From: an uncultured delta proteobacterium
GTDB taxonomy: Bacteria; Myxococcota_A; Polyangia; Fen-1088
Reading direction: 5' to 3'
Assembly (NCBI GenBank): GCA_963737265.1
Contig: CAVTRY010000011.1
Coordinates: forward strand, 224,001 to 288,000
Length of the DNA: 64,000 nt
The first letter of the stretch is position 1. Each line of letters starts with the position of its first letter. Both the position numbers and the translations under genes were made by a program. A model generated the notes under the pieces. The model had not been told where the DNA came from. It worked only from the letters and a program-made list of their open reading frames with translations, and searched no databases. Below, in pieces: positions 1 through 64,000 of this stretch.

Positions 1-428
1 GCCATGGTCGCATCCGACCCGCGGTTGCCGCCCTTGCTGCCCGAGCGTTCGATGGCCTGTTCGATGCTGTCGCAGGTGAGCACGCCGAAGCCGATGGCCA
101 GCTTGGCCTCGGCGGCGATGCTGGCGATGCCGCGCGTGGTCTGATTGACCACCACATCGAAATGCGGTGTGGCCCCGCGAATCACCACACCCAGGCACAC
201 CAGTGCGTCGAACTTTCCCGAGTCCGCCACCCGGCGTGCAAGGCCCGTCAGCTCGAAGGCTCCGGGGCAGCGAAAAACCTCGACGTCGTCGTCGACGGCA
301 CCGGTCTTGGCCAGGGCATCGAGAGCGCCTTCGATGAGCTTGTCCGCGATGAACTCGTTCCAGCGCGAGGCGATGATGGCGAAACGCTTGCCTTTGGCGC
401 TCCAGGTACCTTGGTGGATATGGGGCAT
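1..428 (-). CDS. ribH: 6,7-dimethyl-8-ribityllumazine synthase (3' end runs off the window)
   Basis: Manual minus-strand translation from ATG at 428 gives MPHIHQGTWSAKGKRFAIIASRWNEFIADKLIEGA...PGAFEL...GVVIRGATPHFD. It abuts the ribB stop. Confidence 0.95.
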   Translation of the reverse strand, partial: MPHIHQGTWSAKGKRFAIIASRWNEFIADKLIEGALDALAKTGAVDDDVEVFRCPGAFELTGLARRVADSGKFDALVCLGVVIRGATPHFDVVVNQTTRGIASIAAEAKLAIGFGVLTCDSIEQAIERSGSKGGNRGSDATM

Positions 429-1583
429 TTAGTGGGCCTCTCTTTCGTGCAGCGACACCACATCGGCCGGTGGACCGCTTGGGACGCATTCGACAACGTG
501 TATACCGTAACCCTCGATCCCCGCTAGTCTGCGCGGATTGTTGGTGAGCAATCGGATCGATTTGATCCCGAGGTGGACGAGAACTTGCGAGCCCAGCCCG
601 ATGTCCCGCAGTGGCGCACTCGCGGGCTCGTTGCCGGTGGTTGCGGCGCCCAATTCGGAGGCGAAGGAGTGGCCGGCGCGCGGCAGGATGTAGAGCAGAA
701 TTCCGCGGCCTTCACTTTCGATGCGGCGAAGCCAGTCGGTCGCGGGAATCGTGTCGCCGGGACGCACGACGGAGAAGATGTCGCGCAGGAGGTTGGCAAC
801 CTGGACGCGTACCAGCACCGGGTCGTCGGTCGAAACATCACCGAGAGCGAGCACGAGGTACTCGGCGTCTTCCACCTCGCTGCCGAAAAGGAAGGCTTTG
901 TAGGTCGCGTGCAGGCCGTGCCGGTTCGGCTTGATTTCCGTCTCGGCCAGCTGACGGACAAGCAACTCGCGCGCCATTCGGTATTGAATGAGATCCGAGA
1001 TTTGCACGATGCCAAGACCGTGATGAGAGGCGAATGATTCGAGATCCGCGACGCGCGCCATCTCGCCGTCTTCGCGCATGATCTCGCAGATGACTCCGGC
1101 GGGCGTGCGGCCGGCGAGGCGCGCCAGATCGACCGCGCCCTCGGTGTGACCCGAGCGCACCAAGACGCCGCCGCGCTTGGCCCGCAAGGGGAAGATGTGC
1201 CCGGGGGTAACCAGATCGTCGGGATTCACCTCGGGCGCCACCGCGACCCGGATGGTGTGGGCACGCTCGCGTGCCGAGATCCCGGTGCTGATGCCGCATC
1301 GGGCGTCGATGCTGACGGTGAACGCGGTGCCGTGAGGCGAGCGGTTGTCCTGGGTCATCATCGGCAGGCGCAACTCTTCGACCTTGGTCTCGCTCAGGGC
1401 GAGACAGATGAGCCCGCGGCCGTGGCTGGCCATGAAGTTGATCGCATCTGGCGTGACCAGATCGGCGGCCATGGTCAGGTCGCCCTCATTCTCGCGGTCT
1501 TCGTCGTCGACAACGATAACGATTTTGCCGGCGCGGATGTTTTCGATGGCCTGGTCGACAGAAATGTGCGGACTAGCGGGCAT
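429..1583 (-). CDS. ribB: 3,4-dihydroxy-2-butanone-4-phosphate synthase fused to a degenerate GTP cyclohydrolase II-like domain (RibBX type)
   Basis: [24 protein letters not shown] and ICEI are DHBPS motifs. The C-terminal domain has RLLTNNP but lacks the Cys zinc ligands. Confidence 0.92.
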
Positions 1584-1591
1584 GGATCCTT

Positions 1592-2197
1592 TCACCGGGT
1601 CCTTTCGACGAAACGAGCGATCTGTTTAGCAATCATGTCGGCTTCGAGATTGACACTACCACCGGCGCGAAGCTCGCCGAGAAGAGTAACCTCCAACGTA
1701 TGAGGAATTAGCAAGACCTCGAAGGTCGCGCCCTTGACGTCGTTGATGGTCAGACTGACACCGTCGATGGCAATCGAGCCCTTCTTGAACAGAAACGAAA
1801 CGATCTCGTTCGGCGCGGTCACGCGCAGGGCAAGCGTGCCGCCGTGCTTGCGAGCCGCCTCGACGCGTCCGGTTCCGTCGATGTGGCCGCTGACCATGTG
1901 GCCGCCGAGTGAATCGCCGAGGCGAAGTGCTCGTTCGAGATGCACGCGGGCGCCGGGCCCGAGGCCGCCGAGAGTGGTGCAGGCGATGGTCTCCTGGCCC
2001 AAGTCGGCCTGAAACATGGCTGGACGTCCCGGCCTGCGCGCTACGATGGTGAGGCAGGCGCCATTCATGGCAATGCTAGCACCGATGGGCAGCGTGCCCA
2101 CGTCGAGCGTGGTCTTGACGGTCAGTCGGCGAGTGCCGCCGGTCCCCGCGCGTGAGGATTCGACCTTGCCTATGCCTTCGACGATGCCAGTGAACAC
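1592..2197 (-). CDS. ribE: riboflavin synthase alpha chain
   Basis: MFTGIVE N-terminus, [17 protein letters not shown]. Confidence 0.96.
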
Positions 2198-2226
2198 GGA
2201 AACACGTTTGAGTTCGATTCTTGTCG

Positions 2227-3396
2227 TTACTTGTGGCGGCGTTGCCCAGGGTCGATGACGTCCGCGGTGAGAAGGATGTCGTCGCCGAGAGCGCGGACCG
2301 AAATGGGACCGAGCTTGGCTGGGTTGCGCCAGTCAAGACCGTGTCCTTCTACGACGGGGACACCGGATCCCACAAGGCGCGGCGCGAGAAATAGGGCAAC
2401 GGAATCCACCAGTCCGGCGCTGATGAACGCGCCATGGATTTGGCTACCACCCTCCACCAGTAGCGACTGGACCTCGCGGCCGGCAAGCAGGCGCAGGAGC
2501 GCGGGCAGGGCAACGCGGCCGTCTTTCGTGGCGGCGACAAAGTCTATCTCGGCGCCGGCGGATTCGAGCTTGCGCTGGCGCGCGGCAAGCGCGCGGTCGG
2601 CTTGCCCGGGCTGGGCGGCCACGATCAGCGGCGCCTGGCCGCGCGATTGGCGGAGGAATTCCGCTGTCGGTTTCGTGCGCAGCCGACTGTCGAGAACGAC
2701 ACACAACGGATCGCGCCTTTTGTCGCGCTTTCGCTGTTTTTGACGAGCCGTCAAGCGCGGATCGTCCGCAAGGATCGTTCCGACACCCACCAGGATGGCA
2801 TCGTGCTCGGCGCGCATGACGTGGGCGTATGCGCGGGCCGTGCTGCCCGTGATCCAGCGTTCGTTGCCCGCGCGCTGCTTTTCCTTGCGGTCGCCGATGA
2901 AGCCGTCGAGGGTGGCCGCCACCTTAACCGTCGTCCACGGTCGCCTGGTGCGGATCCAGGCAAAAAAGGCACGGTTCTGGTGGCGGCATTCGTCCTTGAG
3001 GCAGCCGGCATCCACGCGCACGCCTGCCCGGCGTAGAAGGGCAATGCCACGGCCGCTCACCAGTGGGTTCTCGTCGCAGCAGCCGACCACCACACGCCCG
3101 ATGCCCGAGCCAAGGATGGAATCGGTGCAAGGTCCGGTGCGCCCCTCGTGGCAGCACGGCTCTAAGGTTACGTACAGCGTGGCTCCTTGCGCGCGCATCC
3201 CCACTTGCGAGAGTGCCTCGATTTCCGCGTGGGGCAGGCCGGCGCGGCGATGAAAGCCTCGCGCCAGCACCTTGCCGTCCTTGACCAGCAGCGCGCCCAC
3301 CACGGGATTGGGCCGTGTGAATCCGCGACCGCGCTCGGCGAGGCGCAAGGCTGCGCGCATAGAGCGGCGATCGTCGTCGCTGAATTGGGTGGTCAC
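2227..3396 (-). CDS. ribD: bifunctional diaminohydroxyphosphoribosylaminopyrimidine deaminase/reductase
   Basis: PNPVVGA, HAE, TLEPCCHEGRTGPC and LVEGG motifs. Confidence 0.96.
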   Translation of the reverse strand: MTTQFSDDDRRSMRAALRLAERGRGFTRPNPVVGALLVKDGKVLARGFHRRAGLPHAEIEALSQVGMRAQGATLYVTLEPCCHEGRTGPCTDSILGSGIGRVVVGCCDENPLVSGRGIALLRRAGVRVDAGCLKDECRHQNRAFFAWIRTRRPWTTVKVAATLDGFIGDRKEKQRAGNERWITGSTARAYAHVMRAEHDAILVGVGTILADDPRLTARQKQRKRDKRRDPLCVVLDSRLRTKPTAEFLRQSRGQAPLIVAAQPGQADRALAARQRKLESAGAEIDFVAATKDGRVALPALLRLLAGREVQSLLVEGGSQIHGAFISAGLVDSVALFLAPRLVGSGVPVVEGHGLDWRNPAKLGPISVRALGDDILLTADVIDPGQRRHK

Positions 3397-3860
3397 GCGC
3401 CCTCGGACTTCGAGCGCATGAGCCGTTGCACTTCGTGCATGATCTCACCCGCGTCTTTAAGTGACAGGTACACCGAGGCGAAGCGCAAGTAGGCGACGTC
3501 GTCGATGTCGCGCAGTCGCGAAAGCACGGCGTCGCCGATCTTCGAGGATGGAATCTCCTTGTCGCCGAACTCGCGCAACGTCCGCTCAATCTCGTCCGCC
3601 ACCAGATCGATGCGCGCGGCGGAAACCGGACGTTTTTCGCAGGCCTTCTGCAGACCACTCAAAACCTTGGCGCGGTCATACGGTTCGCGGCGCGCGTCCT
3701 TCTTCACCACCAAAGGCAGCGCTTCCTCGACGCGCTCGTGGGTGGTGAAACGCCGTCCGCACCCGATGCACTCCCGCCTGCGACGAATCATTTGTTCGTC
3801 TTCCGACGGCCGTGTATCCACGACCTTGTCTTCGGTGGCGAAGCAAAATGGACAACGCAT
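3393..3860 (-). CDS. nrdR: transcriptional repressor NrdR
   Basis: MRCPFC...IRRRREC..CGRRFTT zinc ribbon, ATP-cone, VAYLRFASVY. Confidence 0.97.
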   Translation of the reverse strand: MRCPFCFATEDKVVDTRPSEDEQMIRRRRECIGCGRRFTTHERVEEALPLVVKKDARREPYDRAKVLSGLQKACEKRPVSAARIDLVADEIERTLREFGDKEIPSSKIGDAVLSRLRDIDDVAYLRFASVYLSLKDAGEIMHEVQRLMRSKSEGA

Positions 3861-4175
3861 GATGATTGATCCGATAGCTTTCTATCATCCCACCAACGGT
3901 GTTTCGCCGTTTTCTTGCCCGGCCAAGCGTTGATGCCGCCAACGTGCGCATTCCAGCACGGCGTCGGTTTTTCGTGGCCAGATGCGGCATTCCGTCTCAT
4001 GGGTCCGGCAGAATGTGGCGGCGAACACGTCCATCCACACTTCGTGTGATTCCTTACGGAGTGATTTGCGCCTGAAGTGCGCTCTCCCTCGGTCATTGAA
4101 AATTAAGGTAATTCAATTCCTGAATCGGTGCGTCCGCACATTGAGTTGGCGAAATGGACGCGACAAGCCTGGCGC

Positions 4176-4203
4176 TTGACAGAGGCACCAGGAATCGTAG
4201 TCT
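4176..4203 (+). promoter_or_regulatory. sigma70-type promoter upstream of the csp gene
   Basis: TTGACA (4176-4181), 16-bp spacer, TAGTCT (4198-4203); AGGAGG RBS before ATG 4266. Confidence 0.5.
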
Positions 4204-4265
4204 GACGCCGTCCGGACCCTGTTGGGGCGCGCCGGAGTAGCACAGTTTGTTTGTAGGAGGACTGC

Positions 4266-4481
4266 ATGGCAACTGGCAAGGTAAAATGGTTCAGTGACGC
4301 CAAGGGGTACGGTTTTATTGCACGCGATGGGGAGGATGACGTTTTCGTCCATTACTCGGCGATCGAGTCCGAGGGGTATCGGTCTTTGAGCCAGGGGCAG
4401 ACAGTGGAGTTCGAGATCACCAAAGGGCCGAAGGGACTTCAGGCCACCAACGTGAAGACACAGGAAGCACAACAGAGCTGA
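4266..4481 (+). CDS. cold-shock protein (CspA family)
   Basis: [15 protein letters not shown]...[12 protein letters not shown] motifs. Confidence 0.97.
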
Positions 4482-4518
4482 CAGCACGACGGAGAACAGC
4501 GGAACGTACTGCCGATCC

Positions 4519-4582
4519 AGTCTGTCTTCCTGTCTGTCTTCCTGTCTTCTTCCTGTCCTCTACCTGTCTTCTACCTGTCTTC
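4519..4582. repeat. degenerate short tandem repeat (CTGTCTTC / GAAGACAG units) at the sigma-gene stop
   Basis: Several CTGTC(TTC) units, including an 11-bp tandem duplication of the sigma gene 3' end (minus strand GAAGACAGGTA x2). Confidence 0.75.
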
Positions 4583-5647
4583 GCCTTGCCAGGTCATCTG
4601 GATGTCTGCGCCAAGGTCGGCGATCACGCGATCGCGGAATTGCTTCTTGAGCTTCTCCGCGATTTGCCCCATGCGTTGCTTCGAGACGCCGTAGCGCTCG
4701 CCTAAGGCCGCGAGTGCGATGGGGTCGGCTGCCGTGGGCGCCAGGTGTTCACGCCAGATCGCGAGCTGGCGCTCGTCGGTGAGCTTGCCTTCGAAGTCGT
4801 CCATCAGCTTGCGGATGACGTGGGAAAGCTCGTGGCGCGCCGCTTGATCCTCGGGCGAAGCTTCCGGGCGAGCGATGCGTTCGGAGAGCGAAATGCCGTC
4901 CTCGTCGGGCCGTGGCTCTAGCGAGACCTCGCGCGAGGCGAGGTGTCCCGACACCTCGATGATGTCGGCTTCGTCCACATCCAGCTTGGCCGCGAGCAGC
5001 TTGGGCGTGGGATCGAACCCCGCCGCCAGCAGCTTTTGCCGTTCCTTCTCCAGTCGGAAAAACAGTTTGCGGCCGGCGCGCGTGTTGCCGACGTGGATAA
5101 GGCGCACGTTGGTCATGAGGAAGCGCAGCATGTAGGCGCGGATCCAGTACGCGGCGTAGGAGCCGAATCGCGTGCCGACCTCGGGATCCCAGCGCCGCAC
5201 GGCCTCCATGAGACCAACCGATCCTTCTTGAAATAGATCGAGCACGTTGAGCCAGGCTTGCCGGTACTGATAGGCGATGGCGACGACCAGACGCAGATTG
5301 TGGACTACCAGCTTGCGAGCGGCGTCGAGGTCGCCGCGGTCGCGCGCGCTACGTCCGAGCTCGCGCTCTTCGTTTTCGTCGAGGCGCGCGTGGCGGCGAG
5401 CTTCTTCGACGAAACGCCGCACCGGATCGCGGAAGGTGACGAGATGCTTCTCCGGTGCGGGCAGGATGCGATCGAGCGCGGTTTCTTCGACCGGTGACGG
5501 CACATCTGGCGGCGCGTCCGACGGATCGGACAACAAAAGATCAGCCGCGCCCGCGTCTTCGTCGGAGACCAGCACCGAATTTTCCCGATCATGCGCGACC
5601 GGTTCGTCGGACGGAGGGGCGACCTTGGGGGCTCGCGGGCGTCGCAT
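4571..5647 (-). CDS. RNA polymerase sigma factor, RpoH/sigma-32 family
   Basis: NLRLVV, DLFQEGSVGLMEAV, RFGSYAAYWIRA, RpoH-box-like GRKLFFRL, and region 4 GVSKQRMGQI. Confidence 0.9.
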   Translation of the reverse strand: MRRPRAPKVAPPSDEPVAHDRENSVLVSDEDAGAADLLLSDPSDAPPDVPSPVEETALDRILPAPEKHLVTFRDPVRRFVEEARRHARLDENEERELGRSARDRGDLDAARKLVVHNLRLVVAIAYQYRQAWLNVLDLFQEGSVGLMEAVRRWDPEVGTRFGSYAAYWIRAYMLRFLMTNVRLIHVGNTRAGRKLFFRLEKERQKLLAAGFDPTPKLLAAKLDVDEADIIEVSGHLASREVSLEPRPDEDGISLSERIARPEASPEDQAARHELSHVIRKLMDDFEGKLTDERQLAIWREHLAPTAADPIALAALGERYGVSKQRMGQIAEKLKKQFRDRVIADLGADIQMTWQGEDR

Positions 5648-5651
5648 GGTG

Positions 5652-6701
5652 CTAGCCAAACATTGCTCGCAGAACGGCATCGTTCTGCTCGGCAGTGCCG
5701 ATGGTGATGCGCAGTTTGTCCGACAGCCCCGGTTTGTCGAAGAAGCGCACCAAGATTCCTTGGGACTTGAGCCGTCGATAGACGTCCGCGGCGTTACCGT
5801 CCGGGCAACCGACGAGAATGAAATTGGCTTGGCTCGGGATGACGTCGTAGCCGCGCTTGCCGAGCTCGCTGGTCAATCGGCCGCGCTCGGCGCGTACCGC
5901 CTGCCAGGACCGCCGCGCGTAGGCCTGGTCTTCAAGAGCCGCGGTGGCCGCCAGAATGGAAATGGCGTCGCAGTTGTAGCTGTCCTTCACTTTCATCATC
6001 TCGGCCACCGCCGCCGGTGCGGCGATGGCATAACCGAAGCGCAGGCCGGCTAGCGAGTAGCCTTTGCTGAAGGTTCGACAAAGGACGACGCTCGGCAAAT
6101 CCCGCACGAGGTCGAGGCAGGATTCGTCGGCGAAGTCGACGTAGGCCTCGTCTACCAACAGCAGGCCGTCAAACGCCTTCGCCAGATCGCGCACGCGTGC
6201 CTTCTTCACCACCGTGCCCGTGGGCGCATTGGGGTTGGCGAAAAAAATCGCGCGCGCGCCGGTGGCGAGCAGGGCATCGACGGGCAATTGCCAATTGGGC
6301 TCCCAGGGAACAGTACGAACGCGATTCTCGCTGCCTTCGGCGAGCACGGGATAGAGCGAATAGGTTGGGTCCGGGTAGGCAAGGGTTTCGCCGGGCCCAA
6401 CGAAGGTCCGCATGGCGATGGCCAGGATTTCATCGCTGCCGTTGCCGGCGAGGATCATGTCGGGCGACACGCCGTGCACGCGGGCCGCGACCGCGCGAAA
6501 CGCATCCGCCTTGGGATTCGGATAGCGGCGCAGATGCTCGGGGTCGATGGTGCGGATGGCTTCCACCACCCGTGGGCTCGGCGGGAAGGGATTCTCGTTG
6601 GTGTTCAGTTTGATGACCCGTTCGCCAGGCCCGGGCTGCTCGCCTGGAACATAGGGCGCCATCTTGGCTACGTTGGGACGGGGTTTGGGCGTGCCGGACA
6701 T
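5652..6701 (-). CDS. hisC: histidinol-phosphate aminotransferase
   Basis: IKLNTNENPF, NGSDE, NPNAPTG, VDEAY, RTFSKGYSLAGLRFG. Confidence 0.93.
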   Translation of the reverse strand: MSGTPKPRPNVAKMAPYVPGEQPGPGERVIKLNTNENPFPPSPRVVEAIRTIDPEHLRRYPNPKADAFRAVAARVHGVSPDMILAGNGSDEILAIAMRTFVGPGETLAYPDPTYSLYPVLAEGSENRVRTVPWEPNWQLPVDALLATGARAIFFANPNAPTGTVVKKARVRDLAKAFDGLLLVDEAYVDFADESCLDLVRDLPSVVLCRTFSKGYSLAGLRFGYAIAAPAAVAEMMKVKDSYNCDAISILAATAALEDQAYARRSWQAVRAERGRLTSELGKRGYDVIPSQANFILVGCPDGNAADVYRRLKSQGILVRFFDKPGLSDKLRITIGTAEQNDAVLRAMFG

Positions 6702-6745
6702 GAATACGCAGTATTTCGCACATTGCCCGCCCTGCCGCCAGGGTG

Positions 6746-8285
6746 CTACTTCGCCAGCGTCGGATCGAGGTAGATTGCCAGTGTCGCGGTCACTCGATCC
6801 TGCGCTGCCCGCGCCGCAACGGGCGACGGGACCTCGTTCATGAGAATGGAGAAGAGTAGCGGCTTGCCCGCCGGCACGCCGACGACGCCAGACAGACAGC
6901 TCACGTTGGCCAGCGTGCCGGTCTTGGCCCGGACATTCCGTTCCGCCGCCGAACCACCGGTGCGGTGGGCGAGGGTACCGTCCGCGCCGCCCACGGCAAG
7001 GGAAGCGAGGAATTCGCTCGCGATTCTGAAGTCACGGGTGGCGGCGCGCAGGATGAAGATAATCTGTTCGGCGGAAAACCGATTTGAATCGTAGAGCCCC
7101 GAGCCATTCTTCATCACGTACGTGCCCCGAGAAATTCCGGCACTTTCGAGATAGCGGGCGACGGCGTCGAGTCCTTTTTGCCAGGTTCCGGGGCGTCCCA
7201 TGATTTCCCCCCCCAGTGTGCGCAAAAGTTGTTCGGCGGCAAAGTTACTCGAACGTTTGCCAAGCTCGTGCGCGACCACGGCCAGGGCCGGCGAATCGTG
7301 TGTGGCGAGCACGCGCAGTCCATCCTTGGGCGCGACGCCGACCCGCACCGGTTTGTCGACGGTGATGCCGCGCTTGGCGAGGATTTGCTTGAAGGTCTGG
7401 CCGAAGAACATCTCGGGTGTGCTGACGCGGCGCCGAATCGCACGCGGTTCGGCGCCCGTGAGGATGCGGCCGGCGACGCTGACACGGGTTTGTCCGTTTC
7501 CCGCATCGCTGGTTTCGACCTCGGGCACGGCCGGACCCTTGGCCGCCGTAGTGACGGTACCGCTGAGCACGAGCGCTGCCGACGCAGGGTTGAGCACGAT
7601 GCGTGCGGGCGCACCCGCCGTCGCGGCGGGGACGACGGTTACGCTGACAACATTGCCATTGAGCGAGGCCGCGGATGAGGGCGCACGAAAAGCTGCGGAA
7701 TCGCTTTTCTGATCGAAATTCGGTCCGACGGTCGCGCTGTCGAAAGCGCTGGCGTCGATGACCAAGCCGCCGCGCACCTTGTGCAAGCCCGCGGCTGCGA
7801 GCTCGGCTGCCAGTGCGCCCAAATCCTGGGCCGAAAACGTCGGGTCGCCGGAAGCCTTGAGGTAAAGGTCGCCGTGCAGCTCGCCTCCGGAAATGGCCTT
7901 GCCGCCCTCGGCCGGGACCGGGCCGAGTAGGGTTGTCTTCCAGCGAAATTCCGGCCCAAGCAGCGCCAGCGACGCGACCTCGGTGGCAATCTTGACGTTC
8001 GAGGCAGCGTTGAGCCCGACCTTTTCATTCTTCGCGTAGATGAGCTTTCCGCTCTCCGGATCCATCACCGCGACCGACATTTTCGCGTGGCCCAGCGACG
8101 GCCCGCTCAAGAATCTCGTCGAGCCGGGCTCTGAGCCACAGGCGCCGAGCTTCGGGTTCCTTGGGCGCTGGCGGTGATGGGGCCGCGGCGGGTCCGGCGT
8201 CGATGGCGGCGGCAGCCTCGGCCTGGGCCAGCTGCGGGACGGAGAGCGCGAGACCGAGGAGGAGAGAAATCTTGCGGCTGTGCAT
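6746..8285 (-). CDS. dacB: D-alanyl-D-alanine carboxypeptidase/endopeptidase (PBP4, S13); frameshift near 8110, probably a sequencing error
   Basis: SxxK (ASNVK), SSN and KTG motifs. The signal peptide lies in another frame (8025..8285) that joins at ~8110. Confidence 0.88.
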
Positions 8286-8560
8286 GGGTCATCAGCGTCT
8301 ATCGGGCGAGGGCACACGTCAAATACCCAGAAATTTGCAGGCTGAAGACATGTCCATCAATCGCTCCCGTCGCCCGTTCGGCTGCGCAGCCCGCCCGCTT
8401 CGTTTCTCCTCGCTTAGGTAGCCCGCGCTATGCGCGCCCGTCGCGCCTCGCGGGCGGGCTTGCTCGCTCGGCCGGGGCTCGGTCTGCCATTGATAGACAC
8501 GTCTTGAGAGTTTGCGACGAGCAGTCGACGCGAGTCGACCGGTTCTCCATAATGTGCGGC

Positions 8561-9883
8561 GTGGATCTTTTCGCGCGAGCAGCCAACAAGGACAGGAGAG
8601 GGCAACCCCTTGCCGAACGGATGCGACCCGAGAATCTGGCCGAGTACGTCGGGCAGGAGCATTTGCTCGGACCTGGACGCTGGCTGCGGCGAGCGATCGA
8701 CAGCAAGGACCTGACGTCGCTGATTCTGTGGGGACCGCCCGGCACAGGGAAGACGACCTTGGGCCGCCTGCTTGCGGCGGAAATCCGGGCGTCTTTCGTA
8801 GCGCTGTCCGCCGTCATGGCCGGCGTGAAGGAGGTGCGCGAGGCGGTCGCCGAGGCTGCGCAGCGACGGGACCTCCGCGGCGAACGGTCGTTGCTGTTCA
8901 TCGACGAAATCCACCGGTTCAACAAAGCACAGCAAGACGCGCTGCTGCCGCACGTGGAGGCCGGCACCATCATTCTTGTCGGGGCGACGACGGAAAATCC
9001 GTCCTTCGAGGTGAATGCGCCACTGCTTTCGCGCGCCAAGGTTTTGGTGCTAAAGCCGCTGTCGGAAGAAAACCTGCGCGCCATCATCGATCGGGCCCTG
9101 GCAGATCCGGATCGCGGGCTCGGGCGCGAAGCTATCGATTGTCCCGACCCGATTCGCGACCAGCTGGCGCGCGAGGCGAGGGGCGACGCCCGGCGGGCCT
9201 TGTCCGCCCTGGAATCCGCCGCGTCCATTGCCATGCCCGACGAGAACGACCAACGGCACATCGACGAGCAGACGCTTGCCGAAGCCTTGCAGCGCAAGAC
9301 TTTGATCTACGACAAGGCGGGCGACGAGCACTACATGGTGGTGAGCGCGTTCATCAAGAGCATGCGCGGCAGCGATCCGGACGCGGCGGTGTACTGGATG
9401 GCGCGCATGCTTGAAGCAGGCGAGGAGCCGCTCTTCATTCTGCGCCGAATGGTGATCTTCGCGGCCGAAGACATCGGCAATGCCGACCCCAATGCCCTGC
9501 GCGTGGCGATGGCGGCCACCGACGCGGTTCGCTTCGTCGGGTTGCCCGAGGGTTATCTACCCATGAGCCAGGCCGCCATCTATCTGGCCGTGGCGCCCAA
9601 AAGCAACAGCGCGCTCACGACCTACGCCGCGGCCAAGCGCGACATCGACGAATTCGGCGCCTTGCCGGTTCCCATGCACCTGCGCAACGCCAGCACTGGC
9701 CTTGCCAAGTCGCTTGGGTTCGGCCAGGGCTATCAGTATCCGCACAACGTCGACGGCCACTACGTGGTCGAAGACTATCTGCCCGAAGAGCTTCGCGGCC
9801 GGCATTACTACCAGCCGTCGAAGTCGGGCCGCGAACGCGATATCGGCGAATACCTGGCGGCCTTGCGCAAGCGCGAAAAATAG
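8561..9883 (+). CDS. rarA: replication-associated recombination protein A (AAA+)
   Basis: PLAERMRP, GPPGTGKTT, IDEIHRFNKAQQD, SAFIKSMRGSDPDAA. GTG start inferred. Confidence 0.95.
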   Translation: MDLFARAANKDRRGQPLAERMRPENLAEYVGQEHLLGPGRWLRRAIDSKDLTSLILWGPPGTGKTTLGRLLAAEIRASFVALSAVMAGVKEVREAVAEAAQRRDLRGERSLLFIDEIHRFNKAQQDALLPHVEAGTIILVGATTENPSFEVNAPLLSRAKVLVLKPLSEENLRAIIDRALADPDRGLGREAIDCPDPIRDQLAREARGDARRALSALESAASIAMPDENDQRHIDEQTLAEALQRKTLIYDKAGDEHYMVVSAFIKSMRGSDPDAAVYWMARMLEAGEEPLFILRRMVIFAAEDIGNADPNALRVAMAATDAVRFVGLPEGYLPMSQAAIYLAVAPKSNSALTTYAAAKRDIDEFGALPVPMHLRNASTGLAKSLGFGQGYQYPHNVDGHYVVEDYLPEELRGRHYYQPSKSGRERDIGEYLAALRKREK

Positions 9884-9895
9884 ATCCGGAATTTC

Positions 9896-9995
9896 ACCAC
9901 GGAGGGCACAGAGGCGCGGAATGAAGGGGGATTTCCAGGATATCGAATCCGGACCCTTCCATTTCCGACTCTGTGTTCTCTGTGCCCTGTGTGGT
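9896..9995. repeat. intergenic inverted repeat (ACCACGGAGGGCACAGAG ... CTCTGTGTTCTCTGTGCCCTGTGTGGT) between convergent genes
   Basis: Complementary arms built from CACAGAG/CTCTGTG units; REP-like. Confidence 0.65.
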
Positions 9996-10006
9996 TAATT
10001 TCTTCC

Positions 10007-11326
10007 TCAGTCGTAGTACTCGGCACCCAAGTGCGTAATCAGCTCTTCACCGTGCAAATATCGCAAGGTGTTCTTGAGCTTCATGAGCTGGATGAAGGTG
10101 TCGTGTTCGGGATAAAGGCCGGGCGCGGTCATCGGGCTCTTCCAGTAGAAAGACAGCCATTCCTGCACACCGGAGAGGCCGGAGCGCTGGGCGAGATCCA
10201 TGAACAGCGCCAGGTCGAGCACCACGGGTGCGGCTAGGATCGAGTCGCGGCACAGGAAGTTGATCTTGATTTGCATCGGATAGCCCATCCATCCGAAGAT
10301 GTCGATGTTGTCCCAACCCTCTTTGTTGTCACCGCGGGGTGGGTAATAGTTGATGCGGACCACGTGGCACATTTTGCCGTAGAGGTCGGGATAGAGCGCC
10401 GGTTGCATGATGTGTTCGAGCGCGCCGAGCTTTGACACTTCTTTGGTCTTGTGCGACTCGGGATCGTCGAGGACCTCGCCGTCGCGATTGCCGAGGATGT
10501 TGGTCGAGTACCAACCGTCGATGCCGAGCAAGCGCGCCTTGAGGCCCGGCGAGATGATGGTCTTCATGAAGGTTTGGCCGGTCTTGAAGTCCTTGCCCGA
10601 GACGGGTACCTCATTTTTCTTGGCCAGCTCCAGCAGAGCGGGCGTGTCCAGCGTGAGGTTGGGCGCGCCGTTGGCGAAGGGAACGCGACACTTGAGCGCG
10701 GCGTAGGCGTAGATCTGCGACGGCGCGATTTCGGGGTCGCTGTCGCGCAAGCCCTTCTCGAAGCTGGCCAGCGTCGCGTGAACCGGGGCGACTTCGTGGT
10801 AGGCCTCGGTCGAGCCACACCAGACCATCACCAGACGATCGACCTTTTCCGTTTTGCGGAAGTTCTCGATGTCGGCGATGACTTGTTCGGCCAGATCGAA
10901 CTTCGACTTGCCCTTCTTGGCGTGGGTTGCGGTCAGCCGCTTGACGTACGACTGTTCGAACACCGACGTCATGGGCTTGATACTGGAGAGGAATTCCTTG
11001 CTTTGCGCCAGATGGTCCTTGGTCAGCACGCCGGCCTTGCTCGCTGCCTGGTAGGCGTCGTCCGGAAAAAGGTCCCAGCCGCCGAACACGATGTCGTTCA
11101 GGTTTGCCAGGGGAAGAAAATCCTTGATCATCGGCGACCGGTTTTCGGTGCGCTTGCCCAGTCGGATGGTTCCCATCTGGGTCAGCGAACCGATGGGTTT
11201 GGCGAGTCCGCGCCGGACGGCGTCGACCCCCGCCATGAACGTCGTGGCGACGGCCCCCAATCCAGGCGTAAGAATTCCGAGTCTCCCGGTGGCGGGCTTG
11301 ATCTCGACGGGCTTCGTAAGTGGCAT
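10007..11326 (-). CDS. ino1: myo-inositol-1-phosphate synthase
   Basis: GLGAVATTF, FGGWD, GKDFKTGQT, NILGNRDG, CRDSILAAP. Confidence 0.93.
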   Translation of the reverse strand: MPLTKPVEIKPATGRLGILTPGLGAVATTFMAGVDAVRRGLAKPIGSLTQMGTIRLGKRTENRSPMIKDFLPLANLNDIVFGGWDLFPDDAYQAASKAGVLTKDHLAQSKEFLSSIKPMTSVFEQSYVKRLTATHAKKGKSKFDLAEQVIADIENFRKTEKVDRLVMVWCGSTEAYHEVAPVHATLASFEKGLRDSDPEIAPSQIYAYAALKCRVPFANGAPNLTLDTPALLELAKKNEVPVSGKDFKTGQTFMKTIISPGLKARLLGIDGWYSTNILGNRDGEVLDDPESHKTKEVSKLGALEHIMQPALYPDLYGKMCHVVRINYYPPRGDNKEGWDNIDIFGWMGYPMQIKINFLCRDSILAAPVVLDLALFMDLAQRSGLSGVQEWLSFYWKSPMTAPGLYPEHDTFIQLMKLKNTLRYLHGEELITHLGAEYYD

Positions 11327-11449
11327 TCTGTTGCTCCTTCCTTTTCGAAGCCTTCGGCTAGCAAGTCGCGGGCCGAGTTTCGATGCCTAATGAAATCGCT
11401 TCATTGTGCTTCCATGGTTGGTGAAATGTGGTAAGAACCTGACTCCTTT

Positions 11450-11570
11450 AAACACCACACGCTGACCGAGAGGGCCGCGCGTGCCTGCTGAATGTTCGGA
11501 GCATGTCCGACGTTTGGTTGGTCTTGGCCATCGCAGACGGAAGCGGCGGAAAAACAACGCGAGAGGAAAA
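11450..11570 (+). promoter_or_regulatory. putative rpsB leader RNA (S2 autoregulatory, t44-like)
   Basis: Long 5' region before rpsB beginning CACCACACGC and ending CGGAAGCGGCGGAAAAACAAC. Positional inference; not covariance-tested. Confidence 0.45.
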
Positions 11571-11571
11571 C

Positions 11572-12513
11572 ATGGAAAACACACCAGACGGCCAGCCGGC
11601 CGCCGAGACGTCCGCACCCATTTCGACCCCGACCGAAAACCCGATGGCGGTGATCGACACGCCCCTCACCATGCGCGACATGATGGAAGCGGGCGTTCAC
11701 TTTGGTCACCAGACCACGCGCTGGAATCCCAAGATGAAGCCGTACATCTTCGGCGCGCGCAACGGGATCCACATCATTGATCTCCAGTACTCGGTCAAGG
11801 CGTTCAAGCGCGCCTTCGATTTCCTCGTGCGCACTGTCGCCGAGGGCAAGCCGGTGCTGTTCGTTGGCACCAAGAAGCAGGCCCAAGACGTGGTTCGCGA
11901 GGAATCTACCCGCGGCGGCCAATTTTACGTGACCAACCGCTGGCTCGGCGGCACGCTGACAAATTTTCACACTGTGAAAGGATCGATCGAACGCCTGCAG
12001 GCCATCGAGAAAATGTCCACCGACGGTACCTTCGAGCGTCTGACCAAGAAAGAGGTCATCCGTATCACGCGCGAGCAGGAGAAGCTGGAGAAAGCCCTGG
12101 GTGGCATCAAGTCCATGGGCGAGCTTCCGGGCGCGGTGTTCATCGTGGACGTGGTCAAGGAGCACATCGCCGTCAGCGAGGCGCGCAAGCTTGAGATCCC
12201 CATCGTCGCGATGGTGGATACCAACTGCAATCCGGACTTGATCAACTACGCGATTCCCGGCAACGACGACGCAATTCGGGCCATTCGCTTGTTCGCGGCC
12301 AAGGTCGCCGACGCTTGCATCATCGGCCAGAGGGTTGCGCGCGAGCGCGCCGCCACGTCGCGATCATCGTCTGCTTCGGACGGCGAGTCGGCGGTCCAGA
12401 CCATCCGCGTTTCGTCGGGCGGCGAAGGTCCAAAAGTCGAGGTGGTTTCTCGCCGGCGGGGCGAAATGCCCACGCCCGAGGCCGCCGCGTCGCCCGAGGA
12501 CGCGAGCGAGTAG
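11572..12513 (+). CDS. rpsB: 30S ribosomal protein S2
   Basis: [37 protein letters not shown]. Confidence 0.98.
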
Positions 12514-12567
12514 GTCTGGTCTTTTTCGTTGGTCTTTTTCGTCTTCGGATTCTAGGAGTCGTTAGCC

Positions 12568-13227
12568 ATGGCTGAAGTTACCACCCAGATGATCAAGGAT
12601 CTGCGCGAGCGCACCCAGGCCGGCATGTCGGACTGCAAGAAGGCACTCACCGAGTGCGATGCCGACATGGACAAGGCCATCGAGTACTTGCGCAAGAAGG
12701 GCATCGCCCAGGCCGCCAAGAAGGCCACGCGCATTGCCTCGGAAGGCATCATCGCGAGCTACATGCACGGTTCGCGTATCGGCGTCATGGTCGAGGTGAA
12801 CTGCGAGACGGACTTCGTTTCGCGCAACCCCGATTTTCAGGTGTTCGCGCGCGAGGTGGCAATGCAGGTCGCCGCGATGAGCCCGCAGTATGTGTCGCAG
12901 GATGAGATTCCTGCCGCCGTAGTTGAGCAGGAAAAAGCCATCCGCATGGAGCAGGCTCGTCTGCAGAACAAGCCCGAGCCGGTGCTTCAGAAGATCGTCG
13001 ATGGGCAGATCGCCAAATGGTTCAAAGAGGTCTGCCTCATGGACCAGACTTGGATCAAGGATCCCGACGGCAAGAAGGATATCAAAAGTTTGCTCACGGA
13101 TCTGGTGGGCAAGATCGGGGAGAACATCAAGGTTCGTCGATTCGCGCGCTACGAAGTCGGCGAGGGCTTGGCCAAGCGAGCCGACGATTTCGTCGAGGAA
13201 GTGAAGCGCCAGGCCGGCCAGAGCTGA
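12568..13227 (+). CDS. tsf: elongation factor Ts (short form)
   Basis: LRERTQAGMSDCKKAL, EVNCETDFV. Confidence 0.98.
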   Translation: MAEVTTQMIKDLRERTQAGMSDCKKALTECDADMDKAIEYLRKKGIAQAAKKATRIASEGIIASYMHGSRIGVMVEVNCETDFVSRNPDFQVFAREVAMQVAAMSPQYVSQDEIPAAVVEQEKAIRMEQARLQNKPEPVLQKIVDGQIAKWFKEVCLMDQTWIKDPDGKKDIKSLLTDLVGKIGENIKVRRFARYEVGEGLAKRADDFVEEVKRQAGQS

Positions 13228-13231
13228 TTGA

Positions 13232-14729
<1,498 letters not shown>

Positions 14730-14790
14730 AGAGGTGTCCCATCGCTCGCGCGAGTGATAGACACGTCTTGAGGTCGGCGCCGGCCGATGT

Positions 14791-15189
14791 CTACGTCGAG
14801 GGGGCCAGACCACTGGCGGCGTTCTTGTCGTAGGTAAGGCGCGCGACGTCGACCTGGTTGATGGCGAAGCGCAGGGTGGTTCCGTTGCCCTTGAGCAGCC
14901 CTTCGCGCTGAAAAAGGTAATAGGTCCGCAGGCCTTCGCGCACGGGTGGCTCGCCCTGCGATTGCTTGCCTGGGATGCCGCTCATGATCAGGATTCTTTC
15001 GCCGGGCTGGAGCACGAAGCCCGGATCGATCTGCCCCATAACCGAGCCACGTTTGCCGGGGCGGCTGACGATCACCTGCAGTCCGGCCGTACTCACGGCC
15101 GTGGCGCCAGTGTTGGCCAGGATAAAGTATTCCTGGTTGACCTTTTTGCTGTCGGGGGCGGCGTGCACTTCTTCGAAAACGAGTGGCAT
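14791..15189 (-). CDS. hypothetical protein, lamin-tail-domain-like
   Basis: NQEYFILANTG...V...GL...FVLQPGERI pattern resembles an LTD. Confidence 0.6.
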   Translation of the reverse strand: MPLVFEEVHAAPDSKKVNQEYFILANTGATAVSTAGLQVIVSRPGKRGSVMGQIDPGFVLQPGERILIMSGIPGKQSQGEPPVREGLRTYYLFQREGLLKGNGTTLRFAINQVDVARLTYDKNAASGLAPST

Positions 15190-15320
15190 GGGCCTGGTTA
15201 TAGTCCGAGCTGCCAGGAAACGACAATGCCTGAGACGAAACGGGCGTTTTGCTTCGAGTCCGCGCGATGTGGGAGGGTTGGGCTCCTGTATTTCTAGAAG
15301 TCCATGCTAGAGTCCGCGCG

Positions 15321-15599
15321 ATGACCAAGCTGGAAGTTGACATCGCCCACAGCCTCAGTCGCGACGAGGCCCGGTCGCGTATCGACCAGGTCACGGCAAA
15401 ACTGGCCCGCGATTTCAGCGCCGAGTGCAACTGGGACGGTGTCGGCCGGCTGGTCGTCAAGCGCAAGGGCTTGCAGGCGTTCCTGGATATTGCGGACGAC
15501 CGGGTCCATGTCGACATGGAGCTGGGCATGTTCATGCGACCGTTCGCGGGTACGATTCGCGCGGGGATCGCCAGACAGCTGGCCGAGATCCTGGCTTAG
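15321..15599 (+). CDS. polyhydroxyalkanoic acid system family protein
   Basis: IAHSLSRDEARSRI...W.G..L..KRKG...V.V..ELG pattern. Confidence 0.75.
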   Translation: MTKLEVDIAHSLSRDEARSRIDQVTAKLARDFSAECNWDGVGRLVVKRKGLQAFLDIADDRVHVDMELGMFMRPFAGTIRAGIARQLAEILA

Positions 15600-15784
15600 T
15601 ACAGCTTCCCGCTCTCGCTGGCCGGGCGTCTCGGCGGCCGAAACATGGCCGACCTGTTCTAGTTCTCTAACCGTTCTCTTGCGAGGATGCTTTACCCTCG
15701 ATCTGCGCGCTGCTATAAAGGCAGTCGCTCGCTTTCGTAGTTCGAGCACAGGATTCTTCCGCCCCTCACCCGACGGAGACAAAC

Positions 15785-17755
15785 ATGGATTTCCGACGAA
15801 CCGCGATCGGTCTGGCCTTGGCATCTGTTGTGACGGCAGCCAGCGTCTCGGCGCAAGCGCAGGCTCCTCTAGGGCAGCTCACAAGTGCGCCTGTCGACCT
15901 TCAGGTGTTCCGACCCGCAGCCGACACCAAGGGGTACATCACCCTGAACGGCGCGCAGGTCTTGGCGCCGCTGGATGTCTCGTTCGGGATTGTGTCCACG
16001 GGTGCCTGGCGGCCGCTCAAATTGCAGGGCGGAAACATCGATCTCGGTGGCGGACAGACGGGTGCGTCGTCGCTGACGATCAAGTACCTGATCACGACGA
16101 CCCTGCAAGGGGCAATCGGCCTGTTCCAGACCGATCACATTGGGTTGCAGCTCGGGATCGGTCTTCCCCTGGGCGTCGTGAACGGCGAAGCCTTGCCCTA
16201 TGATGGCAATGGCCAGCCGGTCACCGCGCAGACCCACTACTTGACCAACTATCAGGGCGTCGGGGATCTGTCCGTCCAGCCCAAGATTCGGTTGCTCAAC
16301 CCCAGCCGCCTACCAGTCGGCGTGGCGATCATTCCCGGCTTCATTCTGCCGACTGGCGACAAGGCCAAGTTCCTCGGCGAAGGCCAGACCATTTTTCAGC
16401 CGCAAGCCATCGTGGAGGCAAATTGGGGCCGTTACGGCGTGTTTCGTACCGCGCTCAACCTCGGAATGCGACTTCGCACAAGCGGCGCGTCTCAGTTCTT
16501 GGACAGTCAACAGTTCTATAACCGCCCGGTTAACGGAAACCCCGGCAACACCAACGCTGGTATCAAGGTCGGCAACGAGCTCCTCGCCGGGGTCGCTGCT
16601 TCGTGGGGCATCGTTCCCTTCGTGTTCGACCTGGTCGGCGAATTTTACACTTTCACAGGGCTCGACTCGAAAAAGATCAATTTCGACGGCACGCAGTCGT
16701 CGATGGGTCCGGGCGGCGAGGCGGTGGTGGGAATCAAGGCCTACCTCGCCCCCAATTCGTTCTTCGAGGCAGGCGGCGGCTACGGCGTCTTGCCGACGTC
16801 CTATGGCACCACCCAGGGGCGTTTGTTCTTGGGCATCGTGTTCGAGCCGGGCGCGGGCGACCGCGATGGCGACGGCATCAAGGACGACGTGGACAAGTGT
16901 CCCGACGATCCGGAAGACTTCGATGGCTTCGAGGACGAGGACGGCTGTCCCGACCCGGACAACGACAAGGACGGCGTTCCCGACGTGCTCGACAAGTGTC
17001 CGAACGTGCCCGGGCCGCGCGAGAACGACGGTTGCCCGATGCATGCCGTGCACGACCGCGACGGCGATGGCATCCCGGACGAGATCGACAAGTGCCCGGA
17101 CGAGCCGGAGGACTTTGACGGCTTCGAAGACGAGGACGGCTGTCCCGATCCGGACAACGACAAGGACGGCATCCCGGACAAGCTCGACCTGTGCCCGAAC
17201 GATCCGGAAGACTTCGACGGCTTCGAAGACGAGGACGGCTGCCCCGACCCGGACAACGACCACGACCGCATCCCGGACGCCCAGGACAAATGCCCGAACG
17301 AGCCCGAAACCTACAACGGCTTCGAGGACGAGGACGGCTGCCCTGACAAGGGCCTGGTCATCGTCCAGCGCGGCAAGCTCGAGATTCTCGACAAGATTTA
17401 CTTCGAAACCGACAAGGATGTCATCAAGGAGCAGAGCTTCCCGCTGCTCGACGCCATCGCCGCGACGATCAAGGGGCATCCGGAAATCGCTCTTATCGAA
17501 ATCCAGGGCCACGCCGACGAGCGCGGTGACGACGAACACAACCTAGATCTGACGGACAGGCGCGCGCATTCAGTCATGCGGGCGCTCGAAGACCGCGGGG
17601 TCGAGCTTGGCCGCCTCAAGGCGCGTGGCTACGGCGAAACCAAGCCGATCTGTACCCAACACAACGAAGAATGCTGGAGTAAGAACCGTCGCGTCGAATT
17701 CATCATCTTGAAGCGCGTCGACGAGCAGATTTTGCAGAACGACTCTGGCCAGTAG
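15785..17755 (+). CDS. outer-membrane beta-barrel / thrombospondin type 3 repeat / OmpA-domain protein (TraB-like architecture)
   Basis: Signal peptide, beta-rich N-terminal half, DxDGDGIPDxxDKCPxxPEDFDGFEDEDGCP repeats, and OmpA C-terminus (IQGHADERG...NRRVEF). Confidence 0.88.
   Translation: MDFRRTAIGLALASVVTAASVSAQAQAPLGQLTSAPVDLQVFRPAADTKGYITLNGAQVLAPLDVSFGIVSTGAWRPLKLQGGNIDLGGGQTGASSLTIKYLITTTLQGAIGLFQTDHIGLQLGIGLPLGVVNGEALPYDGNGQPVTAQTHYLTNYQGVGDLSVQPKIRLLNPSRLPVGVAIIPGFILPTGDKAKFLGEGQTIFQPQAIVEANWGRYGVFRTALNLGMRLRTSGASQFLDSQQFYNRPVNGNPGNTNAGIKVGNELLAGVAASWGIVPFVFDLVGEFYTFTGLDSKKINFDGTQSSMGPGGEAVVGIKAYLAPNSFFEAGGGYGVLPTSYGTTQGRLFLGIVFEPGAGDRDGDGIKDDVDKCPDDPEDFDGFEDEDGCPDPDNDKDGVPDVLDKCPNVPGPRENDGCPMHAVHDRDGDGIPDEIDKCPDEPEDFDGFEDEDGCPDPDNDKDGIPDKLDLCPNDPEDFDGFEDEDGCPDPDNDHDRIPDAQDKCPNEPETYNGFEDEDGCPDKGLVIVQRGKLEILDKIYFETDKDVIKEQSFPLLDAIAATIKGHPEIALIEIQGHADERGDDEHNLDLTDRRAHSVMRALEDRGVELGRLKARGYGETKPICTQHNEECWSKNRRVEFIILKRVDEQILQNDSGQ
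16857..17350 (+). repeat. intragenic repeats encoding TSP3 calcium-binding units
   Basis: Four copies of (G)GCTTCGA(A/G)GACGAGGACGGCTG, the last three ~99 bp apart. Confidence 0.85.
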
Positions 17756-17885
17756 TTGTCTCAAGTCGGTGTATGGAGCGCAGGGAGCGCTCCCTGCTGG
17801 CGCGGAAAGCGAATGAGGTTCTTCTTGACTCGGCCTCTGTGTGGGTTATTAACAACCACCCGATTGTCTGGGGCGCGGGTTTCCA

Positions 17886-19727
17886 TTGCCTTTGTTGCCA
17901 CGCGAGAAAATTGACGACGTCCGCGAACGTACGAACATCGTCGACGTCGTCAAACGGTATGTGGAGCTCAAGCGAGCCGGCACGGGAAGTTGGAAAGGTC
18001 TTTGCCCATTTCACGCGGAAAAAACGCCGTCCTTCCATGTCCATGAGCAGCGCCAGTTTTTTCACTGTTTTGGGTGCGGCGAGAAGGGCGACGTCTTCTC
18101 GTTCCTCGTCAAAATCGAGCAGCGCTCGTTCATGGAAGTGCTGCGCGACCTGGCCCGGCAATCGGGCGTCGACATGCCAGAGCCAACCCTATCCCCGGCC
18201 GAACGCCAAGCCGCCGCGGAGGCCGAGTCCGAACGCGAGCGGATGTTGCGCGCCATGGAAGAGGCGACCCGCTTTTACGAGACGCAATTGGCTGGACAGG
18301 CGGGATCTGCCGCGCGCGACTACCTCGACAAGCGCGGGATCTCGAAAGCAACAGCCGAGCTTTTCCGCGTGGGCTACGCGCCTCCCGGTTGGGATGCTTT
18401 ACAGAAGCACCTTTCTTCCCAGAACGTGGCGGCTTCCCTGGCGGAGCGCTTGGGGTTGGTCGGCAGCAACGAACGTGGCCGCTACGACTTCTTCCGCGAT
18501 CGGGTCATGCTGCCCGTGCTGGACAAGCAAAAGCGCCCTGTCGGTTTCTCGTCGCGACTTCTCGACCCAGACGCCAAGGAGCGCAAGTACGTCAACTCGC
18601 CCGATTCACCGCTATTTCACAAGAAGGAAAACCTTTACGGCCTGCACGCGGCGCTCGACGCCATTCGGCGGAGCGGAACCGCCATTCTCGTGGAAGGCAA
18701 CTTCGACGTGATGGCCCTTCATGAAGCCGGCATCGAAGGGGCTGTGGCGCCGATGGGCACCGCTCTCACCGTCGAGCAAATCAAGCTGCTGTCGCGCGCC
18801 GCCAAGCGCATCGTGGTGATATTTGACGGCGACAACGCCGGCTCGCGCGCGGCGGAAAAGGCCGTTCCCCTCGCCGTGGAGGCGGGCTTGTTCTTCGCCG
18901 AAGCAGACGCGGACGGCCGCGTGGCCGAGATGCCTGCGGGCATGGATCCCGATGAGTTCGTCCGCGCGCAAGGCGCCGATGCGTTCCGCGCCGTCGTGGC
19001 GCAGGCCAGGCCCATGCTGGACCACCTTATTCAGTGCGCTTCCGACGATGCGACCATTCCCGGTAAGGCCAATACCGTCAAGCGCGTGGTAGATGTGCTG
19101 GCCAAAGTGAGAAATCCTCTCGTCCGCGATCTCTATGTCCGCGATCTCGCGGCCAAGCTGGGCGTGCCGGTGGCGCAGGTCATGCGCATGGTGCGCGAGT
19201 CCAGCCATCGAGCGCCGGGGGGCGGCGCCGTGGCGCCCGCAGCGGCGGCGCCGGCTGGGCAAGAGCGCCGGGCACCTCAGCCCGACGAGCTCGATGCCCT
19301 GGTGTTGCTCGTCACGCATCCAGAGCTGGCGGCCAGCGTGGAGGCGCAGCGGATTCTCGAGCTCCTGCGCGACCCTGGCATTCGGCAAATCTATGGGACC
19401 GCGCTCGATGCCTTGCGCGCGGGATGCCGTCCCGACGTGCCAGCTTGGCTCGACAGCGGTCCGCCGGATATCCGCGAGCATGTGGGCGCGGCGCTGATGG
19501 ACGGCCGGTGGTCTGCCTTGGAGGCCGCCGACGAGGCCTTGCGTGCGTTGGTGCTCAAATTGGACCGCTCGCGGGTTGATGCAGAACTAGCTCTGGCGCA
19601 GCGCCAACACCGAGAAGCGCTGGCACGAGGGGACGAAGAAGAAGCGCGTGCCATCTCCATGCGGGAGATGGAATTGATAAGAACCAAGTTGGGGCTAGGA
19701 AACCAGAGTAAAGGCATGGCGACATGA
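17886..19727 (+). CDS. dnaG: DNA primase
   Basis: [15 protein letters not shown] zinc finger, KYVNSP, VEGNFDV, FDGD Toprim motif. Confidence 0.97.
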
Positions 19728-21607
19728 TCGAGGATGCCGAGGACCGAGTAAGCGACGACAACCAGGACGACGACGACCTTGAGGAAGTGAGCAAGCAGCT
19801 TGCGGCCAAGAAAGGCTCCGCCAACAAGGAGAGCGAGCGCAAGAAGCGCGAGCTCATCACGATGGGCAAGGCCAAGGGCTTCCTGACCTACGACGAGGTC
19901 AACGACCACATGCCCGAGAACATCGTGTCGTCCGACCAAATCGACGATTGGCTGTCGACGCTGGGTGGTGAGGGCATCGAAATCGTCGATGCCTCGACCC
20001 AGGTCAAGGTCGAGGACAAGGCGCCAGCGGCCCCCGAAGCGGAAGCCGAGGAAGAGGCCGAAGCCGAGCCCGCGCCCCGCGCGGCTGAAGTCGAGGAAGA
20101 GGAGGAGGACGACGGTTACTCTAAGACCAACGATCCGGTGCGTATGTATTTGCGCAAGATGGGGTCTGTTTCTCTGCTTACCCGCGAAGGCGAAGTCGAG
20201 ATCGCGAAGCGCATCGAAGACGGCGAGCGCCGCGTGCTGCAGGTCGTGCTCAACTCGTCGGTCGCCATCGAAGAAATCCTGGAGCTCGGCGACAAGCTGC
20301 GTAAGCAGAAGATCCGGGTCAAGGAAGTCGTCAAGGACGCGGACGAGGACGACGCGGAGTTTGACGAGTCTTTCCACGTCGAGCGCGTGTGTAAGATCAT
20401 CGACAAGGTCCGTCACGCCTTCAAGGATCTGGAAAAGGTCGAGGACAAAAAAGGCCAGCGTGGTCTGTCCGACAGCACGAAGCGCAAGGCGAAGTCGCAG
20501 GTCGCGGCGCTCAAGCAAGATCTGCTCGATGCCTTGCAGGAGCTGCGGCTCAACAAGAAGCAGATCGATCGCATTGTGGTCCGCCTCAAGGGTCTGGTTT
20601 CGCGTATCGAATCGGCCCGGCGCGAGATCGCAGACTGCGAGCAGCGCGCCGGCATGAACGAGAAAGAGTTCAAGAAGACCCTGCGTGAGATCCGCGCGTC
20701 GCCGCTGCGTCAGCGCGCGGTGGCCAAGAAGCTCGGCGTGCGCGCCGAGGAGCTCGAAGAGATCTCCGAGATCATCGCCAACGCACGCAAGAAGGTCAAG
20801 AAGATCGAGGAAGAGGCAACCCTCGACGAGTCCAGCCTGCGCGATACCGTGCGGGAAATTCAGGATGGCGAGCGGCAGGCGGAGCAGGCCAAGGCCGAGT
20901 TGGTGGAAGCCAACTTGCGCCTGGTCGTCTCCATCGCCAAGAAGTACACCAACCGCGGCTTGCAGTTCCTGGACTTGATCCAGGAGGGCAACATCGGACT
21001 CATGAAAGCCGTCGACAAATTCGAATACCGCCGCGGCTACAAGTTCTCGACCTACGCCACATGGTGGATTCGCCAAGCCATCACGCGCGCCATTGCCGAC
21101 CAGGCGCGGACCATCCGCATCCCGGTCCACATGATCGAGACCATCAACAAGCTCATCCGCACCAGCCGCTATCTGGTGCAGGAGCTGGGGCGCGAGGCGA
21201 CGCCAGAAGAAATCGCCGAGAAGATGGAGCTGCCGCTCGATAAGGTCCGCAAGGTCCTCAAGATCGCTAAGGAGCCAATCTCGCTCGAAACCCCGATTGG
21301 CGAAGAGGAAGACTCGCATCTCGGCGACTTCATCGAGGACAAGAGCATCGTCTCGCCCGCCGACGCAGTCATCTCGATGAACCTGGCCGAGCAGACGCGC
21401 AAGGTGTTGGCCACGCTGACCCCGCGCGAGGAAAAAGTTCTGCGCATGCGTTTTGGCATCGGCGAAAAGTCGGATCACACCTTGGAAGAGGTCGGGCAGG
21501 ACTTCGAGGTCACGCGCGAGCGTATCCGGCAGATCGAAGCCAAGGCTCTGCGCAAGCTACGTCATCCGTCGCGCAGCAAGCGTCTCAAGAGCTTCATGGA
21601 GAGCTAA
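19724..21607 (+). CDS. rpoD: primary sigma factor sigma-70
   Basis: [51 protein letters not shown]. Confidence 0.99.
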
Positions 21608-22541
21608 CAGGCAGCGCGGCGTCTGCGAGGAGGTCGGCCAAGAGGGCGATCTCGTGCGGGCCGAGATCGTTGGTAGGCAAACGCGGGAGCTCAAGCATGG
21701 GCAGTGCAGGGTCGCCGGCCAAGCCGGCCACGATGCGCTCGGCATCGCGGCGGCGCGCCGCCAGCACGGCCGCGCCCGCCAGAAGGCCGGCCAACCGGGT
21801 GGGCGGCGGCACGCTGGCACCCGCCACAAGAATTTTTTCAATGCCTGGATCGCCGGCCTCGACCGGCGGCATTCCGTTCACCACGAGGGGCCCCTGCGGC
21901 ATCCCCAGCGCGCGGATGTCGCGCGCTAGGGTCACGGTCTCGCGCGCGGGCAGCTCCTCGGCTAGCGTCACGAGGACAACCGAAGTCTGACTGGCATCGG
22001 ACAGTAAGGCTCTGGCCAGGGCCGCGTCGCGCGCCAGCGGCCCCTTGGGCATCGCCTGCTGGACGGCGTCCGGGATGCGCAGCATCGCCACTGCGTGCCC
22101 GGAGGCCGGCCCGTCGAGAATGACTAGGTCGTATTTGCGCCGTCCGTTCACGCGTTCGGTGGTGTGCCACCAAGCCTTGCCGAGCATGCTCCAGTAGTCG
22201 AGGCCAGGAAACGCGCCGAGGAAGCTGCGCATGGGCTTGTTCTCAAACAGCGCGCGGTAGAGCGACTCGTACTTGAGAACCATGACGCCGTACTCGTGCA
22301 GCGCCACCTTGGGGTCGATGTTGACGGCGAAGAGCCGATCATCGATGGCTGTGACCGTTGAGCCGATGGCGCTCGCGCTGCCGAGCAATCGTCCGAGACG
22401 TTCGGGCGCGTGTGTCTGCGCGAGCAGGACGCGCTTGCCCAGGCTGGTCGCCGCGCGGGCCAGCGCGGCCGCGATCGTGGTTCGCCCGACGCCACCCTTC
22501 CCGGCAACGAGCAAAAATCGCCGGTCGAGAAGGTGTTTCAT
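21594..22541 (-). CDS. ArsA/Get3-family ATPase
   Basis: [10 protein letters not shown]-loop, [20 protein letters not shown]. Confidence 0.85.
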
Positions 22542-22616
22542 GACCACCACTGGCCGTTGCGAGAATCCAAGAAGGGTATTGCGAGCACCATGGGCCTGGA
22601 TGCCTATAATGCGTCG

Positions 22617-23879
22617 ATGTCCCGCAAACCAGCAATGTTCGTCAGCAGTGAAAAGTCCGATCCCGACGACGGGCATGCCGTCGCGCGCGATTCGGCCGCC
22701 AAGGTGGTGCTCAAGCGGGGGCGCGCCCGACCTCTCTGGTTCGGTCATCCCTGGGTGTACGCCAACGCCGTCGACCGTGTCGAGGGCAGAGTCGAGCCCG
22801 GGTGTGTGATTTCGCTCCTCGATCATGACGGCCGCTTCATCGGCCGCGGCATCTACAATTCGCGTTCGCAGATTCCGATTCGCCTGCTTTCGCGCCAGGA
22901 AGAGGCAATCGATGCTCCGTTTTTCAATCGGCGCCTGCGCGCGGCACAGCTACTGCGATCCAGCCTGGCCCTGCCCGACGCGAAAAACACCGCCTATCGC
23001 CTGGTGAACAGCGAGGGCGACGACTTGCCCGGGCTGGTCGTCGACGTATTCGGCGACGCCGTGGCGTTTCAGGTGACGACGCTCGGGATGTCGCTGTGGC
23101 GCGAGGAAATCGTGGCGGCTCTCGGGGACGTGCTTGCGCCAGTGTCCGTCTACGAAGTGTCGGCGGGCAGCTTCGCCGACGTCGAGGGGTTCGTCGCGGA
23201 GTCACGCATCGTGGGCGGCGAATCGCGCATCTCGGTGCCTTGTTTGGAAGACGGGATCCAGCTGGAGGTTGAACCGTTGGCGGGACAGAAGACCGGGCTC
23301 TTCCTCGACCAGCGGCCGAGCCGCATGCGAGTGGGCGAGATCGTGCGCGCGGCGCCTCGCAAGTTCCAGCGCGTGCTCGACTGCTATGCCTACGCTGGCG
23401 GCTTCTCCCTGCAGGCCGCGCGCGCCGGGGCAGGGGAGATCACCGCGGTGGACAGCTCGTCTCGCGCCGTGGCGCGCGTCGAAGCCCACGCGCAAGCCAA
23501 CGGCGCAAAGATTCGGGCGGTGGAGTCGGACGCCTTCCGTTTTCTGGAAACTGCCACACCCCATTCCTACGATCTGGTGGTGGTGGATCCGCCGAAGTTC
23601 GCGCGGGCGCGAAAGGATCTGGAGGCCGCCATCAAGGGGTATGAACGGCTGAACGCACTCGCGCTTACGGCATGCGCGCCGGGTGCAGTGCTGGTGACCT
23701 GCTCGTGCTCGCAGAACGTCAGCGCGGAGGATTTTGAACGCATCGTCGCCGCCGGCGCCCGGCAAGCCAGCCGTCATGTTCGAATCGTCGACCGTCTAGG
23801 ACCCGGTCCCGACCATCCTTTGCCACCCGGATTCAGCGAGGGTCAATACTTAAAGGTCTTCTTTGTCTACGTGTCGTAA
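22617..23879 (+). CDS. rlmI: 23S rRNA m5C1962 methyltransferase RlmI-like
   Basis: PUA domain (GHPWVY), EGDDLPGLVVD, GQKTGLFLDQR, VVDPPKF, TCSCS. Confidence 0.88.
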   Translation: MSRKPAMFVSSEKSDPDDGHAVARDSAAKVVLKRGRARPLWFGHPWVYANAVDRVEGRVEPGCVISLLDHDGRFIGRGIYNSRSQIPIRLLSRQEEAIDAPFFNRRLRAAQLLRSSLALPDAKNTAYRLVNSEGDDLPGLVVDVFGDAVAFQVTTLGMSLWREEIVAALGDVLAPVSVYEVSAGSFADVEGFVAESRIVGGESRISVPCLEDGIQLEVEPLAGQKTGLFLDQRPSRMRVGEIVRAAPRKFQRVLDCYAYAGGFSLQAARAGAGEITAVDSSSRAVARVEAHAQANGAKIRAVESDAFRFLETATPHSYDLVVVDPPKFARARKDLEAAIKGYERLNALALTACAPGAVLVTCSCSQNVSAEDFERIVAAGARQASRHVRIVDRLGPGPDHPLPPGFSEGQYLKVFFVYVS

Positions 23880-23885
23880 GTCTGG

Positions 23886-24260
23886 CTACTTGCTAGGAAG
23901 AACGCCGGTTGGAGAGGTTTGCAACACGACGATGTAGTAGACCAACATCGCCACGATCATGGCCAACGAAACCCACTCGAAGGGGATGCGCCCGAAGAGC
24001 AGATAGCGCTTGGCGAAGAAACGACCGCGCGATCGTTTGTTGATCTGGGCCTGCACATTCGCCAGGAAGGCGCCCGGCGCGGTTCGCTTGAGAACGCCGA
24101 GCCCGCCCACGGTCTGGCGGAAGCGCTCCAGAGACACTCGGCACTGGATGCACGTCGCCAGGTGCTCGTCGACTCGGGCGCGCTCGGCGGGGGGCAAGTC
24201 GCCATCGACGTAGGCCGAGAATGCCCGCGTGGTTCGTTCGTGGTTTTCGGTCAAGTTCAC
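23886..24260 (-). CDS. zinc-finger (HxxxCxxC) anti-sigma factor with TM helix
   Basis: SAYVDGDL...HLATCIQC; C-terminal hydrophobic helix; overlaps the ECF sigma gene. Confidence 0.88.
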   Translation of the reverse strand: MNLTENHERTTRAFSAYVDGDLPPAERARVDEHLATCIQCRVSLERFRQTVGGLGVLKRTAPGAFLANVQAQINKRSRGRFFAKRYLLFGRIPFEWVSLAMIVAMLVYYIVVLQTSPTGVLPSK

Positions 24261-24841
24261 TTCAGTTTCCCCTCAAGCGCGTCCTTGAGCGCCATGCGAG
24301 CGCGATGCAGGCGCGATTTCACCGTGCCTTCCGGCAGCCCGGTGATTTCCACGATTTCGTCGTAGGACAGTTCTTCCACATCGCGCAGCACTACCAGGAG
24401 GCGCTGTTCTTCGTCGAGGTTGGCAATCGCCGTTTGCAGGATTTTCTCCGTCTCGGCCGCTTCCAGCACCACGTCCGGGGCATCGAAGTGTGCTTGTGCC
24501 GGCGCCTTGCCTTCATCGGCCATTTCGGTGGCATCCGAGCCGTCGCGCAGTTCTTGCCCGCTGGTCCTGCGGCGGGAAAGGTACTTGATTCGGTTCTTCG
24601 AATGGTTGGCGGCGATGCGCAGGATCCAGGTGGAGAGCTTGGCCTCGCCGCGGTAGCTCTCGATGTTCTTGAAGACCGTCACGAAGACTTCCTGGGCCAG
24701 GTCTTCCGCTTCGGCCGGCGAACCCACCATGCGCAGAACCAGGCTGTAGACGCGGTCGCTGTAACTTCTCACCACCTCGTTGAAGGCATCTTCGTCCCGC
24801 TTGAGCAGGCGATTGATGAGAAGGCGTTCCGACAAGCTCAT
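24257..24841 (-). CDS. ECF RNA polymerase sigma factor (RpoE-like)
   Basis: AEDLAQEVF, STWILRIAAN, LSYDEI...GTVKSRLHRAR. Confidence 0.93.
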   Translation of the reverse strand: MSLSERLLINRLLKRDEDAFNEVVRSYSDRVYSLVLRMVGSPAEAEDLAQEVFVTVFKNIESYRGEAKLSTWILRIAANHSKNRIKYLSRRRTSGQELRDGSDATEMADEGKAPAQAHFDAPDVVLEAAETEKILQTAIANLDEEQRLLVVLRDVEELSYDEIVEITGLPEGTVKSRLHRARMALKDALEGKLK

Positions 24842-25002
24842 TTCGAACCGTGTTCGCTGGCCGCCGGGCTGCGATACCCGGTCGAGTTTTTCGCCGAAAC
24901 CGGCTGCTGCGGTCGGTGGCAGGGACGCCTCCACGTCTCTACTGACACCGCCGCGAGCAGGAAGTTCCGGGGGAATAGCAAGCGAAGGCCAGTCTAACCG
25001 GA

Positions 25003-25887
25003 TTACATGCTGGGAACGAAGAGACGTGCGCTGATTCCCACCACGGTCGACTTGTTGTTCCCCGAGATGTCCTGGCGCATTCCGAGGTCGAGGGCGCCCA
25101 CGTCCGCCGACAGTAGCGAAAACCCCGCCGAGACGTAGCCGTTCTTGGTCAGGCCGTCGTGACCGCCGCCGGCGCGAACGGCCGCCGCCGAGGCGAACGA
25201 GAATTCGCCACCGCCCATGAAATAGTAGACTTGGTCGCGGGTGACGTCGCCGTAGACCTTCTGCAGGACCGTGTCGAAGACGAAGAGCAGGCCGGGGATG
25301 GGAAGAAGGGCGACTCCGCCGCCCACGCCACGTGGCGCCCACGGCGTTCCAAGGTCGCGCAGGTTGTAGGCGACGGCGGCGAGCGAGAACAAGGGCACCG
25401 GACGAATGGTCAAGCCGGCATCGAAGGTGAACCCGATGTGTTTTTCGTCGGTCTCGTCGGTGAAATGGACGTACTTCACATTTCCGCCGAGAAAGATCTT
25501 ATCGAGCACTGGAAACGACAGCGAGCCGCCGACGAGATGCCCGATTCGCGTCTGGCCGTCGGCGGGAGAATCGTGATGATAGGTATAGTAAAGTGCGCCG
25601 CCCACGTTGAATCCCGAGGTGGAGTCCACCGCCGAGACGCGCGCGTCGTTCGAGTTGTCCGTCTTTCCGTATTGATAAGCGCCCTCGAGGAAATACGCTC
25701 GCATGAGCGAGATCCCGGATGGATTGAGCTGCGGTCCCGAGTCGCCGGTGGCGACAGCGCGCATGGCTCCGCCGGTCCCGAGAGGCCGCGCGCCGGGAAA
25801 TTGGGTCCCATCGGCACGCGCGAAATTGGCGAAACCGAAAAGACCGGTGACGGCGAGGGCGGCAAGAGCAGCAGTCCTGGAAATCAT
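25003..25887 (-). CDS. outer-membrane beta-barrel protein (FadL/PorV-like)
   Basis: Signal peptide, GARPLGTGGA...LNPSG hatch-like motif, alternating beta strands. Confidence 0.6.
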   Translation of the reverse strand: MISRTAALAALAVTGLFGFANFARADGTQFPGARPLGTGGAMRAVATGDSGPQLNPSGISLMRAYFLEGAYQYGKTDNSNDARVSAVDSTSGFNVGGALYYTYHHDSPADGQTRIGHLVGGSLSFPVLDKIFLGGNVKYVHFTDETDEKHIGFTFDAGLTIRPVPLFSLAAVAYNLRDLGTPWAPRGVGGGVALLPIPGLLFVFDTVLQKVYGDVTRDQVYYFMGGGEFSFASAAAVRAGGGHDGLTKNGYVSAGFSLLSADVGALDLGMRQDISGNNKSTVVGISARLFVPSM

Positions 25888-25960
25888 GGGGGAATTGTAG
25901 GGCGCAACCGATCCCAGTCCAGAAAGGTGTCGTTGCGTTGCCGACGTCCGGAGCTTTGCC

Positions 25961-26639
25961 TCAGAGACAACCGCGACTGGCCAGGCTGACGAATCCATCG
26001 CTGGCGACAATAACGTGGTCGAGGACCGCGATGCCACAGAGTTCGCCGACCTGTTTCAAGCGGGTGGTCAATTCCATGTCCTGCCGGGAGGGGTTCGGGT
26101 TACCCGACGGGTGGTTGTGGCAAAAGATGACCGAAGCCGCCGCGCCGCGGATAAGGGTGCGAAACACATCGCGCGGGTGCACTTCCACGCCGGTGAGCGA
26201 ACCCCGTGCGACGCAGGATTCAAAGAGCATGCGATGGCGGACGTCGAGCGCCAGTAGCCAGAATTCCTCGACCGGAGAGTTGGCCAGCCGGGCCCGGTAG
26301 TGCGTCCAGACGTCGGCTGAATTGGCCAGAACGCTGGCCACGTTCGGGACGAATACCGGTCACCCGGCGGCCGAGCTCGATGGCGGCTTGGATGCCCGCC
26401 GCACGCGCTGGCCCCACGCCCGGCAACGCGCACAGCTCTGCCTCCGCGCATTCCGCCAGTCGGCGCAGATCGCCGGCTTGCGCCAGCAGGTCGTGCGCGA
26501 TTTCCAAGACATTTTGCCCCGGCCTACCCGAGCCGAGGAGAATGGCTAAAAGCTCGGCGTCGGAGAGACTTGCGGGACCGCTGGTGAGCAGTCGTTCGCG
26601 CGGTCGGTTTTCTGGAGCAAGGTCGAGAAGGGCAGGCAT
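25961..26639 (-). CDS. radC: RadC/JAB-domain protein; frameshift at ~26330, probably a sequencing error
   Basis: RPRERL...LSDAELLAILLGSG in one frame and VHPRDVF...HNHPSG...LDHVI in the next. Confidence 0.9.
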
Positions 26640-26651
26640 GTCGAGCTACTA

Positions 26652-26667
26652 AGCACGCGGCGTGCCA
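26652..26667 (-). promoter_or_regulatory. sigma-54 (-24/-12) promoter of radC
   Basis: Minus strand TGGCACGCCGCGTGCT versus consensus TGGCACG-N4-TTGC(A/T). Confidence 0.6.
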
Positions 26668-26931
26668 GCGTTTCCGTCAAAGTTCCTGTCAAAATAGACA
26701 GCATGTGAATCCTTGCGCATATCCGAGGAGCCGTGCTACCTTTCACCTGCGTTTTCGCAAGGCGAGCACTGTACTCGCCCGGACGCGAGTTGGGTCGCAG
26801 GGTTCCTTAGACCGACCCCAAGGGTGGCCCTGCAATTTGAGGCAATTTGACGGTTGATTTCGGGTGGAAGAAAAGGTCGTGTGGGAAAACGCAACTAATC
26901 CACGCAGAGAGAGTTCGGAGAGGAGTCGAGA

Positions 26932-29304
26932 CTGAGTACCTCACTAGATGGCGAGCAGGCTGAAAAAGCCGCCGCCGATGAGTCTTCGCACAAGGACGCT
27001 GAAACCAGCGCACGGGAGTCTGTCCCCGAGAATGGTGAATCCGAGCCGACGCTGGTGATTCATCTTTCCGACGAGGAAGAGGCTGCCTTACCGCCTGTTC
27101 GTCCGCTCGCCAGCCCCCCGGCGTACACTTCCGTGGTCGCACCGGCCACGGCCGAACCCGTGCGCGAGTATTCACCAGCGCTGCGGCACGCGCTCGATCG
27201 CGCCAAGCCTATTCTCCGCATTCGCGATTTGCGTCCCGGCCAGGCAGAGGTCATCGAATCGGTCCTGATTGGACGCGACACGCTGGCCATCATGCCCACG
27301 GGCAGCGGGAAATCACTGACCTACCAGCTGCCCGCGCTATCGTTGCATGGGCCGACGCTGGTGGTCTCGCCCCTGCTTGCTTTGATCGAAGATCAGGTCG
27401 GCAAGATGAAGACCGCAGGCGTGCCCGTCGCGCGCATCGATTCCACCCGTACCGCCAAGGAGCGCGCTGCGGATCTGGAGGCGGTTCGCGAAGGCAGGAT
27501 CAAGCTCGTGCTCATCACGCCCGAGTCGGTCTGCTCGCCAGCCGTGCAGGATGCGCTCGCCGGTGTGAAGTTTTCGCTTTTTTGCGTCGACGAAGTTCAC
27601 TGTGTGTCGCAGTGGGGCCACGATTTTCGCCCGTCCTACCTGGGTTTGCGTCGTGCCGCCGAAGTGCTAGGAAGGCCGCCCATCCTCGGCCTGACCGCCA
27701 CCGCCACCCCTGCCATCGCTGAAGACGTCCTGGTGCAGCTTGGGATGAAGGATTCGCGCGTCTGCCGCGTTTCCTTCCACCGCCCGAACTTGGCCTTCGA
27801 CGTGCGCAAGGTGGCGGGCGAGGCGGACAAATTACGCGTTCTCGGAAAGCTCATCCAGAGCCTGCGCCGGCCGGGCATCGTCTACTGCGCAACCGTTCGC
27901 GCCGTGGACGAACTTTACGTGGCCCTGCGCCACGGCAAGATTCCGGTCGAACGCTACAACGGCAAGATGACCGGCGACGAGCGTGAGAAAGCGCAAGCAT
28001 CGTTCATGGCCTCGGGGCGCAAGGTGGTCATGATCGCCACCAACGCCTTCGGCCTCGGCGTCGACAAGCCGGATATTCGCTACATCATCCACTACCAGAT
28101 GCCCGGTTCGCCCGAGTCCTACGTGCAGGAAGCGGGTCGTGCCGGCCGCGACGGCAAGCCCGCTCGCTGCGTGCTGCTTTTCCAGCCCGACGACATCGCG
28201 ATTCAGGAACACTTCCTCAAAGAGGCGCATCCCACCAAGACGCAGGCGCGCTTGGTCGCCGAAGGGCTGTACGCCTGGAGCGACGAGGGCAAGGAAGTCT
28301 CGGTACGCGACCTGGCCCTGTCGATGGCACTGCCCGAGCGGCGCGTGCGCGTTGTTCTGTCGGTGCTCGAAGCCATGGGCGTGGCGAAGGAAGTCAAGGC
28401 CGCGCGCTGGGCCGGCGTCGAGCCGCGTCCCACGCGGGCGCAGATCGACAAGGCCTCCAGCGTGTTCGAAGCGCGGCGAATTTCCGATCGCCGCCGTCTG
28501 GCGGAGCTGCTGAAATACATGAATCTGCAGGAGTGCCGGACGCAAATGCTGCGCACGTACTTCGGCGAGGATCCGGGCCCCAAGTGTGGTTTGTGCGACT
28601 CCTGTGCGGGCCTCGACAGCGAGCTCTTCGATCCCGGCGACGCCGATGGCCGCCACGGCCTGCACGCCGCCACCGATTTTCACGGCCGCGCCCGCCGCCG
28701 GCGCCGGCGCGGCGAGAAGCCGGGCGTTCAGCAGCCCGCCCAGCAAGCTCAGCAACCAGCCGCGCGGCAGCGCATCGTGTTCGCCACGCCCATTCCTGAG
28801 GTCATGCCCGCCACCGTGCCTCCGCCGTGGGTGCCGCCGCCGGCTAGCGAGTCCGTTATCGATCCCTCGGTTTGGGAAGGTGCGCCCGCGGAAGGAGCGC
28901 TGCTGGCCGGCGAGATCGCTCTCGACCCGGGCGAAAGCGATGCTTGGATGACCGAGGCAGCGCCGAGCGGCGAGGCCGCCGCGTCGGCGGCGCCCGTTGT
29001 GAGCGATTTCGCCGCGGGCTGGGCATCAATCCGCGACGCGAATATCAGGCCCTTCGTGGAATGGATCGTTCCCTCGCCGGTCTCGCTGCCCGCGCTGCCG
29101 GCCGCGCGCAATGGCGGTGGACAGCAACAGCGGCCGAATCGAGGTGTGGCCCCTCGCCCGCAGCCGCAAAATGGTCAGCAGCCCGGCGATGGAAACCGCA
29201 AGCGCCGCCGACGCCGTCGCCACGGCGGGCGCCCACACGTCGAACCCGAAGCTCGCAACCGTACGCCGAGGCTCCCCGGCGTCTACAATCCCGGCGGCGA
29301 CTGA
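26932..29304 (+). CDS. recQ: RecQ-family ATP-dependent DNA helicase with a long disordered C-terminal tail (start CTG 26932 or GTG 27055)
   Basis: MPTGSGKS, DEVHCVSQWGHDFRP, QEAGRAGRDG, Zn-binding CR...CGLCDSC. Confidence 0.9.
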   Translation: MSTSLDGEQAEKAAADESSHKDAETSARESVPENGESEPTLVIHLSDEEEAALPPVRPLASPPAYTSVVAPATAEPVREYSPALRHALDRAKPILRIRDLRPGQAEVIESVLIGRDTLAIMPTGSGKSLTYQLPALSLHGPTLVVSPLLALIEDQVGKMKTAGVPVARIDSTRTAKERAADLEAVREGRIKLVLITPESVCSPAVQDALAGVKFSLFCVDEVHCVSQWGHDFRPSYLGLRRAAEVLGRPPILGLTATATPAIAEDVLVQLGMKDSRVCRVSFHRPNLAFDVRKVAGEADKLRVLGKLIQSLRRPGIVYCATVRAVDELYVALRHGKIPVERYNGKMTGDEREKAQASFMASGRKVVMIATNAFGLGVDKPDIRYIIHYQMPGSPESYVQEAGRAGRDGKPARCVLLFQPDDIAIQEHFLKEAHPTKTQARLVAEGLYAWSDEGKEVSVRDLALSMALPERRVRVVLSVLEAMGVAKEVKAARWAGVEPRPTRAQIDKASSVFEARRISDRRRLAELLKYMNLQECRTQMLRTYFGEDPGPKCGLCDSCAGLDSELFDPGDADGRHGLHAATDFHGRARRRRRRGEKPGVQQPAQQAQQPAARQRIVFATPIPEVMPATVPPPWVPPPASESVIDPSVWEGAPAEGALLAGEIALDPGESDAWMTEAAPSGEAAASAAPVVSDFAAGWASIRDANIRPFVEWIVPSPVSLPALPAARNGGGQQQRPNRGVAPRPQPQNGQQPGDGNRKRRRRRRHGGRPHVEPEARNRTPRLPGVYNPGGD

Positions 29305-29323
29305 AGACTGCGGCAAAAGGCTC

Positions 29324-31120
29324 TTAACGACCGAAGATGCGGTGGAAGAGTGACTTCTTGGGCTCGGGTTTCTTCTTGAGCACCACCTTGACGCTTTGGT
29401 TCTTACGGTCCTTCACCACGAAACGCCTAGTCGCGGGCAAGTAGCCCTTCTTCACGAACTTCAGCTCGAAGGTGATTCCCGGACGGAAGCGCAAATTGAG
29501 CGGCGCTCGACCGAACACGCGCTTGCCCAGGCTGACGACCGCGCCCTCCGGCGTGGATACGACGTAAACCGAGATCGCTGTCGCGGCTGGAGCGCTGGCC
29601 TTCGCGGCAACCTGCTTTCCTCGGCCCGGGATACCCTCGTCCTCGTCGATAACTCGATCGCTATTGGCCGGCTCGGCGTTTTTGAGCAGGGCTTCCTCTT
29701 CTTCGTCGTCCTTGGTCTCGGCTGTCGCGCCGACGGCGGGCTTGGCGGGCGCGGCTGGTAGGGCGGCCGCACCGGAATCGACTAGCGCCGGGCTTGCGTC
29801 GACGGCGGCGAGCGGCGCCGGTACCGCAGCGGCCTTGGTTTCGGCCTCGGCGTGCTTCGCGTGTCGGTCGGGTGGGTGTTGGGCACGGTTGCTGTCGGGA
29901 AGGGCGAGCCACGCGCCGAATGCCAGGGCGGCAAGGATCAGGGCAAAGGCGATGATACGGCCGGGAATGTGGCTTGGTTGCAGGGCCACCGGCGTGGACG
30001 CCGTGGTCTTGTCCGCGGAGTGGGGTCGGATGACCGGCAGCTCTGGCGGCGTGGCTGCGACGGTTTCCTGAATGCCACGAAGCAGGTCGTCGATTTCGAT
30101 GGCGTTCGACTCGTCGAAGACGACTTCGGCGCCTTCGCCGACGTCGATCTCCTGGCTGATGGCCGGGGCCGGAAGCGCGGTCGCGGCGTGCGAGATGGTC
30201 GGGCAATTGTCGCGTTGTTGAAGCTCCGCCAGCCAGCGCTTGAGCTCGGTCTGACCTGATGGCTTGTAAACCGTGCGCTGAACGTTCTCGATATCGACCA
30301 GCATCTCGTCGGCGCTCTGGTAGCGATCGGCTGGTCGTGCCTGCATGACCCGGCGGAGGATCTTGACCAGGTGCGGGTTCAGATCGGGCTTCGCGGTCTC
30401 GGGCGGGGTGAAGCGGCACTCGCGTACCCGCATGATGGCTTCGAGATCGGTCGGCGCGTCGAAGGGGCGGCGGCCAACAAAGAAAAGGTAGAGGATGGTG
30501 CCGAGCGCAAAGAGATCGGAGCGGCCGTCAAGCACCGCGCCCGAGGCTTGCTCGGGCGACATGAAGGCAAGCTTGCCCTTGATCACGCCCTGACTCGTGT
30601 GCTCGCGCCGGCCCATGGCCTTGGCGATGCCGAAATCGGTCAGCTTGACCTCGCCCTGTTCGCTGATGAGCACGTTCTGCGGGCTGACGTCGCGATGGAC
30701 GATGGCCAGCGGTTGGCCGTCGCGCGCGCGCGCATGGGCGTAGGCGAGGGCGCGGCAGATTTCGGCCGCGATATAGAGAATGATCTCGGGCGGAACGGGA
30801 AAGCGCCCGACCGTGGCGCGCGCCATGATCTGGCTCAGGTCCCAGCCGTCCACCAGCTCCATCACCAGGAAGTAGCGCCCGCGCACGTGCCCTAGGTCGA
30901 GCACCTGGACGATATTGCTGTGGTTGAGCCCCATGGCGACGTGGGCCTCGTCGATGAGCATGTTGCGGAACTGTGGATCCGCCACCAGCGGCGCCAAAAT
31001 CCGCTTGAGCACGACCGGGCGCTCGAACCCTTCCATGCCGTGCTGGGTGCCGAGAAAAATCTCGGCCATGCCGCCGTCAGCAATCTTGCGAGCGATGCGG
31101 TATTTCCCGGCCTTCGGCAT
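29324..31120 (-). CDS. Ser/Thr protein kinase with TM segment and PEGA-like C-terminus
   Basis: GGMAEIF, HRDVSPQN, DFGIAK, MSPEQ; C-terminal VSTPEGAVV. Confidence 0.93.
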   Translation of the reverse strand: MPKAGKYRIARKIADGGMAEIFLGTQHGMEGFERPVVLKRILAPLVADPQFRNMLIDEAHVAMGLNHSNIVQVLDLGHVRGRYFLVMELVDGWDLSQIMARATVGRFPVPPEIILYIAAEICRALAYAHARARDGQPLAIVHRDVSPQNVLISEQGEVKLTDFGIAKAMGRREHTSQGVIKGKLAFMSPEQASGAVLDGRSDLFALGTILYLFFVGRRPFDAPTDLEAIMRVRECRFTPPETAKPDLNPHLVKILRRVMQARPADRYQSADEMLVDIENVQRTVYKPSGQTELKRWLAELQQRDNCPTISHAATALPAPAISQEIDVGEGAEVVFDESNAIEIDDLLRGIQETVAATPPELPVIRPHSADKTTASTPVALQPSHIPGRIIAFALILAALAFGAWLALPDSNRAQHPPDRHAKHAEAETKAAAVPAPLAAVDASPALVDSGAAALPAAPAKPAVGATAETKDDEEEEALLKNAEPANSDRVIDEDEGIPGRGKQVAAKASAPAATAISVYVVSTPEGAVVSLGKRVFGRAPLNLRFRPGITFELKFVKKGYLPATRRFVVKDRKNQSVKVVLKKKPEPKKSLFHRIFGR

Positions 31121-31131
31121 GGGCGCGCAGT

Positions 31132-32676
31132 TTACTTCTCGAACAGGGTATTCGCGGAGACGATCTTGATGTGGGGTGCAGATAGCGGCAGCGGGTAGCC
31201 CTCGATGAGTTTGTCTTCCTTGAGCACCTCGGCAGGCGTGTCCTTGGTGTCGTACACGACGGGCGTCGGTTTGCCGGCGGCGAGCTTGTGGGCCAGGTCT
31301 TTGACTTTGTCGCCCACCACGACCACGGCGAGGTTCTTGGTGGCAAGGTGCTTGCGGACCGCCCGATCCACATCGTCCTTGGTCATCGCGGGCAGGCGGC
31401 GCTTGAGCTCCGCCACGACGTCCTTGCCGTAAATAGCGGCATCAATGGCGTAGCCGAGCCGGCGCGAGCCGTCCTGCGCCCACAGGTTGATGTAGTTGAG
31501 CAGAAAGGCGCGCGTGGCAACGAAGCTCGCCGCGGGAATGCCGTCGCGAATCAGTCGGTCGGTCTCGAAGATGGCCTCGCGGATGGCGAAGCCGGTGCTG
31601 GCGGGCGGAATCGGGCGCAGCCAGATCTCGAAGTGCTGCTGCCGGCGCGGGATGTTGGTGAGCGGAAAGGTGGTCCAGCCGTCCTGGATGAAGTTTTCCA
31701 CGTAGGCGTAATCGCCGTAGTTCAGCCCGCGCTTTTGGCGCATGGCGAGCATCAGCACGCCGTTGAACGTCCGGTGCTCGCCGAGGTACGATGCCGCCAC
31801 GACGAGCGGATAGAAGTCGTCGTCGTCGCGGGTGACGTCGATGGCACAGCCCATGGAAATGGCGTTGCCAAGCGATTGCTTTTCCACCAGCAGCACCTCC
31901 ATGCCGGCGCGCGCGGGTGGCGGTGCAAGCTCGGCACGCGCCTTGCCCGTCGCGGGTAGAACGGCGAAGCGCGCGGCAAAGGCTTCGGAAAAGGTTTCGG
32001 GATAGCCGCCGGCAACCCCGATCAGCAGACGATCTTGCGTGAAATGCTCGGCGTAGAAGCGCTTCACATCGTCGAGGCCAAGCGCGGACAAGCCCGCCAC
32101 CGTGCCGGGCGTTGGATGCCCGTAGGCATGGCCGGCATAGATCACGGTGCCGAGGGCTTGCTTGCCCAGGTCCTCGTCGTCGTTCCCGCGCAAGGTTTTG
32201 GTGATGGCGTCGAGCGCGTCCTGCTTGAGCCGGGTGAAGTCCTCGCTGGAAAAGCGCGGGGTCAGGATCTGCTCGGCCAGCAGCGACGCAAATGCCTCCA
32301 GGTTGTCGCGGTGGACGGTGCCGGTGAAGACGAAGGCGTCCTTGTCCCCGTAGACGTGAATATCCGCTGCCATCGGATAGAGCGCATCCAGCACCTCGGA
32401 CCACGTCCGCCGTACCGTGCTGCCTTCGCCCAGCATCGCGGCGGTCAGTGCAGCCAGCCCTTCGCGTCCCGCCGGGTCGTCGGCAGCCCCGACCTGGAAA
32501 ACCAGACGGAGCGCGACCAGCGGGCTATTCGGTGAAGGCAGCCGGACCACGCGAATGGGGCTGGCCTCCGCATGGGCGAGGGCAGGAGCGGCGGCCATGG
32601 CCGCGACAGAGAGGAGCATAGCGAAAAACCTCCGGTGAAACGCGAACGAGTTCAAAATGCTTGGCGCGGCGGTCAT
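31132..32676 (-). CDS. M16 peptidase family, non-catalytic subunit
   Basis: G..DPAGREGLAALTAAMLGEG without HxxEH; translationally coupled to the M16 catalytic gene. Confidence 0.88.
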   Translation of the reverse strand: MTAAPSILNSFAFHRRFFAMLLSVAAMAAAPALAHAEASPIRVVRLPSPNSPLVALRLVFQVGAADDPAGREGLAALTAAMLGEGSTVRRTWSEVLDALYPMAADIHVYGDKDAFVFTGTVHRDNLEAFASLLAEQILTPRFSSEDFTRLKQDALDAITKTLRGNDDEDLGKQALGTVIYAGHAYGHPTPGTVAGLSALGLDDVKRFYAEHFTQDRLLIGVAGGYPETFSEAFAARFAVLPATGKARAELAPPPARAGMEVLLVEKQSLGNAISMGCAIDVTRDDDDFYPLVVAASYLGEHRTFNGVLMLAMRQKRGLNYGDYAYVENFIQDGWTTFPLTNIPRRQQHFEIWLRPIPPASTGFAIREAIFETDRLIRDGIPAASFVATRAFLLNYINLWAQDGSRRLGYAIDAAIYGKDVVAELKRRLPAMTKDDVDRAVRKHLATKNLAVVVVGDKVKDLAHKLAAGKPTPVVYDTKDTPAEVLKEDKLIEGYPLPLSAPHIKIVSANTLFEK

Positions 32677-34088
32677 TGTACCCCGGCAGCTTCGGCAGCT
32701 TCGGCAGCCTCGGCAACTTCCGGTTGAAGCGTGACCACGGTGCGATTCCGAGGCGTGAAGTACTTTCCGGCCACCCGCTTGACGTCGGCCGGGCTGACCT
32801 CGGCCAGCAGGGCGAAGGTGTCGTCGATGGCCGACAGCCTGCCGGCGAGGGCCAGGAATTCCGCCCCAATCAGTGCTACCTTGTCGGCGGTGGCGAGCTG
32901 GCCGGCAAAGGCGTAGCGGGTGTGCGACACCACCTCGGCCAGGGTCTTGTCGCTCATGCCATCGGCCGCGATACGGGCGATTTCGTCGTAGATGACCTTC
33001 TCGACATAGGCCAGGTCCTTGCTGTCCTTCACCCGGGCGAGAATCGTAAACAAGTTGGGATCCACGTGGCGTTCGCACGCCCCGTCGACGATCTCCACCT
33101 TCTGCTCGTCGAGCACTAGGCGGCGGTAGAGCGGCGAGCGCTCGGCGAACACCAGCTCCGACAGGACTTCCAGCGCCACGGCGTCGATGCTGGAGGTCGA
33201 GAACGCGGGCCCATGAAAGCCGATGAGCAACATGGGCAGGCTGGCGCCCTTCCACGGCACGGTGGCGCGCCGTTCGCGGGTTTGCGGCGGTTCGACGGGA
33301 ATGGCCGGGCGAGCGGGCCCGGCGCTCCAGCCACCGTAGTGTTTCTCGATGAGCGGCATGACCTGCTCGCTGGTGACATCGCCAACCACCAGCAGCAGCA
33401 CGTTATCGGGCCGGTAATAGCGGTCGAAGAACTGGCGCGAATACGGAAACTGATTGGGCATGTCGACGATGTCGCGCAGAAAACCGATGGTGGTGTGCTT
33501 GTAGGTGTGGGCCTGGAAGGCGCTATCGTAAAGCGCCTCCACCATGGGCTGCAGCGGATCGGACGCGCCCTTGTTGTATTCGCCAAGGACCGCGCGCGAT
33601 TCCTTCTGGAATTCCGATTCGGTGTATTCCAGGTGCTGAAAGCGGTCGGCCTCGATGTTGACGATGGTAGGCAGTGCCGAGGCCCCCGCCAGGATGTGGT
33701 ACACGGTCATGTCGTCCGAAGTGAACGCGTTCGAATCTGCGCCCATGGCCTTGATCGCGGCGTTGTACTTCTCGGTCGAGAACTGCCGGGTTCCGCGGAA
33801 CATCATGTGCTCAAAAAAGTGCGCGAAGCCCGACTTGCCCGGTTCGACTTCGTTGCGGCTGCCGGTGCGGACGATGGAGTAGTAGGCCACGAGGCCCGGG
33901 GAATCGTAGTGAACGACGAAGACGCGCAGCCCGTTCGGCAACGTCTTCTGGGCGGTCGGAAATGGAAATGCCTTGGCCTCTGCGGTCACTTTTGTACCTC
34001 GCGAAATGGGCTTGGGGGCGGCACACGCGAGAAGGGCGAGGCCACCAGCGATTAGTGCGGTCGGCAGGGTGTGTTTCATGTCACGCAA
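32673..34088 (-). CDS. M16 zinc peptidase, catalytic subunit (lipoprotein)
   Basis: GFAHFFEHMMF (HxxEH), NAFTS; lipobox LLAC. Confidence 0.92.
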   Translation of the reverse strand: MRDMKHTLPTALIAGGLALLACAAPKPISRGTKVTAEAKAFPFPTAQKTLPNGLRVFVVHYDSPGLVAYYSIVRTGSRNEVEPGKSGFAHFFEHMMFRGTRQFSTEKYNAAIKAMGADSNAFTSDDMTVYHILAGASALPTIVNIEADRFQHLEYTESEFQKESRAVLGEYNKGASDPLQPMVEALYDSAFQAHTYKHTTIGFLRDIVDMPNQFPYSRQFFDRYYRPDNVLLLVVGDVTSEQVMPLIEKHYGGWSAGPARPAIPVEPPQTRERRATVPWKGASLPMLLIGFHGPAFSTSSIDAVALEVLSELVFAERSPLYRRLVLDEQKVEIVDGACERHVDPNLFTILARVKDSKDLAYVEKVIYDEIARIAADGMSDKTLAEVVSHTRYAFAGQLATADKVALIGAEFLALAGRLSAIDDTFALLAEVSPADVKRVAGKYFTPRNRTVVTLQPEVAEAAEAAEAAGVQ

Positions 34089-34177
34089 CTAGCCCTGGAA
34101 TAGCACGCTCACGCAGCTTCTGCGGTATATTCAAGCACAAATGGGACCCACGCAAAGCGTGCTGGTAGCGCTGGACT

Positions 34178-36385
34178 CTATCTTGTTCTTCGCCGTCGAG
34201 CTCGAGCCGCCAAGGTTGCGGCAGCGAAGACCAGGATCCAATAACCCGAAGAACTGCCGCGGGAGCCGAGTGCGCAGGAGCAGCCGGCGTCGCTGCCTGC
34301 GGCCTTCCCAGAACCTCCTCCCGTGGTGCCGCCCGCGCCGCTCGTCTTGCTGCTCCCGCCGCTGGCCATCATGCCGCCCGCGGCTCCTCCCACCGGAGCC
34401 CCACCTGGGCCCGCAGCGTCGCCATTGCTGCTTGCGCCTCCATTGCCACCTGCGTTCGTCGCGCCCGCCGCGTCGCCTCCGCGACCGGTGGAGCCCCTGG
34501 ATCCTGTGACCCCAGTCGCCGGCGAACCGCCGGCAGCGCCACCGCTGCCCACGGCGCCACCGTTGCCCGTCGCGCCTCCTCCGCCTCGCCCAGCAGCACC
34601 ACCTGCGCTGCCGCCCGTCGTTCCGCCGCTGCCCGAACCGCCGCCCGCCCCGCCCGCGCCGCTCGCTCCGCCCATGCCACTCGTCCCGCCAGTGCCACTG
34701 GTTCCGCCCGCACCGCCCAGCGTGTACATGAGCGCGCTGTCGTGCGGAACATCCACCGAGATGGCAGTCGTCATTCCCGTCACGTCTGCGCGGTGCCAGC
34801 AATCCCGAACCGTCGGCGTGCCGGTGATCCCGAGTTGGGAAAACGTGACTGAAACCGTCGCATCCTGCGTCCCGCGATTGAACAAAGCGACCGCCTTGCG
34901 TCCGCCAGACAGATCCTTGGCCCATACCTCGGTGCTGCCCGAGGTCGCGATCTGTTTTCCACGGGCGCCCAGGGCGTCCTGATTGATCGCCAGCACCTCT
35001 TCATTGGTGAGCAGGGCAAGGGTCCATCCGTCATTGGCGAGCTTGCTGGGCATGCCGCCAAAGATGAGCGGCGACGGCATGATCGACCACAACGTCATGA
35101 CCTGGACCTGTTGATTGTGGCTGAAGGCACACGGCCGGCTGCCTATGGTCCCGAGCGGGAGCATGTCGGCGTCCGGCCAGTGCCCCGGCGTGATACCGTT
35201 GGTCGTCGACCAGTTGAGCGCCGCCGTGAATTCGTCGGAAATCGAGCTCAGTCCGTTGGTGTCCCAGAAGTCGTTCACCTGCCGCCACATGTTGGCGCTG
35301 GCGTTGAGCACCGCCACATCCTTCGGTTGGATCGGACCCGGGGACAGGCTCAGGATCGTCGAGCGCCCCGTCTTCGCAATTGAATTATGTACCGCCTGCA
35401 CTTCCGGCGAGTGAAGGCCGCTGTCCGCGTACATGTCGTCCACCTTGACGAAATCGACGCCCCAGTCGGCGTACTGCTGATAGATCGAGTCGTACCAAGC
35501 CTTGCCCGCGGCGCTGTCCGCGTTGACGCCAAACATGTGGTTATCCCACGAGCAAGTGTCGCTCGTGTTTCCCGCCTGCGACGCCGTGTAGGCTGAGTTG
35601 GCAATGGGCGAGTTGGCCGTGACCGACTTGCGTGGAATACCGCGCATCAGGTGAATACCAAACTGCAGGCCGAGCGCATGCACCTCGCCGGCAAGCGTCT
35701 TGAATCCATCGTTGCCAATCGCGGACGGGTACTTGGTCTTCGAGGGAAGCCAGCGCCCGTTGGCATCGATCGTGTCCTCCGGGTCGTACCAGAGATAATC
35801 AATCACAATCGTATTCCAGCCGTACGGCTGGAGTAGCGTCTTCAGCGCCTGAGCCTGAGTTTCCACATCCTTTTGCGTAACAGATGCAATAAAGGAATCG
35901 TAGCTGTTCCAGCCCATGGGTGGCGTCAGCGCCAGGGTCGAGCCCGCCGTCAGGGTCAGGGTGGCGCTTGCGCTTCCCGAGCTGTTGGTGACGGTCACGT
36001 CGATGGCATAGGACCCAGCCACCGGCGTCGTCCCGGCAATCGTTCCCGACGTGCCGTCGATGGTGAGTCCGCTCGGCAAATCCGTGGCCGCATACTTCAG
36101 AGGCTCTTGTCCTGTCGCTGGGATGGTGTAGAGGAAGGGGCTTCCAGGGAGCGAGCCGAGGACGGTTGGGCCGAGGATTCTCGGTGTCGCGGGTGGTGCG
36201 GCCATGGAAATTGCGATGTCGGTGGCGGCAGCCAATGCAGGTTCGGACAGCACCGTCGCGCCCGCTGAAAGCAAAGCCAGCCGGCAGTACCGCAGCCATG
36301 TCACTCGCCAGCGGTGGAGAGCTCGTCGAGGGGGAGCGCGATCTTCGGGAGCGATGTTCTGTTGGGAAAGATCTGCTGCTGCCAT
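34178..36385 (-). CDS. GH27 alpha-galactosidase-like protein with Ig (He_PIG) domain, Gly-rich linker and MYXO-CTERM tail
   Basis: TPPMGWNSYD, WGVDFVKVDD, WPDADMLP; tail GCSCALG + TM + RARRRR. Confidence 0.88.
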   Translation of the reverse strand: MAAADLSQQNIAPEDRAPPRRALHRWRVTWLRYCRLALLSAGATVLSEPALAAATDIAISMAAPPATPRILGPTVLGSLPGSPFLYTIPATGQEPLKYAATDLPSGLTIDGTSGTIAGTTPVAGSYAIDVTVTNSSGSASATLTLTAGSTLALTPPMGWNSYDSFIASVTQKDVETQAQALKTLLQPYGWNTIVIDYLWYDPEDTIDANGRWLPSKTKYPSAIGNDGFKTLAGEVHALGLQFGIHLMRGIPRKSVTANSPIANSAYTASQAGNTSDTCSWDNHMFGVNADSAAGKAWYDSIYQQYADWGVDFVKVDDMYADSGLHSPEVQAVHNSIAKTGRSTILSLSPGPIQPKDVAVLNASANMWRQVNDFWDTNGLSSISDEFTAALNWSTTNGITPGHWPDADMLPLGTIGSRPCAFSHNQQVQVMTLWSIMPSPLIFGGMPSKLANDGWTLALLTNEEVLAINQDALGARGKQIATSGSTEVWAKDLSGGRKAVALFNRGTQDATVSVTFSQLGITGTPTVRDCWHRADVTGMTTAISVDVPHDSALMYTLGGAGGTSGTGGTSGMGGASGAGGAGGGSGSGGTTGGSAGGAAGRGGGGATGNGGAVGSGGAAGGSPATGVTGSRGSTGRGGDAAGATNAGGNGGASSNGDAAGPGGAPVGGAAGGMMASGGSSKTSGAGGTTGGGSGKAAGSDAGCSCALGSRGSSSGYWILVFAAATLAARARRRRTR

Positions 36386-36629
36386 GGGGCGAGTCTCCTC
36401 CGACCTTGGTCGAGTGTCCAACGCGTAAGCGAAACAAGCTGGGTGCTGGGGCAGCGAAATGCCTTTGCCGCGGCGTGCGTAGGCAACCAAACCGATGGCC
36501 ACGCCGCCCGGACCCATCCAAATTGAAGGCACGTCCAGCCTCGCCGAGGTCGACTACGCTGACCCGCCCAGCCCGAGTGGTGACGAACCGGAGCGCCGAA
36601 GGCGGTCCGAAGACGGGGCCAGGGATGGG

Positions 36630-36910
36630 CCTATGCCCTGCGCAGCAGGCCGGAATGATGTCGGTGCTCGCCACTTCATTCTTCAGCCAGTTGCAGGTGC
36701 CACAATTGGTGTAGGTCCCGGCGGCGCTAATCGACGAGTCGACCCAATAGGACATGAACTGCAGGTATGAATAGTTCGCAAGCGAGCCGCCATGGGCGGC
36801 CATGCCCCAAGCGAACTTGCAACCAAACGGATGCGTGGCTGAACCGCACGCGCCTGTGCCGGTGGAGATGGTTCCGCCAGCGCCGCCGCTCGCGCTCGAT
36901 CCCCACGACC
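36630..36910 (-). pseudogene. fragment of a secreted Gly-linker carbohydrate-active protein
   Basis: GGAGGTISTGTGACGSATHPFGCKFAWG...QFMSYWVD...CNWL reads as protein-like, but has no start and degenerates after DIIPA. Confidence 0.45.
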
Positions 36911-37001
36911 GCTTGTGCCCCCGAAGGAGGCGACGCTGCTTCCAGCAACGCCGCAATTAGCCCCTCCGGAGGTTGGCCAGAATAGGCCAGAATAGCTATG
37001 G

Positions 37002-37481
37002 CTAGCCGGTGGGCGGCAGTTTCGTTAGGGCGGCTCGAAGAGCGCCGAGGTGACTGTTGTCCGCGGCCATCATGGCTTGGAACAGGCGCTTGCACTGCGG
37101 ATGGGTGAAGATGAGTACCTGATCGGCGTGCAACACGGTCATGGCTTCTTCAAAGTCGATGGCGGCAACCAAGGCCTCGTGCGCCGAGGGTGGGCGGACT
37201 TGAAATTCCTCAATCGTGGTCTCGATCGCCTGGCGAAGGTTGACGAGCGTCGACGCGTCGACGATGGCGGCCGAAATCGTGTCGGCCATGGTTTCAAGCA
37301 TCAGCGTGAACTGAGCCGCGTGGTTCATTTCCTCGCGCGCCGTTTTCTTCCACAGACGCGCGATGGCCGGATCGTCTCCGTGCAACGTGGCCAGCGCCTC
37401 GTAAAGACCAGCCATGGCAAACTCGAGCGCTCGGCACGCCGTCAGCACCTTTAATACTTCTTGCGCGCCGTCGGCGACCAT
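37002..37481 (-). CDS. ferritin-like/rubrerythrin-family protein
   Basis: ALE..AGLY...AREEMNH...AIDFE...DNSH di-iron-type spacing. Confidence 0.75.
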   Translation of the reverse strand: MVADGAQEVLKVLTACRALEFAMAGLYEALATLHGDDPAIARLWKKTAREEMNHAAQFTLMLETMADTISAAIVDASTLVNLRQAIETTIEEFQVRPPSAHEALVAAIDFEEAMTVLHADQVLIFTHPQCKRLFQAMMAADNSHLGALRAALTKLPPTG

Positions 37482-37581
37482 CGCGTTCAACCCTAGCAGC
37501 CCGTGGTGAAAGTCTCCACGTCGCCGTTCGGGCGGATTCTGGGCCCGAGATTTTGCACCGATCGGGCGAGAGCACGGTACC

Positions 37582-38949
37582 ATGCACGCCCTCATGCAAG
37601 ACGAGCTCGTAGCCCAACGCCGCCTTTCCGCGCAGGCGCGCGCCCTGACCCTTGAAATTGCCGCCGAGGCGCGCGCCGAATGGGGCTTCGCGACCGACAT
37701 CATGGCCCGGGCACTGCGTGCAAATCGCCAGCTCGCAAGCGGCGACCGGCGCTTGATCGCCGAGACGGTGTACGGCCTTCTGCGCTGCGAGCGGCGCCTC
37801 GAGGCTATTGTCGACGAGATTCTGACCTCCGCCCGGGTGCCCAGGGAGCGCCTTCTGCCGGTCACGCCGATGGTCCGGCAGGAGCTCAAGCTGCTGGTGT
37901 ATGAGTTGCGCGGTGGTATTCCGGTGGAGGCGCTCAAGGCGGAGGCGCATCGGCTGGCCGGACGTGAAGTCGATCTGGCGGCCGCAATCGCGGACGACGC
38001 CGGCCTGGCCGGCCTAGTGGGCATGAACCGCGAGGCGATGCGGATCTCGTACCCGACCTGGCTGCTCGAACGGTTCACCGCCAGCTTGGGTGAGAAGGAT
38101 GCAGTTGCGCTGGCCGAGGCCATGAACACCCGCGCGCCTATGTCGGTGCGAACCAACACGGTCAAGGTTTCGCGCGACGAGCTTGCCCTGCGCCTGACCC
38201 AGGAAGGCGTCGACGCGCAACCGGCGCGCCTGTCGCAGGTCGGTCTGTGGTTGAAGACGCGGGTCAACGCCTTTGGCCTGTCGGCGTTTCGCGACGGCCT
38301 GTTCGAAGTCATGGACGAAGGCAGCCAACTCGTCGCCGAAGCCGTGGCCCCGCCGCCGCGCGGCCGCGTGGTCGACGCTTGCGCCGGGGCAGGGGGCAAG
38401 ACCCTTGCGCTGGCGGCGAGTCTGGCCAACCAGGGCCGCATCCTGGCGCTTGATTCCAATGGCAAGAAGCTGGAAGAACTGCGCCGCCGGGCTCGACGTG
38501 CAGGACTGTCCAACATCACCGCGCGCGAGGTGACTGGACCCGTGCTGCCGTCGGAGGCAAAACGCGGCGCCTGGGATCGGGTGTTGGTCGACGCGCCTTG
38601 CTCCGGGCTTGGCACTCTGCGCAGAAACCCCGAGGCCCGCTGGCGCCTCACAGCCAAGACCGTGGACGCCTTTTCCGCGGATCAGCTCGCCCTGCTGGTG
38701 ACCTACGCGCCGCTGGTCGCGATTGGTGGTCGCCTCGTCTATGCCACGTGCTCGGTGCTGCGCGAGGAGAACGACGGCGTGATCGAGTCCTTCCTGCGCG
38801 AGCGGCCAGACTTCGTCGTCATGCCACTCAAGGAAATCTGGGGCAAGGAACGCGCGCTGACCGTGGGCGACGGCAGCTTCCTGCGCTTGCTACCGCACGT
38901 GCATGACACCGACGGATTCTTCACCGCGGTGCTTCGGCGCAAGGACTAA
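37582..38949 (+). CDS. RsmB/NOP-family RNA m5C methyltransferase
   Basis: DEGSQL, DACAGAGGKT, LVDAPCSG, YATCS, DGFF. Confidence 0.92.
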   Translation: MHALMQDELVAQRRLSAQARALTLEIAAEARAEWGFATDIMARALRANRQLASGDRRLIAETVYGLLRCERRLEAIVDEILTSARVPRERLLPVTPMVRQELKLLVYELRGGIPVEALKAEAHRLAGREVDLAAAIADDAGLAGLVGMNREAMRISYPTWLLERFTASLGEKDAVALAEAMNTRAPMSVRTNTVKVSRDELALRLTQEGVDAQPARLSQVGLWLKTRVNAFGLSAFRDGLFEVMDEGSQLVAEAVAPPPRGRVVDACAGAGGKTLALAASLANQGRILALDSNGKKLEELRRRARRAGLSNITAREVTGPVLPSEAKRGAWDRVLVDAPCSGLGTLRRNPEARWRLTAKTVDAFSADQLALLVTYAPLVAIGGRLVYATCSVLREENDGVIESFLRERPDFVVMPLKEIWGKERALTVGDGSFLRLLPHVHDTDGFFTAVLRRKD

Positions 38950-39080
38950 TAGTAACCAGTCATCGACGGCGACGAAGCCACCCTTGGTCAGCGTTCACGT
39001 GAAGCATGCCATGCAGCTCGCGCGGGGCGTCTCTTCTTCCGTGCGGGTGCCGGCAATGCCCGCGTCAGCTCCCGAGCGTG

Positions 39081-41201
39081 CTACCACACACTGCAACGAT
39101 CGCGCCGTACCATCGCCGAGCCGGCCGGGCAGGCGAAGGCCGAGGCGAAGGCGGGCAGATTGCTGAGCGTGCCGTTGACCCGGAAGCGCGGCGGGGAATG
39201 GGGATCGACCCTGGCCAGGCTGCGCTCGAGCTCGGGCCGCCGGTTGGTGCACCAGGATTGCGCAAGGGCCAGGAAGAAGCGCTGCTCTTCCGTGGCATCG
39301 ACGAATGCCGCCGCTCCGACCGAGCTCGGCGTACGGGCTTGCGTCCGATGGAGCAGCGCCTGCAGGGAAAGCTTGACCCCGCCGAGGTCCGCGATGTTCT
39401 CGCCGAGGGTGAGCTTGCCGTTGATCGGGACCTCGTCGTAGGCGTGATAGCCGGCGTATTGCCTGACCACGCACGCGGTTCTCTCCTCGTACGCGCGTTC
39501 CACCTGCGGGGTCCACCACTCGCGCAGGTTGCCGCTCTTGTCGAACTTGCGCCCCTCATCGTCGAACCCGTGGGTCAGCTCGTGCCCCATCACCATGCCG
39601 ATGGCGCCGTCATTGGCGGCGTCGGGTGCGCTCACGTCGAAGAACGGGGTTTGCAGAATGCCCGCCGGGAAGACCATCTCATTGAGCTGAGAATTGTAGT
39701 AGGCGTTGACCGTCATGGGCGTCATGGCCCATTCCTGGCGGTCGACCGGCTTGCCGATCTTCGCGTACTGGCGCTCGCTTTCGAACGCATCCGCGGCGAG
39801 CACGTTGTCGGTGTAGTTGTGCCGGTCGATGTGGACGCGGTCGTAGCGGCGCCACTTCTCCGGATAGCCGATCTTGTCGTACACCGCGTGCAGCTTGTCC
39901 AAGGCCGCGGCCCGCGTAGGCGCGTCCATCCAGGCGATTTGTTCGAGATCCCTGGCGAAGGCGGCCTCGATGTCGTGCACCATGGACAGGGCACGCTGCT
40001 TGGAATCGGCGGAAAATACCTTCTTGACGAAAGGCTGAGCCAGCGCCTCGCCGAGGGCCGCATCGGTGGCGTCCGCACAACGTTTCCAGCGTGGCAGCAG
40101 GACCTTGGCCCCGGTCAGATTGTGGCTGGCAAACGCGAAGGACTCGTCGACGAAGCGCGGCCCCAGGGCCATGGCGTGGTCGGAAACCGCGTGCCAGCGT
40201 AGATAGGCACGAAGCTCGGCGAGCGGCGTGGCTTCGAGCAGGCGATTGAGCCCTATGAAGAATCCGGGCACTGCCACGTTGATGGCTCGGACTCCGGATA
40301 GATCGGCTACGAAGTAACGCTGCCACGGAAAATGCGGCGCGGACGCCTCGAGGCCGGCGCGATCGATCCGGTGGTACACGTTCTCCGGATCTCGCCGATC
40401 GACCAGCGACATGGAGGCTTGCGCGAGCTGGGTTTCGAGCTGCAGCACGACGTCGGCATCCGCGGCAGCAGCGGTCGTGGTCTCGCCAGCGAGGACGAGC
40501 ATGCGCGCGATGTGGCCGCGGTAGGCCTGGCGCAGCTTGCCCGATTCCGGATCCCGCTTCAGGTAGTATTCGCGATCGGGCAGGCCCAGCCCGCCCTGGT
40601 CGGCTTCGCCTATCATCTGCGTGGCGTCGCGAAAGTCCTGATCCGGGCCGAAGGCGAAGAACACGCCGAAGGCGCGGTCCTGCATCCAGCGCACGAGGAC
40701 GGCCAATCGGTCGAGGTCGGAGACCGCCGCGATGCGGGCCAGCCAGTCGGACAGGGCCGTCCGTCCGGCCTCCGCCACCGCCGGCTCGTCCATGCAGGAG
40801 GCGTAGAAATCGCCCACCCGACGCGCGTCGGGCTCGCCCGGGTTGACCTGCCCGGCGGCGTAGGCATCGAGGATGCCGTGCAGGATGTTCTGGTTGCGTT
40901 CGTGGATTACGGAGAAGGATCGTGTCCACGCCGGGCGATCGGGCGGAATCGGGGTGCGCGCGAGCCAGGTGCCGCACGCGTATTGATAGAAGTCCTGGCA
41001 GGGTGAGACCGAGTGGTCGATTGCAGTCGGATCGAATCCGAGCGCGACCGCATCCCCGGCAGCCGGCGCAGCGATGGGCGCGGGCGTGGGAGGCACCGGG
41101 TGGGGTTGGGGCGACGGACCCACTGCGGGGGTCGCCCGGCACCCACAAACCGCGAAGATCAGTCCGAGAAGATCTCTGCGCAGGAAAAATTGCATGGTCA
41201 T
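39081..41201 (-). CDS. M13 (neprilysin/ECE-like) metallopeptidase, lipoprotein
   Basis: PCQDFYQYACG, VNAYY, GHELTHGFD, GENIAD. Confidence 0.94.
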   Translation of the reverse strand: MTMQFFLRRDLLGLIFAVCGCRATPAVGPSPQPHPVPPTPAPIAAPAAGDAVALGFDPTAIDHSVSPCQDFYQYACGTWLARTPIPPDRPAWTRSFSVIHERNQNILHGILDAYAAGQVNPGEPDARRVGDFYASCMDEPAVAEAGRTALSDWLARIAAVSDLDRLAVLVRWMQDRAFGVFFAFGPDQDFRDATQMIGEADQGGLGLPDREYYLKRDPESGKLRQAYRGHIARMLVLAGETTTAAAADADVVLQLETQLAQASMSLVDRRDPENVYHRIDRAGLEASAPHFPWQRYFVADLSGVRAINVAVPGFFIGLNRLLEATPLAELRAYLRWHAVSDHAMALGPRFVDESFAFASHNLTGAKVLLPRWKRCADATDAALGEALAQPFVKKVFSADSKQRALSMVHDIEAAFARDLEQIAWMDAPTRAAALDKLHAVYDKIGYPEKWRRYDRVHIDRHNYTDNVLAADAFESERQYAKIGKPVDRQEWAMTPMTVNAYYNSQLNEMVFPAGILQTPFFDVSAPDAANDGAIGMVMGHELTHGFDDEGRKFDKSGNLREWWTPQVERAYEERTACVVRQYAGYHAYDEVPINGKLTLGENIADLGGVKLSLQALLHRTQARTPSSVGAAAFVDATEEQRFFLALAQSWCTNRRPELERSLARVDPHSPPRFRVNGTLSNLPAFASAFACPAGSAMVRRDRCSVW

Positions 41202-41479
41202 GACGAGCAAAGGGATAGCAGAGAGGATGAAGCCGAGCGATGGGAGTTCCTCGACAGTGGCTCGGTCGGGGCCGATATTCCACGGTCGCTGCGCCGCAAG
41301 TGCGCGATGTGCATGCACAACTCCACGTGATGGAGATTCATCGGCAATCAATCGAGACGGCGGTGGACGATGGCCACAGGACCCGCACCCCGCACTACAA
41401 CCGCGTCCTTGGCGCTTTCGAGAAGCCCGAGATGAGAGCCATCCTGACCAGCCGGATCTCGACTGGGGCCGTGTCAGCA

Positions 41480-41660
41480 CGCTCCCCGCGCGGGACGAAC
41501 CCGATGCGGGCGCGCAGGCGGAGCGTCGCCCACTCGAACAGGGCGCTCTCGGTCTCGTCAGGCTCGATGTCGCCCAAGGCGTACGTGAGCTTGCTTTCGG
41601 TCGGCGCGGTGCGAGGGGCCGCGCCGACGTGCGGCGCACTTCGTTGCGTTCGTAGCGCAC
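41480..41660 (-). pseudogene. remnant resembling the C-terminus of a DUF1636 metal-binding protein
   Basis: SKLTYALGDIEP...ALFEWA...GFVPRGER resembles, from memory, the DUF1636 K-TY-GDL-P...G-VP-RER pattern. Confidence 0.3.
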
Positions 41661-41708
41661 ACTCGAGGACCGTCGCGCCCCGTCGCCGGCCTTGCGGCCA
41701 GCTCGTAC

Positions 41709-41725
41709 ATGCAATAGAGTTGCAC
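41709..41725. promoter_or_regulatory. palindromic operator copy 1 (ATGCAA-N5-TTGCA)
   Basis: ATGCAATAGAGTTGCAC. Confidence 0.6.
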
Positions 41726-41744
41726 CTCGTGGCGAACGACGATA

Positions 41745-42590
41745 CTCGACCGGCGGGGCGTGGGCACGGACACCGTTCTCGGCCGGGTGGTCCAGCTCTT
41801 GGCCGAGGTCGAGAGCACGTCGGTCCCCGTGCTGCGCTTGTTCGAAAAGCGGGCCGGCGTCTGGCTGCCCCTGGTGTTGGCCGTGGCGGCAACCACGCTG
41901 TTTTTCACTCGGGATCTTTCCCGCGCGATCGCGGTGCTGGTCGCCGCGACACCGACGGCTCTGGTGGTGGCGGGCCCTGCCGCCGTGATCGCGGCGATGA
42001 GCGTCGCCACCCGCTTGCGCATCCTGGTGAAGAGCTCGGACTTCTTCGAGCACGCCTCGGAGGTGGATACGCTGATCCTCGACAAAACCGGGACCGTCAC
42101 CGTGGGCGCCCCGACGGTGGTGGACGTTTTGCCGGCGCCGGGCGTCGACGAGAACGAATTGCTGGCGGTCGCCGTCGCGTGCGGATTTGGCTCGCTCCAC
42201 CCTGCCTCGCGCGCCGTCGTCGCCGCCGGGGTGGCGCGGGGCATCGTCGCCGCCAGGCCCAGCGATGTCAGGGAGCGGCCCGGCATGGGGTGCTCGCGAC
42301 GGTCGACGGCCAACCGGCAATGCTGGGCCGCCGCGCGTTGCTCGTCGAGCACGGCGTGGAGGTCGAGGCCCACGGTCCCGAGGACGCGTCGCAGGTCTGG
42401 GTCGCCCGCGAGAAGCGGTGCCTCGGTTACTTCACTCTCCGCGATCAGCCCCGTCGTGAGGCCCGGGACGCTCTGCTCGCCCTGCGCGAACTGGGCATCG
42501 ACCGCTTCATCTTGCTGACCGGGGATCGCGCCGCCGCCGCGCGCGAGGTCGGTGCGGCCCTGGGGATGGACGAAGTCATCGCGGGGCCCA
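41745..42590 (+). pseudogene. internal fragment of a heavy-metal P1B-type ATPase
   Basis: DKTGTVT phosphorylation motif, SLHP, PGMG, LLTGD; N- and C-termini absent; frameshift at ~42288. Confidence 0.85.
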
Positions 42591-42813
42591 AGATCTCCCG
42601 CTCAGACATGGAGGAACCCATAACCGGTCGCTACTGCGAGACGTTGCTCCTTTTGCGTAACTCCTGGCGCTTGCCTCCGCCATGATCTGGTGTGGCGCCA
42701 TGGCGGGCTCGACACACCTGGTGGCTTTGACCTCCTGCTGCAACGAAGTTGGTATTCGGACCACCCGTAAGATGTTCGTCGAGTCGTGATGGTTTCGAGA
42801 GTCACGGTATCCA

Positions 42814-42830
42814 ATGCAATCTAGTTGCAG
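42814..42830. promoter_or_regulatory. palindromic operator copy 2
   Basis: ATGCAATCTAGTTGCAG, ~35 bp upstream of the MerC-like ORF. Confidence 0.65.
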
Positions 42831-42864
42831 CGGCGCGGAGGCCAGACCATGGTTAGCGTGAGAC

Positions 42865-43287
42865 ATGTCGGTGTTCACCACTCCATCCCCTGGCGCGGAA
42901 CTGGTTGTAGCGATGCTGGGCGGCTCCGCGACTCTGCGCGGGCTCGGCGCGCGGGCATCGGATTCCGACCGCGTTGGGATTGTCGCCTCAACTCTTTGTG
43001 CGGTTCATTGCGCCGGCACGGCTGTCCTGGCGGGTGCCTCCGGTATCGGTGCGCTCTTCGCGGACGAACGCCTCGAGGTCGGCTTCTTCGTCTGTGCAGT
43101 CTCCGTCGCTCTCGTGGCCCTCGTGCGCGGCTGGCGCCGCCATCGCTCGAGGATGCCTGGCGCTGTAGGCTCGTTCGGCATCGTCATTCTGCTGGCCGCG
43201 CGATGCGGGGCGACCGCGAGCTCCGCTGCGGAAGCAATGCTCTCCGTGGTTGTGTGGCAATGGGGCCTTGTCGCTCGCCCAAGGTAG
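42865..43287 (+). CDS. MerC-family membrane protein (3' end probably truncated)
   Basis: DRVGIVASTLCAVHC, GWRRH, several TM helices. Confidence 0.75.
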   Translation: MSVFTTPSPGAELVVAMLGGSATLRGLGARASDSDRVGIVASTLCAVHCAGTAVLAGASGIGALFADERLEVGFFVCAVSVALVALVRGWRRHRSRMPGAVGSFGIVILLAARCGATASSAAEAMLSVVVWQWGLVARPR

Positions 43288-43714
43288 GGACATTACGTCT
43301 TCGCAGTTCCTGTTTGATTCGGACGAGTTGAGCTACACCCAAGGCCATTGGGTCCATATGTGCCACGATCAACTCCTCACGGCCTCCGCAGGCGCCGCCT
43401 ATGTCTTGCAAGAGAGTTTTGGAAGAACGCGTCCGTACGTGGACATGCTTTTCGGAAGTGGATTGCGGAAGGATTCGGCATCGCCCACTCTCACGGTCCC
43501 AGATGGTGCGCACGTCCCGGCGTACTGGACGCTGAACCTGGGGGTCGTGCAGGATTTCAATCTCGGCAAGATCCACGTTTTGAAAGCTCGAATCGACGTC
43601 ATGAATGTGACCGATAGGCTTTACCAGCTGCGGGATGGCACCGGCATCGGGGTGAACGCCGCCCAGTACGGGATGCGGCGGGGAGTGTTCGGCTCGCTCA
43701 GCTTGACGATCTAA
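43270..43714 (+). pseudogene. C-terminal fragment of a TonB-dependent receptor
   Basis: FGSGLRK...HVPAYWTLNLG...RIDVMNVTDRLYQLRDGTGIGVNAAQYGMRRGVF barrel end; no plug or N-terminus. Confidence 0.8.
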
Positions 43715-43719
43715 GCGCC

Positions 43720-43866
43720 TACCCTCGCCTGAAGGCGAGGGGTTCGCGAGCACGCCGGCCGACTGAAGTCGGCCCAGCCGGCGTGCTCTGGGAGCTGAAC
43801 GGAGTTGACCTAGCCCACCGGCGCTTCGCGCCTCCTGAAGGCTTCGCCTAAAGGCGAGGGGTTTCA
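43720..43866. mobile_element. palindrome cluster, IS200/IS605-end or REP-like non-autonomous element
   Basis: CCCTCGCCTGAAGGCGAGGG, GGCCGACTGAAGTCGGCC inside GAGCACGCCGGC..GCCGGCGTGCTC, and CTTCGCCTAAAGGCGAGGGGTTT. Confidence 0.6.
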
Positions 43867-43990
43867 AATTGGAGTGAGCCGTTCATAGTCATGGTCCTTT
43901 CACACGACCACGTGCCCGCCGAGGATCGTCGGAACCTTCTCGCGTGTGCTCACGTTGGCACGGAGGGCGGCGCGGGGGTAGGGTGCTGCG

Positions 43991-44561
43991 ATGACTCCCA
44001 CGCTGCGGCCGGATAACCTGGTCTGGATCGATCTCGAGATGACGGGTCTCGATCCTTGCGTCGACGTCGTCTTGCAGGCGGCGCTGGTAATCACCACCGC
44101 CAACCTCGAAACGCTGGACGAGCTCGCCGTCGACATCCGCCAGACGGAAGAGGTTCTGGCGTGCATGTCGCCTCACGTGCGCGAAATGCACACGCGCACC
44201 GGATTGGTTGACCGCGTGCTGCGCTCCACCGTCGACGCTGGCGACGCCGAGCGACTTCTGTTGGCGCGCATCGCCGTATGGTGTCCTTCACCGGCGATGC
44301 TGTGCGGAAACTCGATCTGGAACGATCGCCGTTTTATCGCGCGCCATATGCCCGCACTCGATCGATACCTGCACTACCGGGTTGTGGACGTGTTCGAGCA
44401 TCAAGGTCCTCGCCGGCCGATGGTACGGCGAGGCGGCGGTCTTCGCGAAGCCGACCGTCGGAGCTCACGACGCGAACATCGACGTCAAGCTCTCAATCGC
44501 CGAGCTACGGCACTATCGGGAAACGTTGTTTCGTGTGCCGAGCGTTGACGTGCCTGGCTGA
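43991..44561 (+). CDS. orn: oligoribonuclease; frameshift at ~44393, probably a sequencing error
   Basis: LVWIDLEMTGLD, MHTRTGL, CGNSI..DRRF, LHYR..DV/SSIK..HDA..D. Confidence 0.9.
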
Positions 44562-44579
44562 GCTGTTACGTTTGCGCAC

Positions 44580-44800
44580 TACCCACGGATCGACAGGGAG
44601 TTGTCTTTGAGGGTGGCCGCGGGCATGCGCAGGTGCGCCGAGGCCAGGAGCTCGCTGTCGAGCAAAACCTCCTCGGGCAGGCCTTGGCGGGCGAGTTGGC
44701 CGTGGGCAAGCACTGGCGCTGAGGTGGTCGAGAAATGCGAGGAAGTGCGCGCTGCCCGTTGGCATTCATGCCGGCCGTCGATGGTTCGCATCCTCGGACA
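44580..44800 (-). pseudogene. degenerate second copy of the ECF/CbiO ATPase 3' end
   Basis: TAGMNANG..HFLAFLDHLSAS..VLAHGQLARQGLPEEVLLD.ELLASAHLRMPA matches the ORF at 45909..46382. Confidence 0.8.
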
Positions 44801-44807
44801 CCAGCGT

Positions 44808-45233
44808 CTACGGCGCCCTCATCAGGATTCGGAATCCCGCTTGCGCAAAGTGCTGATCGGGAGTCGCTGCCTCGGTCGCTGCGTGGTCGAGCATGATCTC
44901 CATGCTCAAACAATCAGTCAGGCTCCATGTCTTATCCGCGTGGGCGGCGTACCGGGCCTCGGCGCGGTCCAGTAGTTGTGGAGTCAAGCGCTCAATGGTC
45001 CAGCCAGCCATCCTTTGGCGCAGGCGGCGCAGCCATGACGCTGCGAGTGCCCGCAAAGGGCTGCGGGCGAAGAAGTTCCCAAACTCGATCAATACCGCGT
45101 CGGTCGTCACGAGAGCTTGCCCAGACTTCTCCCAACTCCGGGCCAAGGTCTTGGCCTGGGCGTGAAGCGAGTCCTTCTGGTTGATGAGGGCGACCAGGTA
45201 GCCCGTGTCGATCAGTATTGCCGCCTTAGCCAT
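44808..45233 (-). CDS. PIN-domain (VapC-like) toxin
   Basis: ILIDTGYLVAL...D..H, TTDAVLIE, SLTDCLS, T.D.HF.QAGF. Confidence 0.92.
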   Translation of the reverse strand: MAKAAILIDTGYLVALINQKDSLHAQAKTLARSWEKSGQALVTTDAVLIEFGNFFARSPLRALAASWLRRLRQRMAGWTIERLTPQLLDRAEARYAAHADKTWSLTDCLSMEIMLDHAATEAATPDQHFAQAGFRILMRAP

Positions 45234-45657
45234 CGTGGTTTTCGTAAAGGTACTGGTCGACGTTCTGACTGCCGTCGGTGCGGTCATCGCGACCGGCCTC
45301 CCCTACCAGAGCAGAGAGAAATGCTCCGGGGCTGCTGTTTGGCGGCGCGCCAGGAAGCGGCGAGTTGGGGTTGGGGATCACCTGATGAATCTTCACTTCT
45401 ACCGTGTCGCCGCCGTTGATTCCCGTGACGGCCGCAGGGACGGCGAATTCATTATCGTAGGTCAGGTCCGCCAAGAGGTGATTCCATCGGCCCTGTCCCT
45501 GCCGTCTGATCGAGTAGCGCACAATATGGTTGCTGGGCCGTCGAGTCAGCCCCAACCGCCGTTGCTCGGCGGCGGGAATTGCGATCAATCGATTCTTCGT
45601 CCGGTGGACCATAGCCGAAAACCTGGCCAGGGTAGTCGCAAGATTGGGGTTTGCCAT
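45226..45657 (-). CDS. putative antitoxin (AbrB/DUF1905-like N-terminus plus D-x-S-x-N-x-D-x-YLY tail)
   Basis: Overlaps the PIN start; IAIPAAEQRRLGL and AVPAAVTGINGGDTVEV; tail DGSQNVDQYLY. Confidence 0.7.
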   Translation of the reverse strand: MANPNLATTLARFSAMVHRTKNRLIAIPAAEQRRLGLTRRPSNHIVRYSIRRQGQGRWNHLLADLTYDNEFAVPAAVTGINGGDTVEVKIHQVIPNPNSPLPGAPPNSSPGAFLSALVGEAGRDDRTDGSQNVDQYLYENHDG

Positions 45658-45908
45658 ACCGGGAATTGTGCTGCGTCCTTGGAACTTAGTCAAGTCGCGC
45701 ATTGATGACTTGATAAGCTCTGGGCGTCGCTATGCTGCATTGCTGAGCGGTCCTTGCGTTGCTCAGGGCTCTAGGCCAACCACCCATACCCCATGCCGTC
45801 TCCGATCTCCCCCTTCGACGTGCGGCTGTGGAACCGGATGGAACCGTGGCAGCATTGACGGTCCTCGCCGATCCGGGCCGCGGCTTTGGACCGGCTTTGA
45901 ACGCCCAC

Positions 45909-46382
45909 CTACCGCTGACAGCCACTCTCGATATCCAAGACCCCACGGCCATCCGACTGCAGCAGGCGAACGAGTTGCTCCATGGTCCTTGGTATTTCGC
46001 ACACATTGGGTATGGAACGCGGACCGTATGCCAAGCGAAAGCCTTCGATCACCGCGGGCATGCGCAGGTGCGCCGAGGCCAGGAACTCGCGGTCGAGGAG
46101 AACCTCTTCGGGCAGGCCTTGGCGGGCGACTTGGCCGTGCGCGAGCACGACGACCGACTCGGCCCACGCCAGCGCCAAGTCGGTATCGTGAATGGCTAGC
46201 ACGACCGTCGTTCCGCTGGCGCTCAACCGATGGAGGAACGCCAAGAACTGTATGCTGCCCGTGGCGTCCATGCCGGCCGTGGGTTCGTCGAAGATGAGCA
46301 CGTCGGGTCGCATGGCCATGATGCCCGCGATGGCGGCCCGCTTGCGCTGACCACCGCTCAGCATTATACGGGCAGTCAGCAT
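45909..46382 (-). pseudogene. C-terminal half of an ECF (CbiO-like) ABC ATPase
   Basis: LSGGQRKRAAIAG, FDEPTAG and H-loop present; Walker A absent. Confidence 0.85.
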
Positions 46383-46385
46383 CGG

Positions 46386-47446
46386 TCACGCCCTTGGGCC
46401 ACGCCAGGCAATCAGCTTGCCGGATTCGTACGCGACCACCAGGACGTCTCCTTTGGGGCTCCAGACGATCTTCGCCGCCGACGAGTCCCCTATGCCGAAT
46501 GCAAGCGGCTTTTTCGGCTGGCGCGCGTCCCAAACGAACACCGCACCATCGCGACCGACACTCGCAAGCAGGTATCCACCGGCCTGGAACGCGACATCGG
46601 TGATGGCGTTGGCATGGCCAAGACCGATCTTCGGTTGGGTGCCCGCGGGTCCCTTGCCCGAGAAATCCCAGATACAGAGCCCCTCGCCACCACCCGTGGC
46701 AAGGTATCGGCTGTCCGCGCTCCAACTGAGTTGCTTCACCTTCACCGGATAGCCCGACATCTCAAGGCCCTCGCCCGAGGCGGCCTCCAGATGTGCACGG
46801 AGGCGTCTTGCGACCCGCAGACGATCCACTTGCCGTCCGGGCTCACGCGCATGCAGATGAGCGAGCCCTTCCACTGAAAGGCGCGGCCTGACTTTCCGCT
46901 CGCCGCATCCCAGAAGCGCAGACCTCCGTAGGCGCTGGTCACGAGGCGATGGGAGTCAACGGGCCCTGCCAGACCGCTCGCGGTGCTCGGACGGACGAAT
47001 GCATGGATGGATTTGAGGTCCGGGCTCCAAACCTTGACCAGCTTTCCAGACCCGGTTGCCAGGCGGCTGCCGTCGGGAGTCCAACCCAGAAGCTCCACCC
47101 AGGCGGCGCCTCCCTCGGCTTCGGCGAGCGGATCGGATGAGCTCGCGGACCATAGCCGGACGCGCCCATCTTGGCCACCCGAGGCGAGGCGACTTCCGTC
47201 GGGAGACCAGGCGAGCGCGAGCGCACCAAGCGCGTGGCCTGCCACCTTTCTCCGGGATCTGCCGTTCGGCCCCATCAGATAGATGCGGCCTTCGCCTCCA
47301 GCCACGGCCAGGGTCTCGTGGCCCTGCGACCAGGCCATGTCGATGGGGAAGTCGCCGATTTCGGTTTGCCACAGGATCTCCAGCACGGGGACATTGGCCA
47401 CCGCCTTCGCAAACGCATCCGCCTCGGGCGCGATCAGCGCAGGCAT
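46386..47446 (-). CDS. WD40-repeat protein (frameshift at ~46787)
   Basis: Repeated [16 protein letters not shown] units across two frames; coupled to the COG0523 gene. Confidence 0.88.
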
Positions 47447-48810
47447 GCGCGGAATCCTTCGTTCAATGCGGTCGCGTCGAGATCGCGGCCGATGAACACC
47501 AACTGATTGGACCGCTTCTCTTTCCCCCACGGCCGCTCGGGCTCGCCGTCGAACAACATGTGGACGCCTTGGAATACGAAGCGCCGATCCTGATCGGCAA
47601 TGCTGACGATGCCTTTCATGCGGAAGATGTTGGTCCCTTGCTCCATGAGAGTCTTCGACACCCACGCGTTCAACTTCTTCTCGTCCAGGTCGCCATCGGC
47701 CACGATGCTGACCGAGGTCACGGTGTTGTCGTGCACATGCCCTGGGTTGTACTGGTGAACCGAGATAGGCTCGACGGCTTCGCCATCGCGGCGCACGAGC
47801 CGCATGGCGAACTCCGAGGGCAGGTGCTCGGTGTAGAGCACGACATGACCCGGGTAGGGGATCTCGATCAGGACGCGTTTCTCGCCCTTTCGCTTGAGGT
47901 CGATGCGATAGAGCACGCCAGGAAGAAGATAGCCCCCCGTGGCGGGATTGCTGCGCCTCTCGGAGATCAGGCTGACCGCCTCGGCACGTGCCGCTATCAA
48001 CTCCTTGTCGCGTGTATTCGGGATCGGGAGCAAGAGCACGTCCATCGACGGATCGGGGCTGCCATCCTGGAGGGTCAGCACGTGCTCGCCCTTGCCGAGG
48101 CGATACACGCCAGACCACTCGAACGGGTACTCCGGCTCCAAGAAGGCCGGCCGGGTGTCCAAGGCACGCGTGAGATCGAAGCCGCCAACATCGAGAACGT
48201 GGTCCAGATCGATGTCGGCGTTGCGCGTTCGGTGAATGCGAGCCATCGCGTTCATCGAGCGGATCGTCCGCTCAAGGGCGTCAAGCTCCTGCTCGGACAC
48301 CAGGTCGACCTTGTTGAGCAGGATGACGTCGGCAAACGCGATCTGCTCCTGGCACTCTTTGCTGTCCCTGACGTGGAGCGAGACGTGTTTCGCGTCGACG
48401 AGGGTTACGATGCCGTCGAGTCGCAACTGATCCCTCACCTCGTCATCGACGAAGAAGGTTTGCGCGACCGGGGCCGGGTCGGCGAGGCCCGTCGTCTCGA
48501 TGAGAATGGCATCGAGCCTATCCCGCCGTTTCATCAGATTACCGAGGATGCGAATGAGATCCCCGCGCACGGTGCAGCAGATGCATCCGCTGTTCATCTC
48601 GAAGATCTCTTCCTCGGCACCAATGACGAGGGCGTTGTCGATACCCACTTCGCCGAACTCGTTCTCGATGACCGCGATTCTCTTTCCGTGGTTTTCCGTC
48701 AGGATCCGGTTGAGAAGCGTGGTCTTTCCCGAACCCAGAAAACCAGTAAGGACAGTGACAGGGACGCAGTCCTTCTCCGAAGACTCGTCCGTGGATTGTT
48801 GATTCGCCAT
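47434..48810 (-). CDS. COG0523 (CobW/ZigA/YjiA-type) metallochaperone GTPase
   Basis: [33 protein letters not shown]; CobW_C FRMKG...QLVFIG. Confidence 0.95.
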
Positions 48811-48857
48811 GAAGCTCTCCCTTGATGAGTGCAGATGGTATAGCTGGCGCCGGGCTC

Positions 48858-48878
48858 ATATGCAAGTCTGTTGCATAT
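48858..48878. promoter_or_regulatory. palindromic operator copy 3, between the divergent COG0523 and Fur-family genes
   Basis: ATATGCAAGTCTGTTGCATAT. Confidence 0.8.
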
Positions 48879-48955
48879 ATTGAAAAGGAAGATCGTCGAG
48901 TTGCGAACCCGCGCGCGACCTATGATAGAATGACGGTCAAAGAGCAGGAGACACG

Positions 48956-49426
48956 GTGCGAAGGAATGCGAAGAACCCGGAGACTCAGCAGAGAATCGAC
49001 GACAAGGTGCGGACCTTGCTCGCCAGCGCCAAGTTGCGCCACACCCGGCAGCGGAGTGGAATCCTCGGACTGCTGGTCGAGAAACCAGGGCCCTTCAGCA
49101 CCCAGGAGATCCGTTCTCTCCTTGGCCAGGAGACCTGCGATCCGGTGACGATTTACCGTGTTCTGGAGAACTTCGAGAAGGCACGTATCGTGCGCCGATG
49201 TGACTTTTCGGATGGGGTTGGGCGGTATGAGCTCGCCGCGGGCGACAAGCACCACCATCACCTCGTCTGCACCGGGTGTCGGCGCGTCGAGGATCTGGAC
49301 GTCACGGACTGCCCGACCCAGAAGCTTGAGCGCTTGGCCCGCGCGCGCGGCTACGCGGAAGTCGAGCACTCGCTCGAAATCTTCGGACTCTGCCCGCGCT
49401 GCCAGACCATCGCCGGTCCCGGCTAG
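48956..49426 (+). CDS. Fur-family metalloregulator (Zur-like)
   Basis: TRQR..IL, VTIYRVL, HHHHLVCTGC...HSLEIFGLCPRC (two CxxC motifs). Confidence 0.93.
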   Translation: MRRNAKNPETQQRIDDKVRTLLASAKLRHTRQRSGILGLLVEKPGPFSTQEIRSLLGQETCDPVTIYRVLENFEKARIVRRCDFSDGVGRYELAAGDKHHHHLVCTGCRRVEDLDVTDCPTQKLERLARARGYAEVEHSLEIFGLCPRCQTIAGPG

Positions 49427-49512
49427 GCTCCGGCCAGGGTCTTGGCTTGCCTGCGCAGGCGGAATTGCTCCGTGACGCCGCCGATGAACAGCGTGGCGAC
49501 TCCGGCCCATTC

Positions 49513-49535
49513 GATATGCAAGTCAATTGCATATC
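49513..49535. promoter_or_regulatory. palindromic operator copy 4, upstream of the uptake operon
   Basis: GATATGCAAGTCAATTGCATATC with perfect 9-bp arms. Confidence 0.8.
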
Positions 49536-49709
49536 AAGATTACGGGATTATGCACAGCCGATGTGGCGACGCGGTACCAGCGGGTGCGAGCGTCGTAGGT
49601 GGCGAACGAATGCCTCCTTTGCGAGCCGCGCGACGGAATGGCAAATCATTGGAAGGATCCAACATTCGACTTGCTCGTGACCGACGCGTGGCTCATATTC
49701 CGGCGCAGC

Positions 49710-50156
49710 ATGCTGGCGCGAACGGATAGAGACAGGCCGCTTCTGCCCCGTAAGGGTGCTGTGGTGGCCAGACTGTTCGCTGCGGCACTGATCGCCGCCG
49801 TCGGATTCGCGCAGTTCTCGGCCTTCCGGCACGAGGCCAACGTCAGGCACGTGGAATGTGCGGAGCACGGAGAGGCGATCGATGTCGGAATCGTCTCGAA
49901 CCTGGGACCGCCTGCCGTGCACCATCGCGCTGCCGGCACGGGGATGGAAGGGGCCGATAGTGCAGGGGTCTCGCCCCACGAACACTGCTCCGTCGTCTTA
50001 GCGTTTCGGGCAAGCGCGCGAGCACAGATGGTAAGGCTGGCCACGCGTTTCGTTCCGCCGGCAATTGTCGTTAGCCGGATTAGTGCTCCGGCACCGCGAC
50101 CTGGACGCGCGTTCGTCCTCGCTCGTGCGCCGAAGACCTCGCCCCCGTCGGTCTGA
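49710..50156 (+). CDS. His/Cys-rich leader protein with C-terminal RAPKTSPP (DUF2946/CruR-like)
   Basis: Hydrophobic N-terminal segment, HEANVRHVECAEHGE, HEHC, Pro-rich end; directly upstream of the TBDT. Confidence 0.7.
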   Translation: MLARTDRDRPLLPRKGAVVARLFAAALIAAVGFAQFSAFRHEANVRHVECAEHGEAIDVGIVSNLGPPAVHHRAAGTGMEGADSAGVSPHEHCSVVLAFRASARAQMVRLATRFVPPAIVVSRISAPAPRPGRAFVLARAPKTSPPSV

Positions 50157-50273
50157 TCCATTTCGATCCGTCGACGTGGGTGGACCCTAGCTCCAGCGCG
50201 CGCTGTGCGAGCTACGTGGCCGTCGTCAGCCGCCCACCTGTTCATCGTTTTTCGGACCTATCGAGGAGATCTC

Positions 50274-52916
50274 GTGTTTTCACCGCGCCCCATTTCTCAT
50301 CGCCACAATCGCTTTCGATCCCTCAAACCCAGCGTGTGTCTTGCGCTCGGGTTGTGCGCCTGGTTCGCGGCGCGGCCCATGGCTCGTGCCCAGAACGCGG
50401 AAACGCCCACGCTCGAACCGCCGACGGTTTTGGAACAGCAACAGCCTTCCTATCCCCGAGAAGCTGCCGGCGGCGCGCAAGGCGATGTCGTGGTCAACGT
50501 GGCGATCGACAGCGCGGGAAACGTCACCGGGGTGACGCTCGTGCATGGCGCGGCGCCGCCCCTCGACCGCGCCGCGATCGAGGCAGCCAGCCACTGGCGA
50601 TTCAAGCCCGCGCTCCGCGATGGCGTCGCGGTTCCGAGCCGAGTTCAGCTCCTCTTCCACTTCGAGCCGCCGCCGTTGCCTTCATTGCCCGCACCTCCGT
50701 CCAAGCCAGAGACCGCCAGCCCGCCGGCCGTCCCGGCGCCCACGCCGACCACGCAATCGCCGGCCGTCCCGGCTCCCGTGCCGACGACGGAATCGCCGCC
50801 GGCCGCGCCATCTGCTCTTGAAGTCACCGTGCTCGGCCGCCGTCCGCCGGTCAGCCGGGGCGCGTCCGATTTCCAAATCCGCGTCGACCAGCTTGCCGAG
50901 GTCCCGCGCGCCAATGCCTCCGAGCTGCTCAAACTGGCGCCTGGCATTCTCCTGACCAACGAAGGCGGCGAGGGCCACGCCGAACAGGTCTTCATGCGCG
51001 GGTTCGATGCGCGAGAGGGACAGGACATCGAGTTCACGGTGGGCGGCGTGCCAATCAACGAAAGCGGGAACCTGCACGGTAACGGCTACGCCGACACGCA
51101 TTTCATCATCCCCGAATTGGTCGAGTCGCTGCGCGTGCTCGAAGGACCCTTCGATCCGCGCCAGGGGAACTATGCAGTGGCCGGCAGCGCCGACTACCAG
51201 CTCGGGCTGGCCGAGCGGGGACTCACCGCGCGCTACACCAGCGGGAGCTTCGGCACGCAGCGCGTGCTGGGGCTGTGGGGGCCGCCGGGCGAGAGCACGC
51301 ACACCTTCGGGGCGGCCGAGATCTACAAAACGGACGGGTTTGGTCAGAATCGGGACGCCCAGCGCGCGTCGGTCATGGGTCAGTACGAGGGGCGCTTCGG
51401 GAACAGCGGCAGCTACCGCATCACGACCCAGGCCTATGCCACCCACTTTCATTCGGCCGGCATCGTTCGCGAGGACGACTACCAATCGGGGAAGATGGGC
51501 TTCTTCGACAGCTACGACCTCAGCAGCTTCGCGCGCGAGCACGTGCCCGAGAGCGGAGATGCCTCGCGCTACTCGCTGGCCGCAGATCTCGAAACCCGCG
51601 CCGGGGACACCACCTTCTCCCAGCAGATTTTCGTCATCAAGCGCGACATGCGCCTGCTCGAAAACTTCACCGGGTTCCTGCTCGACGTGCAGGAGCCGCT
51701 GCAAAGCGTGCACGACCAGCGCGGCGACATGATCGACCTCGCCGTTCACGAGGTCACCATCGGCGCGCGCGGCTCCGCGCGCCTGCACGGAATCTTTCTC
51801 GGCCAGCTGCAAGAGATGGAGTTGGGCTACTTCGCACGCGGCGACCAGGCCGCGGGCACGCAGCAGCGCCTGGAGGCGTCGACCGGCGTGCCCTATCTGA
51901 CCGACACCGATCTCGTCTCCCAGATCGGAAACATCGGCCTCTACGGCGACGCGAACCTGCGGCTGCGCTCGTGGCTCAGCCTGCGCGGCGGCGCACGCGC
52001 CGACCTTCTCACCTACAGCGTTCTCAACAACTGTGCCGCGCAGACCGTCGCCCATCCCTCGACCACCAACCCTCCCATCGACCAGAGTTGCTTGAGCCAG
52101 CAGGACTACGGACGTCCGCGCGAGCCCGACCAGGAAACCTCCACGTCGAGCGTCGCGTTCCTGCCGCGCGCCTCGCTCATCGTCGGCCCCTTCCGCGACG
52201 TCACCTTTTCGGCCAGCTACGGCCAGGGTATTCGATCGATCGATCCCTCCTACATCACCCAGGACGTCGCGACGCCGTTCGCGCACATCGTCGCCTACGA
52301 AGCCGGGGCTGGCTACGCCGCGAACATAAGGGACACCACCGTCATCGCGCGCTCGGTCTTTTTTCAGACCGTGGTCGACAGGGATCTCATCTTCGACCAA
52401 ACCGCCGGGCGCAACGTGGTTGGGGTCGGCACCACGCGCTCGGGCTGGATCGGGGCGCTGCGCTTGACCGGACGATTTTTCGACGAGTCGGCGAACCTGA
52501 CCCTGGTACGTGCGACCTTCAACGACAACCACGAGGCAGTGGCCTACGTGCCGTCCACCGTGCTCCGCTCCGACACCGCGCTTTTCACCCTGTTGCCGTG
52601 GCGCCCGCGCGGGACGCCGGTGCGCGCCTCGCTGAGCGGCGGCGTGACCTTCGTCGGCCGGCGCCCGCTGCCCTATGGGGAGGTCAGCGATCGTATCTTC
52701 ACCGTCGACGCATCAGCCATCCTTTCCTGGTCGCACTACGAATTGCGGCTCCACTCGACCAACCTGCTCAACACGCAATACCGCCTGGGCGAATACGACT
52801 ACGCCTCGGATTTTCACGGCCAGCCGCAGCCGACGTTGGTGCCCGAACGCGAATTCGCGGCCGGCGCGCCCCGCGCGGTTTTCGTCACCTTTGGCATCAA
52901 CCTCGGAGGTTCGTGA
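50274..52916 (+). CDS. TonB-dependent receptor with N-terminal TonB_C domain and Pro-rich linker
   Basis: YP.EA...G.V.V...ID..G.V...WRFKPA TonB_C; plug (MRGFDAREGQD, GVPINE, IPELV..EGPF); barrel C-terminus. GAGGAG RBS before GTG. Confidence 0.92.
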   Translation: MFSPRPISHRHNRFRSLKPSVCLALGLCAWFAARPMARAQNAETPTLEPPTVLEQQQPSYPREAAGGAQGDVVVNVAIDSAGNVTGVTLVHGAAPPLDRAAIEAASHWRFKPALRDGVAVPSRVQLLFHFEPPPLPSLPAPPSKPETASPPAVPAPTPTTQSPAVPAPVPTTESPPAAPSALEVTVLGRRPPVSRGASDFQIRVDQLAEVPRANASELLKLAPGILLTNEGGEGHAEQVFMRGFDAREGQDIEFTVGGVPINESGNLHGNGYADTHFIIPELVESLRVLEGPFDPRQGNYAVAGSADYQLGLAERGLTARYTSGSFGTQRVLGLWGPPGESTHTFGAAEIYKTDGFGQNRDAQRASVMGQYEGRFGNSGSYRITTQAYATHFHSAGIVREDDYQSGKMGFFDSYDLSSFAREHVPESGDASRYSLAADLETRAGDTTFSQQIFVIKRDMRLLENFTGFLLDVQEPLQSVHDQRGDMIDLAVHEVTIGARGSARLHGIFLGQLQEMELGYFARGDQAAGTQQRLEASTGVPYLTDTDLVSQIGNIGLYGDANLRLRSWLSLRGGARADLLTYSVLNNCAAQTVAHPSTTNPPIDQSCLSQQDYGRPREPDQETSTSSVAFLPRASLIVGPFRDVTFSASYGQGIRSIDPSYITQDVATPFAHIVAYEAGAGYAANIRDTTVIARSVFFQTVVDRDLIFDQTAGRNVVGVGTTRSGWIGALRLTGRFFDESANLTLVRATFNDNHEAVAYVPSTVLRSDTALFTLLPWRPRGTPVRASLSGGVTFVGRRPLPYGEVSDRIFTVDASAILSWSHYELRLHSTNLLNTQYRLGEYDYASDFHGQPQPTLVPEREFAAGAPRAVFVTFGINLGGS

Positions 52917-53719
52917 TGCGGAAACGACGTCTCTGGCTCTTCTCGCTCTTGCTCGCGCCGGGAGGCATTGCGTGCGTGGGACAAACCGGCGGCGACGCCA
53001 TCGACTTCGCGGTGGCCGCCGTGGGACCGGCGAGCGCGATCCTCGGGCAACCGCTTGCTTGCACCAACGACGGCAACTGGGCCATCTCGCTAACCCAGGC
53101 GACGCTGCATATCGGGGCCGTGTACCTCGATCAAAGCCAACCGATTTCGGGCGGACAAGCCACCGGCTGCTACCTCACCGGGACCTACGTCGCGCAGGAA
53201 ACCTCGGCGCTCGACGTGGATCTCCTGTCGCCCGAGCCGCAATTGTTTCCCGCCGACGCCCACGGCATTACCTATCCGCCAGCGCTGGTCGGCCAGGTTT
53301 GGCTGACCCACGGGGATATCAACACCATTGCCGATCGGGTTCCCGTGCTCCAGGTGGCGGGCACGGCCACGCAAGCGGCCAGCGCCTATCCGTTCACCGC
53401 CGCGCTCACCATCGGATCGAATCGGCAAGCCTCGGGCGGCGCGGTGGCCGGGGGCGATCCCATTTGCAAGGAACGCATTGTCTCGCCGGTTCCGGCCGCG
53501 GTGACCATCCAGCCGACCGGCGGGCTGCTTTTGACCGTCGATCCGTGCCGCCTGTTCACCAACGTCGACTTCAGCCAGCTGGGGCCAGGCTCGACGCCCG
53601 GCACGTACGCCTTCAGCGACGACCCGACATCGGCGGGCTACACCCAGCCGAGTCAGAACCTTTACGGAAATCTGCGCAACACGGGGCCGTACACGTTCTC
53701 GTGGACCCCGAATCCATAA
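52916..53719 (+). CDS. uncharacterised lipoprotein 1 of the uptake operon
   Basis: MRKRRLWLFSLLLAPGGIAC lipobox; TGATG coupling to the receptor. Confidence 0.8.
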   Translation: MRKRRLWLFSLLLAPGGIACVGQTGGDAIDFAVAAVGPASAILGQPLACTNDGNWAISLTQATLHIGAVYLDQSQPISGGQATGCYLTGTYVAQETSALDVDLLSPEPQLFPADAHGITYPPALVGQVWLTHGDINTIADRVPVLQVAGTATQAASAYPFTAALTIGSNRQASGGAVAGGDPICKERIVSPVPAAVTIQPTGGLLLTVDPCRLFTNVDFSQLGPGSTPGTYAFSDDPTSAGYTQPSQNLYGNLRNTGPYTFSWTPNP

Positions 53720-53731
53720 ACACAGAAGGAG

Positions 53732-55096
53732 ATGAAAGCAATGAGAACCAGAGATGAGAGAATGCGAACCAAGATCTTGATGATTGGGGCGGTCGTCGTC
53801 GTGGCCGCCGCGTTTGCAGGCTGTGGGAGCAGCAGCAGCTCGCCGCCGGACACGGGCGGTGCGACCACGGCCGGCGGTGCGACCGGCGCAGGCGGTGCCA
53901 CCAATACTGGCGGCGCCACCGGCGCGGGCGGATCGGGCGTCACGAGCTTCACACCGCCCGCGGATCCGGGCCCTGGAGGAATTATCTTCGCGGCCTCGGG
54001 CGAGGTCCTCGCGCTCACGGGTTACGCCTTCCCGCCCGTGAACCCCGGCGATCCGGCATTCGTGGACGGTTGGCAGGTGAGTTTCACGCGCCTGCTCGTC
54101 ACTGTCGACAAGATCGTGCTGTCGAGCAACCCGGACGTCAGCCCCGGCAACCAGGCGCTCACCGGGCCGGCGCCGGGCAGCGTGGGTGGCGGGCTGGTCG
54201 CCGAGGTGGATGGGCCCTGGGCGGTCGACCTGGCTCACGGCGATCCCAGCTACCTTCCCGGCAAAGGTGGTCCGGGCGAAGAGGCGGTACCCATCGTGGC
54301 GCTCAAGACCCAGAACAAGAACGGCAACAAGGCCTTCGCCACCGACGGCACCCGCTACGCATTCGGGTTCGATGTCGTGCCCGCGACAACGAGCGCTCTC
54401 AACGTCAACCTCGATAGTGCGGCGATGTCCGACTACCAGCAAATGGTCGCCGATGGCTGCACCGTGCTTTACGTTGGAATCGCCACTTTCAAGGGCGGCA
54501 CGGTTCCAGGACACACAGATTGCAATAGCGGAGCCTATGCCACCTGGCCGACCACGGTAAACTTTCACTTCTGCTTCAAGTCGCCGACTACCTACGGCAA
54601 CTGCCAGAACCCCGACAACGATCCGGCGCAGGCCCTCTCCGGCGAAGAGCACGAGCGCGGCATCGCGTTCCTGGCCAACGAATCGGTCATCGGGCAAGTC
54701 ACGATTCACACCGATCACCCGTTCTGGGATAGCGTGCTGCACGACTCGCCCGCGCACTTCGACCAGTTCGCCGCGCGTGTGGTCGGCCAAGTGGACGCGG
54801 GCGTGCCCACGGCGACGCTGGAAATGACCCAGGGGGTGGACTACACCGCGTACACCGATGCGCTCGGCAATCGCCTCAACTGGCGCTACTGCATGGATCC
54901 GCCGACCGACGTTCACCCGCAGTTCACAGGAGCCATGGCCTTCGATCCACAAAGCGTGCCCCACGCCACCGGGAACGATCCCTCCACCGGCCTGCGCGAC
55001 TATTACGACTACACGACTTACGACCAGAGCACGCAAGGGCACCTGAACTCGGACGGGCTGTGCGCGGTCGAGCGGCACTATCCGTCGCCCCAATGA
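53732..55096 (+). CDS. uncharacterised lipoprotein 2 of the uptake operon
   Basis: FAGC lipobox, Gly/Thr linker, TIHTDHPFWD and GHLN, several Cys. Confidence 0.85.
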   Translation: MKAMRTRDERMRTKILMIGAVVVVAAAFAGCGSSSSSPPDTGGATTAGGATGAGGATNTGGATGAGGSGVTSFTPPADPGPGGIIFAASGEVLALTGYAFPPVNPGDPAFVDGWQVSFTRLLVTVDKIVLSSNPDVSPGNQALTGPAPGSVGGGLVAEVDGPWAVDLAHGDPSYLPGKGGPGEEAVPIVALKTQNKNGNKAFATDGTRYAFGFDVVPATTSALNVNLDSAAMSDYQQMVADGCTVLYVGIATFKGGTVPGHTDCNSGAYATWPTTVNFHFCFKSPTTYGNCQNPDNDPAQALSGEEHERGIAFLANESVIGQVTIHTDHPFWDSVLHDSPAHFDQFAARVVGQVDAGVPTATLEMTQGVDYTAYTDALGNRLNWRYCMDPPTDVHPQFTGAMAFDPQSVPHATGNDPSTGLRDYYDYTTYDQSTQGHLNSDGLCAVERHYPSPQ

Positions 55097-55104
55097 GGTA
55101 AGCC

Positions 55105-55803
55105 TTGAGCGCCATTGAAACGGTCAAGCGGATCTTGCTCGCGTCGGGCGCGGGCTGGGTCCTCTGGTTCCTTGGGGCGCTGTCGATGGCCAGCCTCGCG
55201 CTGGCCGTCGAGCGCTGGCTCTATTTGCGCAGACGTGGTGGCGATCTCGAAGCCCTCGCTCGCGAGCTCGACGAACACCTGTCGAGCGGCGACTTCGTCA
55301 GCGCACGGCGCGTGCTCGAGGCCAGCTCAGCGGTGGCGGCGCGCGTGGCGGACGCGGGCTTGCGACTCGCCGAGCGGGGAACCGAGGCTGCCGACAAGGC
55401 GATGCAAAGTGCGGCGGCTCTCGAACGCGGTCGCCTCGAACGCTGGCTCGCCTTCCTGGCCACGGTGGGCAACAATGCTCCCTTCATCGGACTGTTCGGA
55501 ACCGTGGTGGGCGTCATCCACGCTTTCGAAGAGCTCGGCCACGCCGCCCCTGCCCACGCAGCGGCGGCTGGCCAGGTCGCTTCGCAGGCGGTGATGTCCA
55601 GCATCGCCGAGGCCCTGGTCGCGACCGCCGTCGGCATCCTGGTCGCGCTGCCGGCGGTGGCGGCCTACAACTACTTGCAACGGCGAGTGACGGCCTTGCT
55701 TTCCGGGGCCGAGGTGTTGACCAACCTGGTGCTCGCATACATCGCGGACGATGCGCGGCCGCGACTGCGCGAGGTGAAAGGGGTGGGCGATGGCGGCGCC
55801 TAG
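55105..55803 (+). CDS. exbB: ExbB/TolQ/MotA proton channel
   Basis: FLATVGNNAPFIGLFGTVVG, IAEALVATAVGI. Confidence 0.9.
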   Translation: MSAIETVKRILLASGAGWVLWFLGALSMASLALAVERWLYLRRRGGDLEALARELDEHLSSGDFVSARRVLEASSAVAARVADAGLRLAERGTEAADKAMQSAAALERGRLERWLAFLATVGNNAPFIGLFGTVVGVIHAFEELGHAAPAHAAAAGQVASQAVMSSIAEALVATAVGILVALPAVAAYNYLQRRVTALLSGAEVLTNLVLAYIADDARPRLREVKGVGDGGA

Positions 55804-56212
55804 CGGACAGGCCGCGAACGGGATCATCTCCGGCATCAACGTCACCCCGCTCGTGGACGTGATGCTCGTGCTTCTGGTGATCTTCATCGTGACGGCGAAG
55901 ATCATCGTGACCCCGGCGGTGCCGCTCGATCTGCCGCACGCGGCTCATGGCGAGGAGGTGCAAGTCGTTCTGTCGGTGATCGTGCCCGTGCGCGGGCCGA
56001 TGCTGGTCAACGGCGCTGCTTTGCCGAACGACGAAGCCCTGGAGGACAAAGCGCGTGCGGCCCTGGCTGGCGACCGAGATCTGCGCGCGGTCATCCAAGC
56101 CGATGGCGACGTGCCCCACCGGCGCGTGATCCACGTGCTCGATCTGCTCAAAGGCGCCGGGCTAACCCGCGTGGCGTTCGGTGCGCTTCCAGTCGAGCAA
56201 GAGAAGCAGTGA
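55790..56212 (+). CDS. exbD: ExbD/TolR
   Basis: INVTPLVDVMLVLLVIF, IQAD. Confidence 0.92.
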   Translation: MAAPSGQAANGIISGINVTPLVDVMLVLLVIFIVTAKIIVTPAVPLDLPHAAHGEEVQVVLSVIVPVRGPMLVNGAALPNDEALEDKARAALAGDRDLRAVIQADGDVPHRRVIHVLDLLKGAGLTRVAFGALPVEQEKQ

Positions 56213-56222
56213 GGCACGTTTC

Positions 56223-57047
56223 ATGCGCTATCCTTTGTCGACCAAACTCGTGAACCGTTCACCGCGCATCGTGGATCTGGTTTTTCTCGCCGAGCCCGCG
56301 GGCCGATGGCGGCGACTTGCCGTGGGCGGCGCGGCGGTGCTGGCGCTTTATGGTGGCGCTCTTTCGCTGGTGAGCCGCCTGGGCAACTCCCTCGGTCCGT
56401 GGAGCGCGGAGATGGCCGCGCGCATTCACGAGGCCATCGCGATGGAGCGAGCGATCGATGTGACGCCGCCTCCGCCCCAAGCTGCACCACCACCTCCCGC
56501 GCCCGCGCCGGAAGCGCCCCATATCGCGATTCCTCGAACCGCGCGGGCACTCAACGCGCAGCAACCTCGCGCGACGCCACCCGCGCAGGCGGGACAACTC
56601 GCGGCGGCGTCGACGGAGCCGGTCGATTTCACCGGCATGGCGTTCATCGTCGGCTCGGGTGCTTCCTACGCCGGGGGGACAACGACCAGCAGCGGAACCA
56701 GCCGCAAGGCAGCGCTCGGTGCCGTCGGTCCTGGGCCAAGTGTCGGCAAGTCGTCTGGTGGTCGCAGTCGAGCCCGCCAGGTCTCGCTCGACCAATCCGC
56801 TTGGAACTGTCCTTGGCCGGCCGAGGCCGATGCCGAGCAGGTAAACGAACAGACGGTCGTACTGAAAGCGAGCGTGGGAGCCGACGGCCGGGCCGAGCGG
56901 GTGGATGTCCTCAGCGATCCTGGATTCGGATTCGGTGCGGCTGCTCGCCTTTGTGCGCTCCGGACTCGCTTCGAGCCCGCGCGCGATTCGGCCGGACAGC
57001 CCATCGCCGCACAATCTCCCTCCATCCGCGTCCACTTTTATCGGTGA
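56223..57047 (+). CDS. tonB: TonB energy transducer
   Basis: TM anchor, Pro-rich segment, TonB_C (V...V.ADG....V.V.SDPG.GFG.AA..CA....F.PA). Confidence 0.82.
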   Translation: MRYPLSTKLVNRSPRIVDLVFLAEPAGRWRRLAVGGAAVLALYGGALSLVSRLGNSLGPWSAEMAARIHEAIAMERAIDVTPPPPQAAPPPPAPAPEAPHIAIPRTARALNAQQPRATPPAQAGQLAAASTEPVDFTGMAFIVGSGASYAGGTTTSSGTSRKAALGAVGPGPSVGKSSGGRSRARQVSLDQSAWNCPWPAEADAEQVNEQTVVLKASVGADGRAERVDVLSDPGFGFGAAARLCALRTRFEPARDSAGQPIAAQSPSIRVHFYR

Positions 57048-57056
57048 AGGACTCTC

Positions 57057-57353
57057 ATGCGCTCGCACCTCTTGCTTTTCGTGGTCCTCGTCGCCGGTGA
57101 GCTCTCGGGTTGCAATCGTCATCCCGCGCGCGTGGACGAATGCGAGGCGATCCTCAACCGTCTCATAGAACTCGAGCTCAGCGAGTCCGGATACCGGGAT
57201 TCTGTTCTTCGTGCGCGTTGGCAGCAGGACCTGGCCCGTCGCTTCGCGCCGGACATGGACCGTTGTCGCGGGCGCGAAGTGCGCGGTTCTCTTAGGACTT
57301 GTCTCGCAACGGCGCGGAGCTCGGAAGAGATCGTTCACCGGTGTCTCGATTGA
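57057..57353 (+). CDS. small Cys-rich lipoprotein
   Basis: LSGC lipobox, additional spaced Cys, RBS GAAGGA. Confidence 0.7.
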   Translation: MRSHLLLFVVLVAGELSGCNRHPARVDECEAILNRLIELELSESGYRDSVLRARWQQDLARRFAPDMDRCRGREVRGSLRTCLATARSSEEIVHRCLD

Positions 57354-57559
57354 TCTGGATTCGCCGCCGCCCCTTCCGCGTTGCCCTTCTAGCTGCCTTG
57401 CATTTTCACAATCTCGATCTTGGCAATCACTTGGCAGGGGATGGTGTAACCCGAGGCGCGGAGCCCGCGGCTATCTGAGGCGACTCGTCATCCTTCCGGC
57501 GGATGTCGGCAATCGGATCCGACCATCCGGTGTCAGGTATACTAGGAGACACAAAAGCC

Positions 57560-58177
57560 GTGAGCGACGCGCGCGACAAAAGCATCCTGTTTCTTCCAGG
57601 CGAAGTGGGTGAGCGCGCCCTCTATGCCAGGTTGGTCGCTGGCGAGGACGCCGCGTACCGCGAGTGCTACCAGCAGCACGCGCCCAAGCTGATGCGTCTA
57701 CTCACTGGCATCCTGCGCAACAAGGCCCGCGCCGAAGAGATTTTGCAGGAAACCTTCATCGCGGCCTTCCGAGGCATCGCCCGCTTCCGCGGCGAGGTGA
57801 GCATTGCCGTCTGGCTTGCGCGCATCGCCACCAACCGGGCCTACAACGCCCTTCGGGACGAAACCCGGGCCAAGCGAACCGCGCCGCCGCCCTCCGGCGA
57901 GCACGTCACGCATGCCGAGCTGCACGTCGAGGGCAGAGATCTGGCCCGCAAGGTCATGGCCATCTTGGATCAAATGGAACCATCCAAGAAGCTGACCCTG
58001 CTACTGCAAGCCGAGGGTTACACCACCGCGGAGATCGCCAACGTCACGGGAGAGCCCCGCGGGACCATCTTGGCCCGCCTGTCGCGCGGCCGTGCCGAGC
58101 TGTCATTGCGCATGGCCGAGGCCGGGCTTGTGGCGCGCGAGATGCCGGAGCACGTGCACGTGGAGGATCGGTCGTGA
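57560..58177 (+). CDS. ECF RNA polymerase sigma factor
   Basis: AEEILQETF, WLARIATN, EGYTTAEIA...GTILARL. Confidence 0.92.
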   Translation: MSDARDKSILFLPGEVGERALYARLVAGEDAAYRECYQQHAPKLMRLLTGILRNKARAEEILQETFIAAFRGIARFRGEVSIAVWLARIATNRAYNALRDETRAKRTAPPPSGEHVTHAELHVEGRDLARKVMAILDQMEPSKKLTLLLQAEGYTTAEIANVTGEPRGTILARLSRGRAELSLRMAEAGLVAREMPEHVHVEDRS

Positions 58178-59275
58178 CCGACTGCCTCTCGCTGCGCGAG
58201 CGTCACTTCACACCGGGCGCGGACAGCCATGCCGCTCCGGCGTGGGTCGCGCATCTCGGCGACTGTGCGGAATGCAGATTGGCGGTGGAGAATCTGCCGC
58301 AGGTCGATCGGGCGCTCGCCGAATGGTCGCGCGCGTCGCTCGAAGATCCCGGATTTTGCCACAGTCGCGCTGGCCGCCGCGGGCGCAGCGCGCAACCAAC
58401 GCAGACGGCGCACGGTTCGCCGTTCGGTGCCTTTCCTATACACAGGCTTCGTCACCGCCGCGCTGGCCGGCGGCTTGGTCGCCGCCGTGTGGGTCGCGCG
58501 CAATCGGGCTGCCGCGCCCAAGCTGCTGCTTGCCGGCGGCGAGCTTCACGCCACCGCCGAGGCCAAGACCGCCGTGCTCGGTAATGGCGCACGTGTCCGC
58601 TTGGACATGGGGACGCTCAAGATCGAAACCGGGAGTCGGTCCACGCAGGCATTGCTGCTGCCCGCCGGACGCGTTTTCATTGAAGTGCCCAAGCTGCCGG
58701 CCGGCAGCACCTTGTCGGTGCGCACGCCCGACGCGGAAATCCGGGTGCGTGGCACCCGTTTCCAAGTCATTCGCATCAGTCAGGAGACACAAATCCAAGT
58801 CAGCGAGGGCGTGGTCGAAGTCCGGCCGGTGGGATTGAGTCGGCCCACACAGTTCCTGCGCGCGGGCGAATCGACCACGGTCGGCTCGGCCGAGGCATAC
58901 CGCGAAGGCTTGCGGCGCCAGACCCTCGCCGCGCTCGAGCACGGCGAATTCTCCGCCGCCGAAGCGCGCATCGGTGAGTTGCTTGGATCGGGCGCCGAAG
59001 CTGCCCAGCAAGCCGAGGCCCAAGCACTCTTGGCCTGGTCGCTTTCCGCCCGCGGTAAGCGCGGCCTTGCCATCGCACGCTACCGGCAAGCGCTGGCGTT
59101 GTATCCCGCCGGGCAGCAAGCCCTTTGGGCGGAAAACGCCTGCGCCGAGCTCGCCATTCTGGTCGAGCAGGAGAGCCCCGCCAGCGGTCCCTCGGCCTGG
59201 GCCGATTGTCTGCGCCGATTCCCGGACGGCGTGCACGCCGAACTGGCTCGCGCGCGCGCCCAGCCCTCGCGATGA
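58174..59275 (+). CDS. anti-sigma factor: zinc finger + TM + FecR domain + TPR (frameshift at ~58343)
   Basis: HLGDCAEC in one frame, then TM, VRTPDAEIRVRGTRF (FecR) and helical repeats in the next. Confidence 0.85.
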
Positions 59276-60240
59276 ACGCGGCGGCCGTCGGCATCGCGGT
59301 GTGGCTCGGGGTGACTTCCCCGTCGAGTGCCCCGGACCTGCAGGTTGAAGCCCTCGACGCAACCGGCGCGGTCATGCCCGAGCTGGCCGACGCCGTGGCG
59401 CGCGCCCTGGTCGCTGGGGGCGCCCGGGTCGTGCTGCGCGGCCCGACCAGCGCATCGTGCCTCTACTGCGCCCAGGTGACGGTGAGCGAGGTGGCTTCGG
59501 GCAGCTGTCGGATCGCGCTCAAACAGGAGCAGCGCGAGGCCTCGGCGTCGCTGCACTTTTCTGGCGCCAGCACGCTCTTCGACCGCGCGCGGGCCATCGC
59601 CATCCAGACGCGGCTGCTTCTGACCTGGGACACTGGCGGCGACGCCCGCAACCAGGAGCCCGTGACCAAGCCTGTCGCGCACCGGAGCCAGCACAAGCCC
59701 GTGATGGCGCCGCAGGCTCTCCAAGCCGGCGCCGCGCGCGCCGAGACGAGCGTGCCCGACGAGGTTGCAAGAAACTCTCCCGCGGGATCGCCGGTCGCAA
59801 GATCCGACCAGCCCGCTCCCGAGCCAACCTCCAAGCCCACCCGACCCAGTCCCGCCACGCCCGCTCTGCCTGTCCCGCCACCCACACCGACAGCGCTGTT
59901 TTCCCATCGCGCGCCGGCCGTGACTGCGCACGCCACGCGCAGGTGGCCTTGGATCCCGACCGCCGTGGGCGGGGGCGCCGCCATCGCCGCCGGGGCTTGC
60001 GCGCTGGTGGCGCGGGATCGCTACAACGCCTTGTCGGATCGTTCGCAGAGCTATGCCAGCGCCTTGGCGGCAAAGCAAAGCGGCCAGAGCTGGCAGTGGG
60101 CTAGCTTCGCCCTCGCCGGCGTCGCGACGCTGGGGCTGGGAACGGGCATGATTGGCTTTTGGGGCCACCTTTCCCTGACGGCACAGACCGCCCCTCTGCC
60201 TGGAGGAGGCATGGTGGCGATCGAGGGAGATTGGCCGTGA
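59272..60240 (+). CDS. hypothetical exported/membrane protein with Pro-rich linker
   Basis: ATGA coupling; C-terminal hydrophobic segments. Confidence 0.65.
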   Translation: MNAAAVGIAVWLGVTSPSSAPDLQVEALDATGAVMPELADAVARALVAGGARVVLRGPTSASCLYCAQVTVSEVASGSCRIALKQEQREASASLHFSGASTLFDRARAIAIQTRLLLTWDTGGDARNQEPVTKPVAHRSQHKPVMAPQALQAGAARAETSVPDEVARNSPAGSPVARSDQPAPEPTSKPTRPSPATPALPVPPPTPTALFSHRAPAVTAHATRRWPWIPTAVGGGAAIAAGACALVARDRYNALSDRSQSYASALAAKQSGQSWQWASFALAGVATLGLGTGMIGFWGHLSLTAQTAPLPGGGMVAIEGDWP

Positions 60241-60917
60241 GATCGATGCTCGTCGCGCTCGTGCTCGCAGCCTTCGCGGGCTCGTGCGACTTCGCTTCTG
60301 CCTTTCAGCGCTATTGCGCGAACAACCCGCGCTGCCTGACCGACGCCGGGGCTATCGACGCCGGGATGATCGACGCGCAGGCGGCGGGGGATGCCGCCGA
60401 CGCCAACAACGGCCCGCCCATTCCGCCTCCGACCAACTGCGGACCTTCCGGCGGTTGTGCGACACCCAGTCAGGTGTGCCACCCCTTCGGCCAAGTGTGC
60501 ATGAATCTTTGCAACACCTCCGCGGACTGTCCACCGTACCTCGACACCTGTGTCGAGATTCGGGATCCCGCCGGCAATGTGCGCACGCCCAAGGTGTGCA
60601 CCTGCACCAGCGCCCAGGTCTGCAATACCTACTCGGCTGGTTTCACCTGCAATCCGGCGGACAGCTTGTGCGAGCCCCTATGCGCCAGCGGAGGAGACTG
60701 CGCCATGTACCAGCCCCCACGCTTTTGCGATCAGCTGAGCGGGTTGTGCCAAAGTACGATACCGTCCTGCTCGAGTGGCGCCGACTGTTCCCCCGGTCAG
60801 CCACGCTGCGATCCCGTCACGCTCCGGTGCACCGGCTGCGTGACCGACTCCGATTGCTCGGGCCGCCTCGACGGCCTGGTGACCTGCGGGGTGTCCGGAA
60901 GTTGCGTAGTGCCCTAG
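60237..60917 (+). CDS. Cys-rich repeat lipoprotein
   Basis: Lipobox AGSC; repeated C..SADC/C..D.DC modules. Confidence 0.8.
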   Translation: MRSMLVALVLAAFAGSCDFASAFQRYCANNPRCLTDAGAIDAGMIDAQAAGDAADANNGPPIPPPTNCGPSGGCATPSQVCHPFGQVCMNLCNTSADCPPYLDTCVEIRDPAGNVRTPKVCTCTSAQVCNTYSAGFTCNPADSLCEPLCASGGDCAMYQPPRFCDQLSGLCQSTIPSCSSGADCSPGQPRCDPVTLRCTGCVTDSDCSGRLDGLVTCGVSGSCVVP

Positions 60918-61027
60918 CGTCGAGGCGGCTGAAACTATTTCTTAGGGGCACGTCGAGTTGAGCGCAGCCGGCGCGAGCGTGGTTGTCACATTGGTCTGGA
61001 GGTAAGCCGGGGTATTCTCTTGTGCGT

Positions 61028-62830
61028 TCAGCCCGGCGGCAGGATCATCATCACCATCGCACTCGGGGGAAGGTCGATGGTGAACGCGTTGGTGCCGGCT
61101 TGCGCGACGCCTGCGAGCGTGGGTAGCGTGTCCGCACCCGGGTTCGCGACACCGTTGATTTGAAGCCCGACGGCCTCCTGCGGCGCATTGCCGGGGGCAT
61201 TGCCAGCCGGAAGGAGAACCCATTTCGTGCCCGTCGCCGCCGCGCCAAAGCCAGCCACATTCACCGTGGCCGCGATGTCCGTGGCCGGGTCATTGTTCAC
61301 GAGAAAGAGCGTGAGGTTTCCGGCGGTGTCCTTGGCCGCGTAGGCCCGCAAGGAGGCATTGGCGCTTGTCGCTGCCACCTGCGAGGCTCCGAATTTTTGG
61401 GAAAGAAGGTAGTATGTGTAGTAGTCGGGAACCGGATTGTAGTTGGAGGTCAGGCCATTCTTGAGATCCCACTTGTTCGCTCCGACCCAACCGTTCGAGG
61501 CCAGCTCCAACAGCAGCTGCGAGTCGAACATCGCTTCGACATACAGGCTTCCCAAGTCGCCCGCCCCTTGCGTCGATTGGAATTCCGTCATCCGGTAGGG
61601 GATCTTCCCCACGTACGCCGCACCGTAGACCTGCGACACCATGCCATTGACCGCCGTGGTAAAGGTCGCGATTTGGCCCACGGCGTCCAACACACCCTTG
61701 TCGAGTGTCGGGCCCGCGACGGTACCGCCGCCCATGGTGAAGGGATAGTCGTGGACGATGAGGTAGTCGGGGACGAGTCCCTTGGCCTTGATTGCGGATA
61801 GCACGCCGACCGTCCACCCGGGGACGTAATTGTCCGCCATCGCAACGGCTCCGATAAGGATAGTCGAATCGACCGCTTTCATGGCGTTGTAGTAGTCGGC
61901 GAATTCGTTGCCGTAGGTTGTGGCGTCCGTATGTCCCTGCTCCCAGGATCCATAGTCCTCGTTGCCAATTTCCCACACCTGGGCGGCGTAGTGGTTGGTG
62001 ACGTTCATGTAAGTCACCCACTGCGCCGCCAGGCTAACCGCTTGATTGTGGGTGTATTGGGTGTTGCACCAGTAGCCGCTGAAGTTGACGATCGGCTGCA
62101 TGTGGGCGCCGAAGCTCGAAATAAACGCGATCGCCTGGTCGGTCGTGGAGGCTCCCCCGGAACATTGGGTATTGTTCCACGCGACGATGTCGCCCCACGA
62201 TCCGCCCGGCCAACGAACCTGAGGGTATCCGACAAGCTTCATCCGGTCCTCCCAAGTGGATTCTCCCGAGTTCACCAAGGAATTCCACGCCTCGATATTG
62301 GTGCTAAAGATGTCGCGCGGGATCGTGCGAAGCACCGACGAGGCATCGACAGCGACCACCGGGTGGGCAAATCCGGAAGTTCCACCCGATGACACCGCGC
62401 CATCCCGTCCAGTACCGGCGTCGCTCCCACCCGTCGTATTTCCTCCGCTGCCGGAGGTGCCGCCCGATGCCGGTTGCCCGCCAGAGCTGGTCGCACCGCC
62501 GCCTGTCCCCGTTGTGCCACCCGTGGCTGGTGCGCCGCCGCTTGTCGAGCCCGCGATCCCGCCCGCGCTGGTCGTTCCGCCAGTAACCTGCTGTCCACCT
62601 GTCCTTGCCGTGCCGCCCGTAGCAGGCGCGCCGCCGCTTGCCGAGCCCGCGGCCCCGCCAGCGCTGATCGTTCCGCCCGAGCCTTGCGCTCCGCCCGTGC
62701 GCTGGCTTCCGCCGGCCGCGCCCGTGGTACCACCACTCTGTGTTCCCGCTGCAGGCGTGGTGTTCCCGCATCCTCCGATCGAGAGAGCGACCAGAGTGGT
62801 GGCAGCAAGAGCAAACAGCGGTCTTCCCAT
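61028..62830 (-). CDS. clan GH-A glycoside hydrolase lipoprotein (GH51/79/44-like) with Gly/Thr linker
   Basis: IGGC lipobox, RWPGGS, WEIGNE acid/base, MTEF nucleophile. Confidence 0.8.
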   Translation of the reverse strand: MGRPLFALAATTLVALSIGGCGNTTPAAGTQSGGTTGAAGGSQRTGGAQGSGGTISAGGAAGSASGGAPATGGTARTGGQQVTGGTTSAGGIAGSTSGGAPATGGTTGTGGGATSSGGQPASGGTSGSGGNTTGGSDAGTGRDGAVSSGGTSGFAHPVVAVDASSVLRTIPRDIFSTNIEAWNSLVNSGESTWEDRMKLVGYPQVRWPGGSWGDIVAWNNTQCSGGASTTDQAIAFISSFGAHMQPIVNFSGYWCNTQYTHNQAVSLAAQWVTYMNVTNHYAAQVWEIGNEDYGSWEQGHTDATTYGNEFADYYNAMKAVDSTILIGAVAMADNYVPGWTVGVLSAIKAKGLVPDYLIVHDYPFTMGGGTVAGPTLDKGVLDAVGQIATFTTAVNGMVSQVYGAAYVGKIPYRMTEFQSTQGAGDLGSLYVEAMFDSQLLLELASNGWVGANKWDLKNGLTSNYNPVPDYYTYYLLSQKFGASQVAATSANASLRAYAAKDTAGNLTLFLVNNDPATDIAATVNVAGFGAAATGTKWVLLPAGNAPGNAPQEAVGLQINGVANPGADTLPTLAGVAQAGTNAFTIDLPPSAMVMMILPPG

Positions 62831-63066
62831 AGCGAGGCCCTTTCACGGCGTCAAAATAGTCCACCTCGGTAATGTGCGGGTACGTGGCGAACCTTCTAGT
62901 GCGGGAGAAGACGTCGTTTACTGGATAGTAAGGGCGCGCCACCGTCGCGCCGGCGAGTGCGGCGGTCGTGTATAGTCTTGACCGAGGCGCCGTTTTGAAA
63001 CGTATCCTTCCAGTGGGCGTCAAAATCATCACCTTGGTAGCCCCTTGATGGGATACACTGGCTGCC

Positions 63067-63942
63067 GTGACAGAGACAGCGCCATCAGGCGACGGCATGG
63101 GCGGCAGTATCGATCTCATCGCAGCGATGTCCAAGCAAACCAGCGCGGGACAGCAAGAACTCGCGACGCCGACGCACCTCGGAGGCATTGGTCGCGGCCG
63201 GAACATGGCACTCGTCCTTCTATTGTTCGCGGCCCTCCTTTTCGCCGCCTTTTGCGAGGGCTACCTTCCCCTGATCTCGCTGCCGTTTGGGCTCTCACTG
63301 GTCGGCGGTCTGGCGTTGGCTATGTGGCTCGCCATGCGGACATCCACGGCGCGAATGTTGGCCCTGTTGCTTTCGATCTTCTTCATCGAATACGCCAAAG
63401 AGACCATCGGCATTCGGTCGGGACTGTGGGTGTATCACGGCGTTCGAGGGCAATACCTCTTCGGCGTTCTGGCGTGGGTCGTCGCAGGAGTATCGACGCA
63501 CGCTCTTTCGACGGGTGTCGCCATCCCACTTCTGCGGCGGCTCGACCTTAAGGCTCCACGCTGGCTAGGCTCGGCGACGCTGGTTGGGTTGTTCGCATTG
63601 GTTCCGCTGACGCTGGGTCCGTACTGGGCTGGCACGGGAGCTCTCTTCTGGTCTTTCTACGCATTCATGCTGGCGGCGACGCTGCGCGGGACGCTGCGAA
63701 TGCCTTTCCCCGTGTTCGGTGCCATCGCTGTTTCTGCGTGGCTGGTGGGCAACCCGGGCGAATTCCTGGGATCGGTCAGCAGCGGTGCTTGGACGTTCCC
63801 GCACAATCCCGACTACCCGCCCTTCTTCTTGCTGGCCAGTTGCTGGCCGCTGGAGATCCTCGCCCAGTATTCCCTGTCCGCCTTTCTCGCCGGCGAGCCG
63901 CTCGTCGACAAGGTGCCATCCAGCAAAGGATCCCACGCATGA
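63067..63942 (+). CDS. multi-pass membrane protein
   Basis: About 8 hydrophobic helices; internal repeat E..G..SG.W.(Y/F). Confidence 0.7.
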   Translation: MTETAPSGDGMGGSIDLIAAMSKQTSAGQQELATPTHLGGIGRGRNMALVLLLFAALLFAAFCEGYLPLISLPFGLSLVGGLALAMWLAMRTSTARMLALLLSIFFIEYAKETIGIRSGLWVYHGVRGQYLFGVLAWVVAGVSTHALSTGVAIPLLRRLDLKAPRWLGSATLVGLFALVPLTLGPYWAGTGALFWSFYAFMLAATLRGTLRMPFPVFGAIAVSAWLVGNPGEFLGSVSSGAWTFPHNPDYPPFFLLASCWPLEILAQYSLSAFLAGEPLVDKVPSSKGSHA

Positions 63943-64000
63943 CCCATCTGTCGGCCGACGAAAAGACCCTGCGGAGTTTGCTGAAAATAAGCGGCGTCAC
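63939..64000 (+). CDS. start of a downstream CDS (partial)
   Basis: ATGA overlap; MTHLSADEKTLRSLLKISGV. Confidence 0.5.
   Translation, partial: MTHLSADEKTLRSLLKISGV

Follow-up and report, generated by a model that had tools for sequence, protein, structure and literature searches.

A candidate metal-uptake operon of Polyangia with a putative divergent CruR-type sensor and candidate Zur-type operators

TonB-dependent transporters (TBDTs) of metal-responsive operons have been described in several settings that bear on the locus reported here. The CruR (Bp2923)-BfrG-Bp2921 operon of Bordetella pertussis and CutF of Rhodobacter capsulatus represent the DUF2946 family, whose characterised members, as presented in these two sources, all sense copper (PMC9426467; bioRxiv 10.1101/2025.02.05.636593). 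According to the same accounts, DUF2946 operons contain TBDT, Sco, PCuAC, CopC, MbnPH-like and AhpC_TSA genes, and the C-terminal motif, its spacing, the long spacer and the first position in the operon have been linked to regulation for CruR and CutF. A distance of 45 residues from CXXC to RAPP is described for more than 2000 DUF2946 proteins (PMC9426467). In the MbnT-MbnP-MbnH system, secreted beta-rich proteins come after a methanobactin-linked TBDT; among them is copper-binding MbnP (PDB 7L6G), whose Myxococcota homologues are lipoproteins. Caulobacter offers an example of Zur regulons that include TonB-dependent zinc receptors and COG0523 proteins (ZnuK/ZnuL/ZnuM and ZrpX; PMC4176598), and a 17-bp Zur box, ATGCAACNNNGTTGCAT, which is itself a computational prediction, has been placed upstream of znuABC-zur in two Desulfovibrio genomes (PMC545781).

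We analysed a window of 64,000 nucleotides, the whole stretch of DNA considered here, from a soil myxobacterium (Polyangia, Myxococcota). Its relevant features are as follows.

41709-41725: further box of the Zur type, found in the Zur-consensus scan
42814-43287, plus strand: weaker box of the same type, ATGCAATCTAGTTGCAG, matching the consensus at 12/14 positions, then the MerC gene
42865-43287, plus strand: MerC-family membrane protein (Pfam MerC, 63.8 bits)
46386-47446, minus strand: WD40 beta-propeller gene (Pfam WD40, 83.9 bits; second piece 51.2 bits)
47434-48810, minus strand: COG0523 (CobW/G3E) GTPase, 458 aa (Pfam cobW 208 bits, CobW_C 95.7 bits)
48858-48878, no strand assigned: candidate operator box 1, sequence ATATGCAAGTCTGTTGCATAT
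48956-49426, plus strand: Fur-family metalloregulator, 156 aa (Pfam FUR, 71.3 bits)
49513-49535, no strand assigned: candidate operator box 2, 9-nt arms and 5-nt spacer, upstream of the operon
49710-50156, plus strand: small ORF, 148 aa, DUF2946/CruR-like, frame open from GTG 49599
50157-50273, plus strand: C-rich spacer of 117 nt from the small ORF to the receptor
50274-52916, plus strand: TBDT, the receptor (Pfam TonB_C, Plug and barrel)
52916-53719, plus strand: lipoprotein 1, 267 aa, lipobox Cys20, no family
53732-55096, plus strand: lipoprotein 2, 454 aa, lipobox Cys31, low-complexity linker, no family
55105-55803, plus strand: ExbB (Pfam MotA_ExbB, 105.7 bits)
55790-56212, plus strand: ExbD (Pfam ExbD, 84.4 bits)
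56181-57047, plus strand: TonB-like protein (Pfam TonB_C, 23.6 bits against a cut-off of 24.6)
57057-57353, plus strand: small lipoprotein, 98 aa, lipobox LSGC and four further Cys

All elements of the original prediction were recovered at or near their expected positions. From the small ORF onwards, the gene order is small ORF, TonB_C-fused TBDT, lipoprotein 1, lipoprotein 2, ExbB, ExbD, TonB and small Cys lipoprotein. The TBDT stop codon overlaps the ATG of lipoprotein 1, and the junctions after lipoprotein 1 measure, in order, 12, 8, -14, ~10 and 9 nt; by these overlaps and short junctions, the tight, co-oriented run is one operon, as had been proposed. The conserved Polyangia module corresponds to window positions 49,664-57,354: DNA shared with same-genus relatives spans exactly 49664 to 57354, with the small Cys lipoprotein as the last gene of the common block, and tblastn matches of this lipoprotein come after TonB in other loci. 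The original prediction had named missing linkage of the lipoproteins to TBDT genes as grounds for its own rejection; instead, the TBDT and both lipoprotein genes lie side by side in 45 of the 55 loci whose flanks are long enough to tell, and the three behave as a unit. ExbB, ExbD and TonB accompany the module in 22 of 61 loci. The operon contains no gene for an inner-membrane importer.

The receptor consists of a signal peptide, a TonB_C-like domain (residues 80-154, 59.7 bits), a Pro-rich linker, a TonB-box-like LEVTVLG, a plug (46.5 bits) and a barrel (27.4 bits). Its start is most likely GTG 50274, behind GAGGAG, rather than 50205. The TonB_C part, which is kept in 40 of 48 assessable orthologues, had been listed as part of an undescribed system, but such receptors are already modelled in NCBIfam: positions 1-275 of the myxobacterial MxcH model (NF038079) align to receptor residues 72-368, which cover the TonB_C-like domain and the plug. 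Because the MxcH model scores 87.9 bits where 925 are required and leaves the barrel unmatched, a myxochelin receptor was rejected. The TonB-like protein, which likely starts at ATG 56223, is rich in Pro and Ala in its middle part and ends in a weakly matching TonB domain (TIGR01352, 22.1 bits against 27.1), and Pfam and NCBIfam searches with the small Cys lipoprotein gave no match.

The first gene of the operon had been described as a short His/Cys leader ORF. The ORF is present, but it is a conserved protein of ~148 aa rather than a short leader, with 187 homologues, and it is called as a gene in many assemblies. It contains an N-terminal hydrophobic segment and residues H41, H47, C50, E52 and H53, which are invariant in 51 sequences, followed by H90-x-H92-C93, 45 residues, R139-APKTSPP146, two residues and the stop. 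The His/Cys residues, APKTSPP and the 45-residue spacing are invariant across the same 51 sequences, and the small ORF is always first in the operon. As in the published descriptions of CruR and CutF, an exported-looking protein of ~145 aa with a metal motif and, 45 residues later, a C-terminal Pro-containing arrest-type motif precedes a long spacer and a TBDT gene. In contrast to CruR, CXXC is replaced by HxHC and an extra H...H..C.EH block, RAPP by (R/S)APKTSPP, and the window's small ORF scores below the Pfam DUF2946 cut-off (11.1 against 23.7 bits). Weak DUF2946 matches were found in 16 of the 51 relatives, and two relatives with HEHC...SAPKTSPP, L121 and L122, exceed the cut-off (29.1 and 28.4 bits). 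L121 aligns with the small-ORF family profile at hhalign 97.4%; the family and four canonical CXXC/RAPP members align at 1.6%. One HEHC...SAPKTSPP relative precedes a receptor 55% identical to that of the window. Judged by these sequence features, the small ORF is a predicted divergent DUF2946/CruR-type arrest-peptide sensor, with HxHC for CXXC and (R/S)APKTSPP for RAPP. This anatomy provides a concrete basis for the proposed combination of transcriptional and leader-based control.

The small ORF might instead encode a stable exported or membrane-anchored metal-binding protein, such as a periplasmic chaperone or a sensor partner of the receptor, with the Fur-family repressor alone in control. 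Its length, hydrophobic segment, nine invariant His/Cys/Glu residues, many homologues and annotation as a gene would fit such a role, as would the spacer, in which we found no Rfam family, an ordinary RNA fold (z -0.37) and, apart from one weak hairpin covering the ribosome-binding site, no terminator or attenuator. Nor is the C-over-G bias around the spacer special (C 35-40% and G 17-32% in 50070-50360), as negative GC skew extends over the whole operon. We consider this alternative somewhat unlikely, given that the invariant motif ends exactly two codons before the stop, that its spacing is fixed, that the ORF is always operon-first and DUF2946-related, and that long spacers precede the receptor in other loci too. 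Moreover, among 80 other loci the small ORF is present in 16 and a Fur gene in 8, and no locus has both; this mutual exclusivity fits two interchangeable switches for one signal.

The sensor reading is joined by candidate operators. Box 2 had been reported as a perfect palindrome, which holds for its arms, GATATGCAA and TTGCATATC (100% complementary), but not across all 23 nt, because the 5-nt spacer is non-palindromic in itself. Box 1 is a near-identical twin 656 bp upstream, with the COG0523 gene starting 48 nt away and the Fur-family regulator gene 78 nt away. With up to two mismatches, the 21-nt operator pattern occurs twice in the window versus 0 in 100 shuffles, and boxes 1 and 2 are its sole copies in the 6,553,521-base (6.55-Mb) genome. 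They are nearly identical to the predicted Desulfovibrio Zur box, matching 13 (box 1) and 12 (box 2) of its 14 specified positions (PMC545781). Zur-box sites with up to two mismatches number 16 in the genome versus 7-10 in whole-genome shuffles, and 4 of the 16 cluster within 8 kb at this locus. Across the other loci there are 7 such sites in 1.18 Mb versus 0-3 in shuffles, and in L023, L028, L040, L080 and L088 a Zur-type box closely precedes the receptor or lipoprotein 1. By this match, boxes 1 and 2 are candidate operators of the Zur type.

The regulator, one of only two Fur-family proteins encoded in the genome, has an HHHH motif and two CxxC pairs. Its best solved relatives are Fur 9ire, tied with the actinobacterial Zur structures 3mwm, 7vo0 and 2o03; every NCBIfam match is far below its cut-off, so that no subfamily is assigned and no Zur model is reached. 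It has Ala at the position aligned to a Cys of Streptomyces coelicolor Zur that we take to be metal-sensing. The divergently oriented COG0523 gene is the best of four cobW-family genes in the genome, with NCBIfam scores below both relevant cut-offs (PRK11537 242.5 bits, ZigA 191 bits). Downstream of it, the WD40 gene, whose start overlaps the COG0523 stop, is read in two frames (46745-47446 and 46386-46874), which indicates an apparent frameshift or assembly error; a WD40 and COG0523 pair also lies upstream of the module in L075.

As in the Zur regulons described (PMC4176598), a Fur-family regulator, a COG0523 GTPase and a TBDT would share one palindromic operator, and this sharing supports a metal link. 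Unlike in those regulons, the genome lacks ZnuA and znuABC altogether, the regulator stays below every Zur model cut-off, the receptor is unrelated to any named zinc receptor family, and the operon has a uORF sensor and two lipoproteins besides. Fur and COG0523 genes had been noted upstream of the run. This is true of the window, but of the 80 other loci only 8 have a Fur-like gene beside the module (72 lack one) and only 3 have COG0523, in three different arrangements (77 lack it), and the four closest relatives (L013-L016) have neither there. These distributions weaken the reading based on the two genes.

Both lipoproteins are indeed without a family in Pfam and NCBIfam. Their position, as predicted secreted beta-rich proteins behind a TBDT, matches that of the MbnT system. 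Lipoprotein 1 has 525 homologues, across which it also shows invariant residues; lipoprotein 2 has 1040 (453 cluster representatives) and a single copy in the genome. Among 30 close homologues of lipoprotein 2, E305, E306, H326, D328, H329, H337, H342, D344, H395, H437 and six Cys are invariant, of which only H326, H329, D344, H437, C291 and C444 are at least 90% conserved in 48 divergent homologues. MbnP 7l6g ranks 2 of 48,161 chains for both AF2 models, which are of low confidence (pLDDT 59 for lipoprotein 1, 63 for lipoprotein 2), with by far the longest alignments, extending over nearly the whole MbnP chain (203 residues at Z 5.5 for lipoprotein 1, 174 residues at Z 4.9 for lipoprotein 2). 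In the ESM Atlas, MbnP is the only named family for both, with lipoprotein 1 leading to an MbnP cluster at 0.91, and a diverse lipoprotein-2 profile aligns with MbnP at hhalign 50% over 35 columns. Against this, comparisons of profiles with MbnP score weakly, and the lipoprotein sequence profiles do not find 7l6g, whereas an MbnP control profile does (E 5.9e-66); the WxW (kynurenine) motif and an MbnH di-haem partner are missing, the genome gives no PF20243 match, and lipoprotein 2 goes beyond MbnP in its highly conserved, His-rich C-terminal half. These weak, repeated hints suggest a possible MbnP-like fold that lacks the defining features of MbnP.

They also bear on the reading of the locus as an operon for copper acquisition like that published for CruR, in which a DUF2946 uORF, a TBDT and MbnP-like proteins follow one another, with MbnP-fold copper binders as lipoproteins and Fur/COG0523 as a separate zinc unit placed upstream by chance. 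Copper is pointed to by the prototypes CruR and CutF, by the MbnPH-like genes reported from CruR-headed operons together with the MbnP-like signals of both lipoproteins, by the closest relatives without adjacent Fur or COG0523, and by SCO1/SenC (2), AhpC-TSA (5), COX3 (3) and COX1 (1) among 180 neighbouring ORFs. Such copper-linked neighbours are few, however, and AhpC adjoins a 2-oxoacid dehydrogenase gene in L016, as homology indicates for L013 and L014 too. In addition, the Fur-type box 2 directly heads the operon, with the same box before the module in five other loci, and we know of no copper-sensing Fur-family protein. A borderline divalent metal would suit the His, Glu and single Cys found in the small ORF instead of CXXC, and the His/Asp cluster conserved in lipoprotein 2, better than Cu(I). 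Together with the missing MbnP hallmarks, these points make the copper operon unlikely.

Transport of a metallophore, peptide or other nutrient, inward or outward, with substrate-binding or enzymatic lipoproteins and metal regulators that reflect a cofactor need, would suit the lack of any metal-specific family match for the receptor (NCBIfam matches cover only its N-terminal domain and plug, and solved relatives reach at most 22 bits), the lipoprotein-2 HxDH...H...H, which could equally be a catalytic metal site, and the heterogeneous flanks, but is highly improbable, as the conserved block holds no metallophore biosynthesis or inner-membrane transport genes and metal regulators (Fur in 8 loci, ArsR-type in L023 and L080) and the DUF2946-type sensor recur with the module. 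The genes flanking the module include kinases and two-component systems.

We therefore lean, by a modest degree, towards an outer-membrane uptake system that is induced by metal starvation and has two switches. Zinc, at somewhat short of an even chance, is favoured as the metal; copper is a real but clearly less probable rival, and another divalent metal is less probable again. In the first switch, the metal-loaded Fur-family protein would bind both boxes, box 1 serving between the regulator gene and the divergent COG0523-WD40 pair and box 2 heading the operon, so that metal scarcity would de-repress both. In the second, the nascent chain of the DUF2946/CruR-type peptide would carry the His/Cys site (H90-x-H92-C93 plus H41, H47, C50, E52 and H53); by analogy with CruR, a ribosome pause at (R/S)APKTSPP would let transcription continue through the long, C-rich spacer and reach the receptor gene, and metal on the nascent peptide would relieve the pause and turn the operon off. 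The lipoproteins may act as metal-binding accessories of the receptor at the outer membrane, either as captors of metal or as its recipients in the periplasm, and ExbB-ExbD-TonB, encoded together with the small Cys lipoprotein, may form a dedicated motor.

Taken together, the inventory, the operon and the metal link of the original prediction stand; its claim of an undescribed system is not supported, since the uORF-TBDT operon type has been published for copper (PMC9426467). Compared with the CruR operon, the locus has no PepSY_TM gene and adds a Fur-family repressor, two family-less lipoproteins and its own ExbBD-TonB; its metal is possibly other than copper, and its host phylum, Myxococcota, does not appear in the passage on distribution in that paper. 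By its sequence, the operon is best described as a variant of the published CruR-TBDT type, with a predicted sensor from a class hitherto recorded only for copper. What is new here is the small ORF as a putative 148-aa divergent CruR-type sensor, the candidate Zur-type operators, and family-less lipoproteins with weak hints of MbnP.

The module (49,664–57,354) comprises a small ORF, a TonB-dependent transporter (TBDT) receptor, two lipoproteins, ExbB, ExbD, TonB and a small Cys lipoprotein, and is preceded by genes for a Fur-family regulator and for a divergent COG0523–WD40 pair.

Genes of the module and its immediate surroundings
46386–47446 (−) WD40 protein; overlaps the 3′ end of the COG0523 gene
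47434–48810 (−) COG0523 GTPase; Pfam cobW 208 bits, CobW_C 95.7 bits
48956–49426 Fur-family protein (regulator); Pfam FUR 71.3 bits
49710–50156 (+) small ORF, 148 aa
50274–52916 (+) receptor; Pfam TonB_C at residues 80–154 (59.7 bits), plug 46.5 bits, barrel 27.4 bits
52916–53719 lipoprotein 1
53732–55096 lipoprotein 2
After lipoprotein 2: ExbB and ExbD; Pfam 105.7 and 84.4 bits, both above cut-offs
After ExbD: TonB-like protein; Pfam C-terminal TonB_C 23.6 bits, just below the cut-off of 24.6
57057–57353 small Cys lipoprotein
57503–58177 (+) ECF sigma factor; after the operon, outside the shared block
58229–59275 (+) FecR-domain protein; after the operon, outside the shared block

Pfam and sequence inspection recovered every element that the original prediction had listed. 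The GTPase has both domains expected of COG0523 (G3E GTPase) proteins, cobW and CobW_C, and a visible GCICC motif. The receptor has the plug and barrel of a TonB-dependent transporter, both above the Pfam cut-offs, and all three component families of an ExbB–ExbD–TonB motor are encoded together. Lipoprotein 1, lipoprotein 2 and the small Cys lipoprotein gave no Pfam or NCBIfam match, even at E 10. The receptor stop codon overlaps the ATG of the next gene and the later gaps are 12, 8, −14, about 10 and 9 nt; this tightly packed gene set is an operon. Upstream, the reading of the WD40 gene is split over two frames near 46745–46874, either by a true frameshift or by an assembly error. A WD40 and COG0523 pair likewise lies upstream of the module at one related locus, L075.

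Scanning one genome per species gave 125 loci with a relative of lipoprotein 2, of which 80 were kept, and gene order was read by tblastn of the window proteins against these loci. The source genomes are all Myxococcota-type MAGs (Polyangiaceae, Polyangia, Myxococcales, “delta-/proteobacterium”), together with Minicystis rosea DSM 24000, whose locus (L077) has the receptor and both lipoproteins, preceded by a two-component pair. Lipoprotein 2 is adjoined by the receptor and lipoprotein 1 in 45 of the 55 loci having at least 3.6 kb upstream, ExbB, ExbD and TonB come next in 22 of the 61 having at least 2.6 kb downstream, and the receptor bears the TonB_C domain in 40 of 48 assessable orthologues; owing to the relatedness of the loci, these counts are not independent. 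The literature searched on TonB_C-fused receptors does not describe a fusion of this kind. No additional constant partner emerged from a survey of 180 ORFs beside the module, flanking-gene calls in the other loci being dependent on a crude GC3-based ORF filter. In ten loci lipoprotein 2 occurs but the receptor does not, and several of these have a pair of ABC exporter-like genes next to it. Five solitary relatives of lipoprotein 2, with neither receptor nor lipoprotein 1 (L024, L045, L052, L058, L063), lie beside two genes of ~600 aa that, from their N-terminal sequence, look like ABC exporter halves; at L045, a His-containing membrane ORF of 143 aa with no Pfam match is located directly upstream.

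DNA similarity with the closest, same-genus relatives (L013–L016) is ~87%, spanning 49664 to 57354 and ending there, which places the ECF sigma factor/FecR pair downstream and the Fur and COG0523 genes upstream outside the shared block. The receptor carries no STN signalling domain by Pfam or NCBIfam. Within the block, the small-ORF DNA (49664–50156) is only 70–73% identical to that of these four relatives, compared with about 87% for the remaining operon, and for the spacer between small ORF and receptor three of the four give no alignment.

The small ORF, which the original prediction had taken for a leader, is a real, conserved protein, 187 of 800 candidates being homologues at E ≤ 0.01. 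Those listed are mostly 128–148 aa long; the calls that exceed this, reaching 256 aa, come from alternative starts further upstream. An alignment of 51 sequences revealed a hydrophobic N-terminal segment, the invariant residues H41, H47, C50, E52, H53 and G54, a second invariant set formed by H90, H92 and C93, and an invariant A140-P-K-T-S-P-P146, which is followed by two residues and the stop. Most DUF2946 proteins are described as having a Sec signal, a Cys/His metal site and a C-terminal proline repeat (10.1101/2025.02.05.636593), and counterparts of all three were found in the small ORF. In the account of Roy et al (2022, PMC9426467), the DUF2946 protein CruR of Bordetella pertussis is a predicted exported protein of 145 residues with CXXC at positions 90–93 and a C-terminal RAPP; its gene heads an operon in which a long spacer precedes a TonB-dependent transporter, and copper sensing by the nascent chain relieves ribosome arrest, whereupon Rho terminates transcription ahead of the transporter gene. 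The small ORF shares this layout, but has HxHC where CruR has CXXC and RAP-KTS-PP where CruR has RAPP. It lacks CXXC, and H90-x-H92-C93 at the same place makes an HxxC in which the second cysteine alone is retained. C93 and (R/S)139 are separated by 45 residues, the fixed distance (45, ± 1–2) of the DUF2946 arrest motif, here in the variant form RAP-KTS-PP instead of RAPP.

Formal membership in DUF2946 (PF11162) is nevertheless borderline. The small ORF matches profile positions 5–116 of 117 at 11.1 bits (E 0.68), below the gathering cut-off of 23.7, and weak PF11162 matches occur in 16 of its 51 relatives (best E 0.0012), every other model matching fewer of them. Two proteins from another Myxococcota family with HEHC...SAPKTSPP, at L121 and L122, score 29.1 and 28.4 bits, above the cut-off, and the L121 protein matches the small-ORF family profile at 97.4% in a profile comparison; thus, the subfamily touches the Pfam family, whereas the window member does not pass. 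Gene order at L121 is the same, the next gene encoding a receptor that shares 55.5% identity with that of the window. A direct hhalign comparison of the small-ORF family with four canonical CXXC/RAPP DUF2946 proteins gave just 1.6%.

The gene arrangement also corresponds, the small ORF being the first gene of its operon and followed by a long spacer before the TBDT gene. Sixteen other loci have the small ORF, in 15 of them just upstream of the receptor; in the remaining one (L091) it precedes lipoprotein 1, and the receptor comes after lipoprotein 2. The spacer is 117 nt long and C-rich in the window, and roughly 100–230 nt in the other loci, as read by eye from printed frames. Its C bias is not specific, because negative GC skew runs throughout the operon, and its predicted fold is not unusual (z −0.37). 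Rfam gave no match over 41000–58500 at E ≤ 0.1, and a sigma-70 promoter scan of 48700–50400 found no site. The same interval has a single terminator-like hairpin, which covers the receptor ribosome-binding site.

A second layer of control is suggested by two palindromes. One, at 49513–49535 (box 2), consists of perfect 9-nt arms flanking a 5-nt spacer; its twin at 48858–48878 (box 1) lies between the divergent COG0523 and regulator genes and faces the former. Allowing up to 2 mismatches, the window contains two copies of the 21-nt pattern compared with 0 in 100 shuffles, and there is no other copy in the 6.55-Mb genome. For two Desulfovibrio genomes, Rodionov et al (2004, PMC545781) predicted a 17-bp Zur box, ATGCAACNNNGTTGCAT, ahead of znuABC-zur. 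Box 1 agrees with 13 and box 2 with 12 of the 14 specified positions of this consensus, which is itself a prediction. With up to 2 mismatches, the consensus has 16 sites in the genome compared with 7–10 in block shuffles, and 4 of the 16 fall within 8 kb of the window (boxes 1 and 2, 41709 and 42814). Across the 80 related loci it was found seven times in five loci, compared with 0–3 times in shuffles, five of the seven sites preceding the receptor or lipoprotein-1 gene by no more than about 170 nt (L023, L028, L040, L080, L088), including a 14/14 match at L080. Two further loci, L020 and L043, have a TGCAAC-N3-ATTGCA variant at the corresponding position. At L080 (5394–6469), ArsR-family and Fur-family genes stand back to back with one Zur-type box between them, and the 14/14 box separates the Fur gene from the receptor.

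The regulator has the Fur-family fold by Pfam, and its Cys4-type pairs, CTGC and CPRC, are visible. No curated subfamily fits: it scores 38.2 bits against the NCBIfam Zur model NF008646 (cut-off 167), and Fur models outscore the Zur model yet also remain far below their cut-offs. Its solved relatives tie, with Fur 9ire at 58.6 bits and the actinobacterial Zur structures 3mwm, 7vo0 and 2o03 at 58.5, 57.6 and 54.3. The regulator retains the HHHH motif and both CxxC pairs, and an Ala aligns with a Cys of Streptomyces coelicolor Zur that we take to be a ligand. We know of no copper-sensing Fur-family protein. The genome contains only two Fur-family genes, and neither a ZnuA-family (PF01297) gene nor znuABC was found in this 99.5% complete assembly. 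Elsewhere, Fur-like genes flank the module in 8 of the 80 loci (the one at L040 was confirmed as FUR), ArsR-type regulators do so at L023 and L080, and COG0523 genes are present at L050, L075 and L083, each arranged differently. The small ORF is found in 16 of the 80 loci and together with a Fur gene in none, while the window has both.

Further features lie upstream of this gene set.

Features upstream of the WD40 gene
41240–42685 (+) two out-of-frame pieces of a heavy-metal-type P-type ATPase; E1-E2_ATPase 38.3 bits, Hydrolase 40.8 bits
42865–43287 (+) MerC-family membrane protein; Pfam 63.8 bits, Zur-type box at 42814, 50 nt before
43250–43714 (+) ORF of 154 aa; no Pfam match
45909–46382 (−) C-terminal fragment of an ABC ATPase; ABC_tran positions 108–137 only, 32 bits

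The P-type ATPase is probably a pseudogene, since both its ends are missing; a Zur-type box, ATGCAATAGAGTTGCAC (12/14), is found at 41709, just upstream of the fragments. By eye, the end of the 154-aa ORF presumably corresponds to the last strands of a TonB-dependent receptor, so that it may be a TBDT remnant. Together, the ABC ATPase, the MerC and TBDT-like genes and the P-type ATPase suggest that metal-transport genes have decayed over a stretch preceding the regulator, which has a GC content of 0.59–0.63 compared with 0.65–0.69 in the operon.

The two lipoproteins belong to large families. Lipoprotein 2 has 1040 homologues at E ≤ 0.001 among 8000 candidates scored, with 453 representatives of 50%-identity clusters, and lipoprotein 1 has 525. 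The 120 lipoprotein-2 homologues listed have no Pfam domain and are named only “hypothetical”, and Pfam found no family in any of 10 distant or longer relatives. Lipoprotein 2 is built of a lipobox Cys, a low-complexity linker, a beta-rich half and a very conserved C-terminal half. Among 30 close homologues, which share at least 59% identity with the query, E305, E306, H326, D328, H329, H337, H342, D344, H395, H437 and six Cys are invariant; in 48 sequences reaching down to 31% identity, H326, H329, D344, H437, C291 and C444 are still at least 90% conserved, the other residues less so. Lipoprotein 1 has few conserved polar residues. An hhalign score of 33–35% is insufficient to make the two lipoproteins paralogues, and a complex prediction for the pair (score 0.02) counts neither for nor against an interaction.

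Structural searches hint at an MbnP-like fold, a lead that we regard as tentative and somewhat less probable than its converse. The AlphaFold2 models are of modest quality (pLDDT 63 for lipoprotein 2, 59 for lipoprotein 1). In an exhaustive comparison with 48,161 chains, MbnP (7l6g_A) ranked second for both models, with by far the longest alignments in both match lists; for lipoprotein 2 (pLDDT 63) it gave Z 4.9, rmsd 4.9 and 174 aligned residues, and for lipoprotein 1 (pLDDT 59) Z 5.5, rmsd 5.1 and 203, both Z-scores being below 8. MbnP was also the sole known family named for both lipoproteins by an ESM Atlas feature search (0.90 and 0.91). A Foldseek search of the PDB with the lipoprotein-2 model returned no match at E ≤ 0.001, and the lipoprotein profiles gave only noise against PDB chains (E 0.75 and 1.4), missing 7l6g, which an MbnP control profile finds at E 5.9e-66. 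By hhalign, the lipoproteins align with MbnP at 24% (signal peptide only) and 14%, and a diverse lipoprotein-2 profile at 50% over 35 columns. The MbnP family model PF20243 matched neither lipoprotein, even at E 10, and no PF20243 gene was found in the genome. The WxW motif, which in MbnP is described as holding a Trp that is converted to a kynurenine cofactor (PMC11951088), is absent from the invariant and consensus residues of the lipoprotein-1 alignment and both lipoprotein-2 alignments. The operon lacks a gene for the di-haem peroxidase MbnH, and CCP_MauG is not among the 25 commonest of the 75 and 92 families found in 180 neighbouring ORFs. Given these fold hints against the missing Pfam match, WxW motif, MbnH partner and profile link to 7l6g, we keep an MbnP-like fold as a lead and do not assign the lipoproteins to the MbnP family.

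The metal may be zinc, at just short of an even chance. This reading draws on the Zur-type boxes, the COG0523 link and the lack of other Zur candidates, and on the motifs of the small ORF and lipoprotein 2, which are rich in His and Glu, not in Cys and Met. Copper, which we consider unlikely, would be expected from the precedent that all studied DUF2946 proteins sense copper and from MbnPH-like genes reported within DUF2946 operons (PMC9426467). Sco, AhpC and cytochrome oxidase genes, thinly scattered among the neighbours, point the same way; however, the AhpC gene at L016, which has homologues at L013 and L014, adjoins a 2-oxoacid dehydrogenase gene and may be unrelated. Another metal is more doubtful still, and a substrate that is not a free metal has only a slim chance, an equally small share being left unassigned.

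The gene inventory of the original prediction and its idea of dual control stand, but its claims of novelty, of self-energising and of lipoprotein lids reach further than the evidence. The system is a variation on a known type and not a new category. Its layout is like that of the published CruR–TBDT copper operon and of Zur-controlled TonB-dependent zinc receptors. In its working it would resemble both, with the CruR-like and Zur-like control layers combined in one system. New are a His-type, APKTSPP-ending subfamily of DUF2946-like putative sensors in Myxococcota, two large lipoprotein families without a name, the constant TonB_C fusion on the receptor, and the pairing with a dedicated ExbBD–TonB set and a small Cys lipoprotein. 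The literature searched on Myxococcus xanthus, Zur and COG0523 and on CruR and DUF2946 (2022 onwards) contained no paper on the module or the HxHC variant; Table S1 of PMC9426467, which covers how DUF2946 is distributed, may list Myxococcota or His-type members. In the fullest version of our reading, which we hold to be rather unlikely as a whole, a TonB_C-fused receptor that works with two MbnP-fold lipoproteins would be under the joint control of a Zur-type repressor and an HxHC DUF2946 arrest peptide responsive to zinc (or Co/Ni), giving metallophore-independent capture and the first non-copper nascent-peptide metal sensor. If true, the mechanism of CruR would be a general one that can be tuned to the metal, both lipoprotein families would form a new class of outer-membrane metal binders, and the capture system would be one that has spread through soil Polyangia.

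To our knowledge, outer-membrane metal uptake in myxobacteria is almost unstudied. The module is common in soil Polyangia, and its lipoprotein 2, with more than 1000 homologues in 453 clusters, has no family name; the receptor-fused TonB_C is widespread (40/48 orthologues) and has no known role. The small ORF would take DUF2946 arrest-peptide sensors to a His-type motif and a new phylum, and provides a natural case for testing whether metal specificity is set by the motif. Finally, an operon with a repressor and a putative nascent-peptide sensor, with relatives that have either, is a good system for asking why there are two layers of control.
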